Shown here: positions 1 to 48,100 of the stretch, piece after piece | Layout of the letters: every line of letters starts with the position of its first letter | Position numbering within the stretch: the stretch's first letter is position 1 | Virus record (IMG/VR): IMGVR_UViG_3300031133_000003 | Location: 1-48,100 of that record | DNA: 48,100 bases | Reading direction: 5' to 3' (one strand) | Source of the DNA: a virus | Position numbers and translations under genes: made by a program | The notes under the pieces: generated by a model | Told to the model about the DNA's origin: nothing | The model's input: only the letters and a program-made list of their open reading frames with translations | Database searches by the model: none

Positions 1-127
1 GTTCTCCATTTGTAAAGGGCGGGCTAGCTTAAAGCTGTCGGGGCAATGGCTCCAATGCCCACCTAACGGCATCCCTTCATTAAATTCCTTGAATTGTAAT
101 CCCATGTCTGTTATGGCAGCAATTCTG
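1..127. repeat. Exact 127-bp duplicate of 47974..48100 (circular-assembly overlap or terminal redundancy)
   Basis: Read directly: bases 1-127 (gttctccatttgtaaaggg...gcagcaattctg) are identical to the last 127 bases. The unit genome is therefore 47,973 bp. Confidence 0.95.
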
Positions 128-204
128 GCAGTACATCCAACAACCATTCCCAGGTGTTCGCCATAAATGCGCTCTACTAAGTCCCCAACTTTGAACTTAA
201 CCAA
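1..204 (-). CDS. ENK-tail mini-protein a (69 aa), cut by the window boundary
   Basis: TTG start at 204 with GGAGG 6 nt upstream, overlapping the stop of 197..775. Translation is MVKFKVGDLVERIYGE...ARPLQME; the last codons NK plus TAA lie across the junction (=47968..47973). Confidence 0.6.
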   Translation of the reverse strand, partial: MVKFKVGDLVERIYGEHLGMVVGCTARIAAITDMGLQFKEFNEGMPLGGHWSHCPDSFKLARPLQMEN

Positions 205-775
205 GTGCTACCTCCAAACTCTCTTTCAGATAAAAACGCTCTGGCAACAGCTTGACGCTTTCATCCAGAACGTATCCAACCACCTCACCTCGGAACACTA
301 AGCAAGCTTCTCTTTCATGAACACCAACAGCCCAATCACGATGAAAGGGGACAATGCGCGCCTCTTGATTCCTCACTTTCTGGAATGCCTCACCAACATC
401 AGGAAACTGACCAAGCATTGTCTTTCCAATCGCCTTGCTAGCGAAGTTTAAGCGTCCCATACGACGTGCTGGAGGCTCATCTAGGACATTCTTTAGTACC
501 AGGTTCTCATTGTTCAACCCCTGCTTATAACGCCGTACAGGCTTCCTCATAGCCATGTACACATCCTCTCCGTCAATGACATAGCCAAGAGGAGCGTGTG
601 AAGGGTCTAAGTCTAAATCAGCCACTAAAGCTTTGCTGTGCTTGTCAGTTTCTAAATCTGAAACAATCACAGTGTTCTTATCTTCCACCCCCACCACTAA
701 GCAAGGGCGTTGCTTATGAATCACCACAGTGTGGTAGAGGCGGGTTTTAACATCAGCTTCGCTCTCATAACGCAT
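197..775 (-). CDS. hypothetical protein (192 aa), embedded in the amide-ligase island
   Basis: Long ORF. Its ATG overlaps the stop of the upstream ENK gene (TAATG). No motif recognised. Confidence 0.7.
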   Translation of the reverse strand: MRYESEADVKTRLYHTVVIHKQRPCLVVGVEDKNTVIVSDLETDKHSKALVADLDLDPSHAPLGYVIDGEDVYMAMRKPVRRYKQGLNNENLVLKNVLDEPPARRMGRLNFASKAIGKTMLGQFPDVGEAFQKVRNQEARIVPFHRDWAVGVHEREACLVFRGEVVGYVLDESVKLLPERFYLKESLEVALG

Positions 776-1002
776 TATTTATTCTCCATTTGCTTAGGAC
801 GGCACACTGACAATGTACCCTCTTGGTAAGTGTTAGTTGCTCCGTTTTCCCAAGAAACTCTCACCCAGCCTTCCCTGTCATCTGGCTCATTTTCTATAAC
901 ATAACCCTTCACATTCGCTGGGTTGGTGCGCCCGTTCCAATACCTACGCAGCCCCTCTTCGTTGATATTAACTGCTGTACCGAGCCTTGGGGGCCAATTC
1001 AT
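775..1002 (-). CDS. ENK-tail mini-protein b (75 aa)
   Basis: ATGA overlap with the upstream ligase stop. Ends ..CRPKQMENK; its stop overlaps the next start. Confidence 0.65.
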   Translation of the reverse strand: MNWPPRLGTAVNINEEGLRRYWNGRTNPANVKGYVIENEPDDREGWVRVSWENGATNTYQEGTLSVCRPKQMENK

Positions 1003-1823
1003 ACAGCCACCCCCTTCGGAAGAATCAGGCCCTCAGCTTTAATGATGCGTGCTGCGGCTGCCTTGTCGCTCTTGTTGATGATGTTCTGAATGTCACCATA
1101 TTTATCAGCCAGGCAGATGCCCTTATCAATCTGCTCCATAGCATACATGGAAGCTTGATAGGCCCAACGTTTCAGGTTGTCATTGCCCAGCCATTGGTTA
1201 GATGGTGTGCGATATTCCATGCCATAGCGTTTAGGACGGAAGGCACCAGCTTTGCCGTACAGCTCACGACGCTTAGTGTCGTTGTCGTAGAACAGGGAAG
1301 GAAGGCCAATGTAGAAATCAATCTCACGCACCTTAGCTGCAATCCAGCCAATGTAGTCAATGTCATCTACAGGCGCTTCACCCCCAGCTTCTGGAATACC
1401 GAAGTGGATGTGACCAGCAGCACTACGGAAAGGAAGCTCTCCGTTAGGGCGTGGGTTAACAGCCACTGTGTAAGCATCCCAATCTGGCTCGCAGCCAAGC
1501 TCTTTAGCTTTCTCTGGCTGGGCGCGAATGTATTCCAGGCCGAATTCAGCCACAGGCTGTGGAAGAAGCTGATGCTGTGGCACCATTGCTGCAAGGATGG
1601 CTAACACGCCATTGATGTTCTTCATCCAATCCGCTTCGTTGCTTACGGCGTCAATGTTGAACTCAAGAGCCATACCATCCACCTGAACAGCCCCACCAGC
1701 TACCTTCTGTGGATTTTTCTTATCACCTTCAATCAAACCGAAGGCACTAACAGGCACGCCATTCTGTCCTACGAACACCTCTGGGTCTGCACCTAACAGA
1801 TATTTAGTTTTCATCGTGTACAC
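999..1823 (-). CDS. carboxylate-amine (COOH-NH2) ligase, phiEco32-like type 2 / GCS2-glutamine-synthetase-like fold
   Basis: Motifs LLGADPEVF, VQVDGMALEFN, GHIHFG and MEYRTPSN resemble the phage COOH-NH2 ligase family. AGGAG lies 8 nt before the ATG. Confidence 0.65.
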   Translation of the reverse strand: MYTMKTKYLLGADPEVFVGQNGVPVSAFGLIEGDKKNPQKVAGGAVQVDGMALEFNIDAVSNEADWMKNINGVLAILAAMVPQHQLLPQPVAEFGLEYIRAQPEKAKELGCEPDWDAYTVAVNPRPNGELPFRSAAGHIHFGIPEAGGEAPVDDIDYIGWIAAKVREIDFYIGLPSLFYDNDTKRRELYGKAGAFRPKRYGMEYRTPSNQWLGNDNLKRWAYQASMYAMEQIDKGICLADKYGDIQNIINKSDKAAAARIIKAEGLILPKGVAV

Positions 1824-1847
1824 TCCTACGTTTTAAATGATTGTTTA

Positions 1848-1858
1848 TGATAGCATTT
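1848..1858 (-). promoter_or_regulatory. copy 1 of recurrent 11-mer AAATGCTATCA (possible extended -10, TGcTATCAT; TTGTAA sits 16 nt upstream)
   Basis: Minus strand reads TTGTAAACAAATAGCAAAATGCTATCAT in the 38-nt gap before the ligase gene. Confidence 0.35.
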
Positions 1859-1860
1859 TG

Positions 1861-2094
1861 CTATTTGTTTACAAAAGATTTAGGCCCCAATACTTCAAAC
1901 CTATGCGCAAACATTCCATCAAGCCCTTCACACCAAACCAAGGTATCCTCCTCAACAACATCTGTGATATCAAAAGCCTTAACTTTATAACAGTTGCCAA
2001 TAAGAGGGGCATATTGCGAATGTCTGTTGGCTGCACTATCCACTACTCTTACACTGCATCCCTCTCGTATTTTAGTGTAACTTGGCTTTCCCAT
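1861..2094 (-). CDS. ENK-tail mini-protein c (77 aa; tail ..GPKSFVNK)
   Basis: ORF with GGAGAGG before the ATG. Ends AAC AAA TAG although no start codon is adjacent. Confidence 0.55.
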   Translation of the reverse strand: MGKPSYTKIREGCSVRVVDSAANRHSQYAPLIGNCYKVKAFDITDVVEEDTLVWCEGLDGMFAHRFEVLGPKSFVNK

Positions 2095-3277
2095 CGTCCT
2101 CTCCCAGACTAGCAGCTAACAACTTAATCTCTTCACTCAGCTTCTTACGTTCTTCCTCTTCAACAGCGTCAGCTCTCTCAGCCTCAGCAATATCTTCAAG
2201 AGAGAAATAAGTGTTGAGCACCGTATCAATTGTGCAGATGAATCCGCTATAGCTTGAATGTTTCAGCTTAGCAGAGAATACACAATGGTCAAGGTTCCAC
2301 ATCTCATCCAGCAATTGCTCATTAGCAAGGGAGTCAATGTTGTAAATGAACAACGGAGTGCCTTTCAATGTCTCGCAGGTGAGCCGTGCTTTCTGTGCCC
2401 CTGTGCTTGTCTCCACATAGTCGTGAACCCGAGTGACAATAAACTCCACTACGTCCCCTTCCTTCACTCCCTCCGCCTCTAACCAACGCTTGCCGTGATA
2501 ATCATCAATATCCGAAGAGGCGTTGTAGGAACGTTTTGGCGGCTCCCACTTTGGGGCAACGTATGCCACCACAGGGTTTCGCACAACACTAAGCTTATGC
2601 CCCCACTTCATCTTGACATCGAAGACATACTCCGTGTCTACAGCCACTTCTACAGGGTTTTTATCAAGCTCCACGCCCTCACGCCCACAGCCTACATGAA
2701 TCATCCAAGGCTCAGAGGCCCACACTAACGTCTCTCCTTTGTTAGCCGTAGCCCAGAACAGAGGACGTTCCTTATTACGCAGGAAATGGACAGTGTTGTC
2801 TCGCTTGTCCAGCCATGTCAGGGCAGCAGCCCCATTAAGCTTCTCCCACATAGCCTGTGTGTTGCTGTGGTTTAGCTCAGCGTACAATGCTTCGCTGTCC
2901 ACCTCACGCTTAAAGGAATCATGGAAGGCTTCTTTCCAGCCCCATTTAAGGGAGCCGTTATGAGCCCCAATGATGTTATCAAACTCAAATGGATGGGCGT
3001 TCTCAGCGTTGATTGCGCCCTGTGTAGCCCAGCGATTGTGACCAATCAGCACATAGCTCTTACGAGCCAGGGCCTGTGTAAACTCCTTCTTTTCTACAAA
3101 CTCTGCCCCACGGACAGCCTCTTTAACCACTTTAAATTCTGGTTTTTCATTGAAGCCTTGCATGAAGGCTACACCTGTTGAATGTTTGCCACGAAGCTCA
3201 TCTAAGAACAACATAGTCTTAAACGCTTTCTCTTCGTTAACCCCAATCTTTCCTGCAAAGCCCACCATTCCACACAA
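2072..3277 (-). CDS. class-II (Ntn, N-terminal Cys) glutamine amidotransferase-like protein with an unknown ~150-aa C-terminal extension
   Basis: TTG start, then CGMVGFAG (Cys2 nucleophile), plus HNRWATQG and NAHPF motifs. GGAGGTG lies upstream. Confidence 0.8.
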   Translation of the reverse strand: MCGMVGFAGKIGVNEEKAFKTMLFLDELRGKHSTGVAFMQGFNEKPEFKVVKEAVRGAEFVEKKEFTQALARKSYVLIGHNRWATQGAINAENAHPFEFDNIIGAHNGSLKWGWKEAFHDSFKREVDSEALYAELNHSNTQAMWEKLNGAAALTWLDKRDNTVHFLRNKERPLFWATANKGETLVWASEPWMIHVGCGREGVELDKNPVEVAVDTEYVFDVKMKWGHKLSVVRNPVVAYVAPKWEPPKRSYNASSDIDDYHGKRWLEAEGVKEGDVVEFIVTRVHDYVETSTGAQKARLTCETLKGTPLFIYNIDSLANEQLLDEMWNLDHCVFSAKLKHSSYSGFICTIDTVLNTYFSLEDIAEAERADAVEEEERKKLSEEIKLLAASLGEDDGKAKLH

Positions 3278-3278
3278 A

Positions 3279-3368
3279 TTACACCTCCAATAATTTATTT
3301 AAACGTTCAATTGCTTTCTCATGAAACTTAATCCACTCACGAATGAGAGGCTTGGTTGGTTCGGTCAC
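3279..3368 (-). CDS. micro-ORF (29 aa, MTEPTKPLIREWIKFHEKAIERLNKLLEV)
   Basis: GTG start with AAAGAGG 5 nt upstream. Its stop lies 1 nt upstream of the amidotransferase TTG start. It is below the ORF-track cutoff. Confidence 0.3.
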   Translation of the reverse strand: MTEPTKPLIREWIKFHEKAIERLNKLLEV

Positions 3369-3378
3369 AATGGCCTCT

Positions 3379-3594
3379 TTATTTATTTGTGAATGAGGTT
3401 TTAGATAAATGTCGGAAACATCTGGCATCTACATACTGTTTTCTTGTGCCGCCCTCAACCTGCAATCGGAATACTCCATCTCCTCTGTCCTCCAGAATAA
3501 GGCAGCGAGTCTTAATTGGATGGTAGTGCATAATAATTTCTCCACCACCTTCATTTGTGATTACAACTCTATCCCCTACCTTAAACTTGGCCAT
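3379..3594 (-). CDS. ENK-tail mini-protein d (71 aa; MAKFKVGD..., tail ..KTSFTNK)
   Basis: GGAGAG 8 nt before the ATG. N-terminus matches members a and j. Confidence 0.65.
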   Translation of the reverse strand: MAKFKVGDRVVITNEGGGEIIMHYHPIKTRCLILEDRGDGVFRLQVEGGTRKQYVDARCFRHLSKTSFTNK

Positions 3595-4228
3595 TCAATA
3601 AGCTCTCCAGTTTAGACAGATACCATTGTTGGCATGGATGTTCTTTACCAACCATCTCTGGATGAGGCTGGAAGCAGAAGCTGCGTGTCTCTGGATAGTA
3701 GACACTTTCCACTTCCACCTCATCATTCTTAGCCACCAACAAGCCACGCTTCTTGCCAATCTCTGACATATGAAGCTTGATGGTGCTACGCATCTCACTG
3801 CTCTGAGCTAACAGCTTCCCCTTCTTACCAATACGCATCATCTGGTGATGTGTAGAGGTGCAGGGGAATTCATTTCCTGTTTCTAAATCTACTACAGGGT
3901 GGGTGCCTGGAATGGCGTGGTTGTACACGTCCTGATACATCTTGCCACCATTCATCACATTCAGGAACTGACCGCCACGACAGATGCCAGCCATAAATTG
4001 ACCACGCTCTTTACAGGCGTTAAATACAGCCAGCTCTTCGGCATCTCGTGCCTTGCTGCTCCATGTTGTCTCATGCTGATGCTCTCCATACAGCTGAGGA
4101 GAGACATCAGAACCTCCCGTAAACTGAATGATGTCTGCCTTCTCAGCGCTATCTACCAGCTCATAACCCGCTGCCTGGAACATACGAGCGTAAGAAAAGC
4201 CACCACCTACAATATAAACCTTTTTCAT
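3581..4228 (-). CDS. class-I glutamine-amidotransferase-like / peptidase C26 (gamma-glutamyl hydrolase-like) protein
   Basis: GICRGGQ (nucleophile elbow), HHQ and FQPHPE (His-Glu) motifs. Its ATG overlaps the stop of ENK gene e (AAATGA). Confidence 0.8.
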   Translation of the reverse strand: MKKVYIVGGGFSYARMFQAAGYELVDSAEKADIIQFTGGSDVSPQLYGEHQHETTWSSKARDAEELAVFNACKERGQFMAGICRGGQFLNVMNGGKMYQDVYNHAIPGTHPVVDLETGNEFPCTSTHHQMMRIGKKGKLLAQSSEMRSTIKLHMSEIGKKRGLLVAKNDEVEVESVYYPETRSFCFQPHPEMVGKEHPCQQWYLSKLESLLNGQV

Positions 4229-4428
4229 TTGTTCACCATGTGTTTAAGTTTAGGGAGAGGTGAATATAGAGACATCTCTTCCTGATGGTCTTTACTAACA
4301 AACATAACTTGCTTGCTTTCAAACTGGAATACATAGGCGTTATCGTATGAACCCACACATCTAACCTTTGACTCCGGATGCTTGTAAGTACCCTTGCGTA
4401 AGTAGTAACTCCAAAGCTTGAACTTCAT
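4225..4428 (-). CDS. ENK-tail mini-protein e (67 aa from MKFKLW...; tail ..LKHMVNK)
   Basis: ATGA overlap with the stop of the 458-aa gene. The track ORF 4225..4449 starts further upstream. Confidence 0.6.
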   Translation of the reverse strand: MKFKLWSYYLRKGTYKHPESKVRCVGSYDNAYVFQFESKQVMFVSKDHQEEMSLYSPLPKLKHMVNK

Positions 4429-5801
4429 ACACCAGCCGCCTTCTGCCAATCTTCAATAATATCAGCAGCTTGTTCCATTGCATCATCAAATGAAACACCA
4501 GCTGCTCCCCATGCCTTCTTACCACCACCAATAGCGCCCAGCTTTTCAACTACAGGGGCCATGTCAGTGCATTCTCCCCACAGATTGTTGACGCCATAAT
4601 AGTCTGTCTTCTGGCTATACGGCTTATCATTCTGCTTAACTGGCTTGCCGTCAATGAAATTGATGATAGCTTTCTCTGGCATCTGGTCAATGCGGAACAC
4701 TGTGTGCCCTGTGCCAGCCTGAGCAAACTTCCATTTGCCATTGTTAAGAGAGGCACGGCAGCCAAACAGGAACGCTGTGTTAGCGTCCAGTCCCTGCTCC
4801 ATCAGGCCATACCACGCTGCAATCATGTGGGGGTATTCCCAACACTGACGTGTAGCAATGCAAGCACCAGCAACCATCTGTGCGCTGACGTTAGCTGTCA
4901 GGATGTAGCCATTAGCCCTAATCCACTCAGCATCCTTTACAACGAAGGCATCAGCAAATGGGCTGTATCCTGTCAGATAGTTGATGAACGCTGTGAGGAT
5001 TTCAGAAGTGAGCCCCTCTTTAGGGCGTGGTGCCTTAACAGCTGTCAGGATGTATGCTGCTTGCTTACCGCCTGTTCGCTGTAAGCCAGCATGACAGGCT
5101 GCGTGGTAGTCACGATATACAACCTTGCCCTTATCATCTGTCACGTTGTAGCAGGCTGTCTTGCCCTCACCACATTCAGCTTTCAGGAGAGTGAGCGCAT
5201 CAGACAACAAGGCAATTACCTGTTCATCCTCAGCGCTTGCACGCTTTGGGGGCAAGGCAATCTCCACAGCACCAACGCCCATACGCTGTGCTCGTGGAAT
5301 GCGCCATTCTGGAGGTTCAACGGGGTAGATGTCAGAGGCTAAGAAGATGTTAACGTAAGGAGCATCTTCTTCCGGGTCAATAGTATCTCCTTCATGACGC
5401 AGCGTAAGCTTGCCAGCGTGCTCCTCGACATCATCCTTTGTCAGCTCATACAGTTCATCCTCACGGAAGATGAAAGGTTTGCCTTCCCATCCCTCACGCT
5501 CCATGCGAGGAGAGAAGCCGGGGAATGCTGCCTTGTTAGCTGGTTTAGCACACACTTGCATGTCGCTACCTGATGGGTCATACACCCAGGCATTGTCTCG
5601 TGTGTCCAGCTGTAAGATGTTAGTGGTTGTTTGGGTGCCAAGCAGCTGCACTTTAATTGATGCGCCATTGCCAAAGCTTTCCACCAGCTTAACCAGCACA
5701 CCTTTGTTACCGTTTTTAGACAACAGCTTGTTCTTAGCTGAATACGCTACGTAGATTTTACCAATCTCCAGCGCTTTAACATTCAGTTTACGAAATTGCA
5801 T
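4425..5801 (-). CDS. hypothetical protein (458 aa), embedded in the amide-ligase island
   Basis: Long ORF whose ATG follows directly after the TAA of ENK gene f. No motif recognised. Confidence 0.75.
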   Translation of the reverse strand: MQFRKLNVKALEIGKIYVAYSAKNKLLSKNGNKGVLVKLVESFGNGASIKVQLLGTQTTTNILQLDTRDNAWVYDPSGSDMQVCAKPANKAAFPGFSPRMEREGWEGKPFIFREDELYELTKDDVEEHAGKLTLRHEGDTIDPEEDAPYVNIFLASDIYPVEPPEWRIPRAQRMGVGAVEIALPPKRASAEDEQVIALLSDALTLLKAECGEGKTACYNVTDDKGKVVYRDYHAACHAGLQRTGGKQAAYILTAVKAPRPKEGLTSEILTAFINYLTGYSPFADAFVVKDAEWIRANGYILTANVSAQMVAGACIATRQCWEYPHMIAAWYGLMEQGLDANTAFLFGCRASLNNGKWKFAQAGTGHTVFRIDQMPEKAIINFIDGKPVKQNDKPYSQKTDYYGVNNLWGECTDMAPVVEKLGAIGGGKKAWGAAGVSFDDAMEQAADIIEDWQKAAGV

Positions 5802-6005
5802 TTACTTGTTCTCCATTTGTAGTTTAATTTCTTTTACACGCCAAGAAAACATTGCCTCTACTTCCTCCAAAAAGAACAGAAGGTTTTCTTTGCCTTTTTC
5901 GGACTGTGACACAGTTAGCACCCGGCCTATGAACGGCGCATAAGCTGGGTTATATCTGTTCTTTTCACTATCCAGAACTTTAACCTTACTGCCAACTTTA
6001 ATCAT
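5802..6005 (-). CDS. ENK-tail mini-protein f (67 aa from MIKVGSKV...; tail ..IKLQMENK)
   Basis: GAGAGGG 8 nt before the internal ATG at 6005. The track ORF extends to 6056. Confidence 0.6.
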   Translation of the reverse strand: MIKVGSKVKVLDSEKNRYNPAYAPFIGRVLTVSQSEKGKENLLFFLEEVEAMFSWRVKEIKLQMENK

Positions 6006-6109
6006 TTCATAAACCCTCTCTATATGACGTTGTAGGACGTTCAACATAGCAGGCAATACGTTTCCATACCTGCTATAGCAATCTCCCTTCCTGATGCGTT
6101 ACAGGGCGC

Positions 6110-6262
6110 TTAAGAGGGTGTCTTAGTTCCGATGTGATAAGACATACGCATATACGCCTCTACAAGCTGGATAAGAGGGTCTTTCATCTCCTTCTTAATG
6201 CTCTCCAGCTTGCTGATTGATTGCATCATGTCCAGCACTTGTTTCTCCAGAAGGTCGTTCAT
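6110..6262 (-). CDS. micro-ORF (50 aa, MNDLLEKQVLDMMQSISKLE...)
   Basis: ATG preceded by AGGA. Helical-looking sequence. Below the track cutoff. Confidence 0.35.
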   Translation of the reverse strand: MNDLLEKQVLDMMQSISKLESIKKEMKDPLIQLVEAYMRMSYHIGTKTPS

Positions 6263-6309
6263 ACTAAATCCTATTCAGTTCGTTGCCATTAATAGTGAGC
6301 GTAGTGTTT

Positions 6310-6402
6310 TTAAAGAGTGAGCGCAATCAGGACGACCACAGCCTCTATAAAAACCCCGGTAATAACACCCCAAGCAAATGGGCCTAACTCGCTTTCATTC
6401 AT
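6310..6402 (-). CDS. micro-ORF (30 aa) with one hydrophobic helix (FAWGVITGVFIEAVVVLIALTL)
   Basis: Manual translation of the minus strand. Confidence 0.3.
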   Translation of the reverse strand: MNESELGPFAWGVITGVFIEAVVVLIALTL

Positions 6403-6405
6403 AGT

Positions 6406-6633
6406 TTAAATCTCATTTAAGTTTACTCCGTTAATCGTAAGAGTTATAGCCGCTCCCGGATAGTCTCGCTTAGCCATTTCCATCACCGTCTTAGCAATGT
6501 CTGAGCAATTGTTGATTGTTGGTTGGTTAACAATCCACTCCTGACCAGTGTTTACGTTGACAATGCAGGCATCCTGCCCATTAACAATGAGGCTATTGAG
6601 AATTAGATTAACAATCAGGATGCCTGTGTTCAT
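6406..6633 (-). CDS. hypothetical protein (75 aa)
   Basis: ORF with AGAGGAA before the ATG. Confidence 0.55.
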   Translation of the reverse strand: MNTGILIVNLILNSLIVNGQDACIVNVNTGQEWIVNQPTINNCSDIAKTVMEMAKRDYPGAAITLTINGVNLNEI

Positions 6634-6634
6634 G

Positions 6635-6847
6635 TTATTCCTCTATGTTTAGAGTTGCTTCTACTTCTTGAAGCGGCGTGGTGGGTTGAAAGGATAAAAT
6701 CTGCCCATTTTTTAGGTTAACCGCCCTTTTAAAACCGGCCTCTTGTTCGCATATCAAGTGGAAAGCACTACCGAATCGGTAAACCTCTCCAACAACCGTG
6801 TCTTTAAAATAAACCAAACCTCTTTTATGGTTGTTTATAATCTTCAC
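6635..6847 (-). CDS. hypothetical protein (70 aa)
   Basis: ORF packed tightly between its neighbours. Confidence 0.55.
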   Translation of the reverse strand: MKIINNHKRGLVYFKDTVVGEVYRFGSAFHLICEQEAGFKRAVNLKNGQILSFQPTTPLQEVEATLNIEE

Positions 6848-7071
6848 AAAACCCCCTTAGCAATGTGTTGCTTCGCCTGTTGATATGATTTACGCAAGCC
6901 AGTAGCTTGCACATTAACGCGTTGTTCAAAACGCATGATAGCATTTCCTTTGTCATCCAGCTTACCAGTGTCTACAGCAACAGTTTTCACTGTCTTAGTG
7001 ACGTAGTCACGCGGCTGGGATGGGTGAAATTGTAACGCTTTACGCAGAAGCTTGAGGTGTTTACTATTCAT
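6844..7071 (-). CDS. hypothetical protein (75 aa)
   Basis: AAGGAA 5 nt before the ATG. Contains 11-mer copy 2 in frame (..KGNAIM..). Confidence 0.6.
   Translation of the reverse strand: MNSKHLKLLRKALQFHPSQPRDYVTKTVKTVAVDTGKLDDKGNAIMRFEQRVNVQATGLRKSYQQAKQHIAKGVL
6936..6946 (-). repeat. copy 2 of 11-mer AAATGCTATCA (part of the 19-nt identity AAAGGAAATGCTATCATGC shared with copy 3)
   Basis: Read directly. Confidence 0.6.
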
Positions 7072-7129
7072 GTTGATTCCTTATTTATCAGATACTTATT
7101 AAGGTAACTAAATATATTTAATTTATTTT

Positions 7130-7170
7130 CGTTACCTTTCTCTAAAAAACGGCTCCTATATTATTATAAG
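7130..7170 (+). promoter_or_regulatory. 41-nt element, copy A (35/41 identical to 17922..17962), oriented antisense to the local genes
   Basis: cgttacctttctctaaaaaacggctcctatattattataag, inside a very AT-rich 163-bp gap. Contains TATTAT. Confidence 0.3.
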
Positions 7171-7234
7171 ACAATATATAATACAAGAGAATAAATAGAT
7201 GTCTCCGGAACGAATGTGAGAATTGAGACAGAGA

Positions 7235-7537
7235 TTAATAAAGCCTATGTCTACCTTTCTTCATCATATCCTGAGTGTTGTCCCAGTGGGTGGCTAGCTG
7301 TAGATGGGTAGGTTCTATGCACCTTGGGTTGTCACACAAGTGCATCACAACTTTACCCTTCATGTTTTCAGGTGGAATAAAGTTAGCCTCCATGTAGACG
7401 GAGCGGTGATAATACATTTTCTTGTGGGTTAACGGGTTGGTAATCTTTCCATAACCGAACTTGTCCCCCTTTTGCCCGTGGTCTTTACAAGGCAGGACAA
7501 GCTTTTTCTTAACCTTCTCAATGTATGATTTATCCAT
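7235..7537 (-). CDS. HNH homing-type endonuclease (HNH_3-like)
   Basis: HLCDNPRCIEPTHLQLATHWDNTQD motif. Confidence 0.8.
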   Translation of the reverse strand: MDKSYIEKVKKKLVLPCKDHGQKGDKFGYGKITNPLTHKKMYYHRSVYMEANFIPPENMKGKVVMHLCDNPRCIEPTHLQLATHWDNTQDMMKKGRHRLY

Positions 7538-7721
7538 ATGGCTTGTAGCCTAAGTCAGCATGATAATGCAAGAGGAATGTCTCATAGCTCTTAGCTGTTA
7601 GCTCGGTACGAAACACTTTCGCATCTAACACTTCACTGCTAGGGCCATACACAGCTACTACATCACCCTCTCTGCTTATCTTGTTAACACCGCGTTCAGG
7701 ATGTTTCAGTGTTCTTTCCAT
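7530..7721 (-). CDS. hypothetical protein (63 aa)
   Basis: ORF overlapping both neighbours by a few nt. Confidence 0.5.
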   Translation of the reverse strand: MERTLKHPERGVNKISREGDVVAVYGPSSEVLDAKVFRTELTAKSYETFLLHYHADLGYKPYG

Positions 7722-8070
7722 TCGCTTTCTCCAGTTGGTAGATAGCCTTACGCAACAGCTTAATCTTCATTGCGTCAGGGATGAATGTTCTATGCATGAA
7801 AGCGTCTAGCTGTGCTTTCTGTTGGTTGCTGTTGCGGTTAACAAGAAGCACATTGCCTGACACATACCCCAGTTTCGGATTAACACGCTCAAACGTGATG
7901 TCTTGAAGCGTTTCAAATTCCTTACCTGTGTATGCACACTTGCCATCGCCAATCAATTCAACCAACTCCGTGAGTTTCATTTTCTTCAGAGTGAAATCTT
8001 TATCGGCATTCTGTCCCTTGCTGCACAGCTTTGTCCAGAATGTATCTAATGGGATGTCAGTGGTTAGCAT
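7696..8070 (-). CDS. hypothetical protein (124 aa) with a degenerate HNH-like motif
   Basis: CAYTGKEF...ITFERVNPKLGYVSGNVLLVNRNSNQQK mirrors CxxCG...DHIxPxxxGGxxxxxNLxxxCxxCNxxK, but ER replaces DH and the second Cys pair is missing. Confidence 0.55.
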   Translation of the reverse strand: MLTTDIPLDTFWTKLCSKGQNADKDFTLKKMKLTELVELIGDGKCAYTGKEFETLQDITFERVNPKLGYVSGNVLLVNRNSNQQKAQLDAFMHRTFIPDAMKIKLLRKAIYQLEKANGKNTETS

Positions 8071-8303
8071 TCAAGCCTCCGTAAAGCCTCTCCTAACGCT
8101 TTCTCCACGGTGTAATGGAGCTTGTAACGTGAATCATTGAGCTGTGATTCAATACGCCCAACGGCTGTTACAGAGCGCGGAGGAGTGTCTGTCTTATATT
8201 TCTTGCCTTTCTCTTTGCCTTTCATTTGATGTGTGTTCTTCTCAGCATCAAGAGGGGCTCCCTCAGTGAAAGGCCATTTATATGTTGGTTTGCAGCGTGG
8301 CAT
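8064..8303 (-). CDS. hypothetical basic protein (79 aa from MPRCKPTYKW...)
   Basis: AAAGGAA 8 nt before the ATG at 8303. The track ORF starts at 8339. Confidence 0.5.
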   Translation of the reverse strand: MPRCKPTYKWPFTEGAPLDAEKNTHQMKGKEKGKKYKTDTPPRSVTAVGRIESQLNDSRYKLHYTVEKALGEALRRLEC

Positions 8304-8313
8304 GATAGCATTT
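8303..8313 (-). repeat. copy 3 of 11-mer AAATGCTATCA (here it forms the spacer between the SD and the start codon)
   Basis: Read directly. Confidence 0.6.
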
Positions 8314-8322
8314 CCTTTTGAA

Positions 8323-8424
8323 TTAGTTGAGCCATACACAGACTAAGTGCACAGCAATAGCGATGAGAAGCATGTATTCCCAACGATTGATGGGCATACG
8401 CAGGAAGGCTTTAATGTTTGACAT
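8323..8424 (-). CDS. micro-ORF (33 aa, MSNIKAFLRMPINRWEYMLLIAIAVHLVCVWLN), one TM helix
   Basis: Manual translation. Confidence 0.3.
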   Translation of the reverse strand: MSNIKAFLRMPINRWEYMLLIAIAVHLVCVWLN

Positions 8425-8430
8425 AACATG

Positions 8431-8535
8431 TCACCTCAACTTGTTATAGCAATAGATGCATATAACAAGTCTCTTATGAGAGATTGAACGCGGTCGATTG
8501 CAGCAGATACACAGCTTTAGGTTAAAGTTTGACAT
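8431..8535 (-). CDS. micro-ORF (34 aa, Cys-rich: MSNFNLKLCICCNRPRSISHKRLVICIYCYNKLR)
   Basis: ATG 1 nt after the TAA of ENK gene g, so the g tail GGAG serves as its SD. Confidence 0.3.
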   Translation of the reverse strand: MSNFNLKLCICCNRPRSISHKRLVICIYCYNKLR

Positions 8536-8536
8536 G

Positions 8537-8746
8537 TTATTTATTCTCCATCTGCTTGGGAATGGACTTAAACACATCATATCCATAGTATCTATTGTAC
8601 TGTGCTGGACTTAATCGAATGCATCCGTCATCGTCCAAAAGTTTTCCACGCAGGCTGACTGCGTAAACAGTTCCTTCTGTCCAGCCCTCACGTTGCATAT
8701 CTTCTGGCATAGCCACAAGTTTCCACTTAGTGTTTGACATCTTCAT
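8537..8746 (-). CDS. ENK-tail mini-protein g (about 69 aa from MKMSNTKWKL...; tail ..SIPKQMENK)
   Basis: The track ORF 8537..8803 overlaps the upstream gene. An internal ATG preceded by GAGG is the more plausible start, but the start is uncertain. Confidence 0.55.
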   Translation of the reverse strand: MKMSNTKWKLVAMPEDMQREGWTEGTVYAVSLRGKLLDDDGCIRLSPAQYNRYYGYDVFKSIPKQMENK

Positions 8747-8927
8747 CAGGCCTCGTAGTAGTGAGTACGGCAATGCAACGGTCAGCACAGGAGGCATAGG
8801 CAAAGCCTTGATAGGCTAGTGCCTCCATCTCTTCTACAGTGATGGTTGATAAGTCATACGCCAACATAATAGGGCGCATTGTTACAGCGTTGAGCATTTG
8901 ATGACGTTTACGCGTTGATGATAGCAT
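8727..8927 (-). CDS. hypothetical protein (66 aa)
   Basis: AGGAG 9 nt before the ATG. The ATG lies inside 11-mer copy 4. Confidence 0.5.
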   Translation of the reverse strand: MLSSTRKRHQMLNAVTMRPIMLAYDLSTITVEEMEALAYQGFAYASCADRCIAVLTTTRPDEDVKH

Positions 8928-8929
8928 TT
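8919..8929 (-). repeat. copy 4 of 11-mer AAATGCTATCA
   Basis: Read directly. Confidence 0.6.
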
Positions 8930-8931
8930 TG

Positions 8932-9048
8932 TTACGCTCCTGAGAATACAGTGATGATGTTACGGATTACACACCATGCGAGAATGAATGGCAAGAAGTA
9001 ACAGAGGATATTAATTGCCATCAGAGGAACAAGAAGAGTGTATTTCAT
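8932..9048 (-). CDS. micro-ORF (38 aa, MKYTLLVPLMAINILCYFLPFILAWCVIRNIITVFSGA), membrane-like
   Basis: Manual translation. ATGA overlap with the upstream micro-ORF. Confidence 0.3.
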   Translation of the reverse strand: MKYTLLVPLMAINILCYFLPFILAWCVIRNIITVFSGA

Positions 9049-9197
9049 TTAACAATCCTCTCGAATACTTTAGTTCCTTTCGGCAACCTTGCAAATCCAT
9101 GCTTAATGCGGAAGTTTTGGCGAGCCTCTTTCTCGTTGTAACCTGAGATGATTAACGGCATAACCCAAGCAGGAACATTTACATAGAACTCTTTCAT
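9045..9197 (-). CDS. micro-ORF (50 aa, MKEFYVNVPAWVMPLIISGYNEKEARQNF...)
   Basis: Manual translation. Confidence 0.35.
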   Translation of the reverse strand: MKEFYVNVPAWVMPLIISGYNEKEARQNFRIKHGFARLPKGTKVFERIVK

Positions 9198-9348
9198 TTA
9201 AACACCCCATTGATTAGTGACACGACTTAATGAAAGGCTGTGCTGTACAACCTTTGGTTAAGCTGTGTAGCTAGACGCTACGAGATGAGCAGAGAATGAT
9301 GTAGAACACATCATGATGCCCACCATGTAGATGAGCATTAGGTGTATT

Positions 9349-9567
9349 CTATATGTTAGCTAACGCAGCTCTTACGCTTGATTTAGTGTAAGGAGCCCCA
9401 TCTGGTGTCTTATCAGGAAGGGCATGCATCATCAGCTGTGCTGCATCACTCAGTGTACCAGTGGACAGCTTAGCTGCCTGTGCTTGACGATATAAACGCT
9501 CGTCATTACTAATCCACAATGACACGTTCCAATGATTCCAGTTTTTATGACCGTTGTATGTTGACAT
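9349..9567 (-). CDS. hypothetical protein (72 aa; NHWNVSLWISNDERLY motif seen in many phage proteins of unknown function)
   Basis: ORF with AAGGAAAG before the ATG. Confidence 0.6.
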   Translation of the reverse strand: MSTYNGHKNWNHWNVSLWISNDERLYRQAQAAKLSTGTLSDAAQLMMHALPDKTPDGAPYTKSSVRAALANI

Positions 9568-9589
9568 GATGGCTTTCCTTCTGTGTTCG

Positions 9590-9784
9590 TTATGAATATT
9601 TAATGTGTGCTAACAGGATAACCCTCTTGCCTGATGCTACTAACACAGCATGTTTCTGTTTGTCTGTAGCATCTTGCTTGTTGCCCCACATATTGATTAT
9701 CTTCTCTTGCTGAGCTAGCTCTTTATGCCAACGCCTTCTATTAGCGTTACGCCATCTAGCATCCCCATCAATCATTGTAGACAT
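9590..9784 (-). CDS. hypothetical basic protein (64 aa), first gene after the tandem promoters
   Basis: AAGGAGAA 5 nt before the ATG. Confidence 0.55.
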   Translation of the reverse strand: MSTMIDGDARWRNANRRRWHKELAQQEKIINMWGNKQDATDKQKHAVLVASGKRVILLAHIKYS

Positions 9785-9995
9785 TCTAGTTCTCCTTAGA
9801 GTTATTAATCAAGCACCACATACTAAGTGATGCTCTGTTAATAATTCTATTTATCGTGACTATCTTCGTACCACAAGAGGCCGTCTTTCCGTCACCCAGC
9901 TACAGTTATCGTCTCACTGTCAGACTATCTCGATGTGCTAACTATTCTAGCTAGCTGGCCTTAGCGAGGCATCGGAACCTCTGGTGTATGTCGCC

Positions 9996-10024
9996 ATACT
10001 ACTGTGTTGCTTACTGCTTGTCAA
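9996..10024 (-). promoter_or_regulatory. sigma70-type promoter TTGACA-17-TAGTAT
   Basis: Minus strand reads TTGACAAGCAGTAAGCAACACAGTAGTAT, in a 420-bp non-coding leader. Confidence 0.55.
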
Positions 10025-10098
10025 ACTATTTCTGAACATCTATTTCTTACTACTTACTTGCCAGCTCACTTAGCTTGCGTATTACGCTAAGGCGTTCG

Positions 10099-10109
10099 TG
10101 ATAGCATTT
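10099..10109 (-). promoter_or_regulatory. copy 5 of 11-mer AAATGCTATCA (TGcTATCAC, possible extended -10), lying between the two canonical promoters
   Basis: Read directly. Non-coding context. Confidence 0.3.
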
Positions 10110-10172
10110 TGCCTGCTTGAGTTTTAACGTCTTTATCTATGACTGTTTGGCTTGATGCTTGGCTTGGTATTC

Positions 10173-10201
10173 AATCTAGCAAAGACACATCCGTGTGTCA
10201 A
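10173..10201 (-). promoter_or_regulatory. sigma70-type promoter TTGACA-17-TAGATT
   Basis: Minus strand reads TTGACACACGGATGTGTCTTTGCTAGATT. Confidence 0.6.
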
Positions 10202-10208
10202 CTACTGA

Positions 10209-10526
10209 TTAATAACTTCTTATCTTATCCAGCCACGCTAAGTAAGTAGTAGGAGAACGAGTCCATCTTACCTTGCGTCTAGGTTCGTCGTAATCAAGCA
10301 TGCACAACTTACCTAACTTCTTCAGTGTATCTTGTGCATCATACATCGACACACCAGCCAGCTCTGCTATCTGTCCGCTGGTTGCATGCCTGAGCGTATT
10401 ACCCCTCCACTCAACGCATGCTATATACACCTTCTTCATTATAGGTGAGAACTCAATACTTCTAGTTCTCATCTCTATTGCATCCAAGCTTAGCAGATAC
10501 TCCGTATCTTCTGGATTATTAGTCAC
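10209..10526 (-). CDS. winged-helix/HTH DNA-binding protein (105 aa), first gene of the leftward arm
   Basis: GTG start after GGAGGTG. SGQIAELAGVSMYDAQDTLKKL looks like an HTH. Confidence 0.6.
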   Translation of the reverse strand: MTNNPEDTEYLLSLDAIEMRTRSIEFSPIMKKVYIACVEWRGNTLRHATSGQIAELAGVSMYDAQDTLKKLGKLCMLDYDEPRRKVRWTRSPTTYLAWLDKIRSY

Positions 10527-10599
10527 TACACCTCCTTCTATCAGGTCATCGCTTCAGCGTTCGCAGTATGTCCTCCGCGCAACGCTACGTACAGGACAC

Positions 10600-10627
10600 A
10601 GTATAACATAACGCAACGGAGTTGCAA
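10600..10627 (-). promoter_or_regulatory. sigma70-type promoter TTGCAA-16-TATACT with TGn extended -10
   Basis: Minus strand reads TTGCAACTCCGTTGCGTTATGTTATACT, about 70 nt upstream of the wHTH gene. Confidence 0.5.
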
Positions 10628-10992
10628 CGCAGGTAAAGACAACACCTAATACGTTGTGCACGTAGTGCGTTAATATAGATGATGTATGTGCATGTATATA
10701 AAGGAGATGATGAGAGATGGATGGTTGGAATGTACGGGAGAAGGTTAATGTACCTCCCTCCTCACAATAAACATTCCCTCTTATTTTCCCGAACAATGTC
10801 TTGCTAGGGGTACAAAGGGGTGTAGGGGGATTGTGGTATTGGTGCATAGCCCCTCCCAGAAATCTTACAAAAATTACGTATAGTCAGCCACTCAATATTT
10901 TCTAAATGAAATGTCCCATAGTCTGGGGAACACGGAGAGGGCTAAAAGGCCTTGTCCTTTCCAACGCATAGATGTTATAAGGAACAATAGAA

Positions 10993-13746
10993 ATGTCTAT
11001 TACATTGCAGACAGTGTCCTCTGGATACAACCTCTCTGCTATAAATACAAATTTTCAAAGCTTACAAACTGCATTAAATAACAACATTCTCTGGAGAGAA
11101 GGGAGCGTGGCTGGTGAAGCCATGATGAACAGAGATTTGGATATGAATGGAAATTCCATTCTTAATGTGGATGTAGATTTAAACAACCCAGGCAGCTTAC
11201 TAACTGTAGGGGTGGCAGATTCCCGCTATTACAATGTTTCTGGGGACACCCTGACAGGAACAATGAATGTTAATGGTCAAACTGTTACAGGAGTGAAAAC
11301 CCCCCTTGCATTCTCAGAAGCTGTTAATAAAGGGTATGCAGATGCAATTGGCGCTATCGCGGTAGATGCGGGAAATAAATATTCCAACTTAATCACTTTG
11401 ATTGGAACACTGCTGCAAGGGGGTTACACCCTTCTGGGAGACTATACAGCTGGACCTTATACATTCACTAGTCGCTCTCAGATAATTAGTTATAATGGTT
11501 ATTTCTATGCCCCCTCTCTTTCAGCGTCAATTCCTTTCTCTACAACAGGAACTAATTCCACTAGCTGGGAAGTAGATAAAGGAAAATTTGTAGTAGTGGG
11601 GGATGCGGCATTACGTCAAGAGCTAAATATTGGAACATCTGTTTATGTTGTTCCAGGAATGTCAGTTGACACTACAACAGATAATAGAGTGGCTGCTTAT
11701 GCCTTCCCAGGTAAAATCTTTATTCCGCTAAATACCACTATTCGTTGTAACTTCCTTCCCACTGATGATGTCCGTAAGTTTACGGGGGAGGGAAAGATTC
11801 TTTCAAGAGACCCCTGGGGGAATGAGCAGGTCTTTGATGTAGCTCTATCTATGAAAGGTCCTCAAGACACACCAAAGATGCGTGTCAACTCAGCCGCGTT
11901 CAGAAAAACAAATGTGTCTATTGGTATTATCGGGGATAGCATCACTGATGGCTTAAATACTAATGGCTATTATGAAAATCCATATGATGTCCCTACAAAC
12001 AATTTAAACAGCACTAACTATAATCATATGTTAAATGGAGGAAACAACAGCTGGTTTCGTTGGTTTATTGAAACTCTAGGTATTTCTCATTTTGGCTACG
12101 TGAATAAATTTAATAATATTAAAGGGTATAACGCGGCTCATGTTGGTGCTGGGTTTTTAGATGGCTGGGCTTATCGAAATCTCGATTATGGATTTTTTCA
12201 GAACAGCGCATATGAAAATAAAATGCCCAATGTGGTTATGATTTCTATGGGCGAGAATGATGCAATTCAGTCTTTCTCACAAGAAACATTAATTGATTTA
12301 TATGATGCGTTTATCAGGAAGTGCTGGGGATATGGTGCTACTGTAGCAGTAGTTGGTATTCCTATGGGCCATATAGGCAGGATGGAAGTAGAGCAAAGCG
12401 TTAAAGCTGCCCTGCATGATAAATATCCAAAGGTGGAGTACCTAGATGTTTCTTATGCGATTGACGACAGCCTAGATAATCTAGGTGTTGGAGGAAATGG
12501 CGGAGATGCTATTTCTTTGAGGGGTGGACAGTGGGATGTAACCCATCCAGCACAAGCTACCCATTACAGAATGGGCACCTATTGTGCCTATCTATTCTCC
12601 CCTCAAAGATTTATCCATGCAAAACCTAATACTAAGTTTTTGCCAGTTACTCATGATAAATTCATGGTTGAAACCTCAACTGGTAATATCGGCAGCCCAA
12701 TTAGTTCTACTAGCGGTCCAGAAAGCATACCAGGAACTTCTGATGCGGACACCAATAGTATGATTGCTAGGTATGTATGGTGGCCCTATTCAGCACTCAA
12801 TACCGCTGTTTACATCCGGTATATGATTTGGTGTGATGCAGACCAAGAAGTTGACTTAACTTCATTTTACATTACTCCAAGCATCTACCCTGGAGGTACT
12901 ACCAAATCCATCATCTGTAGACTCTCTCATCAGATACGTTCTGACGCGGCAACAGACCCTTCTTGCATTGCATCTATTGGTACAGAGATAGAGCCAGTCA
13001 CAGGAACTTCAGGGTATGACTACAGAAGTGTTCATATTGCTAGGTTGAAAAGGGGTTTGAATATATTTGAGGTTATTCATGCTAACGCGTCTACGTATGC
13101 AGCTCTTCCAATGTTATACTTCAGTTCAGCAGAATCTTTAGGATTTAGTCGTGTTAATTTGGCTGGAATAACTAGCTTTGTTAATGGAACTGATGTCATG
13201 GCATTGGATGGGCAATCCCTTCCAATCTATTACCCGGCTGCTTTGAGTCTAAATGGCAGGTCTTATAATGATGAAGTCCCAGATTATTATCAATGTGGTT
13301 TAGGAGAAATAACGCAATCTGCTACATTTGATTTTGTGAGTCCTCTCAGTAATTTCTCAGTTGTGATGAAGTATAAACCAACTAGAAATACTTATTTGAT
13401 TGCTGATTTTTCTGGTACACCAGGTTCATATGTATTCAGGGTTAATGTAAAAGGAATCAATGGTTCAACCACAGTAACCGCGCCTATTACAGATGCCCAA
13501 TACAATTATGTAAACACTGGTGGTAAATTTACGGTCGTAAGTAATACCTTTGCAACTTATGTAGTTTTCGAAGATATTGGAGCCACTCCATCTTACGTTA
13601 ATATCAACATAGGAGCAACAGGTGGCACTATGGCGGTTAGAAGAACAAACACTTCTCTGAGTACTACCTATCGCTGTGTTCAGGCAAGCAATCACTTTAC
13701 TGCCAGGAATAACAGTCAATCAAATTTAAATCAAACTCCAGTATAA
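10993..13746 (+). CDS. tailspike / receptor-binding protein with an SGNH (GDSL) esterase domain
   Basis: N-terminal fibre anchor motif (INTNFQSL..WREG..GE..RDLDMNGNSILN). SGNH blocks GIIGDSITDG, MGENDA and WDVTHP. Confidence 0.85.
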   Translation: MSITLQTVSSGYNLSAINTNFQSLQTALNNNILWREGSVAGEAMMNRDLDMNGNSILNVDVDLNNPGSLLTVGVADSRYYNVSGDTLTGTMNVNGQTVTGVKTPLAFSEAVNKGYADAIGAIAVDAGNKYSNLITLIGTLLQGGYTLLGDYTAGPYTFTSRSQIISYNGYFYAPSLSASIPFSTTGTNSTSWEVDKGKFVVVGDAALRQELNIGTSVYVVPGMSVDTTTDNRVAAYAFPGKIFIPLNTTIRCNFLPTDDVRKFTGEGKILSRDPWGNEQVFDVALSMKGPQDTPKMRVNSAAFRKTNVSIGIIGDSITDGLNTNGYYENPYDVPTNNLNSTNYNHMLNGGNNSWFRWFIETLGISHFGYVNKFNNIKGYNAAHVGAGFLDGWAYRNLDYGFFQNSAYENKMPNVVMISMGENDAIQSFSQETLIDLYDAFIRKCWGYGATVAVVGIPMGHIGRMEVEQSVKAALHDKYPKVEYLDVSYAIDDSLDNLGVGGNGGDAISLRGGQWDVTHPAQATHYRMGTYCAYLFSPQRFIHAKPNTKFLPVTHDKFMVETSTGNIGSPISSTSGPESIPGTSDADTNSMIARYVWWPYSALNTAVYIRYMIWCDADQEVDLTSFYITPSIYPGGTTKSIICRLSHQIRSDAATDPSCIASIGTEIEPVTGTSGYDYRSVHIARLKRGLNIFEVIHANASTYAALPMLYFSSAESLGFSRVNLAGITSFVNGTDVMALDGQSLPIYYPAALSLNGRSYNDEVPDYYQCGLGEITQSATFDFVSPLSNFSVVMKYKPTRNTYLIADFSGTPGSYVFRVNVKGINGSTTVTAPITDAQYNYVNTGGKFTVVSNTFATYVVFEDIGATPSYVNINIGATGGTMAVRRTNTSLSTTYRCVQASNHFTARNNSQSNLNQTPV

Positions 13747-13755
13747 AGGTTTAAA

Positions 13756-14253
13756 ATGTTAATAGACAAGTCTTTGTTGAAATCAACTAATGGTATTCCT
13801 CTAACACAGAGTTTATTTTTAGAGATTGGATACACAGACTATGCCGTTTACACCCTCAAGGATGAGGACTATGAATACAAGGGGAAGGTTTTTCCTTCCC
13901 TTAAACGATTGTATTTAGATATGGAGGATGTAGGTGAATATTTATTCGCCACAGAGCATCTTTTGGGATGGGACCAATGGCGTAGATTGTGTGAAAATAA
14001 ACAAGTGGCAGAGCACATTGAGAAATGGCGTTATGAGCTTGAGTTGAAGCTGCGTTCAAAAGCAATTATGGAAATACAAAAAAGGTCTAATCTGGAGAAA
14101 GGTATCAGCGCCTCCCGCTGGTTAGCCGAGAAGGGCTGGGATAAAAGGCAAGCAGGTCGTCCTAGCAAGGCTGAGGTTGAACGAGAAACTAAGATGCAAG
14201 CTGACCTCCAGGGTTTCTATAGCGACGATTTAAAACGTATTGAGGGCTTATAA
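13756..14253 (+). CDS. putative terminase small subunit
   Basis: Position immediately upstream of, and overlapping (TAATG), the large terminase gene. Charged helical C-terminal half. Confidence 0.5.
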   Translation: MLIDKSLLKSTNGIPLTQSLFLEIGYTDYAVYTLKDEDYEYKGKVFPSLKRLYLDMEDVGEYLFATEHLLGWDQWRRLCENKQVAEHIEKWRYELELKLRSKAIMEIQKRSNLEKGISASRWLAEKGWDKRQAGRPSKAEVERETKMQADLQGFYSDDLKRIEGL

Positions 14254-15851
14254 TGGAACAGTGGCTGAAGGACGCCTACCAACAACTTGAGAGGATGCCC
14301 CAGGCCGCTAAGGATGCCAGGGAGCTGGTTCTTAATGACCTGTACACATTTGCCAGACTAGTTAACCCCGGATATGTGTACGGGGAAGTGCATAGAGAGT
14401 TCTATAAGTGGATTCAGGAATACAATCTCTATGGAATGAAGGAAGAACTGTCTAGTAACAAACTTATTATGCTTCCTCGTGCTCACTTGAAGAGTCACAT
14501 GGTTGCTACCTGGTGCGCATGGATGATTGCTCGCCATCCAGAGATTACCATTTTCTATGTATCTGCAACCGCTGAACTTGCTTTGATTCAGCTTAACGCG
14601 ATTAAGAACATCCTGGAGAGTAGCGTATTCCAGCGTTACTTCCCCGAATACATCCATCCACAGGAAGGAAAACGTGAGAAGTGGTCAGAGGCTAAGATTC
14701 ACATTGACCACCCTAAGCGCAAGCAGGAAGGTGTACGTGATGCTACAATCGCTACGGCAGGCTTGACAACGAACACCACAGGCTGGCACGCTGATGTAAT
14801 TGTGTCAGATGACTTAGTAGTTCCTGAAAACGCGTACACAGACAGAGGTCGTGATGAGGTTAGCAAGAAAGCCTCTCAGTTTACCTCTATTCGAAATGCC
14901 GGTGGATTCACCTTAGCTTGCGGAACACGTTATCACCCAAATGACATCTACGCTACCTGGAAGAAACAGACATACGAGCTGTACGATGCAGATGGTGCGT
15001 TGATGGACCACAAACCTGTGTGGGACATTCGTGAATATGCCGTAGAAGTCGATGGGCGCTTTACGTGGCCCAGAACTGTACGTGGTGATGGTAAAGCATT
15101 CGGATTTGATTTGGGCGTCTTAGCACGCATTAGAGCTGAGTATATTGACAAGGTACAATTCCATGCACAGTATTACAATGACCCGAATGACCCAGGCTCT
15201 GCGAGGATTTCTCAAGACCGCTTCCAGTATTTTGACCCCAAACACCTGTCATTCGATGGACAGTGGTATTATAAAGACAGACGACTTAACGTGTACGCTG
15301 CTGTGGACTTCGCATTCAGCCTTTCCAAATCAGCTGACTTCACCTCCATCGTTGTCATTGGGATTGATTCTGATTCAAACATTTACGTGCTCGACATTGA
15401 CAGATTTAAAACTGACAGAACTCTTGAATACTTCAAGCACATTGCAGCACTCCATTCCAGATGGCACTTCAGGAAGCTCCGAGCAGAAGTTACAGTCGCC
15501 CAGCAAATCATTGTAAACGACATCAAGGAATACATCAAGAAAGAAGGCATGACTGTCTCAGTTGATGAATATCGCCCTAGCCGTCACGAAGGTTCCAAGG
15601 AAGAGCGTATTGCAGCCGCATTAGAGCCCCGCTATGAGAATTTGCAGATGTGGCACTACGAAGGCGGATACACGATGGTTCTTGAAGAAGAGCTCATGCA
15701 AGCCCGTCCAGCTCATGATGATGTCAAGGATAGTTTAGCCTCTGCTGTAGCAATAGCTGTAAAACCGTCTCAGAAGCGTTCTGGCGAGTTTTTCCAACAG
15801 AAACGTAGATTACCCACCCATAGCAGGTTCGGAGGCATAGCGAGCCGCTGA
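14253..15851 (+). CDS. terminase large subunit
   Basis: Walker-A-like LPRAHLKSH, Walker B VIVSDDLV and nuclease-domain AAVDFAFS. Size and position fit. Confidence 0.9.
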   Translation: MEQWLKDAYQQLERMPQAAKDARELVLNDLYTFARLVNPGYVYGEVHREFYKWIQEYNLYGMKEELSSNKLIMLPRAHLKSHMVATWCAWMIARHPEITIFYVSATAELALIQLNAIKNILESSVFQRYFPEYIHPQEGKREKWSEAKIHIDHPKRKQEGVRDATIATAGLTTNTTGWHADVIVSDDLVVPENAYTDRGRDEVSKKASQFTSIRNAGGFTLACGTRYHPNDIYATWKKQTYELYDADGALMDHKPVWDIREYAVEVDGRFTWPRTVRGDGKAFGFDLGVLARIRAEYIDKVQFHAQYYNDPNDPGSARISQDRFQYFDPKHLSFDGQWYYKDRRLNVYAAVDFAFSLSKSADFTSIVVIGIDSDSNIYVLDIDRFKTDRTLEYFKHIAALHSRWHFRKLRAEVTVAQQIIVNDIKEYIKKEGMTVSVDEYRPSRHEGSKEERIAAALEPRYENLQMWHYEGGYTMVLEEELMQARPAHDDVKDSLASAVAIAVKPSQKRSGEFFQQKRRLPTHSRFGGIASR

Positions 15852-15867
15852 TTAAGGATTTTAATAC

Positions 15868-17643
15868 ATGGCAAACAAAGTAGCCTCAATTACGAATATC
15901 TTCCGTCCTGATAATGAATCCGCTTGGATTGTGAATCTATGGGACACATTCAATATGCAACGCCGTGGTAAAATTGATGAGTGGAAGGAACTCCGCAATT
16001 ATATCTTTGCCACTGACACCTCTACTACTAGTAATCAGGCATTGCCCTGGAAGAACTCTACAACCATTCCTAAGCTGTGTCAGATTCGAGATAACCTACA
16101 TTCCAACTACATCTCAGCATTGTTCCCTAATGACTCCTGGATGCGTTGGGAGGCTTCTGACCAGGACAGTGCAACTAAAGCTAAGGCTGACGCCATTCAG
16201 GCCTATCTGGATAACAAAACCCGTATGGGACATTTTCAGACAGAGATGAGCAAGTTGCTGTATGACTACATCGACTATGGCAATGCCATTGCTACAGTGA
16301 CGTATGAAGCAAACAGCCATGAGCTTAATGGTGATTTGATTCCTGAATATGTAGGGCCCCGCGTGTACCGAGTAAGCCCTATGGACATTGTGTTCAATCC
16401 CTTGGCCTCTTCTTTCGAAGAAAGCTTTAAGATTGTACGCTCTGTTCGTACCCTTGGGGACTTGGCCAAACTTGCTAAGAGTTCACCTGACCAGCAATAC
16501 TGGATGAAGGTGCTCGAAGACCGCCAGAAATATCGTGGGATTATGGGCGGGTACAGCGTGGAAGATTTCGATAAATACGAAGGATTCCAGGTTGACGGGT
16601 TTGGCAATATGTATGATTATTACATGTCAGACTATGTGGAAGTGTTAGAGTTTTATGGTGACTACTTCGATGTAAACACCATGACGCTCAAAGAGAACAT
16701 ACACATGGTTGTTGTAGACCGTCGTTGCATTCTGATGGATGAGCCTATTCCAAATTGGTTCGGCACTTCCCCATTCTTCCATGTAGGCTGGCGCTTCCGC
16801 ACAGACAATCTCTGGGCAATGGGTCCTCTTGACAACCTCGTAGGTATGCAGTATCGTATTGACCACCTGGAAAACCTCAAAGCAGATGCTATGGACCTGG
16901 CTGTTCATCCTATGCTGGTTATCCAAGGAGATGTGGAAGATTTCGACTACGAGCCTGGTGGACGCATCTATGTTGATGATGTGGGACAATCTGCTGTAAC
17001 AGAGCTGGGTAAAAACCTGAATGGTGTTGTATCTGCTAACAATGAGATTTCAATGCTTGAGCAGCGAATGGAGATGTATGCAGGTGCTCCCCGTGAAGCT
17101 ATGGGAATTCGCTCACCAGGTGAGAAGACAGCGTTTGAAGTGCAGCAGCTCCAGAATGCTGGTGGTCGCATCTTCCAGGAGAAGATTACGAACTTTGAGA
17201 TTGAGCTGGTAGAACCTGTCTTAAACTCAATGCTTGAAACTTCTCGCCGTAACATGGATGGTATGGATGTTATTCGCGTGTTCAACGAAGAGCTTGGGGC
17301 TCAGCTGTTCCAGGAGATTACCAAGCAAGACATCACAGCCAATGGTCGCATTCGTCCTGTAGGAGCTCGCCACTTCGCTAAACAAGCGCAGGACTTGCAA
17401 AACCTGATGGGAGTATTTGCAAATCCACAGGTGGTTCAGATGATTGCTCCACATACTTCCGCAATTAACCTGACAGGTTTCATTGAGGACGTAACAGGCC
17501 TTAAAGCTTATAACATCTTCCAGCCTAACGTGGCGGTGAGTGAACAGCAGGAAACAGCTCGTCAAACCAATCAGGCTCAGGAAGACTTGCAGGTTGAACA
17601 GAGCGTAGGTGCTATGGGTGTTCCCACAGGAGAGCAACAGTGA
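15868..17643 (+). CDS. portal protein
   Basis: 591 aa, directly after the terminase and before scaffold/capsid. Confidence 0.8.
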   Translation: MANKVASITNIFRPDNESAWIVNLWDTFNMQRRGKIDEWKELRNYIFATDTSTTSNQALPWKNSTTIPKLCQIRDNLHSNYISALFPNDSWMRWEASDQDSATKAKADAIQAYLDNKTRMGHFQTEMSKLLYDYIDYGNAIATVTYEANSHELNGDLIPEYVGPRVYRVSPMDIVFNPLASSFEESFKIVRSVRTLGDLAKLAKSSPDQQYWMKVLEDRQKYRGIMGGYSVEDFDKYEGFQVDGFGNMYDYYMSDYVEVLEFYGDYFDVNTMTLKENIHMVVVDRRCILMDEPIPNWFGTSPFFHVGWRFRTDNLWAMGPLDNLVGMQYRIDHLENLKADAMDLAVHPMLVIQGDVEDFDYEPGGRIYVDDVGQSAVTELGKNLNGVVSANNEISMLEQRMEMYAGAPREAMGIRSPGEKTAFEVQQLQNAGGRIFQEKITNFEIELVEPVLNSMLETSRRNMDGMDVIRVFNEELGAQLFQEITKQDITANGRIRPVGARHFAKQAQDLQNLMGVFANPQVVQMIAPHTSAINLTGFIEDVTGLKAYNIFQPNVAVSEQQETARQTNQAQEDLQVEQSVGAMGVPTGEQQ

Positions 17644-17903
17644 ATACAGCTTGGACTAAGGGGCTCCGTAAGGGGTCCGACCAACTAAAGGACCTGGAGG
17701 CGGCTTATGCCGCTTCTGGCCTAATTCGTGCTAGACTTGTTAAAGTTTTAGAAGAATTGTACGATATTGAAACAAAAGCACGCCTGAAAGCAGATGATTA
17801 TGATAACGCAGCGTGGGCATACAAGCAAGCTGACGCTATTGGTTACGCTAGAGCAATAGCCAAAGTAATCAGTCTCTTAGCAGATGATAAGAAAAATAGT
17901 TAA
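17640..17903 (+). CDS. hypothetical protein (87 aa)
   Basis: GTG start overlapping the portal stop (GTGA). Confidence 0.5.
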   Translation: MNTAWTKGLRKGSDQLKDLEAAYAASGLIRARLVKVLEELYDIETKARLKADDYDNAAWAYKQADAIGYARAIAKVISLLADDKKNS

Positions 17904-17921
17904 AAATAGTTTAAGAAAAAG

Positions 17922-17962
17922 CGTTACTTTTTTCCAAAAACCGGCTCCTATATAATTATAGG
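17922..17962 (+). promoter_or_regulatory. 41-nt element, copy B; candidate strong late promoter for the scaffold/capsid genes (contains a perfect TATAAT)
   Basis: cgttacttttttccaaaaaccggctcctatataattatagg in the AT-rich gap upstream of the scaffold gene. An intrinsic terminator follows the capsid block. Confidence 0.4.
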
Positions 17963-18034
17963 GGTAATTATTATTAAGTTATTCTATCCTTCTTCTTATA
18001 CCCTTAAGAAGATAATAACAGGAAATATTCGAAT

Positions 18035-18778
18035 ATGTCAAGTGATTCTTTATTCTCTCAGGAACAAGTTACCCAACCTGCTTCTGAACACAGTTCTATT
18101 GATACAGTAGCTACCAAGCTATTTAATATCAAGAACGAAAAAGGTGAACCTAAGTATGATTCCCTCGAAAAAGCTATTGGTGCGTTAGAAGCGTCACAAG
18201 CGTTCATTCCTCAACTTAAAGATGAAAACGAACGGTTGAAGGCACAGCTTGCTGCGTTACAGTCTGATGCGTCAAAGCGTGAAACTGTCGAGGAAGTTAT
18301 TGCTAGATTCACCGCTAATCGTCAAACACCGGAACCTGCACCCACCAGTGAGGCCCCTAAAGGTTTGGACGAAGCAACTGTAGAAGAGATTCTACAGCGT
18401 ACTCTCACTCAGCGTGAGAAACAAACTGTTGCAGCACAGAACGTCAGTTTAGTGCGTAACGCGTTAGTCTCTAAATTTGGAGACAAAGCGCAGGAAGCAG
18501 TGAGTGCTAAAGCTAAAGAGCTTGGTATGTCAATGGAGCTGGTAGACCAACTAGCCGCGTCATCCCCTCAAGCTGTCCTCACATGGTTCCAAGCTTCTCC
18601 AGCTCCTTCTGGTGCCCCGGTACGGTCCACGGTGAATCTTCCCGAACATCAAGCACAGCCAGGTATTAAACAGCCTAGCGTGTCAATGGTTCGAGGTGGT
18701 GCTAGCCAAAAGGATATTATCGAGTATATGGCCCAGATTCGTAACGAAGTCTATCGTCGAAATGATATTACCGAATAA
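18035..18778 (+). CDS. scaffolding protein
   Basis: Lies between portal and capsid. Acidic, coiled-coil-like (ENERLKAQLAALQSD). Confidence 0.6.
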   Translation: MSSDSLFSQEQVTQPASEHSSIDTVATKLFNIKNEKGEPKYDSLEKAIGALEASQAFIPQLKDENERLKAQLAALQSDASKRETVEEVIARFTANRQTPEPAPTSEAPKGLDEATVEEILQRTLTQREKQTVAAQNVSLVRNALVSKFGDKAQEAVSAKAKELGMSMELVDQLAASSPQAVLTWFQASPAPSGAPVRSTVNLPEHQAQPGIKQPSVSMVRGGASQKDIIEYMAQIRNEVYRRNDITE

Positions 18779-18787
18779 GGATTTTAA

Positions 18788-19729
18788 ATGGCTCAGTTAA
18801 CCACTAACACCTCTGCCTTTATTGAGGCGGAACAGTATTCTCAGTTCATTCTGATGAATCTCCACGACGGTTTGCTCGGTGAGCAGTTCTGGCGTAACGT
18901 ATCAGACTTTGGCTCTGGTACTACTCTTCATATCAAAACCATCGGCTCTGTAACCGTTCAGGATGCAGCAGAAGATGTTCCCCTGATTTACAATCCAATC
19001 GAATCAGGCCAAGTAACTCTGACCATCACTCAGTACAAAGGTGATGCATGGTATGTTACTGATGACCTGAAAGAAGATGGTTCTCAGATTGATGCTCTGA
19101 TGTCTGCTCGTGCTATCGAAGGCACTCGTGCTATTCAGGAAGTTTTTGAAACCACTTTCCTGGCTACCGCTAACGCAGCTCAGACTAATGCCAACCCGAA
19201 CACCATCAACGGATTTGCTCATCGTATCGCTTCTACTGAAACCAACGGTGTATTCAGCTTGTCTCAGCTGATTGCTATGCGCCTGGCTTTCGATAAGGCT
19301 AACGTTCCAGCAGAAGGTCGTGTGTTCATCGTTGACCCTGTTGTTGAAGCTACCCTGAATGGCCTTGTAACCATCACCCACGATGTTACCCCATTCGGTG
19401 AGCGCATCCTCCGTGATGGCCTGGCATCTGGTCAGCGCTTTGTTATGCAGTTGTTTGGCTTCGACCTCATCACCTCCAACCGCTTGCCTCGTGGCACCTT
19501 CTCTGATGGCACCACGTCAATCACCAACGCCGTAGCCAACATTGCTATGTGTGTTCTGGATGACCAGACTAAGCCAATCATGGTTGCATGGCGTCGTATG
19601 CCTAAGACAGAGGGTGAGCGTAACAAGGACCGTCGTCGTAACGAGTTCGTTACCACCTGCCGCTATGGCATGGGTGCTCAGCGTCTTGACACTCTGGGTG
19701 TCATCATCACCTCTGCTGTCAACTACTAA
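18788..19729 (+). CDS. major capsid protein
   Basis: 313 aa, strong codon bias, AAGGA SD, position after the scaffold gene. Confidence 0.85.
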   Translation: MAQLTTNTSAFIEAEQYSQFILMNLHDGLLGEQFWRNVSDFGSGTTLHIKTIGSVTVQDAAEDVPLIYNPIESGQVTLTITQYKGDAWYVTDDLKEDGSQIDALMSARAIEGTRAIQEVFETTFLATANAAQTNANPNTINGFAHRIASTETNGVFSLSQLIAMRLAFDKANVPAEGRVFIVDPVVEATLNGLVTITHDVTPFGERILRDGLASGQRFVMQLFGFDLITSNRLPRGTFSDGTTSITNAVANIAMCVLDDQTKPIMVAWRRMPKTEGERNKDRRRNEFVTTCRYGMGAQRLDTLGVIITSAVNY

Positions 19730-19740
19730 GGAATACTATC

Positions 19741-20103
19741 ATGCCATATGAAAACAGCGCCGGTTTAGGCGTTAACAACTTCTACGGTCCTCGTACTGCC
19801 GTAGGTGCTCGTGGCCCAGACGTTAGCTCAGGTGTTCTGAACGAATACGTTTGGTTCTACGACACAGCTACTACCAACCTGGGTGGTGCATTCCTGATTC
19901 CAGCTGGTTCAGCTGTAGTTGATGTGAATGCTCCGTCTAACGTTACAGCAGTGACGATTGGTGGTACGGCTGTTCAGGGTGCAACATGGGCTGCTCCAGT
20001 GACAGTTACCACTGGCGGCGCTCCTGTAGTGACAGGCGCAACAGCAGGTCAGCGTATTGTCATCACCTACCAGAAGGTTGTAGGCAACATCACAGTAGCA
20101 TAA
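19741..20103 (+). CDS. capsid-associated protein (120 aa; decoration or minor head protein?)
   Basis: Directly after the capsid gene and before the terminator. Gly/Ala/Thr/Val-rich, beta-like sequence. Confidence 0.5.
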   Translation: MPYENSAGLGVNNFYGPRTAVGARGPDVSSGVLNEYVWFYDTATTNLGGAFLIPAGSAVVDVNAPSNVTAVTIGGTAVQGATWAAPVTVTTGGAPVVTGATAGQRIVITYQKVVGNITVA

Positions 20104-20110
20104 TCAAACT

Positions 20111-20168
20111 AAGGCCGCCCCACTAACTGTCAATATGAGATGGTCGGTCGGGTGGCCTTTTTTGTTTC
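20111..20168 (+). terminator. rho-independent terminator
   Basis: AAGGCCGCCC...GGGTGGCCTT forms a 10-bp stem with one G-U pair and an inner substem, followed by TTTTTTGTTT. Confidence 0.65.
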
Positions 20169-20180
20169 TGGAGGATACAA

Positions 20181-20966
20181 ATGGCCCGTATGACCCTGTT
20201 GGAGATTACGCAAGATATTTTAAATGACCTTGACTCTGACAACGTAAACTCCATCGACGATACTGTTGAGAGTCAGCAAGTAGCCCAGATTGTCAAGAGT
20301 ACCTACTTCGCTTTAATGCACATCCGCAATTGGAAAGGTAATCGCCAACTCCTGAACTTGATTGCATCTGGCGATGACTCTCTACCCACGCATGTAACTC
20401 TTCCCGAAAACCTATCTGAACTTTCATTCGTTAACTACGACAGTCATAGGGTGAACCAGGACAGGAAGATTTATACACCAATTCGTTATTTATATCCAGA
20501 TGAATTCCTGCGTAGACAGAATGGGTTGAATACAGAATCTGATTATGTTGATGTCATCCAGGACCCAACAGGCGTAGAGCTGCTCATTCGTAATGACATT
20601 CCTCCCTCAGTGTGGACTTCATTCGATGACAAAGTGATTATATTTGATTCCTACGATAAACTTGTAGATGATACAATCCAAAGCAGCAAGATTCAAGCTT
20701 TCGGATTTGTCACCCCTTCCTGGGAAATGACAGATACTTTTATTCCTGCTATGCCAGAAGAAGCCTTCACCCTTCTCACAGAAGAAGCCAAAGCTAAGGC
20801 TGCTGTTAAGCTACGTCAGGCCGCTGACCCAAAAGCTGAGCAGGAAGCCACCCGACAAAACAGATGGCTCGCAGGACACCAGTGGAGGGCTCACAAAGGG
20901 TCCCGCACTCCTAATTACGGAAGAAATTCCGGTAAAGGTTCTAAGTACAGATGGAATAAAGATTAA
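20181..20966 (+). CDS. tail tubular protein A / adaptor (T7 gp11-like)
   Basis: The N-terminal pattern LLEITQDILNDLDSDNVNSIDDT..AQIVKSTY....RNW resembles the T7 gp11 N-terminus. Gene order also fits. Confidence 0.55.
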   Translation: MARMTLLEITQDILNDLDSDNVNSIDDTVESQQVAQIVKSTYFALMHIRNWKGNRQLLNLIASGDDSLPTHVTLPENLSELSFVNYDSHRVNQDRKIYTPIRYLYPDEFLRRQNGLNTESDYVDVIQDPTGVELLIRNDIPPSVWTSFDDKVIIFDSYDKLVDDTIQSSKIQAFGFVTPSWEMTDTFIPAMPEEAFTLLTEEAKAKAAVKLRQAADPKAEQEATRQNRWLAGHQWRAHKGSRTPNYGRNSGKGSKYRWNKD

Positions 20967-21154
20967 TGGAATACAAAGGTTATGATTTACGATGGGACGG
21001 CGTGCAGCTGTTAACCATCCACACTATTGGTAAAGGTGCCCTCCCTAAAGCGCTTGGTGGGGCATACACCACCACGGCTTTCGCTAAGAATGCCATTGAT
21101 GCATATCTAGCTTATAAGGGTGTTAAAGATGGCGAGACAACAAGCCGTAGCTGA
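20966..21154 (+). CDS. hypothetical protein (62 aa)
   Basis: TAATG coupling to the upstream gene. Confidence 0.4.
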   Translation: MEYKGYDLRWDGVQLLTIHTIGKGALPKALGGAYTTTAFAKNAIDAYLAYKGVKDGETTSRS

Positions 21155-23438
21155 AATTAATGCGTTTGTTAAGGGGTTGATTACAGAAGCCAGCCCCCTG
21201 ACATTCCCTGATAACGCGTCAATAGATGAACTAAATTTAATTCCACAAAGGGATGGAAGTCGTAAAAGACGATTAGGGATGGATTTAGAGGCGGGTGCTC
21301 TTTCCTTGGAGAGTAATCAAGCGGTATCGTCTCAAGTTACTTTCTCCTCTTTCTCCTGGAAAGGCCCCGGTGGGTTTACAGAAAAAGAAATAGCAGTTGT
21401 ACAGACTGGCAACAGATTGTGTTTCCTGGACGCCTCTTCTCTTCCACTGAGCGGCTCCCTCCTGTATTTTTATGATTTACAAGCTTCGTCTGATGCCAAG
21501 GTGTCAATTACGAGTGTAGACGGAATTTTGATAGTTGTATCTGGTGATGGAGAGGTTATAACATATGATTATGATGGAAACACAGTTATTCCGGGCTCAG
21601 GAAGATTGCTAATAAGGGATTTGTTTGGGGTTGAAGATATTGTTAATGGTGTTAATCTATTAGAAGGGAACAACATTACAGTCAGGCCTTCAGTACAGAC
21701 TAACTCGCACATTTACAATCTGAGAAACCAGACTTTTGCCTATCCAAGGTTTAGGGGCACAGGAGATAATGCCGAGACCCCATACGACCCAATACTGAAC
21801 TTCTTCTCTATTTCAGGCGGAAAATTTCCATCTAACTCGGATAGCGTAATCCCTAACCTGTACGCTAATGCTAACGATGCGGATGACAGAAACACAAAAA
21901 GGTTCTTTGCAGAAGACGCGATTAACAACCCATTAGGCACAAATAGAGCTCCCGTTGGATATTTTATCATTGACGCCTTAAACAGAGGGGCCTCCAGGCT
22001 ACAAGAGGTGCAAGCTCTATACGCCAGGAACCCCCCTCTTGCGTTTCCAATCAACACGCTCCCAGTAGATAGAGCTCAAGGTGGTGCTACGGTGGTTGCC
22101 ACTTTCGCCGGTAGAGTTTTTTATGCGGGATTTTCCTCCCAGGTGGTGGGTGGAGATAGCCAGTCTCCAAGGATGACCTCCTACGTACTTTTTAGCAGGC
22201 TAGTGCAAAGTTCGTCAGATGTATTTAAATGTTATCAAGAGGGGGACCCTACCTCCTCTGAGACACCAGACCTTGTGGACACGGACGGGGGATTCTTACG
22301 CCTAGACGGAGCTTATAATATAAATAAGCTCGTTAACGTAGGGGACTCACTGATGGCTGTCGCGGAGAATGGGGTTTGGAAGATAACAGGGGGAAGCGGG
22401 TACGGGTTTAAAGCTACTGATTATGTAGTTACTAAAGTCACCGAGCACGGAACAGTGGCCCCTAGTTCAGTAGTTTTACTGGACAACACGTTGATGTACT
22501 GGAGTGATGATGGTATTTATCATGTTAACCAGAACCAATATGGAGATTGGGTAGCCTCAAACTTAACAACATCAAGTATTCAAAAGTACTATGATGCAAT
22601 TCCTTCTACGGTAAAATCAAAGTGCTTTGGTGCATACGACTCCTATACAAGAAAGGTAAGATGGTTATATAATAACTACTACCAGGCTCCAGATTCTCCT
22701 ACAGAATTGATTTTAGATGTTGGCTTAGGCGCTTTTTACCCAGCTAAAATCAATAAAACTTCAAATGAATATCCTTTGATTGTTTCTTCTGTAAGAGTTC
22801 CTCCTTACAAGATTAGCACTGGAAGTGTAGAGGTAGTTACTAATTTAGGGGATGATGTAGTAGCTAATAGTGGGGACAACATTTCTGTTAGAGAGGTGGT
22901 ATCTGATTCTTCATTATCAGAGTTGTACTATCTAACCATTATAGGGGAAGATTCCGGTAAATTTAGATTTAGTTTCTCATACTACAGGGATAATAGATTC
23001 CTTGACTGGTACTCTGTTAATAGTGTAGGTGTGGATGCCGCTGCCTATTTAGTGACAGGGTGGACAGGAATGGGAGATTTCCAAAGGATGAAACAGATGC
23101 AGTATTTAACAGTGTACAGCGTTAAAACTGAAACTGGATTTGATGCAAATTATAATCCAATTAATGAAGCCTCCATCTTGGCCCAAAGTCAATGGAACTG
23201 GACAAATAGCGGAGAATCTGGCAAGTGGGGCCCTACCTTCCAAGCATACCGGCATAAGAGGCTGTGGATTCCTTCTAGCGTAATCTCCGGTTTTGACGAT
23301 GGTGAATATGTAGTTACCACCAAGAATAAGCTTAGGGGGAGAGGCAGGGTGCTTAGTTTAAGATTTAGCACCGAGCCAGGTAAAGATTTCCATCTCTTAG
23401 GATGGAGTTATCTAGGTGGGATAAATGGAACAGTCTGA
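21129..23438 (+). CDS. tail tubular protein B / nozzle (T7 gp12-like size and position)
   Basis: About 769 aa. ATG at 21129 preceded by AAGGGTG; the track start is GTG at 21120. Confidence 0.6.
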   Translation: MARQQAVAEINAFVKGLITEASPLTFPDNASIDELNLIPQRDGSRKRRLGMDLEAGALSLESNQAVSSQVTFSSFSWKGPGGFTEKEIAVVQTGNRLCFLDASSLPLSGSLLYFYDLQASSDAKVSITSVDGILIVVSGDGEVITYDYDGNTVIPGSGRLLIRDLFGVEDIVNGVNLLEGNNITVRPSVQTNSHIYNLRNQTFAYPRFRGTGDNAETPYDPILNFFSISGGKFPSNSDSVIPNLYANANDADDRNTKRFFAEDAINNPLGTNRAPVGYFIIDALNRGASRLQEVQALYARNPPLAFPINTLPVDRAQGGATVVATFAGRVFYAGFSSQVVGGDSQSPRMTSYVLFSRLVQSSSDVFKCYQEGDPTSSETPDLVDTDGGFLRLDGAYNINKLVNVGDSLMAVAENGVWKITGGSGYGFKATDYVVTKVTEHGTVAPSSVVLLDNTLMYWSDDGIYHVNQNQYGDWVASNLTTSSIQKYYDAIPSTVKSKCFGAYDSYTRKVRWLYNNYYQAPDSPTELILDVGLGAFYPAKINKTSNEYPLIVSSVRVPPYKISTGSVEVVTNLGDDVVANSGDNISVREVVSDSSLSELYYLTIIGEDSGKFRFSFSYYRDNRFLDWYSVNSVGVDAAAYLVTGWTGMGDFQRMKQMQYLTVYSVKTETGFDANYNPINEASILAQSQWNWTNSGESGKWGPTFQAYRHKRLWIPSSVISGFDDGEYVVTTKNKLRGRGRVLSLRFSTEPGKDFHLLGWSYLGGINGTV

Positions 23439-23967
23439 CATCTACTGGAAGCAGGAGATAACGCATCAGTGCTCACTATTCACCTCCCAGATTGAATGGG
23501 TGGGAGATTTAGTCTACCTGCACTGTACTGTCCACAGGAACACGCCCAACGCCATTAGAGAGGTGAAGAAGGAGCTTCACCATCTATTAAACAGGTTCTA
23601 TAAAGAAGGCAAAGAGGAAGTTTATGCCTATCTTATCAAAGGAAGATTCGCTGCCATGCTCGGAGGGGAATACCTGACAAGCTTTGTTAGCGAAGGTATT
23701 CAATACGAGGTTTATAGATATGCCACAAGCAGCAGTGTTAGCGGTTGTAGCGATTGCAGCCGCAGCAAGTACATACAGCGCTGTGCAGCAGAACCGAGCC
23801 CAAAAGAGGGCTGCTGGGGCACAGAAAGATGCAGCAGATACATCGGCAGCTCAGCAGAAGAATCAGGAGATGCAGGCTCGGAGGGAGCAGATTCGAAGGC
23901 AGCGAATAACAGCGGCACAGATTCAGCAAGGAGCAAGCAATCAAGGAGCCTCGATGAGTTCTGGTGA
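23425..23967 (+). CDS. hypothetical protein; only the first ~100 codons look protein-like
   Basis: The ORF overlaps the next gene by 248 nt in another frame. Confidence 0.45.
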   Translation: MEQSDIYWKQEITHQCSLFTSQIEWVGDLVYLHCTVHRNTPNAIREVKKELHHLLNRFYKEGKEEVYAYLIKGRFAAMLGGEYLTSFVSEGIQYEVYRYATSSSVSGCSDCSRSKYIQRCAAEPSPKEGCWGTERCSRYIGSSAEESGDAGSEGADSKAANNSGTDSARSKQSRSLDEFW

Positions 23968-24229
23968 GTTCGGAAGTTTGTCAGCGCTCTCCACGAATGT
24001 GGGTTCTAACTTAGCTAATATGTCAGCTCAGTCTACAGCAGCTGCTGGCATTGGGGCCGCAAATCAGAGCGCCCTGAACGCGCAGAGCCAGGGACAGACC
24101 TGGGGAATGTACGGCAGCATTGCTGGCAGTGTAGGTAGCTTAGCAGGGGCGGCAGGCGCAGCATTTAATTCAGCCCCCACTAATACTAACCAACCGGCAC
24201 CAATTACCAGAAACGACACTTACGTATAA
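23720..24229 (+). CDS. internal virion protein (169 aa) with an N-terminal hydrophobic segment and an Ala/Gln/Ser-rich body
   Basis: ATG at 23720 with GAGG 9 nt upstream; starts MPQAAVLAVVAIAAAAS... Confidence 0.55.
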   Translation: MPQAAVLAVVAIAAAASTYSAVQQNRAQKRAAGAQKDAADTSAAQQKNQEMQARREQIRRQRITAAQIQQGASNQGASMSSGEFGSLSALSTNVGSNLANMSAQSTAAAGIGAANQSALNAQSQGQTWGMYGSIAGSVGSLAGAAGAAFNSAPTNTNQPAPITRNDTYV

Positions 24230-24237
24230 GGAATAAC

Positions 24238-27200
24238 ATGTCGCAGATTGATTTGTTTAATCAGGGCACAGCCTCTTACTCAGTAGACGATTTTAACGAG
24301 GATTCTGCGGCTGTTTCTCCTGTCACCAGCATGGGCACTAACAGAAACGTTGCTGCTCATGCTGCTCTATTATCTCCAAAGCCTGATGAAATTCCACAAG
24401 TGTTCAATCAGAGCTTTGATGAACTGAATGGGCAGGGGCAGAGTCAGACAGCAGATACTATGTTAGCGAACGCACAGGGAGAGACGCTCTCCGGCCTTCG
24501 TACAGCTGCTGCTGACCTGCTCACTGACCCGACTAAACCAGATGAATGGAAACGGGCAGCACTAGAGAGCATCAGCAACCCACAGAACACTTTGTTCGAC
24601 CCACGAGCAATGGTTGCTACTCGCGCTGCTTCCCAGCCTATTGATGGCGAGTCTGATGAGTCGGGGCAACTACGAGGAACTGTAGCCGCTGCTATTACCA
24701 ATGTTATTGCGTATCAGCGTGAGAAGCAGAAGTTCTTCAATGAGATGAAACTTCGTGAAAGTGAGAACCCATCAGCAACTGAATGGGTGAATACAGCTGA
24801 AATGTTCACCCCAGGCACTCTGGGCTTTAAACAGGCTCGTGCATTCTCCTCTCTCAACGACAGCACCCTGGGAACCATTGCTTCCTTCTTCCTCCCAGGC
24901 TCTTCTAAAGCAGCTATGGCTGACAAGTTCAACCGGTTGCCGCTAGAAGACCGTCAGGCTGTTATGGAAAACACCATGAACATGCTGTCCGCTGATGGAC
25001 AGACCATTTTCATGCCAAGCGCAGCTGACCAGGGCAACTTAGCAGCTTTCCGTGACATTGTGGATGAGGGCAGCTACACAGTTACCCAAGAGACGGTAGA
25101 TAACTTAGTAGGCGTGTTGGACGTGGTGGGTATCGGTGGCTTCCTGGCTAAGTTCACTAAAGGAGGTGCAGCGGCAGCTGATGCAGCTAGCACAGGCACA
25201 CGAGGGGGTCCCCGTTCTCCTACACCAGAAACCGAATGGCGTACAGGCAATCAGAGAAACCCAGGCACATTTGACCAGAATGGTAATCCATCTGACCCAA
25301 TTCGTCAATGGGAAAGAATGACCCCGGAAGAGCGTTCATGGTCGCGCCGCTTCACTGTGTCTGAAACACAGCCTACAGCACCAATGGAAACCATTAAAGA
25401 TGTCAATCCTCAGATGGCTCGTAATCTGCATCAAGCGGTCGAAGCCGACACATCGGGAGATTTGGCTGGGGCTCTTTATGGTACTGCTCGTGAAGATGCT
25501 ATTGCACATGACATCGCCCCACAAATCTCCTCCGTCGATGGACGAGTACAGAGCAAGGTGCATAACGCAGAGCGAGATAGTGACTTCCGTTTCATGCCCG
25601 ATGCCGAAGTCTTAGATTTTGTAGACAACTCAGGGGCTTCATACCTGTCCCCTGCTGAGAAGCGTGTATTGCGCGGTAACGCTGTAAATGACTTCCAGAA
25701 TACAACAGGACTTGCAGCACGTAAGGAAATGATGTCAGTAGAAGACCTTCCTGATGGACTCTCCTTGAAAGCTGTCTACGGCCCTACAGATTCTGGTTGG
25801 GCTAATGCAGCTGATGCTGTAGAACAGGCTCAATTTGCTTTCCGTAAATATGGAATTGAACCAGGAAATATTCAGATTCTTGCTCGCCAGGCTGATGAGT
25901 ATGTTCCTGTTAGCATGGAGCAAGCAGCTTCTCTCGGGCAAGGTGATTACCTCCTTCAAATCAACCATACGCATAAATTCAACATTGCGGATATGGCTGA
26001 TGAGGGATGGGAAGCGTTTGACGTTAAGAACAACATTCTGGATGAATGGGCGAAGGGAACAGGTAAAGGGGCTCAGGGCTCTCTGGCCTCTAACATGCTT
26101 GACCCACAGAGTATGCTTAACTTCGGTCTGACTAAAGGGGCTACAGTTAGTACAGCTCGCGCTGCACAGACAGAAGCTCGTATGGGCAAGCTTGCTGAAA
26201 ACTACATTCGTAGCGTTAAGGTGTTAGATAAGACGGAGCAACAGCGTTTGTTCGAAGCTATCCGCCAGAACAACGTAAAAGGGCAGAGCTTCAACTACAC
26301 AGACATGGTTGCAGAAGGATATTCTCAGAATGCCATCAAGGCAGCTGAAAGTTGGAAGGTAGCTCAGGACACCATGTATGAGTTGACCAACCGTGACCTG
26401 GTTAAGAGCTATCGCTCTCGTGGATATGGTGTGATGGAGCATCAGGATAGCGGTACGCGCTTGTTTGTTAAAGAGCTGAATCGAACCCAACTAGCTGGTG
26501 ACATCCGTGTCTATGACCCCGTTAAGGGTGAAGTAAGACCAATGACCAAAGAGCAGATTAGTGCCCACTATGACGCTAATGGCAACATTGGTAAGATGCA
26601 TACACCGATGACCGTTGATAAGCAATCAGTGGAATATGTGCTCAACACTAACAAAGCAGGTTCCACCTATGTTCGTGCTTTGAAGGATACAGACCATGTT
26701 CTCAGCTATCGCAAAGGATACTACGCGGTTAAGTACGACAACCCTCATTTCATCGAACAGCGCCTTGTAGATGATGCAGGTCGTCCTATCCTGGATGAGA
26801 ATGGGAAGCAGGCATGGAAAACCGTAGCTACAGCTGACACTGTACCAAATGCTAACAGGGCTCGTCAACGCTTAGCAGCTGTACGTGGGGGCAATTGGGA
26901 AACTGATTTCCGCTATCGTGCAGACCTGAAAGGTGATGGCTACGACCAGGCTGTGATTTCTCATATGCAAGCTGGGGGAATGTCTGCTCAGAAGGTGAGG
27001 GGTCAGCGTTTAGAAGAGGCGTTAGGAGATAACAACATCTCCAATCAGGTGAACATTGAGAACCCAATTAACTCACTGATTCACTCTGCCTCATCTATTG
27101 CTAACCGTGTAGCATTTAGGGATTGGCTGGAAACAGCTAAGGCGCGCTTTATGGCCCAATACTCAGATGTTCTCCCAAGGGCACAGGGGCAGGTTAAGTT

Positions 27201-29088
27201 CCCGGCTAGTCGCGCTGAGATTGGAGAAGCGGGTATTAGCTCTAAGATGGCTACAGATGCCCGCACCACCTGGGAATACATTCGCTCTATGGAGAATGGA
27301 TACCAGAACAGTATTGATGCTGGCTATCGTGCAATGTTCAACACTATGGCTGACCTGGTGGGCACTCGTGGATTTGGTAACACAGAAAGGGTTATTCGCT
27401 CTGCTGCGGCTGGACGTGGACCTACGGGGGCTGTTAAGAGCTTAGCGTTTAACCTGATGCTGGCACTAAACCCTCTCCGTCAGTTCCTGGTACAGAGCCA
27501 TCAGGCCATCATGCTCACTGCTTCATTCCCCACTTACACTGCTTCTCGTATGGTTCCTGACTTAGCTATTGTCATGACCAAGCATTTGGCAGAAGGGAAG
27601 AATGTTAAGATTCCTGACAACTTCTTCACTCAATGGGGGCGCACCCCAGAACAGGCTGAAGCTATGTTCCAGGCGCTTAAGAAGAGCGGTATTGCAGATG
27701 GCATTAAAGCGCATGAGCTGGTCCGTGAGGGCATGAACAGCTTAGCTGATGGCAGTGCATACACAGCTGCTCAGATGGGTACCAGCGCTCTTAGAACGGC
27801 TACAGCACCTCTTCGTACAACGCTTAAGGTGGCTCGTAAGGTTGGCTTCGACATGGGCGAATACCTTTCCTCTTCTGCTTCCTTCCTTGCTCACTATGAT
27901 GACGCACTGAAGAAAGGTGTGAAGATGGATGCAGCAGGAATTGAAGATACATTTGCCAAGAGTCGTAACTATGTGTATAACATGGACCGAGCAGGTGCCA
28001 TGCCTTATAACCATAACAACCTGGCTATGTTCACTCAGTTCTTGCAGGTTCCCCATAAAGCCATTACCCAGCTCCTGTTCAACCGTGGTATCTCTTCCAA
28101 GCAGCGTTTCGCTATGTCTGCTTTCATGGGAGCTATGTTTGGTCCTACAGCTGTTGTTGGCTTGGTGCCAGGTACAGGGGATGCAATGGAGGCTTTCTTC
28201 CACGACTTGTTTCCGGAAGACCCAACCACCCGTAACGCATTGCGTACAGGGCTTGAGAGTGTAATGCTAAACAACTTCTTCACCAGCTTGTACGGAGAGG
28301 AAGTGAATCTGGATTACAAATCTTTGGCTCCTCTTGATGCGTATGGGCTCACTGAGTTTGTTCAGACAGCTTTCGATGAAGGCATTACGAAAGTGGTAAC
28401 TAACAGCCCAGGTGGCTCTCTGTTGTTTGGTTCTAACCCCCGAGTGATGCAGGTGTTGTCCACCTTCGGCAGCTTGATGGGCATGGGTCCAGCTAAAGAG
28501 AAAGACCCTACCACTGTTGGTAACATGTTCATGGACATTGCCAATCTCTCATCCGGCTTCTCTAACGCCTACAAAGCTAAACAGGCATTGGAATATGGAC
28601 GTAAGATTGGCGCTCTCGGTGGTACAACAGACGGAACAGTGAACAGCTTTGAAGCTATTGCTCAAGCCTTCGGTATTCCTACAGCTGACCAGGAAGCTTC
28701 TCGTAAGATACTGGATAGCACTTGGAAGAGTCAAGAGGCATTTGACAATGATGTGAAGCAGACATTCAACAAGTATGCTAAGATAATCACTCAGGATGGC
28801 TTAACAGCTGACCAGTTTGAATATGCTATTAAGATGGCAGAGTTGGAGATGTCAGCGTATGGTAATAACCAGCGTGCTGCTGAGGTGTGGAACCAACAGC
28901 TCAAGAAACAACAGAGCAATGGTGACTACCGAATCATTGACAAAGTGATGGAGATGAGCGGGTGGGCTAAGAAGAGTGATGTGAATCGCTTGATTGACCA
29001 GGCACCAGGAATCACAGAAGAGCAGCGTAATAACCTTCGTGCTTTAACAGATTATAATTTCTCAATGCGAGATGATAAAGGAGAGTAG
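24238..29088 (+). CDS. large internal virion / DNA-ejection protein (1616 aa)
   Basis: Size and position after the tail-tube genes, as for T7 gp15/gp16. No catalytic motif recognised. Confidence 0.65.
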   Translation: MSQIDLFNQGTASYSVDDFNEDSAAVSPVTSMGTNRNVAAHAALLSPKPDEIPQVFNQSFDELNGQGQSQTADTMLANAQGETLSGLRTAAADLLTDPTKPDEWKRAALESISNPQNTLFDPRAMVATRAASQPIDGESDESGQLRGTVAAAITNVIAYQREKQKFFNEMKLRESENPSATEWVNTAEMFTPGTLGFKQARAFSSLNDSTLGTIASFFLPGSSKAAMADKFNRLPLEDRQAVMENTMNMLSADGQTIFMPSAADQGNLAAFRDIVDEGSYTVTQETVDNLVGVLDVVGIGGFLAKFTKGGAAAADAASTGTRGGPRSPTPETEWRTGNQRNPGTFDQNGNPSDPIRQWERMTPEERSWSRRFTVSETQPTAPMETIKDVNPQMARNLHQAVEADTSGDLAGALYGTAREDAIAHDIAPQISSVDGRVQSKVHNAERDSDFRFMPDAEVLDFVDNSGASYLSPAEKRVLRGNAVNDFQNTTGLAARKEMMSVEDLPDGLSLKAVYGPTDSGWANAADAVEQAQFAFRKYGIEPGNIQILARQADEYVPVSMEQAASLGQGDYLLQINHTHKFNIADMADEGWEAFDVKNNILDEWAKGTGKGAQGSLASNMLDPQSMLNFGLTKGATVSTARAAQTEARMGKLAENYIRSVKVLDKTEQQRLFEAIRQNNVKGQSFNYTDMVAEGYSQNAIKAAESWKVAQDTMYELTNRDLVKSYRSRGYGVMEHQDSGTRLFVKELNRTQLAGDIRVYDPVKGEVRPMTKEQISAHYDANGNIGKMHTPMTVDKQSVEYVLNTNKAGSTYVRALKDTDHVLSYRKGYYAVKYDNPHFIEQRLVDDAGRPILDENGKQAWKTVATADTVPNANRARQRLAAVRGGNWETDFRYRADLKGDGYDQAVISHMQAGGMSAQKVRGQRLEEALGDNNISNQVNIENPINSLIHSASSIANRVAFRDWLETAKARFMAQYSDVLPRAQGQVKFPASRAEIGEAGISSKMATDARTTWEYIRSMENGYQNSIDAGYRAMFNTMADLVGTRGFGNTERVIRSAAAGRGPTGAVKSLAFNLMLALNPLRQFLVQSHQAIMLTASFPTYTASRMVPDLAIVMTKHLAEGKNVKIPDNFFTQWGRTPEQAEAMFQALKKSGIADGIKAHELVREGMNSLADGSAYTAAQMGTSALRTATAPLRTTLKVARKVGFDMGEYLSSSASFLAHYDDALKKGVKMDAAGIEDTFAKSRNYVYNMDRAGAMPYNHNNLAMFTQFLQVPHKAITQLLFNRGISSKQRFAMSAFMGAMFGPTAVVGLVPGTGDAMEAFFHDLFPEDPTTRNALRTGLESVMLNNFFTSLYGEEVNLDYKSLAPLDAYGLTEFVQTAFDEGITKVVTNSPGGSLLFGSNPRVMQVLSTFGSLMGMGPAKEKDPTTVGNMFMDIANLSSGFSNAYKAKQALEYGRKIGALGGTTDGTVNSFEAIAQAFGIPTADQEASRKILDSTWKSQEAFDNDVKQTFNKYAKIITQDGLTADQFEYAIKMAELEMSAYGNNQRAAEVWNQQLKKQQSNGDYRIIDKVMEMSGWAKKSDVNRLIDQAPGITEEQRNNLRALTDYNFSMRDDKGE

Positions 29089-29090
29089 TT

Positions 29091-31295
29091 ATGGCGGGCT
29101 TGTTTGAAACACAAGACGTTGCAGCCCCTCAAATGGGGTTTAGTGCCCCGCAGGCTGTAGCGCCTGTATCAAATGCTTCCACTGTAGCTGCTGTGGGTCA
29201 GGGATTGACCCAGCTGTTAGGCACAGGGTTGCAGATGTATCAGAACCAACAGAAGGTGGAAGCACAGCAGAAGCAGGATAAGGTGGTGTCTGGCTTTGCC
29301 CAGAACATCGTGGCTTTAAATGCGGCAGTTGAGCAGGGGAGTATCACCCAAGCAGACGCACAGCGTCGTCAGCGTGCCATGTTCAATCAGGCAATTGCTA
29401 ATAACCCCCACCTCACTGATGACCTGGTTAAGCTGAACACCTCTATTGCTGGGAGCGCTGGCTTAGGCACTACGTTAGCGGAAGGCACCGCTGTTGACCA
29501 GCAGATTAAAGCTGACACTAAAGCTGCTACAGGTGCTGGCTTCATTCAGCCTGGTATGTCCCCAGAGCAGCAGGAGAAAGGGCTTAATCTCTATCGTCAG
29601 CAGCAGCAGGCTTTAAACCAGATGGACTTTGCTAGTAAGCAACTTGGTTTGCAGAACCAGCAACTGTCCCTCCAGGAGAAGCGCGCTAACATTGCTAATG
29701 CTCAGGTACAGCGAGCTAACGCAGCAGCTCAGCTACAAATGACACGTAACAAGCTTGCTGTGCAGAATGGGCTGTCAGATGTAGCCAATGTGTACGTACA
29801 AGATACCCTGGGTAAGATTGGGAGCTTGCAAGAGAAGCTTGCTAACAAACAAATTACCCCAGACCAGTTCTTGCAGGAAACACAGCAGTATCGTAATAAG
29901 TTCTACGCTGTAACCCAAGGCGCTCGTGGTGTTGCTGGTGGTGATTACATTGACACCCTCTCCTCTCCTCTGTTCAAGATTTTGGACGCTGCTGACAACG
30001 TAGCAAGTGGAAAGGTGAGTGCTGATGTAGCTAAGAACCAGCTGGACCATGCTCAAACTGTAGCTGCTCTTCCATTCATGAATGACCCTAAGATTGCAGC
30101 TATTGCAGCTCAGAGCAAAATCTTTAACGGCATCTTCAACCCGGTTGTACTGTCAGCGTTCGGTTCAGATGTAGTTAAGTCTATTCAAAAGAATACGCGA
30201 CAAGGCACCCCAGCTAACGCCGTATCTGATGACCCAGACGAGCAGGAAGCGCATACATCTTACACCAATGGGTTGAAGGAAGCAATCACTACGTTCTCCA
30301 CTAAGAGCCCAGCAGCGTCAGATTTGAAGGGTTTGCAGGGGGAGCTGGAGACAAACTTGAATCAGGTGTTGAAGAGTGTAGGTACTATGGGGGCTTCTGT
30401 AGATAATCCCACTCAGTTCAACAACGTGATGAAGTTCTTTGCTGACCCGACATTCTTAGAGTTTCAGCAGAAAGGTGGGAAGATTGACCCATCCCTCTCT
30501 CAGCAAGCTAAGACTGTTATTCAGGAAAACTACCAGAGCCAGCTGATTCCAGCTATCCGCACTGAATGGGAGAATGCTAAGACAGTTACCAGCACCACTC
30601 TTCCAGCTGGTGGATTCCCTGCTATGGGAGCTTCAACTCCTACAGCAACCACCACAGAAGCAGACAGCTCCAAAGTGGTTAGTTATCGCTGGACAGGTCA
30701 GAGCTTGCAGTTTGTTCCTTCTGCTGGATACGAGCGTAACCGTGCAGCACTAGCTAAGGCTAAAGAGCTTAACCAGAAAGTTAGTCCGTTGGTTCAGCGC
30801 TTGGTGATGGCAGATGCACATATGGAGGGAAATCAAGACTACAGCAAATACTTCAAAGAATTAGAGCCAGCAATCTTTGGCAGCAGTGGGGACCTGCCTG
30901 ACACTAGTTCTCAGAATGATGTTCAGCAGTCAGCACAGAGCACTAAAGCCCCAAAGAGTAAAGCTGCTTGGAGTGAACAGTGGGGTGGTAATCCCAGCAG
31001 CGTCCCAGGCATGGTAAGCCAAGGGGATATTGACTTAACTACTAGACCACAGGTGAAGAATGCAGATGGAAGTATTTCGACAGTGCGTTCTATGTCCTTC
31101 CGTGACGAAGAGCTAGGCGTTGAGGTATTGGTGCCTACTGTTAGCGAAGACGGAAGAATCATGTCTGATGAAGAAGCTGTTAACCAGTATTTTAAAACTG
31201 GAAAGCACTTAGGTATGTTCCGCACTCCAGCTGCGGCAGACAAATACGCAGAGGAACTGCATAACAGGCAGGCTAAGCTTTATGGGATTGAATGA
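29091..31295 (+). CDS. internal virion protein (734 aa), Gln/Ala-rich coiled-coil N-terminal half
   Basis: Position and composition. Confidence 0.6.
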   Translation: MAGLFETQDVAAPQMGFSAPQAVAPVSNASTVAAVGQGLTQLLGTGLQMYQNQQKVEAQQKQDKVVSGFAQNIVALNAAVEQGSITQADAQRRQRAMFNQAIANNPHLTDDLVKLNTSIAGSAGLGTTLAEGTAVDQQIKADTKAATGAGFIQPGMSPEQQEKGLNLYRQQQQALNQMDFASKQLGLQNQQLSLQEKRANIANAQVQRANAAAQLQMTRNKLAVQNGLSDVANVYVQDTLGKIGSLQEKLANKQITPDQFLQETQQYRNKFYAVTQGARGVAGGDYIDTLSSPLFKILDAADNVASGKVSADVAKNQLDHAQTVAALPFMNDPKIAAIAAQSKIFNGIFNPVVLSAFGSDVVKSIQKNTRQGTPANAVSDDPDEQEAHTSYTNGLKEAITTFSTKSPAASDLKGLQGELETNLNQVLKSVGTMGASVDNPTQFNNVMKFFADPTFLEFQQKGGKIDPSLSQQAKTVIQENYQSQLIPAIRTEWENAKTVTSTTLPAGGFPAMGASTPTATTTEADSSKVVSYRWTGQSLQFVPSAGYERNRAALAKAKELNQKVSPLVQRLVMADAHMEGNQDYSKYFKELEPAIFGSSGDLPDTSSQNDVQQSAQSTKAPKSKAAWSEQWGGNPSSVPGMVSQGDIDLTTRPQVKNADGSISTVRSMSFRDEELGVEVLVPTVSEDGRIMSDEEAVNQYFKTGKHLGMFRTPAAADKYAEELHNRQAKLYGIE

Positions 31296-31534
31296 TGGAC
31301 AATAAAGTGGTGACAGCAGCTCAAGTGAGTGGAGGAGGCTTTCTGGTTTTCATTTCTAAACTAGACTTAGCCTCCTGGAGTTATATAGCTGGTATCAGCG
31401 TGGCAGTGTTAGGCTTGGCAGGAAGCTTCTATTGGCAATGGAGGAAAGACAAGCGGGATGCCCTAGTGAATGCCGCTATTCTTAATTCCATTCGAGAGAA
31501 AGGTGTAGTGCTAAATGACCAACACTTGGACTAA
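31292..31534 (+). CDS. holin (possibly pinholin-type)
   Basis: 80 aa with two hydrophobic segments and a charged C-terminus. ATGA-coupled and immediately upstream of the endolysin. Confidence 0.6.
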   Translation: MMDNKVVTAAQVSGGGFLVFISKLDLASWSYIAGISVAVLGLAGSFYWQWRKDKRDALVNAAILNSIREKGVVLNDQHLD

Positions 31535-32063
31535 GAGACTGACAGCAGCGGGGACGGCCTTGGGCCTCTCCGTAGTTGGTGTGATAACCGTTAACGAAGG
31601 CTATAGCCCAACAGCGTACTATGACGGAGCTCATGTAGCAACAATCTGTTACGGAGAGACGAAGGGTGTGAAGATTGGGATGGTCAAAACTAAGAGTGAA
31701 TGCGATGCGCAGTTACAGAAAAGTATTGCCGAGCACGCTAAGGTTTTTGATGGCGTGCCTCAAGCGACCCCAGATGTCGTTGCTCTCGGTGCCATTGACA
31801 TGGCTTATAATGTCGGCATCTACGGCTTCAATGCTTCTAGCGTAAAGAAAGCTATCATTGCTGGGGATTATTCTCAGGCAGGGAGAGCTGTATTGCAGTG
31901 GAAGTATATTACACGGAATGGGAAGAAGTATGATTGTTCTGTGAAAGGGAATAAGGTGTGCTGGGGGCTCTGGCAGAGACGCTTATGGCAGAGCAAGGCG
32001 ATAGGCAATCAATTTAAAAGCCCACAGGAAGCACTCAGTGAACTTAATAACATCTACCGTTGA
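31515..32063 (+). CDS. SAR endolysin, GH24 lysozyme
   Basis: N-terminal Gly/Ala-rich signal-anchor LTAAGTALGLSVVGVI. Catalytic pattern E-x8-D-x5-T in NEGYSPTAYYDGAHVAT. Confidence 0.85.
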   Translation: MTNTWTKRLTAAGTALGLSVVGVITVNEGYSPTAYYDGAHVATICYGETKGVKIGMVKTKSECDAQLQKSIAEHAKVFDGVPQATPDVVALGAIDMAYNVGIYGFNASSVKKAIIAGDYSQAGRAVLQWKYITRNGKKYDCSVKGNKVCWGLWQRRLWQSKAIGNQFKSPQEALSELNNIYR

Positions 32064-32391
32064 TAAGGTATTGGCTATAGCTGTTGCAGCTCTCCTGGTG
32101 CTCTGTGTAGCGTTTGGCGGTCTATGGTGGTATAGAGGAACTGTCATTGACAAGCAGGATGTTCAGATATCCCAGCAGAAGCAGCAGCTAGAGCTTTACG
32201 CTAAAGATAAGACAGCCCAGGAAAAGGCTGATAAACAGCTCCAGGCAGAGAAGGATAAAATAGCTAAAGAGCGAGAGACATACAAGGCACAATTGAAAGA
32301 TGCGCTTAACAACCAAGCTTGTGCTGACACTCCTCTGCCTGATGACGCTAAGCGGGTGCTCAAAGAACTATACGGTGGTAAAGGTTCCTGA
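32038..32391 (+). CDS. i-spanin (Rz-like)
   Basis: GTG start, N-terminal TM helix, then a coiled-coil periplasmic domain. Confidence 0.7.
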   Translation: MNLITSTVDKVLAIAVAALLVLCVAFGGLWWYRGTVIDKQDVQISQQKQQLELYAKDKTAQEKADKQLQAEKDKIAKERETYKAQLKDALNNQACADTPLPDDAKRVLKELYGGKGS

Positions 32392-32545
32392 CAGGTATCT
32401 ACAGGAGACAGCTAAGCCAGATGGAGTACCACAGACCTTTGGTGAGGCTGTTACATCTATTCCAGAATGGAGCTATGCACTCGGGCAGTGTAATGCAGAT
32501 AAAGCAGCAGCTAGGAAATATCAAGAGGAAATAAACCGTGGCTAA
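32300..32545 (+). CDS. o-spanin (Rz1-like lipoprotein), partly overlapping the i-spanin gene
   Basis: Signal peptide with lipobox LSGC. Starts inside the Rz frame and extends beyond it. Confidence 0.75.
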   Translation: MRLTTKLVLTLLCLMTLSGCSKNYTVVKVPDRYLQETAKPDGVPQTFGEAVTSIPEWSYALGQCNADKAAARKYQEEINRG

Positions 32546-32819
32546 GAAGGGTCAATACAAGAAGGGGGCTAAGGCAGATAGTGTTCGTCAGCGAGCATAT
32601 AACTCATCCCCGGAACAAAAGAAGAGGCGTGCGGAGCGTAATGCTTCTCGCGCTAAGATGGTGAAAGCAGGGAAGGTGAAGAAGGGTGATGGAATGGATG
32701 TAGACCATCGCAATAAGAATACTTCTGACAAGTCTACGAAGAATCTTCGTGCTCGTTCCGTTAAGGCCAATCGTGCTGATAATCGTGGCACGGGCGGACG
32801 TAAAAAGAAAGGTAAATAA
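32538..32819 (+). CDS. very basic protein (93 aa; Lys/Arg-rich) with a possible degenerate HNH-like core
   Basis: GTG start. The sequence DVDHRNKNTSDKSTKNLRARSVKANRADN carries the possible HNH-like core. Confidence 0.5.
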   Translation: MAKKGQYKKGAKADSVRQRAYNSSPEQKKRRAERNASRAKMVKAGKVKKGDGMDVDHRNKNTSDKSTKNLRARSVKANRADNRGTGGRKKKGK

Positions 32820-32824
32820 ATAGA

Positions 32825-33289
32825 ATGGCTAATAATAACTATCGTATTGAAAGTAAGAAATTCTTCAACGCTCAGACAGGTCAGAAGAAAACAGCATGGG
32901 CTGATGCAGCAGCGGCTTATTTCCGTCAGGTGGGACAGAGCAATAAGACTAACTTCGTTGATGCGCTCGCTACCTACTATGCTAAGGTGAATGCTGGCAC
33001 CATCTCTGCTCCCACCTACCTATCTCAGACTCAAGCTGTAGTAAATAACGCTGGTACATCTCCTGTACAGAACTCAGCTGGTGCGGCTATTGCGAATGGT
33101 ACATATACCGTAGCAGCTCAGGCTGTCACTAACATTCGCCTTCCTGCCACTGTAGGTGCTGTATCTAACTCAGGCACTGTAACCTGTACTGTGACAACCG
33201 CCACAGCTCGTACAGCTGGTCAGAGCGATTCCAAGGTAGTTACCTTCACTGTAGCTAACGGTGTAATTACTGCCATCTCTATTCCTTAA
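32825..33289 (+). CDS. hypothetical structural protein (154 aa)
   Basis: Position upstream of the tail fibre. Ala/Thr/Val-rich. Confidence 0.55.
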   Translation: MANNNYRIESKKFFNAQTGQKKTAWADAAAAYFRQVGQSNKTNFVDALATYYAKVNAGTISAPTYLSQTQAVVNNAGTSPVQNSAGAAIANGTYTVAAQAVTNIRLPATVGAVSNSGTVTCTVTTATARTAGQSDSKVVTFTVANGVITAISIP

Positions 33290-33325
33290 TATAATTTAAT
33301 ACGGCATGGATGCCAAGGAGGAAAT

Positions 33326-34345
33326 ATGGCAGTAGTAATTAATCCCGTCACATCCCTGGATAAACTGACGCTTATAAATAATAATTTCAACACACTGGCT
33401 TCCGCTATAAACAGCAGCCTTGTTTGGAGGAATGGAAACACCCCCGGAGAGACTAGTTTTTCCAGGGACTTAGACATGAACGGCAGGCAGATACTCAATG
33501 CGTATGTTGGAAATTATTCTTTGTCTGACGTGGTGCAGGCTGCACAAGGGGCGGGGGCAGCTTCTGCCGCAGCCGCAGCAAGTGCCTTTTCTGCTGCTCA
33601 ATCAGCTAGTTCTTCTTCTTCTGCGGCATCCTCTGCCCTGTTGAGCTCCCAACAGGCTGCTACCTCAGCGTCCCAATCCGCTGCTGCAATTACTAATTTA
33701 AAAGCGGCTACTAACACCTGGGCCGGGGTGAATACCTTTTCTCAGGGAATTGTAGGTAACATTTCCTCTGCCACAAAGCTTGCCACTCCACGGACTATCG
33801 GGGTATCTCTCACTTCCTCAGCTTCCCCAGGATTCGACGGGACAGCTAACATAACCGCTGGGGTTAGCGGGGTTTTGCCGGTAATCAATGGAGGAACTGG
33901 GGGGTCAACACAGGCATTGGCTAGGAGTGGGCTGGGGCTAGGCGCTGTGGCGGTTATGGGGTTGGTCGGAACGGTGGCAGATGGCAGTTCCATATTCGAG
34001 CAGGGGAGTGGGGCCAATGGGTCATACATAAAATTCGCTAACGGAACCATGTTATGCTATAATCTGGTAGCCTCCGCCTCTGTTACATCCTCAGCCAGGA
34101 CAGAGGGTTCTTCAAACTTTTGGGGAATGGAGTATTCATGGACGCTCCCAGCCACTTTTATTGCCAACCCGTCTTGCACCGGGGGAGGGCTAGCTTACAC
34201 AGCTGCGTCCGTTAGCTGCTGGAGGACAACAGTCAACCCTAACGCATTGGGAACCTCGGTGTGCACTTTCCGTGTTGCTGCGGATGTTCAGTTTACAACA
34301 ATACAGAATCTTTCATTAGTCGCAATAGGAAGATGGAAGGTATAG
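33326..34345 (+). CDS. tail fibre (second receptor-binding protein)
   Basis: N-terminus INNNFNTL..WRNG..GE..RDLDMNGRQILN is homologous to the first ~60 aa of the 917-aa tailspike. Ala/Ser-rich stalk. Confidence 0.75.
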   Translation: MAVVINPVTSLDKLTLINNNFNTLASAINSSLVWRNGNTPGETSFSRDLDMNGRQILNAYVGNYSLSDVVQAAQGAGAASAAAAASAFSAAQSASSSSSAASSALLSSQQAATSASQSAAAITNLKAATNTWAGVNTFSQGIVGNISSATKLATPRTIGVSLTSSASPGFDGTANITAGVSGVLPVINGGTGGSTQALARSGLGLGAVAVMGLVGTVADGSSIFEQGSGANGSYIKFANGTMLCYNLVASASVTSSARTEGSSNFWGMEYSWTLPATFIANPSCTGGGLAYTAASVSCWRTTVNPNALGTSVCTFRVAADVQFTTIQNLSLVAIGRWKV

Positions 34346-34354
34346 GGGATATAA

Positions 34355-34789
34355 ATGGCAGATGTTCTTCACAGTTCTCTAACGGGAGCTGATTTACACG
34401 AATCAAAAGGGGCAGCTTCTGCCTCTCTTGGGCAGGTAGCTGTAGCTAATGGAGCTGGTAGTGCCCCTTTCACCAACCTATCTTATACCTATCTGACTAA
34501 TACACCAGTAACACCTACTCAGTATTTCAATGGCACAGCCGTACCCGGCTCTCCTAAGATTCTGACTTACATTGTAACAGCTTCTAGCGGCTCTTGGTCT
34601 CAGGCCATCACTGGAATAACTACGTTGCACGGAGTGCAGGCCACGGCCGTTGGTGGGAGCACTTATGCTACAGCAGCTATTGCCACCGTAGCTTCTGCAA
34701 CCACTGCTACTATTTCTGGGAATGTAATCATTAATGGGGCATTGGGAACAGGGAGCACAACGGTTTATCTGACAGTGTGTGGGGTGTAA
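34355..34789 (+). CDS. tail-fibre-associated structural protein (144 aa)
   Basis: LTGADLHESKG motif, typical of phage fibre-like proteins. Position also fits. Confidence 0.55.
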   Translation: MADVLHSSLTGADLHESKGAASASLGQVAVANGAGSAPFTNLSYTYLTNTPVTPTQYFNGTAVPGSPKILTYIVTASSGSWSQAITGITTLHGVQATAVGGSTYATAAIATVASATTATISGNVIINGALGTGSTTVYLTVCGV

Positions 34790-34850
34790 ATGGCAGCTTG
34801 GAACGAGGGAGTGTTGAAAGGTTTATTCAATTTACTACGAGGATTTAAGA

Positions 34851-34958
34851 ATGGATAAAGTAAAAGCAATTCCAGTTGTATGGGTGAACACAGATAAGAA
34901 GTGGACAGGTTATAAAGATAAAGCCCCTGTCTACATGTCCCCTACTAAAGCTAAATAA
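34851..34958 (+). CDS. micro-ORF (35 aa, MDKVKAIPVVWVNTDKKWTGYKDKAPVYMSPTKAK)
   Basis: GAGGA 7 nt before the ATG. Last ORF of the late arm. Confidence 0.3.
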   Translation: MDKVKAIPVVWVNTDKKWTGYKDKAPVYMSPTKAK

Positions 34959-34965
34959 GAAGAAT

Positions 34966-34991
34966 GAGGGCGGCACTCCCTGTGCCCCCTC
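34966..34991. terminator. GC-rich hairpin at the convergence point of the two arms (candidate bidirectional terminator)
   Basis: GAGGGCGGCAC-TCCCT-GTGCCCCCTC. T-rich tract on the minus-strand side only. Confidence 0.45.
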
Positions 34992-35033
34992 CGCTTAGCT
35001 TACCTAAGAGCAAGATAGTTCAGACCACCTCTC

Positions 35034-35249
35034 TTATTTGAAAAGCTGTTTCTTCAGCTCTTCCAGCCCACCAATCACCTCATCTCCCTCTGTGATGTAC
35101 GGCAACTGACGGACACCCAGCCCTCGTAGATAATCAACATCATAATCTACGCCAGCCATTTTCATTTCAAATTCAATTCCCTTAGCAATCAAGAGAGCTT
35201 TCGCCCTCTGACAATTGATGCAGCCTTCTTTGCTATAGATAATGTACAT
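35034..35249 (-). CDS. glutaredoxin / NrdH-like redoxin
   Basis: CINC active site, then LPYI..G..IGG. Confidence 0.8.
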   Translation of the reverse strand: MYIIYSKEGCINCQRAKALLIAKGIEFEMKMAGVDYDVDYLRGLGVRQLPYITEGDEVIGGLEELKKQLFK

Positions 35250-36190
35250 TATTGTGTGTTCACCTGTTTAACGCGCTTAACGGCTTTATTTGAACGAGAC
35301 ATGTGACCATCCTCTCCCTGATACACCTCAAACGCTCCCTGAGACGTGTAAGCATATTTCCCCTCTAATGGCCCAGTCATAACTTCGCCAGTCGTAGGAT
35401 TGCGTACAGCATCGCTCTGTTCGTAATACAGACCCAAGTTTGGATGACTCTTATCATACGGACGAAGTTTCAAATACACCTCTTCCAACAGTTTCACATC
35501 AAACTTGTTATATTCCACCATGTAGTCCCAAGCGCCTTGCACTCCGTGCATACAATCAATCCACAGCTGGAAGTCTGTATCAAGCTTAGGAGTTTTAATG
35601 CCTAAGTAGATGCCTAGTTCTTTGAGCGAGTTTGCCGGGAAGCGGAAGTATTTCTTTGCAATCTTGCAAGTATCCACCGCTTTATACGGAGACGGCATCC
35701 CGAGACCGTGATAAGCAAACCGGCTATTGAGATAAGGGAAGTCGAAACGAAGTCCATTATGCGCAATAGCAACATCGCACTCATCCAGAAGACGCCACAT
35801 ACTACTAACCACCTCAAAATCATCTTCCGGCCCGTATTTACCTTCACAGGCACGATAGTTCGGAATGGCATCAGCCATCACCTCTTTATCACCTAACCAC
35901 TTAGCGCTCCAGGTTAGCAGGTAGCTACGTTGCTCCACCTGAACAGGAGCAAGGAATTGTTTAAAGCGCCCCCAGACATAGCCAAGCTCTGGGCTAGTTT
36001 CCAAATCGTAGATTAAAATCTTGGGTCCCTGTTTCTTCTCTGGTACCGTATAGTAATGGTCATGTAGAATGTAGAACACAGAGGAGGCAGCTGTACGCTT
36101 ACCAAATACCACTTCTGCGATGTCCCGATGCTTAACGCCTTTCTTCTTGAGGGACACCACTGCTTCAATTTGTTGTGCTGAATATGTCAT
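35249..36190 (-). CDS. DEDD-type 3'-5' exonuclease (PolB-exo-like) with an N-terminal HTH-like segment
   Basis: IYDLETSP, AHNGLRFDFPYL and YNKFDV motifs. The start is uncertain: ATG at 36190 or TTG at 36232. Confidence 0.65.
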   Translation of the reverse strand: MTYSAQQIEAVVSLKKKGVKHRDIAEVVFGKRTAASSVFYILHDHYYTVPEKKQGPKILIYDLETSPELGYVWGRFKQFLAPVQVEQRSYLLTWSAKWLGDKEVMADAIPNYRACEGKYGPEDDFEVVSSMWRLLDECDVAIAHNGLRFDFPYLNSRFAYHGLGMPSPYKAVDTCKIAKKYFRFPANSLKELGIYLGIKTPKLDTDFQLWIDCMHGVQGAWDYMVEYNKFDVKLLEEVYLKLRPYDKSHPNLGLYYEQSDAVRNPTTGEVMTGPLEGKYAYTSQGAFEVYQGEDGHMSRSNKAVKRVKQVNTQ

Positions 36191-36319
36191 ATTATTGTTT
36201 AGCCTTTTTGTTGTTATTATTGTTTTGGTCAACTAAGCGTTTCTTAGGAAACAGGCAGGGGTCTAGCCCTGCTCTGTGCCAGTTCCTTACATTCTTAGAA
36301 TGGTTGCTTTCAGAAGGCA

Positions 36320-36502
36320 TCAGTCTAGTCCATAGACTCTGTGTACTTCGGTGTAGTAGCCATCAACGTAAGAGTGGTACTCCTTGGGAATTACTCCGGG
36401 GGCAAAACGCTCTAAGTCATAAACTAACTCCCACAGCTTTTCCTCGCTTGATGCCACTCCAATCAGCTTGTCTTCTACTGAATACAGCACATAAATAATC
36501 AT
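36320..36502 (-). CDS. hypothetical protein (60 aa)
   Basis: ATGA overlap with the upstream gene. Confidence 0.45.
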   Translation of the reverse strand: MIIYVLYSVEDKLIGVASSEEKLWELVYDLERFAPGVIPKEYHSYVDGYYTEVHRVYGLD

Positions 36503-36978
36503 TCTAAATCACCCTCACGAGTCCAACGCACAATATCTCCTCCGCTTCCCAAATCTGTACTCATAGCAGCTGCTACAGCGTCTACAGGGTCTCCGCCTTT
36601 AGCCAGGATGTAATTAGCCACTGTGCTGCCTGAACCTAGAGCAAAGTGATTGTCTTCATAAATCTCCAGAATGCCAAAGCAGCTCTTCTCACTGTCTTTG
36701 TTTACCAGGTAGGCACTCTCCTCTGTCACCACAATGGCCTGGAAATCATCCTCACTTTCCAAAGTGGACAGCACATCTAAACCCTCCGCAAGAACAGCTT
36801 TTAGAACTAGCTGGGATGAGGCGTCGCCCGCTAGGGCATAGGCCAAAACCTTTTGCCCCAGGATGGTGGAATCCTTCGGCGTGAATATCTTCTTGAAGCG
36901 GTCGCTCTTCAATTGCAGCCCGGCTGTCATTCGACTGTCCGCTGCTAAGATTCCCCGTGCCCATGCAATTGTCGTCAT
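36499..36978 (-). CDS. Ntn hydrolase of the proteasome beta / HslV type
   Basis: (M)TTIAWARGILAADSRMT gives an N-terminal Thr. An ALGSGS motif sits at the position of the HslV GSGG motif. Confidence 0.65.
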   Translation of the reverse strand: MTTIAWARGILAADSRMTAGLQLKSDRFKKIFTPKDSTILGQKVLAYALAGDASSQLVLKAVLAEGLDVLSTLESEDDFQAIVVTEESAYLVNKDSEKSCFGILEIYEDNHFALGSGSTVANYILAKGGDPVDAVAAAMSTDLGSGGDIVRWTREGDLE

Positions 36979-37267
36979 TATTTCTTTTCTCCAAATCAGC
37001 TAAGAACATAGCATTAGTTGCTACGTGAACAAGGTGGCTCAGGCCACTCTCTTTGTCAATCAACTCACCTTTGTAATACGCCGTAAGATGACGAACCATA
37101 GCGCTAAGATAACGAGAATTACCATCTTCCACCTTTAACCAATTTCCAACACCATATTTGGTGCTGCCCATCTGGAGCGCCTTGCCAACTTCCTCCAGGG
37201 CATATGGCACCTCCCTGAACAGGAGGCCCATGTCTGTCTTGCCATTGTCGTGTTTAATCCCGCTCAA
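36752..37267 (-). CDS. dATP/dGTP pyrophosphohydrolase-like (DUF5664-type) protein; the functional part probably ends near 36975
   Basis: DNGKTDMGLL...ALEEVGKALQMGSTKYGVGNW...RYLSAMVRHL...ESGLSHLVHVATNAMFL. The frame stays open 227 nt into the next gene. Confidence 0.5.
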   Translation of the reverse strand: MSGIKHDNGKTDMGLLFREVPYALEEVGKALQMGSTKYGVGNWLKVEDGNSRYLSAMVRHLTAYYKGELIDKESGLSHLVHVATNAMFLADLEKRNNDDNCMGTGNLSSGQSNDSRAAIEERPLQEDIHAEGFHHPGAKGFGLCPSGRRLIPASSKSCSCGGFRCAVHFGK

Positions 37268-37487
37268 GCTGTTTCACCCTCATAGTTAGCAGCGTATCTG
37301 AGATAACAGTGAGCAGTGCAAGCACAATCTCCATCTTATTCAGCTGGTGCGTCCCCAAGAGCGCAGTAACCAACACATAGGCCAGATACAGATTTACCAC
37401 ATACACAAGATAATTTAGCAGCTTTTTCATTCTCTCGTTTCCTCCACAATGCTTCCAATTCTCTATAGGCTTTAGTCCCTTTGTCAT
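37254..37487 (-). CDS. small membrane protein (likely start at 37430, MKKLLNYLVYV...)
   Basis: Two hydrophobic helices. An alternative overlapping ORF (37336..37632) cannot be excluded. Confidence 0.45.
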   Translation of the reverse strand: MTKGLKPIENWKHCGGNERMKKLLNYLVYVVNLYLAYVLVTALLGTHQLNKMEIVLALLTVISDTLLTMRVKQLERD

Positions 37488-37528
37488 CCCCTGACTGCTC
37501 CGCTTCCTCAGCCTTCTTCTTGCACCAA

Positions 37529-37726
37529 TCAGACGTCAGCAACTTCTGTTGCCTCCTTCTCATCACCTGAGACTTCAGGCTCATATTTGGTGAAGGCAAT
37601 CTTGGCGTTCTCCACCCAACCTGTATCACCATGCTCTTGGGACACAGCAGCTAGCTTCTCAGCAAATTCTGTTGCGGAAGCGTCGTCGTGGGCTTCAAAG
37701 ATAATTGCTACTTGATATACTGACAT
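37529..37726 (-). CDS. small acidic protein (65 aa from MSVYQVAIIFEAHDD...)
   Basis: GGAG 7 nt before the internal ATG. Confidence 0.45.
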   Translation of the reverse strand: MSVYQVAIIFEAHDDASATEFAEKLAAVSQEHGDTGWVENAKIAFTKYEPEVSGDEKEATEVADV

Positions 37727-37792
37727 AAAATTTCTCCGGCTTTTGATAAAAGGATGATAGCAATAATGCCCACAGTGTAGGCACATACAGTG

Positions 37793-38029
37793 TTAATTAG
37801 TAGTTTCACGGACACGCTCTTGCACAAGCTTAAGGGTGCCTTCTGCATCACGAGCATGTAGCACCATCATCTTAGCAATAGAAGCTTTGTCAGCGTCACT
37901 GAATTGTAGGAAGTATTCACGTACAGCCTGCTCCCCATCTTCTTCCAGAATGGCTAGTGATGTCTTAGCTCGGTTGTATGCTTGAACTACTTGGTCTTTG
38001 ATGTCTACAAACGTTTCTGGGTTTTTCAT
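37793..38029 (-). CDS. hypothetical protein (78 aa)
   Basis: ORF; helical and acidic. Confidence 0.55.
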   Translation of the reverse strand: MKNPETFVDIKDQVVQAYNRAKTSLAILEEDGEQAVREYFLQFSDADKASIAKMMVLHARDAEGTLKLVQERVRETTN

Positions 38030-38049
38030 TCGGCTCTGCCTTATAATAG

Positions 38050-38439
38050 TTATTTAGATTTCTTACGCTCAGCGTTCTCTGCTTGAGTCTTTAATTTATG
38101 ACATGGTTTGCATAATACCTGTAATCCAGAAGGGTTACAGAAGAGGCGCACAACGACATCATGCCAATTAGTAAACCCGGATACAGGAATAACGGGCTCG
38201 ATGTGATCAGCCACAATATTAGAAGCAACAAATAGGCCCCCACAAGCTGCGCACTGATAATGCTCAGCCAGACGCCCCGTTTGGTCATTAACCATTTTAC
38301 CGCGCTTAGCTGCATTCAACACCTCATACTTTGGTGGGTAGCGTACAGTGCCTGCTCTTAATGCCCCCTTGATGAAGGAGAAGCGAGCAGCCTCTGTTCT
38401 TTGCATCCAGGGAATGTAAGGCTTCTTAGCCTTAGTCAT
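38050..38439 (-). CDS. HNH endonuclease
   Basis: CAACGG...ADHIEPV...LQVLCKPCHKLK. Confidence 0.8.
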   Translation of the reverse strand: MTKAKKPYIPWMQRTEAARFSFIKGALRAGTVRYPPKYEVLNAAKRGKMVNDQTGRLAEHYQCAACGGLFVASNIVADHIEPVIPVSGFTNWHDVVVRLFCNPSGLQVLCKPCHKLKTQAENAERKKSK

Positions 38440-38612
38440 TGAATAGTCACCTCCACTTTCAGCTCATCCATTACATATTCAATTCCTAAATCATCTTCCA
38501 GCTTGTATTTCTCTAATGCCCTCTTACACTCTTCTTCATCAAAGAAGGCTGTCTCAATCAAGCCAAACACACCAGCTTGTGCGTGGCAGAAGGTGATAAT
38601 GTATACGTTCAC
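38436..38612 (-). CDS. micro-ORF (58 aa, MNVYIITFCHAQAGVFGLIETAFFDEEE...)
   Basis: GTGA and ATGA overlaps with both neighbours. Confidence 0.35.
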   Translation of the reverse strand: MNVYIITFCHAQAGVFGLIETAFFDEEECKRALEKYKLEDDLGIEYVMDELKVEVTIQ

Positions 38613-38794
38613 TCCAACACCTCCAACTCCTGGATTGCACTTCCATAGTCTTCTAGGTCATGCTCCAAACCCAAATCTTCTAGGTGCCAGGCTGTCCAAG
38701 CCTCTGCCTTGTGTTTGTGAACAAAGTGCTTGGATACAATTTCGTCAGCACCAAATCCCACTCTTTCGTAAATAACAGCTTTGTAGATTTTCAT
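38609..38794 (-). CDS. hypothetical protein (61 aa)
   Basis: ATGA overlap with the upstream gene. Confidence 0.5.
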   Translation of the reverse strand: MKIYKAVIYERVGFGADEIVSKHFVHKHKAEAWTAWHLEDLGLEHDLEDYGSAIQELEVLE

Positions 38795-39582
38795 ACAGGT
38801 GCGCTCCAGTGGATTAGGTTTCCTTCTTCGTCTTTAGCTCTCACCATCCAGGCTAGATGAGCTTGCTCTTCAATCATTGCTACAGCTTCTTCTGGGAACT
38901 TAGCTTGATAAGCAGAGAGAACAGCTTGGTACAACTCCTCCTCTGTCTTGCATTCCTTCAACACTTCATACGCTCTAATTGGGCCACAGCCAGGAAGGCC
39001 ATCGTAACAATCTGTAGCGTCACCCGTAAGGAGCTGGGAGTAAAAGAACTTGAGACCTGTACCAATCAGCTTCTTAGGCCCCTTAAGTTCTAAGGTGCCC
39101 ATCTCATCAATCCAATGTGGCCCCCAGCTCCCCTGCTTACCTGCCTCCCAGCCATAGCCATAACCTGGAACGATTCTTAAGTCTTTGTCCCTGCTACAAA
39201 TAATTGTATCCCTCTGCTCAATACGCTCTGTCTGAGCAATCGCCATAGCATCATCAGCTTCCATCCCATCTACAATCTCAGCATCCCATTGGCTGCACAG
39301 GTACGCTCTAATGTATTTGTAATGGAACGGCTTAATCTGCTTGCGATTTCCTTTGTACTCACGACGCTTAGCAATATCGTATCTAAAGTTGCCTTTGCCT
39401 GTCAGAAACAAGCGTGGCTTTTCTGTAGCGTAAACAGCAGCACAGATTTCCTTAATGCGGTTATCAATTAGCTGGTTAACTTCTTCTACAGGAGATGGGT
39501 GGATGTCTCCATTTTCATCTTTCTTCTGAGTGGCAAAGCCAATCTCATAGCATAGTAAATCTGAATCGATTAAAGGCTGCAT
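38791..39582 (-). CDS. 5'-3' exonuclease / flap endonuclease (T7 gp6 / FEN family)
   Basis: LIDSDLL, YKGNRK, GMEADDAMA and SRDKDL motifs. Confidence 0.8.
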   Translation of the reverse strand: MQPLIDSDLLCYEIGFATQKKDENGDIHPSPVEEVNQLIDNRIKEICAAVYATEKPRLFLTGKGNFRYDIAKRREYKGNRKQIKPFHYKYIRAYLCSQWDAEIVDGMEADDAMAIAQTERIEQRDTIICSRDKDLRIVPGYGYGWEAGKQGSWGPHWIDEMGTLELKGPKKLIGTGLKFFYSQLLTGDATDCYDGLPGCGPIRAYEVLKECKTEEELYQAVLSAYQAKFPEEAVAMIEEQAHLAWMVRAKDEEGNLIHWSAPV

Positions 39583-39626
39583 ACATCACCATTTTATTAT
39601 GTGGACTTCCTTGTCCATTAGTTATC

Positions 39627-40361
39627 TTACCAAGGGGCGTCTTCTGATTTACCCGTATCTTCCACAGGAACCTCTACAGGAGCGGCTGGGGCAGACTGTA
39701 CAGCTTTAGGCTTATCTTCCTTAGCCTTCACAACACCGCCCGTTAGAAGACGTTCTAGAGGGCTTCCTGCGTATTCCAGGTTGCTCTTGATTTCTTCCTG
39801 CAACCATTCAGGCAAGCTGTTGAAGATGTCCAGGTCTGGCTCGCCCAAATCAAACACCTTGATTGGGTTTTTAAGCTCTGCCACCTGCATCCCCTTCATT
39901 GGCTTAGCTACATTACCAATCTTAGCCTTACCACTCTTCTTATGCGTAATGCTTACAGAACAAGGCTCTCCAGCAATACGACTCCAATCACCACCAAACT
40001 TCCCTGCACCGGGGTCGAAAGCATTATATCGTTTGGTAGAAGTAGCCAGCTCACTATCCAGAGCATAGACGGGGAAACGCTCAGAAAGCCAACGTGGTTT
40101 GTCAACCAATTCATTGCCTTCTTCATCTTTCACAAACTCCGTAGTAAATTCGTATGTCACCATCAACATATTAACTGGTGCCTTCTGTAAATCTTTAGTA
40201 AATTTCTTATTCACATCATCCCACAAATCTTTATGATGCAGACCTAGGTCAATCACCTGAGCTACACGGCATGGGTAGTTATCAATTTCCAGCTCAGCTT
40301 GTGCTACACGTTTAACGTTAGAGGCTGCTTTAGTTGTTTTAAGGGCTGATTGAAGCGCCAT
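39627..40361 (-). CDS. putative ssDNA-binding protein
   Basis: Position in the replication block. Acidic C-terminal tail ending in an aromatic residue (..GKSEDAPW). AT-rich strong RBS. Confidence 0.5.
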   Translation of the reverse strand: MALQSALKTTKAASNVKRVAQAELEIDNYPCRVAQVIDLGLHHKDLWDDVNKKFTKDLQKAPVNMLMVTYEFTTEFVKDEEGNELVDKPRWLSERFPVYALDSELATSTKRYNAFDPGAGKFGGDWSRIAGEPCSVSITHKKSGKAKIGNVAKPMKGMQVAELKNPIKVFDLGEPDLDIFNSLPEWLQEEIKSNLEYAGSPLERLLTGGVVKAKEDKPKAVQSAPAAPVEVPVEDTGKSEDAPW

Positions 40362-40388
40362 ATCTTTTAATCCTCTTTATAATTATAA

Positions 40389-40595
40389 TTATTTTACAGC
40401 TGATTTGCTCACAGCAAACACTTGCTCAATACCTTCCGGCTGGAACAACACCATTGTCTCACTACCTGCTTCAATGATGCCAGCCACTTTCCCTACAGCC
40501 CCCTTCTCTAAATAAGAAGTGATGGGCTGGTCATGCTCATCCGTTGTTGGATATGCAATCTGACGCGTTAACACTACGTTCTGACCTGTTCTCAT
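40389..40595 (-). CDS. hypothetical protein (68 aa)
   Basis: Its ATG overlaps the stop of ENK gene h. Confidence 0.5.
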   Translation of the reverse strand: MRTGQNVVLTRQIAYPTTDEHDQPITSYLEKGAVGKVAGIIEAGSETMVLFQPEGIEQVFAVSKSAVK

Positions 40596-40822
40596 TTATT
40601 CTCCCATTGAATTGGTTTCTCTAATTTGTAGTCCATCAAAATGTGTTTAACATTAAGGATGGTGTTCACTCTCCATTCTCCAGAGCCAACAGCGCAGGTG
40701 ACAATCCCATGATTACCAACAACTCCAAAAGGAAGCACGTAGTCGTAATACACCTCCCCTCGATTCTTAGGAACGTATCTCTTACCAAGCTTTAGCTTAG
40801 ATAAGACATCCATCGCACACAT
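40592..40822 (-). CDS. ENK-tail mini-protein h (76 aa; tail ..EKPIQWENK)
   Basis: AGGAGG 5 nt before the ATG. Confidence 0.6.
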   Translation of the reverse strand: MCAMDVLSKLKLGKRYVPKNRGEVYYDYVLPFGVVGNHGIVTCAVGSGEWRVNTILNVKHILMDYKLEKPIQWENK

Positions 40823-40988
40823 AATCTCCTCCTAAATCATCTTGAAGCTGTTGTGAATATGAGTCTTGCACCACTTGATGGATGCTCTCCCCTAGCTGCT
40901 CCAGCTCTTCAAAGCTGAACGATACAACGTTGCTCTCTGTGAAAGCAATGAAATATTTGTTGGTGTATTTGTCAAAGGTGATATTCAT
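40797..40988 (-). CDS. small acidic protein (63 aa)
   Basis: ATGA overlap with the upstream micro-ORF. Confidence 0.5.
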   Translation of the reverse strand: MNITFDKYTNKYFIAFTESNVVSFSFEELEQLGESIHQVVQDSYSQQLQDDLGGDYVCDGCLI

Positions 40989-41134
40989 TTCTTCTCCTGT
41001 TCTATTTTCTCATGAAGTTGGAACAAACATTCATATAACCATTCATCCCTCAAAGCCATCTGACCAAAGTCCTTCTTGATTTGGAGGAGACGGTCAAGCT
41101 CCGCCTTCACTGTATCTTTATTTACTGGTTTCAT
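40985..41134 (-). CDS. micro-ORF (49 aa, MKPVNKDTVKAELDRLLQIKKDF...)
   Basis: GGTGAG before the ATG. Starts 8 nt after the polymerase stop. Confidence 0.35.
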   Translation of the reverse strand: MKPVNKDTVKAELDRLLQIKKDFGQMALRDEWLYECLFQLHEKIEQEKK

Positions 41135-41142
41135 AACTCACC

Positions 41143-43062
41143 TTAGTGGATTTCATACCAATTCTTTCCAATTGACGCGTCTCCTATCTGTGGAACTTTA
41201 AACGCGTAGTAATCACTAGCGTCAGCGTAAGCCTTAAGTACAATCTTAGCTACATCCTGAGCAATTTCTTCTCTGCATTCGGTTGTAAATTCATCGTGAT
41301 TGAAGTTTACAATCAAGAAATCATCACCCCATTTGTACCTCTCCGACAAGTATTGATGTGCCAGATTATACGCCTTCGACATAAAAATCGCTTCATCATT
41401 CTGTAAGGTGTAAACTAGAACAGCGTGCTCTGACTGTATGAAGTTCGGGGCACCGTCTATTGATGTCACCCATCCATCGTAGTATTCAAGCTTATTCCAC
41501 TTGTTCATTCTACGCTTAGCTCTCTTTCTCCATTCAGCAGTGAGTTCATCCATAACCCTAGCCTGGGCTGGGAACAACTCACGCAACGCCTCCCTAATCT
41601 CAGCACCAACCTCCTTATTTCCATGGACCATTCTACCTAGCTTTGGGTCCCCGGCTCCAAACTTCCAGCCAAAGCCAATGTTTTTCCCTGCACCGCGCTT
41701 AATCCGCTTTAGGCCATACTTATCACAAATCTTATTAACGCGATTCATAACAAGTGTGTGTGCATCCGTGCCCTGCTCCTTGTCTCCCTCCAAAAGGATG
41801 CGTGTAAGCTCTGGGTCGTTAGCTCTTGATGCGAGCATTCTGTCCTGGCAACCCGCTGCATCGCACCCGACTAGTGTATACCCCTCACGAGCAATGAAAC
41901 ACTTACGCATCATGGGACCCATAAATGCATCAGCATTAGGGACGTTAACAATCTGCTTGTGCTTCATCCTCCGGGTGTCTGCCAGACCCGATACGATGCT
42001 CGATAATCTTCCATCCTCCCTCACGTTAGCGAGATAACCGCGCATAATAGAAGCTCGGTCATTCACACGAGAACGAAGAACAATCAGATTACCAGCTACC
42101 CCCTCAACACCCTCAAAGGTAGTATCTTTGTTCAGCTTAGGTGATGTGTTCTCCCCAGCATCATTTGTATTCCAAGCATCTGGAATCCAGCCGTTATCTA
42201 GGAGGAATCTCTTAACCTCATCATCACTACCTAGCTTTATCTTCCTCACCTCAACCCGCGAGAAAGGAGCTGCTACAATGTGGCTGTCCTCTCCAAACAC
42301 CTTCAACACTGACTCAGAATAGATAGGTTTCTCAGGGGAGCTGCCCTTCATGAACACTTTTTTAACGTATTTGTAAGGGCCTCCACCCTTCTCTTTAGTT
42401 TCAGCTGGTTTGCAGATATAGGGAAGACTAGCCTCCAGCATCCGGTCTATTCGCCCCACCCAATGAGCAGCAAGATTAAGTGAGCGCTCGATGTGTTTAA
42501 CGTCTAAGCGCCAACCTGCATCCTCCTGCATTTGTAGATTCTCAAACAACTTGAAGGTCAGCATATGTGCATCCCTCCAATTGAGGCCCTTCCCTTCCTT
42601 CATCAGCTCATGGTACACAGCAACGTTAATGGCTGTATCTTCCGAACAACGATGAAGCATCTCCTCACTGAATGTCTCCCAATCTTCATGCTCAGGCTTA
42701 CCGCGCCCTACACGATATCCCCAGCAGCCTAAGCCATGTGGGCTCTTCATCGCCTTTGGGTCTCCCCTGGCTGTCAAAGGGGCCTGACGATTTGGACATT
42801 GCAAACGAGACATGAGGAGCGTGTCAACCTTCTTCCCTTTATACTCATATCCTAACACTTTCTTCACAGCTGGTAGGTCATAGCTGAGCACATTATGTCC
42901 AATTAACACATCACAGCTGTCCATGAACGCTACAGCTTCCTTCATCTGATGTGGGCGGAAAATATCAACTTGCTTGTCATCCAGGCTACGGAACACCATG
43001 CAGTGAATTGTGTCGGGTGTCAAGCCATTCGCCTCTATGTCGAACACCCTTACCTTTGTCAT
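41143..43062 (-). CDS. family-A DNA polymerase with 3'-5' exonuclease domain
   Basis: Exonuclease motifs VFDIEANGL and HNVLSYDLP. Polymerase motifs DAAGCQDRMLA, RGAGKNIGFGWKFG and NFNHDE. Confidence 0.92.
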   Translation of the reverse strand: MTKVRVFDIEANGLTPDTIHCMVFRSLDDKQVDIFRPHQMKEAVAFMDSCDVLIGHNVLSYDLPAVKKVLGYEYKGKKVDTLLMSRLQCPNRQAPLTARGDPKAMKSPHGLGCWGYRVGRGKPEHEDWETFSEEMLHRCSEDTAINVAVYHELMKEGKGLNWRDAHMLTFKLFENLQMQEDAGWRLDVKHIERSLNLAAHWVGRIDRMLEASLPYICKPAETKEKGGGPYKYVKKVFMKGSSPEKPIYSESVLKVFGEDSHIVAAPFSRVEVRKIKLGSDDEVKRFLLDNGWIPDAWNTNDAGENTSPKLNKDTTFEGVEGVAGNLIVLRSRVNDRASIMRGYLANVREDGRLSSIVSGLADTRRMKHKQIVNVPNADAFMGPMMRKCFIAREGYTLVGCDAAGCQDRMLASRANDPELTRILLEGDKEQGTDAHTLVMNRVNKICDKYGLKRIKRGAGKNIGFGWKFGAGDPKLGRMVHGNKEVGAEIREALRELFPAQARVMDELTAEWRKRAKRRMNKWNKLEYYDGWVTSIDGAPNFIQSEHAVLVYTLQNDEAIFMSKAYNLAHQYLSERYKWGDDFLIVNFNHDEFTTECREEIAQDVAKIVLKAYADASDYYAFKVPQIGDASIGKNWYEIH

Positions 43063-43280
43063 TTGTTCTCCAATTGAATAGGACGAACTTTCTCAACTAT
43101 AACCTGGTCATAGTGCTCTTTCAACATATCCAGGTACTCTTCGGATGACTGCCCTTCTCCCCAAGAGCCTTCATCAACGCACTCCTCTGAGTTGATGGAT
43201 AGCTCCTGCCATTCCTTATGGTTCAGATATACCACCCACCCAGCTTCTTTATGAGTTACTTTATGCGTCCATTTCGCCAT
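43059..43280 (-). CDS. ENK-tail mini-protein i (73 aa, acidic; tail ..VRPIQLENK)
   Basis: Overlaps the sigma gene end by 20 nt. Its stop overlaps the polymerase ATG. Confidence 0.6.
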   Translation of the reverse strand: MAKWTHKVTHKEAGWVVYLNHKEWQELSINSEECVDEGSWGEGQSSEEYLDMLKEHYDQVIVEKVRPIQLENK

Positions 43281-43749
43281 ACTTCTCTTTCACCTCTCTC
43301 CGAAATCGCATTACAGCCATCTTAATGGCTCCCTCTGACAGCCCTGTAATCTTAGATGTCTTCTCCACTTTCTCTCCACTAATCATGCTAAGATAGACAG
43401 CAGAGCGATGTGGCTCATCAAGCTTCTCCATTTCTTGCAACACTTCCCCAAGAACACCAGAGGCTCTCATTTCATCAGCAAGCTCCCCGCTCTCCCACAT
43501 CCACTCTTCCAGCTCCTCCCCTGATACATTATCTCGTAAGTATTCACGGATAACAGTGCCTAGCACATATTTGATGTAATAGTCCATCTCAAGGATGGGC
43601 TTCTTATTTCCAGCGTATTGAAGGCAACGTGTGTACGCCTCACTGACACAATCCTCATGCCAGAACTCCCCCACTTGACGTTTAGCCATAGCAAGGATGG
43701 GCTTACGTTGCTCCTCAAAGTGTTTAGTGATTAGTTCGACTGTGTTCAT
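43261..43749 (-). CDS. ECF-like sigma factor (regions 2 and 4 only)
   Basis: Region-4 HTH LDEPHRSAVYLSMISGEKVEKTSKITGLSEGAIKMAVMRFRREV. Region-2-like EDCVSEAYTRCL and YIKYVLGTVIREYLRD. Confidence 0.7.
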   Translation of the reverse strand: MNTVELITKHFEEQRKPILAMAKRQVGEFWHEDCVSEAYTRCLQYAGNKKPILEMDYYIKYVLGTVIREYLRDNVSGEELEEWMWESGELADEMRASGVLGEVLQEMEKLDEPHRSAVYLSMISGEKVEKTSKITGLSEGAIKMAVMRFRREVKEKYGEMDA

Positions 43750-43892
43750 TCTTCTTTCACCTGAATAGCTGAAACAAATTCCAACCCTTTGATGTCCGGA
43801 TTATTATATGCTTCTGATGAGGCAGCATCCCAGATGATATCTACGTCCCACTCGTCTTCGCACTCAACAACCATCACTAGTTTTATTTTCAT
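43746..43892 (-). CDS. micro-ORF (48 aa, very acidic: MKIKLVMVVECEDEWDVDIIWDAASSEAYNN...)
   Basis: ATGA overlaps with both the primase stop and the sigma start. Confidence 0.35.
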   Translation of the reverse strand: MKIKLVMVVECEDEWDVDIIWDAASSEAYNNPDIKGLEFVSAIQVKEE

Positions 43893-45547
43893 AATTCTAC
43901 AAATGCTCCGTTACGTTTATTCCAATACAGATTAGTGGGACCAACTTCACCAAACTCTCGGTCTTCTAAAAGAACAATCTGTCGGCAGTTTCGGTCATCT
44001 TCTGGTAAGTCAGGGTCTTTATTTCCCTCGATACCGAATAGATAGTTACAGCTACGGGCCATGGCGCGAGAACCAGCAAACTGACTGGACAGCACCTTAC
44101 CTCCACGCTCATGTGGAGTGCCACTCTCGGGGTTGCGCAAGTGACAGAAGATGAAGATGACAATATCTAAATCCAACGCCATAGCAGCCAGTTCCTGAGC
44201 AATTTCCTGGAGCTTGGTGTTAGCTGTTGCTGCGTCCATTCCGTTAGTGAGGTTTGTGATTGGGTCTATGAACACAGCTTTAACACCCTGTGCAGCAGCA
44301 GCCCTGATATCCGCTCTAAGAGTCTCCCAGCCTAAATGCTGGTAGAGGTTGAGCAGCACCACTTTCCCCCTCATAATCTCACAGGCTTTGTCATAAGCGG
44401 GTTCATCAAAAGCAATCTCCGGGTCATGAAAGATAGCCTCGGCGATTTTACCAGCCAACAGCTTCACTGTCTTGGCGTTTGCTTCCTCCGGCTTAGCCAT
44501 CATAATCTTCAAGCCGTGCTCTTTAATCAGATGAGCACCAATGGCATTAACCACCTCACTCTTCCCCATCTTCTGAGCAGCGCCAATATAGATTGTCTCA
44601 CCAAAGCGAATACCACGAGTCTTCTTCGTAGTTTCTTTCCAAGGCCAAGACAAACCATATTCAGCTGGCTTCTTAGCCTGTTCAAACAAATCCTCAGCAT
44701 AGACAAGACGTGTATTCTTCGGGATTGTTGCATTGAACAACACAGCGTTAACTAGCGCCTTAATGTGACCGTTGACAACACAATCATTCACGTCCTTCCC
44801 AGGAACTGTTGCTACTTTTGCTTCTGGAATGATGCGTAATACATCTTCCACAGCAGCTCTGCCAGCGTCATCTTGGTCAAACACCAGAACCACTTCCTTA
44901 AAGTGTTTCCGAAGCTCGGGGAGAATCTTGCCAATGTCACGGCTTGCCGATGCTGCGCCATGAGGAACTGATACCACCGCAGGAATGTTGTCTGCATATT
45001 GAGCACTCGCTTTATTCTTCTTCATTAGTTCAGCGAACAAGCTCATGGCATCAATCTCCCCCTCCGTAATGTAAACACGGGGACTCCCTGATGCTATTGC
45101 CTGTTGCCATCCGAAGGGATAGACATTCTTCACACTGCCTAATGAGAAGATGCGTTTACCTTCTACGATACGCACTTTATATCCACCTAGCTCGCCACTA
45201 CCAATCTCATGATATGGATAGTAATGAACCTCTACATCCTCCTGACGTTCCTGGTCTAAGGAGACATGGCAATTGAAATAGCGCATGGTTCCTAAGCCAA
45301 TCTTACGGTCATCTAAGCCCTTAACAGGGTATTGACCAATCTCATCAAGCTCCTTCTTGATTTCTTCTGGAGACTTTACTGTGCGTTCAATGCCAGCCTT
45401 CTCCATTGTGTTACCGCCCAACGGATTTGGTTCATAGCCCTTACAGCTAAAACAAAACCCTGTCACTCGTCCATCTGGTTCTTCATATAAGTTTAAGCCG
45501 TGGCGGGAGCCACAGGCGTGACCAGTTCTTCCCACGAGGATTCCCAT
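43889..45547 (-). CDS. bifunctional primase-helicase (T7 gp4-like)
   Basis: Zn-finger Cys/His cluster, TOPRIM EGEIDAMS and FDQDDAG, and DnaB-type Walker A GAAQKMGKSE. Confidence 0.9.
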   Translation of the reverse strand: MGILVGRTGHACGSRHGLNLYEEPDGRVTGFCFSCKGYEPNPLGGNTMEKAGIERTVKSPEEIKKELDEIGQYPVKGLDDRKIGLGTMRYFNCHVSLDQERQEDVEVHYYPYHEIGSGELGGYKVRIVEGKRIFSLGSVKNVYPFGWQQAIASGSPRVYITEGEIDAMSLFAELMKKNKASAQYADNIPAVVSVPHGAASASRDIGKILPELRKHFKEVVLVFDQDDAGRAAVEDVLRIIPEAKVATVPGKDVNDCVVNGHIKALVNAVLFNATIPKNTRLVYAEDLFEQAKKPAEYGLSWPWKETTKKTRGIRFGETIYIGAAQKMGKSEVVNAIGAHLIKEHGLKIMMAKPEEANAKTVKLLAGKIAEAIFHDPEIAFDEPAYDKACEIMRGKVVLLNLYQHLGWETLRADIRAAAAQGVKAVFIDPITNLTNGMDAATANTKLQEIAQELAAMALDLDIVIFIFCHLRNPESGTPHERGGKVLSSQFAGSRAMARSCNYLFGIEGNKDPDLPEDDRNCRQIVLLEDREFGEVGPTNLYWNKRNGAFVEL

Positions 45548-45557
45548 CTACTCTCCT

Positions 45558-45788
45558 TTATTTGTTAATAAAAAGACGCGGTGAGATAAGTGTCAGGGCC
45601 TTAGCCGAAATCACATCTCCTTTACCGATGTATCTGTCGCTTTCTTTGTGTGAGACTACCACAACCCTGACTTTCTGTTGTTCCTCGAAAACAGCCTCTA
45701 CCCGCATAATTGCAGCTGAGGTTGTGTATCCATAAACTCCATCAGCATACGCATTCCCGGTTGCCTTATCTCCAACCTTAAATTTCAT
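45558..45788 (-). CDS. ENK-tail mini-protein j (76 aa; MKFKVGD..., tail ..SPRLFINK)
   Basis: ATGA overlap with the ATP-grasp stop. Its own stop is followed by a separate AGGAG for the primase. Confidence 0.6.
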   Translation of the reverse strand: MKFKVGDKATGNAYADGVYGYTTSAAIMRVEAVFEEQQKVRVVVVSHKESDRYIGKGDVISAKALTLISPRLFINK

Positions 45789-46546
45789 AGCATCTCCTTA
45801 AATCGTTTAGCATAGCCATCTAGCGTAGTGCCTGACAAACCTGGGGCTGTGTTTACCTCCAACACTACATACAAATCATCCTTCTTATTCCAGACGATGT
45901 CTACAGCACCGAAGTCTAAACCAAGAGCTTCTACAGCTATGATAGCATTCTTGCTTGCCACTTCATTCTCTTCAACACCTTCACGAGCAAAGATGAATCC
46001 ACCGTCAAGATTGCGTATCTGCCAATTCACCTCTTCCTTTGGAACGTCAAGCTTACGCGCCTTACGCTGAATGTCCACCACCTTACCCATAAAGACATGG
46101 TAACGATATTCTTCCTGCTTCTTCACATAGGCAGTATACAGCGGAGCATCCACCAAATCATCTGCACTGTCAGCCATAACGATGCCGACACCACTATGCC
46201 CGTTAAGAACAGTGCGACACACAACGCTACGAGAATCATCTTCCTGGAGATACGCACTAGCTTGTTCCTTGCTTGTGAAGAATGGGGGAATAGAGACATT
46301 CGCTTGTTGGAAAAGTTCAAAAGATTTTAATTTATTTGAAGCGTTACGGATGTTCTCTGGTTTGTTGAGGATGTGACATGCTGCCACTTGGTCAGGAAGA
46401 GCAGCACTTCCCCAGTTGATTACACGCTTTAATTGGCTGCCTCTAAACTTGCTGTTGCCATGCTTAATGCGTTTAACTTCTAATGCCTGGGACAGAGACT
46501 TCGCCCCTTCACTGAATGGGTTATGTGAATAGATGTATGTCTTCAT
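45785..46546 (-). CDS. ATP-grasp ligase (RimK-like)
   Basis: VVCRTVLNGHSGVGIV, EEYRYHVF, and LGLDFGAVDIVWN..LYVVLEVNTAPGL. Likely start is MKTYIY at 46546, overlapping the stop of ENK gene k. Confidence 0.8.
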   Translation of the reverse strand: MKTYIYSHNPFSEGAKSLSQALEVKRIKHGNSKFRGSQLKRVINWGSAALPDQVAACHILNKPENIRNASNKLKSFELFQQANVSIPPFFTSKEQASAYLQEDDSRSVVCRTVLNGHSGVGIVMADSADDLVDAPLYTAYVKKQEEYRYHVFMGKVVDIQRKARKLDVPKEEVNWQIRNLDGGFIFAREGVEENEVASKNAIIAVEALGLDFGAVDIVWNKKDDLYVVLEVNTAPGLSGTTLDGYAKRFKEML

Positions 46547-46737
46547 TTGTTTTCCATTTGAGTGAATATTTTCTTTAGGTTGTGTGCCCAAGTACACCAT
46601 CTTCCGTCTCCAAATGAAGGCAAGATGCTTTGAACCGTACAGGTAGCATCTCCCGGCTCATGCCTGTAGATATAAACCTTCTCTCCGGCCTTTAGGTATT
46701 TTCCCTCATTAGCTATTACAACATGCGTAGCTTTCAT
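46543..46737 (-). CDS. ENK-tail mini-protein k (64 aa; tail ..IFTQMENK)
   Basis: ATGA overlaps at both ends. Confidence 0.6.
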   Translation of the reverse strand: MKATHVVIANEGKYLKAGEKVYIYRHEPGDATCTVQSILPSFGDGRWCTWAHNLKKIFTQMENK

Positions 46738-46964
46738 TTGTTCTCCCAATTAAGAATCACCTTACTAACATCCCGCTCAACATTGTGAGACCAGACATCA
46801 AACACTCGTCCAGGTGCTAGCCGGTTGAGCCCCTCACAGAAATTCTTTACAACAACAAACTTAGCACTATCTCCATTCCGGCTAACGAGCTTAGCATGAA
46901 CGAACAGATTATCATGCCGTCTATGCATCCTCACCTTATACAAGGTTTTCTTATTCAGCTTCAT
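46734..46964 (-). CDS. ENK-tail mini-protein l (76 aa; tail ..VILNWENK)
   Basis: ATGA overlaps at both ends. Confidence 0.6.
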   Translation of the reverse strand: MKLNKKTLYKVRMHRRHDNLFVHAKLVSRNGDSAKFVVVKNFCEGLNRLAPGRVFDVWSHNVERDVSKVILNWENK

Positions 46965-47161
46965 TTGTTCACCATGTACTTGGGCTTGACAGATTTCATC
47001 ACCCACTGTAGACGCTCTAGTTGCTCTTTTGTATAGTCTCCAAACCACCCTCCAAAAGAGCCATCCGCATAAGCAGCTCTCACCTTACGGCTGCGCTCGT
47101 TCCATTCAATATTATGGCTTAAAACCGTTTCAATAGTTCCAATGTGTGTCGCTTTATCCAT
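46961..47161 (-). CDS. ENK-tail mini-protein m (66 aa; tail ..VKPKYMVNK)
   Basis: TAATG overlap with the amidoligase stop. GGGAG 7 nt upstream. Confidence 0.6.
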   Translation of the reverse strand: MDKATHIGTIETVLSHNIEWNERSRKVRAAYADGSFGGWFGDYTKEQLERLQWVMKSVKPKYMVNK

Positions 47162-47967
47162 TACCAATCTCCCATATACGCGTATTGTTGAACACGACGA
47201 ACACTGTCACGAATAGCATCATCAAATGCTGCTGTCCATTCAATGTCCTTAGCAAATGGCCCTAACACCTTAGTGAAGAAGCCATAGCTGCCCATCATAG
47301 AAGAATCAGAGACAATCTGTGCTGGGTTATCAATCTCACGAGCCAGATGTTTGAGGTGTTGCAAAAGACGGCACCACCAAGCTACAGCCTCTAAATCCCC
47401 ATCAGCACGCCATGCACGGAATTCAACGGAGCCATAGTCACCCAATGCCTTAACATTGATTGAAGCGTAACGCAGGTCATCTGTGTGCAAGATGCGCAGG
47501 TCTTGCTGCTTAACGCTCTCCATCAACATCTCAATCAGGTATTCAGCATCTGAGGCGCGGAGACAGAACAGGTTGCCAATGCGATGTTCCCCGCATTTGT
47601 TAACCAGAATTTCCTCAACCACCAGATAAAGACTGATGTAGTTGAACAGCTGTGTCACTGTCAGGTCAGAACAGTTGATATGAACGTGCACACCAGCGTT
47701 AGGGCTGTTCTTAATCTTACTACCTTGTGTCTCCCAGGCTGCTTTCAGCTCTGCCAGAGCAGCGTTCTCAGCGCCAAAGGGAATGGGTTTACGGAGGACA
47801 TATTCATATGATTCACCACGCAGGGAGCCATCAGCTTCGCTCTTCCAAACCTTTGTGTCTACATATGGGAGGTTGGCTCCCTCTGTTTCAATCTCAATGC
47901 CCTGATGGTCTGTGTATTGTCCATCAATGCGCAGGAGAGATTTCACTGTCTTTTTTTCGTATTTCAC
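47161..47967 (-). CDS. Amidoligase_2-type carboxylate-amine ligase
   Basis: GIEIETEG, NAGVHVHIN and YGSVEFRAW motifs (glutamine-synthetase/GCS2-like ligase pattern). GTG start directly after the TAA of ENK gene a. Confidence 0.7.
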   Translation of the reverse strand: MKYEKKTVKSLLRIDGQYTDHQGIEIETEGANLPYVDTKVWKSEADGSLRGESYEYVLRKPIPFGAENAALAELKAAWETQGSKIKNSPNAGVHVHINCSDLTVTQLFNYISLYLVVEEILVNKCGEHRIGNLFCLRASDAEYLIEMLMESVKQQDLRILHTDDLRYASINVKALGDYGSVEFRAWRADGDLEAVAWWCRLLQHLKHLAREIDNPAQIVSDSSMMGSYGFFTKVLGPFAKDIEWTAAFDDAIRDSVRRVQQYAYMGDW

Positions 47968-48100
47968 TTATTTGTTCTCCATTTGTAAAGGGCGGGCTAG
48001 CTTAAAGCTGTCGGGGCAATGGCTCCAATGCCCACCTAACGGCATCCCTTCATTAAATTCCTTGAATTGTAATCCCATGTCTGTTATGGCAGCAATTCTG
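47968..48100 (-). CDS. 3' part of ENK-tail mini-protein a (the same gene as 1..204, seen in the duplicated end)
   Basis: ..SFKLARPLQMENK then TAA at 47968-47970. Confidence 0.6.
   Translation of the reverse strand, partial: RIAAITDMGLQFKEFNEGMPLGGHWSHCPDSFKLARPLQMENK
47974..48100. repeat. Exact 127-bp duplicate of 1..127
   Basis: Read directly. Confidence 0.95.

Follow-up and report, generated by a model that had tools for sequence, protein, structure and literature searches.

A further copy of a seven-gene amide-ligase cassette of short-tailed phages, interspersed with mini-genes

A block of genes encoding an ATP-grasp enzyme, an Amidoligase_2, a COOH-NH2 ligase, an Ntn-type glutamine amidotransferase (Ntn-GATase) and either a Peptidase_C26 (C26) or a gamma-glutamyl cyclotransferase (GGCT) lies between the early genes and the primase/helicase gene of the phages LUZ24, phiEco32, RIO-1, PA11 and CW02. 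The block has been described as an operon for gamma-glutamyl amides or unusual peptide bonds, and as a "putative peptidoglycan-modification cassette" (Iyer et al. 2009; Hardies et al. 2013; Duhaime et al. 2017, PMC5498523). The locus analysed here is a further copy, alike in enzyme set and in position, and the link that the initial annotation drew to the phiEco32-type neighbourhood of Iyer et al. (2009) was correct. No substrate, product or acceptor is reported in the literature found, in which papers up to 2025 still say "putative", in agreement with the annotation's remark that no product had been established.

Puu/Pau polyamine catabolism likewise combines a glutamine-synthetase-like carboxylate-amine ligase with a PuuD-like hydrolase (PuuA/PauA with PuuD/SpuA). 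However, the phage proteins score far below the equivalog cut-offs of that pathway, its oxidase and dehydrogenase steps are missing from the phage, and the phage has two extra ligases, an Ntn amidotransferase and two further proteins, X and Y. The ergothioneine pathway uses the GCS2 ligase EgtA and the Ntn amidohydrolase EgtC, while the butirosin pathway uses the ATP-grasp BtrJ, the Cys-His transferase BtrH and the cyclotransferase BtrG. Both share the logic that a gamma-glutamyl group is put on and later removed by an Ntn, C26 or GGCT enzyme; the resemblance does not go beyond this logic, with no homology shown between X and BtrH or between Y and a carrier protein.

Gene order and enzymes of the cassette

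The window (the whole 48,100-nt stretch analysed) begins and ends with the same 127 nt, positions 47974-48100 duplicating 1-127. The genome is therefore circular, with 47,973 bp, and the island runs uninterrupted; the "junction" at which the initial annotation had split it is an assembly artefact. With the overlap removed, the ATP-grasp, Amidoligase_2, COOH-NH2_lig and Ntn amidotransferase genes, all above the Pfam cut-offs, form one co-directional block, and the gamma-glutamyl-cleaving enzyme of the block is Peptidase_C26. All ORFs and motifs quoted for the left half are in place on the minus strand, so that what the annotation observed there is confirmed, while its interpretation is partly supported. 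The seven genes, in order, and one doubtful ORF are:

4425..5801, minus strand: X, 458 aa (phrog_34254)
3581..4228, minus strand: PuuD/SpuA-like class-I amidotransferase-fold hydrolase, Peptidase_C26 (Pfam, phrog_7218)
3279..3368, minus strand: doubtful 29-aa ORF with GTG start, in the gap before the Ntn amidotransferase
2072..3277, minus strand: class-II (Ntn) glutamine amidotransferase-like protein (GATase_6, 66.8 bits, cut-off 27)
999..1814, minus strand: phiEco32-type COOH-NH2 ligase, glutamine-synthetase-like fold family (PF14395, phrog_3815)
197..775, minus strand: Y, 192 aa, tandem SH3/KOW-like barrels (phrog_11055)
47161..47967, minus strand: Amidoligase_2, second glutamine-synthetase-like carboxylate-amine ligase (45.4 bits, cut-off 22)
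45785..46546, minus strand: RimK-family ATP-grasp ligase (RimK ATP-grasp, 31.1 bits, cut-off 21)

This seven-gene order is common to Klyazma, CVT22, TC6 and two metagenomic relatives of the phage, the PA11-like TC6 matching gene for gene with X and Y included. The same order recurs in three distant metagenomic contigs whose X is ~25% identical, the third of which stops after gene three; in all three X overlaps C26 directly, and one has C26 and GGACT together. Relatives of the cassette carry C26, GGACT or both, while LUZ24 has a GGCT in the place of C26 and no detectable homologue of X or Y. Unlike LUZ24-/phiEco32-type cassettes, those of the present lineage have 60-80-aa mini-genes at nearly every junction. 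The cassette adjoins primase/helicase in the early/middle operon of a podophage, with gene order kept, and would be transcribed leftward within a long early/middle operon running on into the replication genes. PADLOC defence-system models gave 0 hits to all seven cassette proteins.

Profile searches above curated Pfam cut-offs uphold the families proposed for the three left-half enzymes. The C26 protein scores 68.5 bits against Peptidase_C26 (cut-off 20.5) and contains the motifs GICRGGQ, HHQ and QPHPE. Its Cys nucleophile elbow aligns with those of 3fij, 7d4r and PuuD (6vtv), GICRGGQ corresponding to ICRGMQ of 3fij, and QPHPE lies at the end of a full-length Pfam match; the G-x-C-x-G-x-Q elbow and H-P-E together provide a predicted Cys-His-Glu triad. 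Its best PDB relatives are Lin1909, SpuA-type proteins and PuuD, and its match to the NCBIfam gamma-Glu-GABA hydrolase falls below cut-off. The Ntn amidotransferase starts TTG-TGT, giving MCGMVG with the Cys directly after the initiator, and contains HNRWATQG, HNG and DSE; Cys2 and RWAT/HNG align with the GlmS glutaminase domain 1xff. Matches to the GlmS, PurF and EgtC models are below cut-off, that to EgtC being weak. There is no fused acceptor (synthase) domain, residues ~245-401 having no Pfam, NCBIfam or PHROG match, and the protein may act in trans or as an amidohydrolase.

The 999-1823 ORF scores 33.8 bits against COOH-NH2_lig (PF14395, cut-off 25), matches phrog_3815 full-length (7e-79), contains GADPE, GHIHFG and EYRTP together with the family's conserved acidic, His and Arg motifs, and is 75.8% identical in nucleotides to the Klyazma "putative COOH-NH2 ligase"; a sequence search for a solved (PDB) relative found none. 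Its start is most likely ATG 1814, which has the Shine-Dalgarno (SD) sequence GGAG 8 nt upstream, rather than GTG 1823 as first annotated. The ATP-grasp protein is nearest to the RimK/MptN/LysX family. All equivalog-level NCBIfam scores of the enzymes are far below cut-off, and therefore no specific activity can be transferred to them. Most genes are joined by overlapping stop and start codons, as had been noted, but gaps of 46 nt (1815-1860) and ~100 nt (3278-3378) interrupt the pattern. The doubtful 29-aa ORF in the latter gap is missing from the relatives L005 and L006, and Klyazma has an HNH nuclease at that place.

Proteins X and Y

X and Y, which had been regarded as orphans, are conserved, core members of the cassette. 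X has no Pfam family match; it consists of N-terminal tandem Tudor/SH3-like barrels (~residues 1-160) and a C-terminal uncharacterised domain of ~230 aa, the latter with matches in 2,221 cluster representatives. Most X-family members stand alone, at about 290 aa, and X lies directly upstream of C26 in distant phages; the N-terminal domains were gained in the lineage of this phage. In the C-terminal domain, Cys236, Ser280, Arg318, Glu322 and His366 are invariant and His237 is nearly so. The AlphaFold model of X (pLDDT 83.9) gives only weak Tudor hits in the PDB and no fold match; to judge from the invariant Cys, His and Glu residues, X may be an enzyme.

Y, whose homologue in TC6 is TC6_050, was modelled with pLDDT 90.2, and its hits to eIF5A and Kin17 are weak. 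An alignment reveals a basic loop, R77-K78-P79-x-R81-x-x-K84-Q85-G86, in which K78 is nearly invariant and the other specified residues are invariant.

A candidate gamma-glutamyl pathway and its alternatives

Family membership, catalytic signature motifs and a conserved gene order are shown for the cassette; the mechanism that its enzyme set suggests is a pathway in the cytoplasm, whose substrate would be small and of the amine or peptide type. Specifically, a glutamine-synthetase-like ligase would attach the gamma-carboxyl of glutamate to an amine at the expense of ATP, and the second such ligase and the RimK-like ATP-grasp enzyme would add more amide-linked residues. The Ntn amidotransferase would either supply an activated carboxylate with ammonia taken from glutamine or cleave a gamma-glutamyl amide like EgtC, and the PuuD-like C26 would take off the gamma-glutamyl group; other phages have a gamma-glutamyl cyclotransferase instead of C26 or in addition to it. 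Y would serve as a non-enzymatic, SH3-like adaptor or carrier.

In peptidoglycan, the stem peptide has a gamma-D-Glu linkage and is amidated by the ligase-plus-glutaminase pair MurT/GatD. The cassette ligases could be imagined to act on the stem peptide of UDP-MurNAc-peptide or lipid II in the cytoplasm, where they would add residues or amidate them, altering the surface of the infected cell and so blocking superinfection or changing lysis. The linkage and the enzyme pair speak for this reading, as does the seemingly cytoplasmic location of all cassette proteins, which fits precursor-level chemistry, and the literature, where this prediction still stands, credits it to Iyer et al. (2009) and Hardies et al. 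(2013). We nevertheless consider it unlikely: in the Pfam search the cassette shows no Mur-ligase, transpeptidase, flippase or membrane protein, free gamma-glutamyl amines are the substrates of the hydrolase's closest characterised relatives (PuuD, SpuA and GGACT), a late surface change would bring little gain to a strictly lytic phage, and the literature found contains no experiment on it.

A somewhat less probable alternative is modification of a protein, either a host target or Y, for instance by RimK-like C-terminal glutamylation or an isopeptide bond on a conserved lysine, with the SH3/Tudor-like modules recruiting the target. Tudor/SH3/KOW-like modules are often protein or nucleic acid binders, and GGACT-type enzymes cleave gamma-glutamyl-epsilon-lysine. 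The barrels of this type in X and Y fit a macromolecular target no less than they fit a small one, the ATP-grasp protein is closest to RimK/MptN/LysX, and the invariant loop of Y contains K84-Q85-G86. However, fold matches are weak, with E > 0.01 and TM 0.2-0.3, no target can be identified, and PuuD-like hydrolases are small-molecule enzymes.

Hypermodification of DNA, in which the ligases would decorate a reactive base of phage DNA, had been listed among the possible outputs. Replication genes adjoin the cassette, and in some viral contigs amidoligase and amidotransferase domains lie within thymidine hypermodification clusters, which are defined by 5-HMUDK and aGPT-Pplase (Lee et al. 2021, PMC8989533). 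In contrast to those clusters, the phage lacks the defining kinase, transferase and hydroxymethylase: no 5-hmU DNA kinase, aGPT-Pplase, dUMP/dCMP hydroxymethylase, TET/JBP or DpdA is found among the early genes of the window, and X is unrelated to the aGPT-Pplase2 of phage M6 (gp51; hhalign probability 0.4%). The idea is thus very improbable.

Mini-genes and the ENK ending

The window contains 13 ORFs ending in hydrophobic-x-N-K, all on the minus strand, and these mini-genes are real genes:

5802..6056, minus strand: mini-gene a, likely start ATG 6005 (67 aa), end QMENK, TAA abutting the ATG of X
4225..4449, minus strand: mini-gene b, likely start ATG 4428 overlapping the TGA of X, end HMVNK, ATGA overlap with C26
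3379..3594, minus strand: mini-gene c (MAKFKVGD... SFTNK), 14-nt overlap with the end of C26
1861..2094, minus strand: mini-gene d, end SFVNK-TAG, not coupled to the COOH-NH2 ligase
775..1002, minus strand: mini-gene e, weakly MIB_HERC2/SH3-like, end QMENK, TAATG overlap with Y
1..204, minus strand: mini-gene f (MVKFKVGD...), last 6 nt at 47968-47973, its TAA abutted by the GTG start of Amidoligase_2
46961-47167, 46734-46962 and 46543-46737, minus strand: three consecutive mini-genes, each joined to the next by AAATGA
45558..45788, minus strand: mini-gene before primase/helicase, end LFINK
43059-43280, minus strand: mini-gene before DNA polymerase
40592-40822 and 8537-8803, minus strand: further mini-genes outside the island

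Mini-gene a has no Pfam or PHROG match, and the overlap of c with C26 is also present in Klyazma and CVT22. The initial annotation described the enzymes as each "fed by" an ENK mini-gene, but such a dependence is not supported: mini-genes are not confined to the island, precede replication genes as well, and are missing from most phages with the same cassette, for example TC6 and the three distant metagenomic contigs. Among close relatives their number varies from 1 to 4 per junction, and in a relative with enzymes 69-96% identical they are non-syntenic and ≤42% identical. The bodies of the mini-proteins are unrelated.

The "-ENK" ending is mainly a translated coupling junction, composed of an SD (GGAG/GGTG), an A-rich spacer (AAYAAA) and a stop codon overlapping the next start. 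Stops overlap or abut the next start in 10 of the 13 mini-genes. The Glu codon is GAG in 8/9 tails and the Lys codon AAA in 12/13, compared with 54% GAG and 36% AAA genome-wide, a bias which shows that the downstream ribosome-binding site shapes the last four codons. Consistent with this, position -3 of the tail is occupied by E (GAG) or V (GTG), either codon pairing with the anti-Shine-Dalgarno, and where a mini-gene lacks GGAG its own SD follows. The minus strand has 8 occurrences of G[AT]GAAYAARTRR, where shuffles predict 0.13, and the plus strand has one. Tails end in K in this phage and Klyazma but in E in CVT22. Upstream of the last four codons, the tail of this lineage, [KR]-P-x-Q-M, is conserved with synonymous codon variation; this lineage-specific part is not accounted for by the ribosome-binding site.

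The earlier suggestion that the mini-proteins are substrates or carriers whose shared C-terminus the ligases would extend or tag, Pup- or LysW-style, could appeal to 13 small proteins with a uniform tail partly conserved at the protein level and to CVT22 tails ending, like RimK and LysX substrates, in Glu, yet it has hardly any probability left, given cassettes without mini-genes, mini-genes at DNA polymerase and primase genes, unrelated and non-syntenic bodies, codon bias pointing to nucleotide-level constraint, and a terminal K or E by lineage where a Pup/LysW-type carrier co-occurring with the ligases would have an invariant C-terminal acceptor.

The best explanation, which we hold jointly in all its parts and with moderate confidence, is that the region makes up the left half of a seven-gene cassette that is conserved among short-tailed phages and probably encodes a cytoplasmic gamma-glutamyl/peptide pathway, and that the mini-genes, with their mainly junction-derived tails, would be a separate phenomenon from the enzymes, namely hypervariable accessory ORFs of 60-80 aa that have been inserted where genes adjoin.

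Gene order and enzymes of the island

Comparison of the two ends of the window revealed that 127 nt are identical at positions 1-127 and 47974-48100. It follows that the window represents a phage genome of 47,973 bp that assembled as a circle and was opened within mini-gene f; the junction that the initial annotation placed within the island is an artefact of this overlap. Its view that the amide-bond enzymes form one block holds, and the block is contiguous on the minus strand. The closest deposited phages are the Klebsiella phages Klyazma and KpnP_VR7901 (Zobellviridae, Citrovirus), to which nucleotide similarity is detectable in the COOH-NH2 ligase gene only, at ~75% identity.

Genes of the island and those that follow it, in the direction of transcription (mini, small ORF with a shared C-terminal tail)
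5802-6005/6056, minus, mini a
4425-5801, minus, X (458-aa protein)
4225-4428, minus, mini b
3581-4228, minus, Peptidase_C26 protein (C26)
3379-3594, minus, mini c
between mini c and the Ntn amidotransferase, minus, doubtful 29-aa ORF
2072-3277, minus, Ntn amidotransferase
1861-2094, minus, mini d
999-1814, minus, COOH-NH2 ligase
775-1002, minus, mini e
197-775, minus, Y (192-aa protein)
204-1 then 47973-47968, minus, mini f
47161-47967, minus, Amidoligase_2
46543-47167, minus, three mini-genes between Amidoligase_2 and ATP-grasp
45785-46546, minus, ATP-grasp
after ATP-grasp, minus, mini-gene, primase/helicase, sigma factor, mini-gene, DNA polymerase

Every motif quoted in the initial annotation is found in the sequence, and profile searches bear out the three enzyme families that it named, COOH-NH2 ligase, class II amidotransferase and Peptidase_C26. 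Specifically, 999-1823 matches COOH-NH2_lig (PF14395), with ATG 1814 the most likely start, while 2072-3277 matches GATase_6/7/4 and 3581-4228 matches Peptidase_C26/GATase, all above the Pfam gathering scores and with PHROGs in agreement. The right half of the island encodes an Amidoligase_2 protein and a RimK-type ATP-grasp protein. The Ntn protein starts with TTG-TGT, giving Met-Cys, and is aligned with the GlmS glutaminase domain at its RWAT and HNG motifs; in the C26 protein, GICRGGQ lines up with the nucleophile elbow found in Lin1909, SpuA-type proteins and PuuD. NCBIfam equivalog models score far below their cut-offs for the Ntn protein (GlmS, PurF, EgtC), the C26 protein (gamma-Glu-GABA hydrolase) and the ATP-grasp protein (MptN, RimK, CofF, LysX), so that no specific activity can be transferred to these three. 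Defence-system models gave zero matches to the cassette proteins.

Searches of Pfam and NCBIfam revealed no recognisable acceptor domain in the Ntn protein. Its C-terminal ~150 aa (window 2072-2545) match no family and diverge faster than the glutaminase domain, and the proteins of phages TC6 and LUZ24 align to it over the first ~200-225 residues only. This C-terminal segment may be a lineage-specific adaptor domain.

A promoter and terminator scan gave no excess over shuffles. The sole sigma-70-like site inside the island (1847-1874, minus strand; TTGTAA-16-TATCAT, extended TG) falls shortly before the COOH-NH2 ligase, in the only untranslated gap of any size. The same leftward operon encodes a small sigma factor (Sigma70_r4_2; 43261-43749, minus), also annotated in Klyazma and CVT22, and a glutaredoxin-like protein (35034-35249, minus). 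An ORF at 36752-37267 (minus), with a dGTP_diPhyd_N domain at residues 3-97, shares 227 nt in another frame with 36499-36978, a 159-aa ORF that begins MTTIAW and lacks a Pfam match; the arrangement across 36499-37267 may reflect overlapping genes, a frameshift or an end that was called wrongly.

X and Y in a seven-gene cassette

X and Y, taken for orphans in the initial annotation, are core cassette members with relatives in other cassette phages. Full-length relatives of X occur in CVT22, Klyazma, Asterion, VR7901, Pecta and CW02, relatives of its C-terminal domain in the PA11/TC6 group, and structural relatives in RIO-1 and Cronobacter phage GAP52. A profile search of 1.84 billion 50%-identity cluster representatives yielded 2,221 matches at E <= 0.001, most of them standalone proteins of 280-310 aa covering profile positions ~190-455. 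No Pfam family was found in ten members tested, and faint SH3-like N-termini were seen in two of six longer ones. We recognise here a large unnamed family, represented by X, with a clear set of invariant residues: across 32 aligned distant members, a Cys (usually in A-C-H-A), Ser-Pro, Arg-x-x-W-Glu, an Ala and a His are invariant or nearly so. In the C-terminal ~230-aa domain of X (4425-5231), the Cys, Ser, Arg, Glu and His are invariant, and the His beside the Cys and the Pro beside the Ser nearly so. This domain lies directly upstream of the Peptidase_C26 gene in every context examined.

The structural model of X (pLDDT 83.9) has tandem Tudor/SH3-like barrels at the N-terminus, with weak PDB matches to 53BP1, SGF29 and HERC2, and that of Y (pLDDT 90.2) is a tandem SH3/KOW-like protein with weak matches to eIF5A and Kin17. 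For both proteins, Foldseek against the PDB gave weak Tudor/SH3/eIF5A-type matches only (E > 0.01), and no usable match came from searching that database by sequence or profile; for the C-terminal domain of X, which looks catalytic, neither Foldseek of the full-length model nor these searches gave a PDB fold match. Y carries a conserved basic loop, and its homologue in TC6 occupies the same position.

A seven-gene "peptidoglycan modification cassette" has been described as common to RIO-1, phiEco32, 7-11, PA11, tf, MR299-2, LUZ24, PaP3 and CW02 (PMC5498523). Papers from 2023-2025 continue to label it 'putative', with Iyer et al. 2009 given as the source for a role in the cell wall or in superinfection, and we found no experimental product of the cassette in the literature. 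By family membership, catalytic signature motifs present in the sequences, and conserved co-occurrence and gene order, the island is a further copy of this known, biochemically unsolved cassette. Three contigs with a ~25%-identical X share the order X, C26 (overlapping X), Ntn amidotransferase; the third ends after these genes, and the other two continue with COOH-NH2 ligase, a ~180-aa protein, Amidoligase_2 and a ~255-aa protein. The LUZ24 cassette differs in having GGCT where the window phage has C26, and neither X nor Y was detected in LUZ24 (hmmsearch, and hhalign against gp14, gp15 and gp17), both being absent or beyond single-sequence sensitivity. The working unit is seven genes, namely X, C26, Ntn amidotransferase, COOH-NH2 ligase, Y, Amidoligase_2 and ATP-grasp, with the mini-genes excluded. 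Our additions are this definition including X and Y, and the evidence separating the mini-genes from the enzymes.

Mini-genes and their shared tail

The window contains 13 ORFs of about 64-88 aa that end in hydrophobic-x-N-K, all on the minus strand and none on the plus strand, and 11 of them have no PHROG match.

Mini-gene sites beyond the six in 1-6056
8537-8803, minus, mini-gene
40592-40822, minus, mini-gene
43059-43280, minus, mini-gene
45558-45788, minus, mini-gene
46543-47167, minus, mini-genes

The mini-genes are not specific to the amide-bond enzymes, to which the initial annotation had tied them: one precedes the DNA polymerase, one the primase/helicase, two lie elsewhere in the early region, and the three distant cassettes have none. 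With the tail trimmed off, 66 mini-gene-type ORFs from five genomes fall into 51 BLAST clusters, and two N-terminal classes recur, xKFKVGD (17/66) and (APEW)ATH (16/66). In the closest relative, the metagenomic genome L005, the enzymes are 69-96% identical (COOH-NH2 ligase, 96%) and the mini-genes at most 42%, and six of its eight detectable homologues of window mini-genes sit at a different junction. Gain and loss of mini-genes are concentrated at the Amidoligase_2/ATP-grasp junction, a hotspot that holds four in a second relative, L006 (16717-17502), one in L005 (8799-8984) and three in the window (46543-47167), between flanking enzymes that are 81-90% identical across the three genomes.

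The stops of 10 of the 13 mini-genes overlap or abut the next start. The junction consensus, CAA-ATG-GAG-AAY-AAA-TRA(TG), can be parsed as GGAG followed by an A-rich spacer of 5-8 nt and then a start codon. The tail Glu codon is GAG in 8/9 cases, compared with 54% in the phage's long genes, and the tail Lys codon is AAA in 12/13, compared with 36%. Position -3 alternates between GAG and GTG, each of which pairs with the anti-Shine-Dalgarno sequence, and F-x-N-K mini-genes that have no GGAG are followed by their own Shine-Dalgarno sequence. Furthermore, the tails end in LENK in Klyazma and in LENE or LINE in 19 of 20 cases in CVT22. This codon bias, the Shine-Dalgarno pairing and the lineage-varying end residue argue that the final four residues serve chiefly as a coupling signal at the nucleotide level, and the terminal residue is not conserved as an acceptor. 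A programmed frameshift fusing mini-genes to enzymes was rejected, as the sequence lacks an X XXY YYZ slippery site and its stop/start overlaps are of the usual ATGA/TAATG coupling type.

Upstream of the last four residues, the tail keeps its amino acids while its codons vary synonymously ([KR]-P-x-Q/S/Y-M in this lineage; Pro at position -7 in 17/35). The tail is uniform within a genome and different between genomes, and its upstream part is not accounted for by a ribosome-binding site. One reading, which we consider improbable, is that tail and junction would form a standard 'socket' by which unrelated 60-80-aa genes swap, duplicate and move between essential early genes with coupling kept; on this reading the protein-level part could also be a common docking or turnover signal. 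The tail reads [KR]-P-x-Q-M-[EV]-N-K-stop/ATG in this lineage, L-E-N-K in Klyazma and L-E-N-E in CVT22.

Possible product and significance

The nearest relatives of the hydrolase point to free gamma-glutamyl amines as intermediates. PuuD/SpuA, GGACT and GGCT all act on gamma-glutamyl amides to free the amine, and GS-like ligases form such bonds, which suggests that a gamma-glutamyl-amine intermediate would be central to the cassette. The gamma-glutamyl cyclotransferase type replaces C26 in LUZ24, and both types occur together in one distant contig, with a GGACT gene between C26 and the Ntn amidotransferase. On the strength of this putative intermediate, we prefer a small-molecule or peptide pathway in the cytoplasm that would attach a gamma-glutamyl group and take it off at a later step. 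Further amide bonds would come from the second GS-like ligase and the RimK-like ATP-grasp protein, and the Ntn protein would either supply ammonia in trans or have EgtC-like amidohydrolase activity.

Beside this favoured pathway, versions in which a peptidoglycan precursor or a protein is modified are less probable alternatives. Tagging of the ENK mini-proteins, another candidate of the initial annotation, conflicts with the mini-gene distribution. DNA hypermodification lacks every partner gene: no 5-hmU kinase, aGPT-Pplase, hydroxymethylase, TET/JBP or DpdA was found among the early genes. The X family was also rejected as an aGPT-Pplase (hhalign probability 0.4% against M6 gp51, aGPT-Pplase2, and 0.1% against gp55). 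Overall, what the initial annotation observed is confirmed, and its interpretation is supported in part.

The cassette, first predicted in 2009, is found in several short-tailed phage lineages, including relatives of therapeutic Pseudomonas and Klebsiella phages; the window narrows what needs testing and does not solve the product. The mini-genes are of separate interest as an unusually regular case of rapid accessory-gene turnover inside an operon, and the socket, if true, would be a phage-internal gene-cassette system evolving in concert within each lineage.

Follow-up and report, generated by a model that had tools for sequence, protein, structure and literature searches.

A described phage amidoligase module with C-terminally tagged mini-proteins and a candidate tag reader

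In the window (the whole 48,100-nt stretch of viral DNA analysed here), the minus strand of 45558-48100 encodes a RimK-like ATP-grasp protein and an Amidoligase_2 protein together with five small, tightly coupled genes (Table 1). Comparison of the window ends revealed an identical repeat (1..127 = 47974..48100), these 127 nt being the sole terminal match, and the window therefore closes as a 47,973-bp circle. The initial annotation had claimed that the block continues into 1..6005 and is joined to the replication genes, and the circle bears this out both physically and at the level of translation. Translated across the junction, gene 'a' comprises 69 codons, not the 36 visible in the window; it starts with a TTG at circular position 203 (left copy), which overlaps the stop codon of p192, and stops at 47968..47970; its 5' part takes in the left repeat copy and adjoining unique sequence. 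The gene order and the junction types were also found as claimed, with overlaps throughout except for the gap between j and the primase gene: 'a' is linked to Amidoligase_2 by TAAGTG, Amidoligase_2 to m by TAATG, and m to l, l to k, k to ATP-grasp and ATP-grasp to j each by ATGA, and the TAA of j is separated from the primase gene by 10 nt (AGGAGAGTAG). The start codons of k, l and m were corrected, and Table 1 gives the resulting coordinates. No excess of sigma-70-type promoters or terminators was found in 43000-48100. As to the proposed middle expression, gp79 of phiEco32, which adjoins the ATP-grasp gene of that phage, is a middle gene (PMC8948821), and by analogy the genes considered here may be expressed at the same stage.

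Table 1. Module genes, tagged mini-proteins and the neighbouring primase gene, listed along the minus strand of the circle
Feature	Coordinates	Strand	Basis or remarks
Mini outside the island, tail PKQMENK	8537..8803	-	
Mini, 67 aa, MIKVGSKV..., tail KLQMENK	5802..6005	-	first gene of the island
p458	4425..5801	-	model pLDDT 84; fold searches, domain distribution, covariation
Mini, 67 aa, MKFKLW..., tail KHMVNK	4225..4428	-	
Class-I GATase/Peptidase_C26, gamma-glutamyl amide hydrolase-like	3581..4228	-	Pfam PF07722, E 9e-19
Mini, 71 aa, MAKFKVGD..., tail TSFTNK	3379..3594	-	uncoupled from next gene
Class-II (Ntn) glutamine amidotransferase-like	2072..3277	-	Pfam GATase_6/7/4
Mini, 77 aa, tail KSFVNK	1861..2094	-	uncoupled from next gene
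COOH-NH2 ligase type 2, phiEco32-like	999..1823	-	Pfam PF14395, E 3e-8; PHROG 3815, E 7e-79
Mini, 75 aa, MIB_HERC2/SH3-like body, tail PKQMENK	775..1002	-	
p192, two SH3/KOW-like barrels and C-terminal helix (FYLKESLEvaLG)	197..775	-	model pLDDT 91; PHROG 11055
Mini 'a', 69 codons, MVKFKVGD...PLQMENK	1..203 + 47968..48100, across the junction	-	translation
Amidoligase_2, glutamine-synthetase/GCS-like carboxylate-amine ligase, 268 aa	47161..47967	-	Pfam, PHROG
Mini m, 67 aa, tail KYMVNK, '(W)ATH' N-terminal class	46961..47164	-	
Mini l, 76 aa, tail LNWENK	46734..46964	-	
Mini k, 64 aa, tail TQMENK	46543..46737	-	
RimK-like ATP-grasp ligase, 253 aa, nearest to alpha-L-glutamate ligases	45785..46546	-	Pfam, PDB, NCBIfam
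Mini j, 76 aa, MKFKVGD..., tail RLFINK	45558..45788	-	last gene before primase
Primase/helicase	43889..45547	-	Pfam Toprim_2 and DnaB_C; conserved downstream neighbour of the module
Mini outside the island, tail PIQLENK	43059..43280	-	between sigma factor and PolA
Mini outside the island, tail PIQWENK	40592..40822	-	

Both enzyme assignments of the initial annotation were upheld by profile searches. The ATP-grasp protein exhibits the motifs GHSGVGIV, EYRYHVF and DFGAVDIV...LEVNTAPGL and matches the Pfam RimK family above the cut-off (PF08443: E 2e-7, 31.1 bits, cut-off 21, profile positions 1-172 of 188) as well as PHROG 2599 (E 2e-88). The structure search identified E. coli RimK (5zct/4iwx, E 1e-4) as the best solved relative, with GHSGVGIV aligned to GTQGIGVV and VDIV...LEVNTAPGL to VDIL...MEVNASPGL, i.e. 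with the nucleotide/metal motifs kept. NCBIfam matches to MptN, the RimK family and CofF all fell below the curated cut-offs, and the scores against the RimK-family alpha-L-glutamate ligase model TIGR00768 (46.7 vs 143.4 bits) and PRK10446 (28.4 vs 331) indicate a distant relative of the RimK family, not a member. The Amidoligase_2 protein contains GIEIETEG, GVHVHIN and SVEFRAW and is related to PF12224 (E 1e-11, 45.4 bits, cut-off 22) and PHROG 7469 (E 3e-85); homologues are present in 267 phage records, including Pseudomonas, Escherichia, Vibrio and Aeromonas phages, and a solved relative was not found by sequence search. PF12224 and PF14395 reportedly stem from the work of Iyer, Abhiman, Burroughs and Aravind (2009, Mol Biosyst 5:1636). 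Both enzymes are real and, judging from these sequence comparisons, are predicted peptide-bond-forming members of an already described phage module.

The two ligases form the downstream end of this seven-gene module, whose order is p458, class-I GATase/C26, class-II GATase, COOH-NH2 ligase, p192, Amidoligase_2 and ATP-grasp, and which lies directly upstream of the genes for primase, sigma factor and PolA. It comprises three ATP-dependent carboxylate-amine ligases, two Cys amidohydrolase/amidotransferase-like proteins, p192 and p458. The amidohydrolase-like pair are thiol-peptidase-like neighbours of Amidoligase_2 in the same minus-strand string. The class-II protein begins with a TTG start codon followed by Cys (MCGMVG), matches the NCBIfam GlmS/PurF N-terminal domain below the cut-off, and has ~200 C-terminal residues outside the assigned families; the class-I protein exhibits the GICRG nucleophile motif and an HPE motif, with a PuuD-like NCBIfam match below the cut-off. 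For p192 no enzymatic fold was recognized, and the fold search of its model returned weak matches only. The chemistry of the module would be most like the formation and hydrolysis of alpha/gamma-glutamyl amides. In the available text of PMC10580990, Iyer et al. 2009 is cited as having defined the module and only predicted its function, the predicted role being a modification of the cell wall that prevents superinfection.

The order of the module genes is the same in 42 loci and in phiEco32 and 7-11, where the module likewise lies upstream of primase; the module genes are contiguous in Pseudomonas phages K4 and PSA11, and the primase adjoins the module in a synteny that extends across 80 loci. 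The phiEco32-type neighbourhood resembles the one described here in its COOH-NH2 ligase type 2, Amidoligase_2, class-II GATase and RimK-like ATP-grasp proteins, in its p192-like and p458C-like proteins, and in its position upstream of the primase/helicase. It differs in that here a tagged mini-protein is found at every junction and p458 possesses an extra N-terminal barrel domain; moreover, the place taken by C26/GATase I in the Zobellviridae versions is occupied by a gamma-glutamyl cyclotransferase in phiEco32 and 7-11.

The genome encodes 13 mini-proteins (ENK proteins), all on the minus strand, which share the ending hydrophobic-x-N-K; among 142 small ORFs the next commonest terminal dipeptide after -NK occurs 3 times. 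These proteins are enriched in the enzyme island, which occupies 34% of the block on the minus strand but contains 10 of the 13 (binomial p = 0.002), and an enrichment in and around the module is also seen in CVT22 and L078. The mini-proteins are folded domains of 60-90 aa, mostly SH3-like and devoid of core repeats, with 13-20 different ones in each genome of the clade, where roughly one in four early/middle genes bears one short tag. Many bodies are BLASTP singletons, at least two classes (KFKVGD and PEWATH) recur in the clade, and untagged homologous bodies exist in other phages. At least seven body families include both ENK and ENE members, which split by phage and not by family. The protein encoded by 3379..3594 is identical to P0006 of a 48,114-nt public contig. 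The mini-proteins are an undescribed family with about 13 members here and a selected C-terminal tag in common.

Close relatives differ in what separates Amidoligase_2 from ATP-grasp: this genome and CVT22 have three mini-proteins there, L005 has two, and Klyazma has an HNH endonuclease alone. BLASTP detected no orthologues of k, l and m. This indicates a moron-like turnover, and the initial suggestion that these genes are something other than stray morons was not supported.

In the relatives the tag reads L-E-N-X, where X is K, E, D or V and is uniform per genome despite synonymous codon variation. All 102 tails have Asn at position -2, with both AAT and AAC in use, and the last residue is K in 59/59 tails of K lineages (AAA/AAG) and E in 42/43 tails of E lineages (GAA/GAG), the D flavour being encoded by GAT/GAC and the V flavour by GTA/GTT. 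Wherever a gene follows, the L-E codons double as its Shine-Dalgarno sequence, which raises the alternative that the tail is a by-product of a translational-coupling cassette or of a DNA joint homogenized by recombination, with no role at the protein level. In agreement with a cassette, TTGGAGAAYAAATRATG places GGAG 5-9 nt ahead of the next start codon, coupled tails are dominated by GAG and TTG/CTG/ATG codons, an in-frame Shine-Dalgarno sequence occurs in 47/55 coupled vs 3/13 uncoupled tails (p = 3e-5), and E occupies position -3 in 89% of coupled vs 54% of uncoupled tails. However, N and the last residue persist in the 13 uncoupled tails, where LENK or LENE is still encoded with L-E recoded as TTA/CTA GAA and the downstream gene has a Shine-Dalgarno sequence of its own; mini-protein j, which is not translationally coupled to the primase, keeps N-K without an in-frame Shine-Dalgarno sequence. 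In addition, the enzyme genes hold their Shine-Dalgarno sequences in other frames and with other sequences, and every tail codon varies synonymously within genomes, which excludes DNA-level homogenization and a reader of the RNA sequence. The codon data thus largely refute the cassette, which we consider very improbable. Analysis of the codons of these 102 tails shows selection on the tag at the protein level and confirms the ENK tails as a real feature.

One possibility, in line with the initial annotation, is that the tails are direct substrates of ATP-grasp, of Amidoligase_2 or of both, through RimK/TTL-like addition of amino acids to the C-terminus, through use of a tail carboxylate as a LysW/LysX-like carrier handle, or through Pup/PafA-like conjugation of the mini-proteins to targets. 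The enzymes closest to the ATP-grasp protein lengthen a C-terminal or gamma-linked glutamate (RimK, MptN, CofF), the tails are C-terminal, usually contain Glu and end with Glu/Asp in many relatives, and the combination of GS-like ligases with amidohydrolases recalls PafA/Dop; the mini-proteins are concentrated around the module, and if p458 docks them (see below) the ligases would be the closest enzymes at hand. Against this, about 30 related loci, phiEco32 and 7-11 carry the full module upstream of primase with no shared tails and no ENK proteins, so neither the ligases nor the module as a whole need the mini-proteins, a point against the initial interpretation. Moreover, the tails may end with K, E, D or V, but only 1-2 columns of ATP-grasp separate the K/E/D lineages, none of them cleanly complementary, and Amidoligase_2 has no uniform lineage-separating column. 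No specific link of the tail to ATP-grasp or Amidoligase_2 was found, and tagged mini-proteins also occur in the replication module. The scores also stay well short of the curated RimK, LysX and MvdC cut-offs. Direct action of the ligases on the tails seems unlikely to us. The tag is probably read by another protein of the module and not by the two ligases, as far as can be judged from sequence comparison.

Several known systems were considered as models. RimK catalyses the C-terminal poly-alpha-glutamylation of ribosomal protein S6, and the similarity extends to the closest solved structure and family, the aligned GxGV loop and D...E-x-N metal and ATP motifs, and the action of RimK on a protein C-terminus, the tails being C-terminal and in many lineages acidic; unlike RimK, the ATP-grasp protein scores far below the family cut-off and is found in many tail-less phages, and the tails here end with Lys. 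In the LysW/LysX and Pup/PafA/Dop systems a small protein with a C-terminal acidic handle is served by an ATP-grasp or GS-like ligase, with Dop as the amidohydrolase, which recalls the small C-terminally tagged proteins beside ligases and amidohydrolases at this locus, except that here the bodies are folded and SH3-like and there are 13-20 proteins per genome rather than one. The LysW/LysX carrier system was rejected (LysX model: 19.5 vs 275.6 bits; tails hydrophobic-x-N-K, not EDWGE), and so was Pup/PafA/Dop tagging, for which neither a GGQ/E motif nor a PafA/Dop family match in Pfam or NCBIfam was found, the resemblance being confined to the superfamily level (GS/GCS-like). Graspetide maturation, which relies on a maturase of the MvdC/MvdD type and on a precursor whose Thr/Ser/Lys-Asp/Glu core motifs are repeated, was rejected as well (MvdC: 35 vs 425 bits; MvdD: 19 vs 475; no core repeats in the mini-proteins).

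The best candidate for the reader, again from comparison of sequences, appears to be p458. Its N-terminal ~165 aa are modeled as a tandem Tudor/SH3-like barrel domain, and the fold search revealed no recognizable fold for the conserved module domain in the C-terminal ~270 aa, where C236-H237, R318, E322 and H366 are invariant. All 15 tag-bearing loci that include the p458 region have the N-domain, and all 22 loci with only the C-domain lack it. The N-domain is also found in Erwinia phages Pecta, Asterion and VR7901; tags were predicted from it in Pecta, where 14 proteins end with LEND. Residue 142 is D in every K-tail lineage, including the present genome, K in the E-tail lineages L015, c66, L100 and L102 (for L100 and L102 E tails were predicted from K142, both correctly), and N in lineages whose tails end with D or V. 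In the nine module and replication proteins compared, no other column offers each tail flavour its own chemically complementary residue, and no other column of p458 is uniform in the K- and in the E-tail groups and yet different between them. The same nine proteins have K-lineage-specific consensus residues in 23 of 2,657 columns (e.g. COOH-NH2 ligase 202, M vs F; primase 377, E/D vs K), which suggests that the K lineages may share local ancestry; the trees conflict with each other. In the CVT22 group, 7 residues are deleted at the hairpin of position 142, and L101 (tail EENE) has I at this position. The assignment of the reader rests on correlation, and the N-domain and LEN-X, both limited to one clade, may reflect a single evolutionary event.

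The tag could instead be a signal unrelated to the module, such as a degron or stabilizing cap that sets how long early proteins last, or a means of docking to a host hub or to a phage protein from outside the island. Tagged mini-proteins do occur outside the island, one tag is carried by unrelated body folds, and in L078, where the p458 N-domain is absent, two unrelated bodies (KFKVGD and a helical one of ~100 aa) share a tail of another kind (I/V-T-S-L-E-E-Y-M/L). A host reader, however, is hard to square with K/E/D/V switching among phages whose enterobacterial hosts (Klebsiella, Citrobacter and Erwinia) are closely related, and both the p458 covariation and the island enrichment would have to be coincidental; we regard a module-independent signal as improbable. 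The distribution of the p458 N-domain and its covariation with the tails provide comparative evidence that the tag is tied to the island, in line with the initial interpretation.

We therefore favor a reading in which the gene junctions of the module and those of the neighbouring replication genes would, in a Citrovirus-like enterobacterial clade, have been colonized by fast-turning-over proteins of 60-90 aa, whose tag could serve as a docking or recognition peptide for a co-evolving phage protein. The p458 N-terminal barrel domain would be the candidate reader, and through p458 the mini-proteins may reach the module, where they would serve as its substrates or as adaptors that can replace one another. 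A parallel could be drawn with F-box/SOCS-box adaptors, in which a short common docking element on variable binding domains co-varies with one partner, except that here the putative docking element is a C-terminal phage peptide of 4-5 residues; the C-terminal tail of SSB represents the reverse case of such adaptor families. We consider this reading as a whole, i.e. an ancient seven-gene module with tagged mini-proteins docked via p458, about evenly poised between right and wrong. A bolder version, to which we assign a rather small chance, is a modular protein-modification machine with 13-20 SH3-like mini-proteins docked on the p458 N-domain by a genome-specific L-E-N-X. There, the mini-proteins could be adaptors that aim the three ligases and two amidohydrolases at host targets, or their tails could be the site of activation, with the mini-proteins then joined to targets in the manner of Pup/ubiquitin tagging; the invariant Asn would be a chemical handle (e.g. 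GATase-like deamidation followed by ligation) and the last residue a specificity or cap residue.

Altogether, the analysis suggests a known module with a new tag-and-reader add-on, and the initial interpretation is supported in part. The amidoligase module is widespread and, since its description in 2009, its function has only been predicted; the genome-fixed last residue of the tag and a single candidate reader residue in a module protein offer a handle on it, and the tag-reader pair could lead to the targets of the module. If the docking code is true, it would represent a new way for phages to gather a large set of small host-takeover proteins at a single enzyme complex, and would provide a ready-made orthogonal pair of tag and reader.

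The ATP-grasp and Amidoligase_2 calls of the initial annotation are well founded: every motif quoted for them is present and both proteins give Pfam matches (Table). The closest solved structure to the ATP-grasp protein is E. coli RimK, while the nearest NCBIfam families are the alpha-L-glutamate ligases (MptN, RimK family, CofF), with scores far under the cut-offs; it is related to these families only distantly and does not belong to them. Sequence searches of the PDB returned no match for Amidoligase_2, nor for p192 and p458, two further proteins of the same seven-gene enzyme module. The gene junctions are also as described, with one TAAGTG, one TAATG and four overlapping ATGA junctions; the primase gene is separated from the gene before it by 10 nt and has an AGGAG of its own. 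Since nucleotides 1..127 are identical to 47974..48100, the window represents a 47,973-bp circle, and the block is indeed contiguous across the circular junction. A linear reading cuts gene a, one of the small proteins of the block, to 36 codons.

Features of the enzyme module and of the sigma-like gene in the window
Feature	Position	Strand	Remarks
RimK-like ATP-grasp	45785..46546	minus	Pfam E 2e-7, above gathering score; PHROG E 2e-88
Amidoligase_2 enzyme	47161..47967	minus	Pfam E 1e-11
Gene a (full, 69 codons, MVKFKVGD...)	1-203 + 47968-48100		across assembly junction; likely TTG start overlapping TAA of upstream gene p192 (CTTGGTTAAG)
p192	197-775		without family
COOH-NH2 ligase type 2	999-1823		
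Class-II GATase	2072-3277	minus	N-terminal Cys
C26/class-I GATase	3581-4228		
p458	4425-5801		without family
Small sigma-like protein (Sigma70_r4_2)	43261-43749	minus	

The window is the genome of a podophage of Zobellviridae/Citrovirus type. Among named phages, Klebsiella phage Klyazma and Citrobacter phage CVT22 come closest to it (72-78% nucleotide identity, in the ATP-grasp gene only); a public metagenomic contig of 48,114 nt encodes exact copies of two of its proteins. Early and middle genes lie on the minus strand, from ~34.8 kb up to the junction and, beyond it, between 1 and ~11 kb; the plus strand encodes the late genes. Searches of the window for Rfam families and tRNA genes were negative. 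Two minus-strand ORFs resembling HNH-type nucleases (7235-7537 and 7696-8070; e.g. HLCDNPRCIEPTHL) lie upstream of the island. The promoter consensus of phiEco32 gp36, TAATGTATA, is not enriched in the whole window (11 matches versus 10.9 expected), hence promoter specificity presumably differs from that of gp36.

Both ligases belong to a module that was already known, as Iyer et al. (2009) had defined this gene neighbourhood. Among loci collected around primase homologues, the order p458 - GATase I - GATase II - COOH-NH2 ligase - p192 - Amidoligase_2 - ATP-grasp - primase was found in 42; the module genes are nearly contiguous in Pseudomonas phages K4 and PSA11, a version of the module lies upstream of the primase in phiEco32 and Salmonella phage 7-11, and Amidoligase_2 homologues occur in 267 phage records. 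As later papers cite it, the module of Iyer et al. has only been predicted to modify the cell wall and prevent superinfection. Our literature search found no experimental work on the module, and the Klyazma and TC6 papers do not mention its function. The middle expression proposed in the initial annotation has an analogy in phiEco32, where gp79, encoded next to the ATP-grasp gene, is a middle-gene product (PMC8948821). The nearest named families (a PuuD-like hydrolase, a RimK/MptN-like ligase and, in phiEco32, a gamma-glutamyl cyclotransferase) would point to alpha- or gamma-glutamyl amide chemistry; PADLOC gave no match for any module protein. The class-II GATase apparently has a TTG start codon, with the Ntn nucleophile Cys as the very next residue (MCGMVGFAG). 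The (TTG)-CGLVG start is kept in three collected loci (L008, L009 and L090), and the Klyazma orthologue is annotated from a later GTG, with which the catalytic Cys would be lost.

The model of p192 (pLDDT 91) comprises two SH3/KOW-like barrels and a C-terminal helix, with no enzymatic fold. Therefore, the module itself includes several small barrels broadly similar in type to the mini-proteins (minis) that accompany it. In the p458 model (pLDDT 84), residues ~1-160 form an N-terminal pair of Tudor/SH3-like barrels, while the C-terminal domain carries invariant C236-H237, R318, E322 and H366 and has no fold recognisable by Foldseek in the PDB. The same searches with both models gave nothing better than weak matches of Tudor/SH3/eIF5A type (E at least 0.02).

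The "ENK" genes placed by the initial annotation between the two ligases, i.e. minis of 60-90 aa with a common C-terminal tag, constitute a genome-wide family and not a feature of 45558-48100 alone. Thirteen small ORFs of the window end in -NK, all on the minus strand (10 in the island, 3 elsewhere), and other terminal dipeptides occur at most three times each. Klyazma encodes 12 proteins ending in LENK (one LGNK), including members between sigma factor and PolA and others close to the exonuclease, and CVT22 about 20 with a LENE ending; the tails of other relatives are xENE, LENE, QLEND, LENV, LENT or [DE]EENE, and those of the closest relatives [MF]-x-N-K. A shared tail of any kind is absent from ~30 more distant loci and from phiEco32 and 7-11, so the module does not depend on tagged proteins. 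The distant locus L078 (IMGVR_UViG_3300021440_000021) has its module flanked by 12 small proteins (234-1408 and 7568-9995) with a different, longer tail of eight residues, [IV]-T-S-L-E-[ED]-Y-[ML], found on two unrelated body types and with its Ser written both TCN and AGY. The conserved C-terminal helix of p192, F-Y-L-K-E-S-L-E-x-x-L, contains an S-L-E core as in the tags of relatives, and its L-E codons also bear the Shine-Dalgarno sequence of the next gene; the tag may have originated from this core, or the resemblance may be coincidental.

Pfam and PHROGs searches assigned no function to the minis, reporting only one weak MIB_HERC2 match and PHROGs of unknown function. When the tails were trimmed off, the bodies fell by BLASTP into numerous small families, besides singletons. 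In at least seven families ENK and ENE tails occur together, and which of the two a member carries follows the phage rather than the family. An exhaustive profile search identified the commonest body as a widespread MIB_HERC2/SH3-like repeat; in other phages, most of its single-domain homologues are untagged. The tag is thus portable, and uniform per genome. A second body class has an N-terminal (A)PEWATH-like motif (window 46543-46737 and 46961-47164; locus L002 12718-12945 and 13178-13405; locus L003 5417-5929), reduced to MKATH in mini k and MDKATH in mini m; this domain predates the tag, because the 170-aa K4 module protein gp22 starts with ...APEGATHW. A 49-codon ORF (window 3279-3428, minus strand) overlaps, in a different frame, the 3' end of the mini at 3379-3594. 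It is probably a genuine, untagged small gene, and its C-terminal half (PLIREWIKFHEKAIERLNKLL) is similar to the C-terminal half of an ORF at 6121-6354 of locus L006, between GATase I and the next mini.

The obvious rival explanation is that the tag is a by-product of translational coupling, because the typical tail DNA, TTG GAG AAY AAA TRA TG, places GGAG 5-9 nt ahead of the next start codon. However, all 102 tails have N at position -2, encoded by either AAT or AAC; each lineage has a fixed last residue, though with codons varying as AAA/AAG, GAA/GAG, GAT/GAC or GTA/GTT; and the L is written TTG/CTG/TTA/CTA/CTT. An in-frame Shine-Dalgarno sequence is present in 47/55 tails with an overlapping next gene versus 3/13 without one (p = 3e-5), and uncoupled genes, whose next gene has its own Shine-Dalgarno sequence, keep LENK/LENE recoded with TTA or CTA GAA. 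In uncoupled tails only the E at -3 relaxes, from 89% to 54% (in the window FINK, FVNK and FTNK). Moreover, the Shine-Dalgarno sequences embedded in the enzyme genes lie in other frames and in other sequences. Homogenisation of the tails at the DNA level is excluded by the same synonymous variation of codons. These codon patterns show that the tag is selected at the protein level, with the ribosome-binding site superimposed on it.

The last residue of the tag is K, E, D or V (T once) and is the same in virtually all copies per genome. Such uniformity under synonymous drift would imply that each genome has a single reader able to tell C-terminal side chains apart, more likely encoded by the phage than by the host, since this residue differs among phages of Klebsiella, Citrobacter and Erwinia. 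The ligases, with which the initial annotation had coupled the minis, do not look like that reader: in a comparison of 15 lineages, the columns that separate lineages number one or two in ATP-grasp and two in Amidoligase_2, and none of them is uniform or cleanly complementary to the tail residue. A first charge-reversal screen with 8 lineages had been uninformative. Column 64 of ATP-grasp (E in K-tail lineages), initially promising, was rejected on re-screening with more lineages, as its consensus was not absent from all other lineages, which is how we defined a K-lineage-specific residue.

The best candidate for the reader is the N-terminal barrel domain of p458. It is present in 15/15 LEN-X loci that cover the gene and missing in 22/22 loci with only the C-terminal domain, including K4 and L078; because of this absence, the reader of the L078 tail, if any, must be something else. 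Among isolated phages, the domain was found only in Klyazma, Asterion, VR7901, CVT22 and Erwinia phage Pecta, the last of which was found via this domain and encodes 14 proteins ending in LEND. Exactly one column of the p458 alignment is uniform in K-tail lineages, uniform in E-tail lineages and different between them, namely residue 142 in the motif LRHEGDTI-x-P, which is Asp where tails end in K, Lys where they end in E, and Asn where they end in D or V. Two more lineages picked for K142 turned out to have SLENE tails. The exceptions are the CVT22 group, with a hairpin deletion, and locus L101 (EENE tails), with Ile. Furthermore, K-lineage-specific residues occupy 23/2,657 columns of nine module and replication proteins, including one partly charge-reversed primase column, and therefore K lineages may share local ancestry.

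The trees conflict on whether the ENK lineages form a single clade with just one K/E switch. Such a clade is favoured by the p458 domain trees and by K-specific columns in other proteins; in the concatenated tree of 8 proteins, with which the p458 domain trees disagree, a 100%-supported clade contains both ENE and ENK phages but not the window phage, and K-ending and E-ending phages are interleaved (bootstraps 94/100/79). This interleaving, together with many single columns in several proteins common to all K-tag phages, suggests that K- and E-tag phages have exchanged the early/middle region in a mosaic fashion. The tag and the p458 N-terminal domain may also have arisen once, together. Because of the exceptions at residue 142, the K-specific columns, the conflict between trees and this possible joint origin, we regard the domain as a candidate and not as an established reader.

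The contention that the minis are not stray morons holds in part. They are not random passengers, as indicated by the tag and by their enrichment in the island (10/13 in 34% of the block, p = 0.002); nonetheless, the contents of the interval between Amidoligase_2 and ATP-grasp, here minis k, l and m, differ among relatives (three unrelated minis in CVT22, two in locus L005, an HNH endonuclease alone in Klyazma), which amounts to moron-like turnover. Minis k, l and m are therefore part of a variable cassette zone. Genes of HNH homing endonucleases lie at module junctions of Klyazma (9577-10050 and 14317-14751), L098 (16444-16959), L102 (6886-7401) and L101 (13391-13723), in the first three with one such gene between Amidoligase_2 and ATP-grasp, and these junctions are therefore permissive insertion sites. 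Altogether, both enzymes are real and come from a known module, and the minis between them share a selected tag, which plausibly addresses them to a module protein; there they may serve as ligase substrates, adaptors or regulators.

Follow-up and report, generated by a model that had tools for sequence, protein, structure and literature searches.

A recurrent C-terminal tail on small proteins of a Citrovirus-like phage coincides with the coupling signal of the next gene and may also be a peptide motif

The closest described systems are of four kinds: translational-coupling junctions of the ATGA or TAATG type with an embedded Shine-Dalgarno (SD) sequence; T4-type PeSL elements and lambdoid linker sequences, which are boundary sequences for the modular shuffling of small early phage genes; LysW carriers, small proteins with an acidic tail at the C-terminus that a RimK-family ligase makes use of; and YorP of the Bacillus subtilis SPbeta prophage (2HEQ), together with small SH3-like or MIB/HERC2-like phage proteins. 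Literature searches yielded no account of the tail presented here or of what the phage ligase cluster beside it does and, to our knowledge, the tail matches no beta-clamp or ssrA-like motif.

As in known coupling junctions, GGAG lies 5-9 nt before an overlapping or abutting next start, and the SD nucleotides of the tail are conserved solely where a start follows. Unlike in these junctions, one tail sequence is reused 13-21 times per genome, behind small ORFs only and always in the same upstream frame, and the peptide is kept after coupling is lost. With PeSL elements and lambdoid linkers it shares the short repeat at the borders of small accessory ORFs and an ORF content between conserved genes that differs among close relatives, including the body swap described below. 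However, the Citrovirus repeat lies inside the coding region as a fixed-frame peptide, it contains a ribosome-binding site and lacks the promoter and stem-loop, and its role in recombination is putative.

The window, i.e. the whole stretch of 48,100 nt that was analysed (positions 1 to 48,100 of IMG/VR record IMGVR_UViG_3300031133_000003), belongs to a Citrovirus-like phage, and the tails are a trait of Citrovirus-type podophages (family Zobellviridae). An earlier note, made from the sequence alone, had listed 13 ORFs ending in N-K as unique in this genome. All were found, on the minus strand (Table 1; twelve complete ORFs and the wrapped ORF a), and no further ORF of at least 40 aa on either strand of the window ends in this way. 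Translation confirmed their lengths of 64-77 aa. Since window positions 1-127 are identical to 47974-48100, an assembly overlap, the end of ORF a lies at 47968 (CAA ATG GAG AAC AAA TAA). The set of tails in the earlier note was correct but its order did not follow the ORF list, EIKLQMENK being the tail of f and not of c. The shared N-termini are present as well (xKFKVGD in a, d and j), as is the recurrent proline, at -7 in eight ORFs and at -9 in e; it is encoded by CCT, CCC, CCA and CCG. In the window lineage, the motif is extended to [RK]-P-x-Q-hydrophobic-E-N-K. With at most one mismatch, the nucleotide core TGGAGAAYAAATRA occurs 10 times in the window, each time at the end of a mini-ORF, against 0.11 times in shuffled sequences.

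Junction by junction, ten of the 13 stops were confirmed to overlap or abut a start. Mini-ORFs e, h, i, k, l and m end in an ATGA overlap, and the other types are TAATG (b), TAA-ATG (f), TAA-GTG (a) and TAAC-ATG (g). An SD-like sequence is located 5-9 nt before ATG or GTG in ten of the 13 tails, as the variants GGTG or GGAA in e, m and k and as GGAG in the remaining coupled ones. For the RimK-like ATP-grasp gene, the most likely start codon is the ATG overlapping the k stop at 46546, and not the one at 46600. A frameshift fusion to the downstream gene was ruled out, as there is no slippery heptamer, and no Rfam family reached its gathering score anywhere in the window.

Table 1. Tail-bearing mini-ORFs of the window and the coupled ATP-grasp gene (body classes as defined in the text)
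Feature	Position	Strand	Length and body	C-terminal tail	Junction and neighbourhood
Mini-ORF a, 5' part	1..204	minus	69 aa, class A (xFKVGDxV)	RPLQMENK	Rest at 47968-47973
Mini-ORF a, tail and junction	47968..47981	minus		TGGAGAACAAATAA	Directly followed by GTG start of Amidoligase_2 (47161-47967)
Mini-ORF b	775..1002	minus	75 aa, SH3/YorP-like body	RPKQMENK	TAATG overlap with 192-aa orphan (197-775)
Mini-ORF c	1861..2094	minus	77 aa	GPKSFVNK	Uncoupled, without GGAG; next start ~38 nt off; promoter-like AATGCTATCAT after c
Mini-ORF d	3379..3594	minus	71 aa, class A	SKTSFTNK	Uncoupled; start overlaps end of C26/GATase gene
Mini-ORF e	4225..4428	minus	67 aa	KLKHMVNK	GGTGA SD variant; overlap with C26/GATase gene (3581-4228)
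Mini-ORF f	5802..6005	minus	67 aa, body similar to c	IKLQMENK	Abuts 458-aa orphan (4425-5801)
Mini-ORF g	8537..8746	minus	69 aa	IPKQMENK	TAAC-ATG
Mini-ORF h	40592..40822	minus	76 aa	KPIQWENK	Overlap with 68-aa ORF (40389-40595)
Mini-ORF i	43059..43280	minus	73 aa, class B-like (xWTH)	RPIQLENK	Overlap with DNA polymerase gene (41143-43062)
Mini-ORF j	45558..45788	minus	76 aa, class A	SPRLFINK	Uncoupled; primase gene with own AGGAGAG SD 10 nt after j
Mini-ORF k	46543..46737	minus	64 aa, class B-like (KATH)	IFTQMENK (ATG GAA AAC AAA TGA)	Overlap with ATP-grasp gene
Mini-ORF l	46734..46964	minus	76 aa	VILNWENK	Overlap with k
Mini-ORF m	46961..47161	minus	66 aa, class B-like (KATH)	KPKYMVNK	Overlap with l; start overlaps amidoligase stop (TAATG)
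RimK-like ATP-grasp gene	45785..46546	minus			Coupled to k by stop/start overlap

The same phenomenon is seen in every Citrovirus relative examined, where each genome or locus has 7-21 such small ORFs. These end in K, E or D depending on the lineage, and in V or T in metagenome homologues. The complete genome of CVT22 contains 20 tails; it is of the E type, and its gp66 has kept a tail of the K type. Vibrio phage VPMCC5 lacks a uniform tail, and such ligase genes are absent from its annotation table.

At the DNA level, the tail YTG-GAG-AAY-AAA-TRA is composed of the SD sequence GGAG, an A-rich spacer and a stop codon. In a non-redundant dataset comprising 132 tails (11 genomes or loci), 102 are directly coupled to a next gene, with offsets of -4 (42 tails), -1 (31), 0 (28) and +1 (1). 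At the third position of codon -4, G is present in 101 of the 102 coupled tails versus seven of the 30 uncoupled ones (Fisher p = 1.5e-18), and codon -3 is GAG in 97 versus 10 (Fisher p = 4e-12), where several of the uncoupled tails are orthologous and their counts are thus not fully independent. The difference at codon -4 indicates that the GGAG part is under nucleotide selection. The M/L/W-E codons are the GGAG SD sequence of the next gene and demonstrably under selection as nucleotides, and the earlier view that the motif lies outside any ribosome-binding site had to be abandoned. GGAGAAY serves as SD sequence in a few intergenic leaders as well, and part of the Asn codon preference might likewise be a nucleotide-level effect.

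The tail might be a pure by-product of translation-initiation signals with no function of its own as a peptide, spelled in the upstream frame by the preferred SD, spacer and stop-start arrangement, copied with tandemly duplicated mini-ORFs and homogenised by recombination. This would fit with 77% of the tails having GGAG 5-9 nt ahead of the start that follows and with its G positions relaxing in uncoupled tails. At locus L008, position -4 is occupied by residues as diverse as V, Q, E and R, yet its codon is always xxG if coupled. The genome-specific last residue points in the same direction, as does the GGAGGA of another lineage, which gives LEDYL. In VR7901_45, moreover, the same DNA motif is translated in a different frame, ending ...SGE. 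This is the sole such case, and the general idea that the motif falls into other reading frames in relatives, an outcome named beforehand as refuting a conserved peptide, was therefore rejected.

Several observations make a pure by-product rather unlikely. First, at tight junctions the tail is found behind 61 of 101 small ORFs versus one of 39 large genes (p = 3e-11), the latter being equally tightly coupled through varied SD sequences. Second, the register is fixed relative to the upstream stop, whereas the distance to the downstream ATG varies (5, 8 or 9 nt). Third, the variation is codon-periodic: TTG/CTG, AAT/AAC and GAT/GAC all vary, the Pro, Leu and Asn codons change synonymously (Pro -7 is encoded by four different codons in the window), and the Asn codon of coupled tails shows 27 synonymous and no non-synonymous deviations. 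Among ORFs picked by their N-terminal motif alone, Asn is at -2 in 65 of 65 and the genome-type last residue is present in 63 of 65. Fourth, where no gene follows, GGAG has decayed by synonymous changes (TTA GAA) and hydrophobic-x-Asn-x is kept, the peptide surviving the loss of GGAG in ~22 independent uncoupled tails. Such tails read TTA/CTA GAA AAY... (LEN kept) or end in F-[VTI]-N-K, L-I-N-E and similar. Glu -3 is lost in ~1/4 of the uncoupled tails, and is therefore largely a ribosome-binding constraint. Based on these patterns, the tail appears to be more than a by-product of a ribosome-binding site and to behave like a conserved peptide tag. Selection on the peptide, as originally proposed, is supported by the codon-periodic variation, the synonymous changes and the hydrophobic-x-N-x retained where ribosome binding is dispensable. 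Separately, the synonymous G-to-A changes in uncoupled tails possibly reflect selection against stray SD sequences, which would inflate the synonymous to non-synonymous ratio.

Taken at both levels, the tail is probably a dual-use element on small accessory early genes, combining a coupling junction with a C-terminal short linear motif. The last four codons and the stop, YTG-GAG-AAY-RAN-TRA, form the translational-coupling junction: GGAG is the SD sequence, AAYRAN provides the spacing, and the stop overlaps the start of the following gene or directly abuts it (ATGA, TAATG or TAA-ATG). A ribosome ending the mini-ORF would be handed to the downstream gene, often an enzyme gene. The substitution patterns suggest that the same codons encode a hydrophobic-(E)-N-x-COOH linear motif on a disordered tail, for which a common docking tag for one putative partner would be the most likely role. 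Of the roles proposed in the earlier note, a shared docking peptide is thus a possible one. The uniformity inside each genome, together with a last residue specific to the lineage, is best explained by a cassette-like turnover and by recombination in which the mini-ORFs retain the resident junction.

The proteins carrying the tail do not form the single diverged paralogous family that was first proposed. After trimming of the tails, similarity between the bodies within the window is limited to the pairs c-f and i-m, and 82 tail ORFs fall into 54 BLAST clusters. The two largest body classes are class A, consisting of YorP/SH3-like xFKVGDxV proteins, and class B, of the PxWATH type. When compared by hhalign, these gave a Prob of 0.07% if trimmed and, if untrimmed, a match limited to the last 11 columns. 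A single family was rejected on these grounds, and the tail is apparently carried by at least two unrelated kinds of bodies, and others besides. The structure model of k (pLDDT 52.7) is too poor to judge its fold or the disorder of its tail, so that unrelatedness of the folds is a matter of profile comparison only.

AlphaFold2 predicts a five-stranded SH3-like barrel for b (pLDDT 77.5) with residues 71-75 below 50, hence a tail that is predicted to be disordered beyond the barrel. The top PDB match of this model in Foldseek is YorP (2HEQ; E = 2.7e-4, TM 0.68 (TMq)). Only the class A part of the 13 ORFs resembles this fold, and the tail lies outside it and varies by lineage. The b body has 810 sequence relatives, many of which are stand-alone proteins of 65-90 aa, and its homologues elsewhere have other tails or none. 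No Pfam family reached its gathering score for the ten ORFs b-k, the best being MIB_HERC2 with 17 bits versus 33.5. PHROGs, searched with the 13 ORFs and seven proteins of relatives, returned only families with no assigned function, for b, a and one CVT22 protein. A homologue search with k alone retrieved only k itself, and searches with the class A and class B alignments retrieved Citrovirus-type proteins only.

A body swap was found in the close relative L017. Its flanking genes are 94% identical to the window, but an unrelated 67-aa ORF stands in place of a, and identity resumes exactly at CCTTTACAAATGGAGAACAAATAAGTG; the breakpoints lie at the stop/start overlap and at the tail. The tail (15-24 nt) could be read as chiefly a homology patch for the exchange, duplication and deletion of selfish or accessory mini-ORF cassettes, both from one gene junction to another and among co-infecting relatives. 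Homologous bodies at different junctions are in line with this, k being located upstream of the ATP-grasp gene in the window and its Pecta homologue upstream of the DNA polymerase gene, as are the K-type tail of gp66 in CVT22 and the number of mini-ORFs per junction, which differs between genomes. As the main function of the tail, this is possible but not favoured: if homology were what is selected, third codon positions should not be the ones preferentially left free, cassettes that follow large genes have no common repeat on their 5' sides, and no recombinase or site-specific machinery is implicated. Moreover, the swap in L017 can equally be explained by allelic replacement via the conserved flanking genes.

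The neighbouring enzyme genes offer two further readings. According to the first, which takes up the main idea of the earlier note, the tail might serve the adjacent ATP-grasp, Amidoligase_2 or COOH-NH2 ligase as an acceptor or a recognition handle, with C-terminal or Glu side-chain modification as in RimK and LysW. Like LysW/ArgW carriers and RimK-modified ribosomal protein S6, the mini-ORF products are small proteins with a conserved C-terminal tail and an adjoining RimK-family ATP-grasp gene, the LysW tail being acidic. Ten of the 13 tail ORFs of the window lie inside the ligase cluster (~1/3 of the early region; binomial p = 0.0015), tails and cluster are found together in all Citrovirus genomes examined, and a GGACT gamma-glutamyl cyclotransferase gene is present among the LEDYL-tailed ORFs of L016. 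Nevertheless, such a handle is improbable. In Paundecimvirus TC6, the enzyme cluster is complete and its gene order the same, with no uniform tail, which undoes the proposed tie, and tail ORFs are also found in front of primase, DNA polymerase and exonuclease genes. The C-terminal residue (K, E, D, V or T) is a misfit with a RimK-type acceptor, which likewise speaks against that part of the proposal. Unlike in LysW/ArgW and S6, the terminal residue is not a conserved Glu. Glu -3 is dispensable in uncoupled tails, and thirteen to 21 different 'carriers' with many unrelated bodies per genome would be without precedent.

The other reading, a degron through which the phage HslV-like peptidase or else a host protease would time the removal of early proteins, is very doubtful as well. 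The b tail is C-terminal and predicted to be disordered, and an HslV-like peptidase is encoded in the window, three Klebsiella phages and Pecta; tblastn matched it in L001, L003, L004 and L005. However, tblastn found no HslV-like gene in the complete CVT22 genome despite its 20 tails, which weakens the idea. In addition, the tail is polar and charged, whereas known E. coli C-terminal degrons, e.g. ssrA LAA, are non-polar. A specific link of the tail to the ATP-grasp or HslV genes is thus not supported. A Pup- or ubiquitin-like modifier was rejected, as the tails end in E-N-K, V-N-K and the like and lack a C-terminal GG, GGQ or GGE.

A comparable tail occurs in the phage contigs L014-L016, where several neighbouring and apparently unrelated small ORFs end in (I/L)-E-D-(F/Y)-L. 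Blastn of the LEDYL-tail sequences against isolate phages gave no match, and tblastn only a domain inside a 457-aa Pectobacterium phage protein. The codons of this tail vary synonymously, at every third position in the EDFL tails, with GAG changed to GAA where no gene follows; a pure by-product would not be expected to behave in this way, the more so as one of these tails has no downstream gene. Tentatively, phages might carry guilds of unrelated small early proteins with a lineage-specific C-terminal address tag inside the coupling signal of the next gene, directed to one common partner. The tag would be hydrophobic-E-N-x-COOH in Citrovirus and L-E-D-[YFW]-L-COOH in the other lineage; candidate partners are a protease adaptor, a ligase or peptidase system, or a host hub protein. 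If so, this would be a principle for tagging phage accessory proteins that evolved convergently and has so far gone unrecognised.

Should the Citrovirus tail act as a peptide, it would make a dozen or more 'hypothetical' early proteins of each phage accessible through one experimental handle, and be an example of a ribosome-binding site co-opted into a protein motif. Read conservatively, the analysis is a warning that downstream translation signals can spell out conserved C-terminal motifs where genomes are compact. It also supplies a rule for calling and delimiting small Citrovirus genes, documents that near-identical phages exchange mini-ORF bodies and keep the junction, and removes an attractive but unsupported link to the ATP-grasp/amidoligase cluster. 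Against the peptide reading, for a last residue that is uniform within a genome and different between lineages, homogenisation at the DNA level is an easier explanation than co-evolution with a partner.

All thirteen minus-strand mini-ORFs described in the earlier note (a to m, 64-77 aa) are present in the window and, among window ORFs of at least 40 aa, the N-K ending is limited to them; the tails it listed are correct as a set, in an order that differs from a to m. On the nucleotide level, the tail reads ...CAA ATG GAG AAY AAA TRA, with the Pro at -7 encoded by CCT, CCC, CCA and CCG. Allowing at most one mismatch, the core TGGAGAAYAAATRA is found 10 times in the window against 0.11 expected, each time at the end of a mini-ORF. 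In ten mini-ORFs, the stop overlaps or abuts the following start (ATGA, TAATG, TAA-ATG, TAA-GTG or TAAC-ATG). Judging from the relatives and from its ATGA overlap with k, the true start of the ATP-grasp gene is probably the downstream ATG (see table).

The window represents a podophage genome of about 48 kb in a circular assembly. The minus strand encodes its early and middle genes, the plus strand its structural genes. The 127 bases shared by both ends are an overlap left by the assembler, the contig being circular or terminally redundant; the true length is therefore about 47,973 bases, and ORF a is complete. The nearest relatives are Citrobacter phage CVT22 (76% amino-acid identity for the DNA polymerase), Klebsiella phages Klyazma, VR7901 and Asterion, and Erwinia phage Pecta, placed in the genus Citrovirus of the Zobellviridae in records with a full taxonomy line.

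The earlier note had located the motif outside any ribosome-binding site. Instead, the [MLW]-E codons spell xTG-GAG, which places a GGAG Shine-Dalgarno sequence 5-9 nt ahead of the next gene's start. If a tail counts as coupled when it leads directly into the start of an ORF of at least 40 codons, 102 of 132 non-redundant tails qualify. Counted from the C-terminus, codon -4 has G as third base in 101/102 coupled versus 7/30 uncoupled tails (p = 1.5e-18), while codon -3 is GAG in 97/102 versus 10/30 (p = 4e-12). In locus L008, position -4 holds chemically unrelated residues (V, Q, E or R), and the codon is xxG whenever a start follows. We therefore consider it very likely that the tail is a coupling junction.

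Several observations bear on selection on the peptide itself. Tight junctions carry the tail behind 61 of 101 small ORFs versus 1 of 39 large genes (p = 3e-11); the Shine-Dalgarno sequences behind large genes are assorted. The register of the motif is fixed to the upstream stop, with variable spacing to the downstream ATG. Conservation begins sharply with codon -4 and follows the codon period: variation falls on synonymous positions (TTG/CTG, AAT/AAC, GAT/GAC) and on the second base of the stop codon. The Asn codon of coupled tails shows 27 synonymous and no non-synonymous deviations. Among ORFs selected independently of the tail, by the N-terminal motif xFKVGDxV or PxWATH alone, Asn is present at -2 in 65/65 and the genome-type last residue in 63/65. 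Where no start follows, as ahead of a terminator or of the primase promoter region, synonymous changes (TTA or CTA, then GAA) have removed GGAG and L-E-N-x is retained. Other uncoupled tails have the Glu replaced and keep hydrophobic-x-N-x: the window has FVNK, FTNK and FINK, CVT22 has LINE and IINE, and Klyazma has LGNK. As caveats, the synonymous G-to-A changes could stem from selection against stray Shine-Dalgarno sequences, some uncoupled tails are orthologues, hence not independent, and a few intergenic leaders likewise use GGAGAAY. Additional selection on the tail peptide is nevertheless probable. The earlier note was right in treating the tail as a real feature, probably selected as peptide, and had overlooked its Shine-Dalgarno and coupling nature. 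Separately, in L001, L004, L005, L010 and L012 the tail is followed, just downstream of the pre-primase mini-ORF, by TAAATATTCTCC, the reverse complement of GGAGAATATTTA and hence an inverted copy of the tail motif. Together with an intact GGAG it would give a hairpin of about 8 bp; the tails there are mutated to TTA or CTA GAA.

Tails of this kind terminate 7-21 small ORFs in each Citrovirus genome or locus examined, confirming that the phenomenon extends to the whole genus. The Klebsiella phages and three IMG/VR loci have LENK (TTGGAGAATAAATAA), whereas the end is LENE for CVT22 and locus L009, xENE for L008 and LEND for Pecta; V or T is also possible as last residue in metagenomic homologues from a b-group profile search. 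A uniform tail was not found in two further Zobellviridae, Vibrio phage VPMCC5 and Pseudomonas phage TC6. In the 46-aa ORF VR7901_45, this DNA motif (CTGGAGAATAAATAAATG) is read in a different frame, giving the end ...SGE; the ORF is probably left over from a cassette that was deleted.

A single paralogous family, as previously proposed, does not hold. With tails trimmed, similarity within the window is limited to the pairs c-f and i-m, and the 82 tail ORFs form 54 BLAST clusters. Trimmed profiles of the two largest body classes (xFKVGDxV and PxWATH-type) share nothing (hhalign Prob 0.07%), while the untrimmed profiles match in the last 11 columns only. Modelled with its orthologues, b is a predicted SH3-like barrel (pLDDT 77.5; below 50 for the last five residues, QMENK), with prophage protein YorP as top PDB match; the model of k was too poor for use. 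The b body has 810 relatives among 1.84 billion library proteins. Of 60 stand-alone homologues, 26 end in ..EN-x, 11 in ..E-D-[FYW]-[LM], 4 in ..IY and 19 otherwise, so one body carries different tails by lineage and, within one genome, one tail sits on different bodies.

There are also signs of turnover among the mini-ORFs. Contig L017 is 94% identical (nt) to the window over the COOH-NH2 ligase, b and the 192-aa orphan, and at the position of a holds an unrelated 67-aa ORF with the same last seven codons. Similarity ends directly after the TTGGTTAA stop/start overlap and restarts exactly at CCTTTACAAATGGAGAACAAATAAGTG, which covers the final seven codons and the start of the amidoligase gene. 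Comparison of the two sequences shows purifying selection on b (dN/dS 0.16); m has only 52% protein identity, keeping PKYMVNK, and its flanking enzymes are 96-99% identical. Homologous bodies occur at different junctions in different genomes. CVT22 gp66 ends in SLENK (K-type), whereas NE is the ending of the other 19-20 CVT22 tails. Pecta, whose tails end in ND, has a 268-aa exonuclease with the end ILENE. Both are possible imports from phages of another tail type. In the Klebsiella phages, HNH genes are inserted at several junctions that hold mini-ORFs in other genomes; in Asterion, the primase/helicase is annotated as two pieces around an HNH endonuclease gene.

Regarding function, the order GATase, amidotransferase, COOH-NH2 ligase, 190-aa orphan, amidoligase, ATP-grasp, large orphan is the same in Citrovirus and Paundecimvirus, with mini-ORFs interleaved in Citrovirus only. 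The sole gain for the earlier idea that the tail is a substrate of these enzymes, tied to the ATP-grasp gene, is that 10 of the 13 window tail ORFs lie within this cluster (p = 0.0015). It is not supported: the Paundecimvirus TC6 carries the complete cluster, identically ordered, and lacks the tails, replication genes are also preceded by tails and the C-terminal residue is not conserved. The suggested HslV degron loses as well, since the 20 tails of CVT22 occur in a genome that lacks an HslV-like gene. A shared docking motif for a putative partner is the best functional guess, with low confidence in any specific partner. Literature searches returned no description of the tail.

As a parallel, three contigs of other phage lineages contain neighbouring small ORFs with a common EDFL or LEDYL end (TTGGAGGACTACCTATGA). 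These codons spell the Shine-Dalgarno sequence GGAGGA where an ATGA overlap follows, and the peptide is retained where no gene follows. The codons differ synonymously at each third base, as in gag gat ttt ctg, gag gac ttt tta and gaa gat ttc ttg.

Finally, the window holds 10 copies of AATGCTATCAT where 1.3 are expected. Most lie on the early strand, and they often directly follow a stop; the relatives have ...TGCTATCATCAAAC at equivalent places. AATGCTATCAT may serve as a promoter recognised by the sigma factor that the phage encodes.

Coordinates of features in the window and in the compared genomes and loci
Feature	Sequence	Position	Strand	Remark
Identical ends	window	1-127; 47974-48100		
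ATP-grasp gene	window	45785-46600	minus	longest ORF, start 46600; alternative start ATG at 46546
AATGCTATCAT	window	1847-1857, 6935-6945, 8302-8312, 8918-8928, 45939-45949	minus	plus 1-mismatch copies
Conserved cluster	window	197-5801 + 45785-47967		gene order
Conserved cluster	TC6 (L007)	9707-18691		gene order
ORF a	window	1-204	minus	
67-aa ORF	L017	1485-1656		position of ORF a
VR7901_45	VR7901 (L004)	31118-31258		
gp66	CVT22 (L002)	40843-41064		
Exonuclease	Pecta (L003)	28362-29168		
Primase/helicase	Asterion (L005)	13900-16231		
Small ORFs	L014	106-1100		ends EEDFL, IEDFL, IEDFL; flanked by tRNA-like sequence
Small ORFs	L015	966-1423		ends K-x-L-E-D-Y-L
Small ORFs	L016	2986-4626		ends K-x-L-E-D-Y-L; GGACT (gamma-glutamyl cyclotransferase) gene among them
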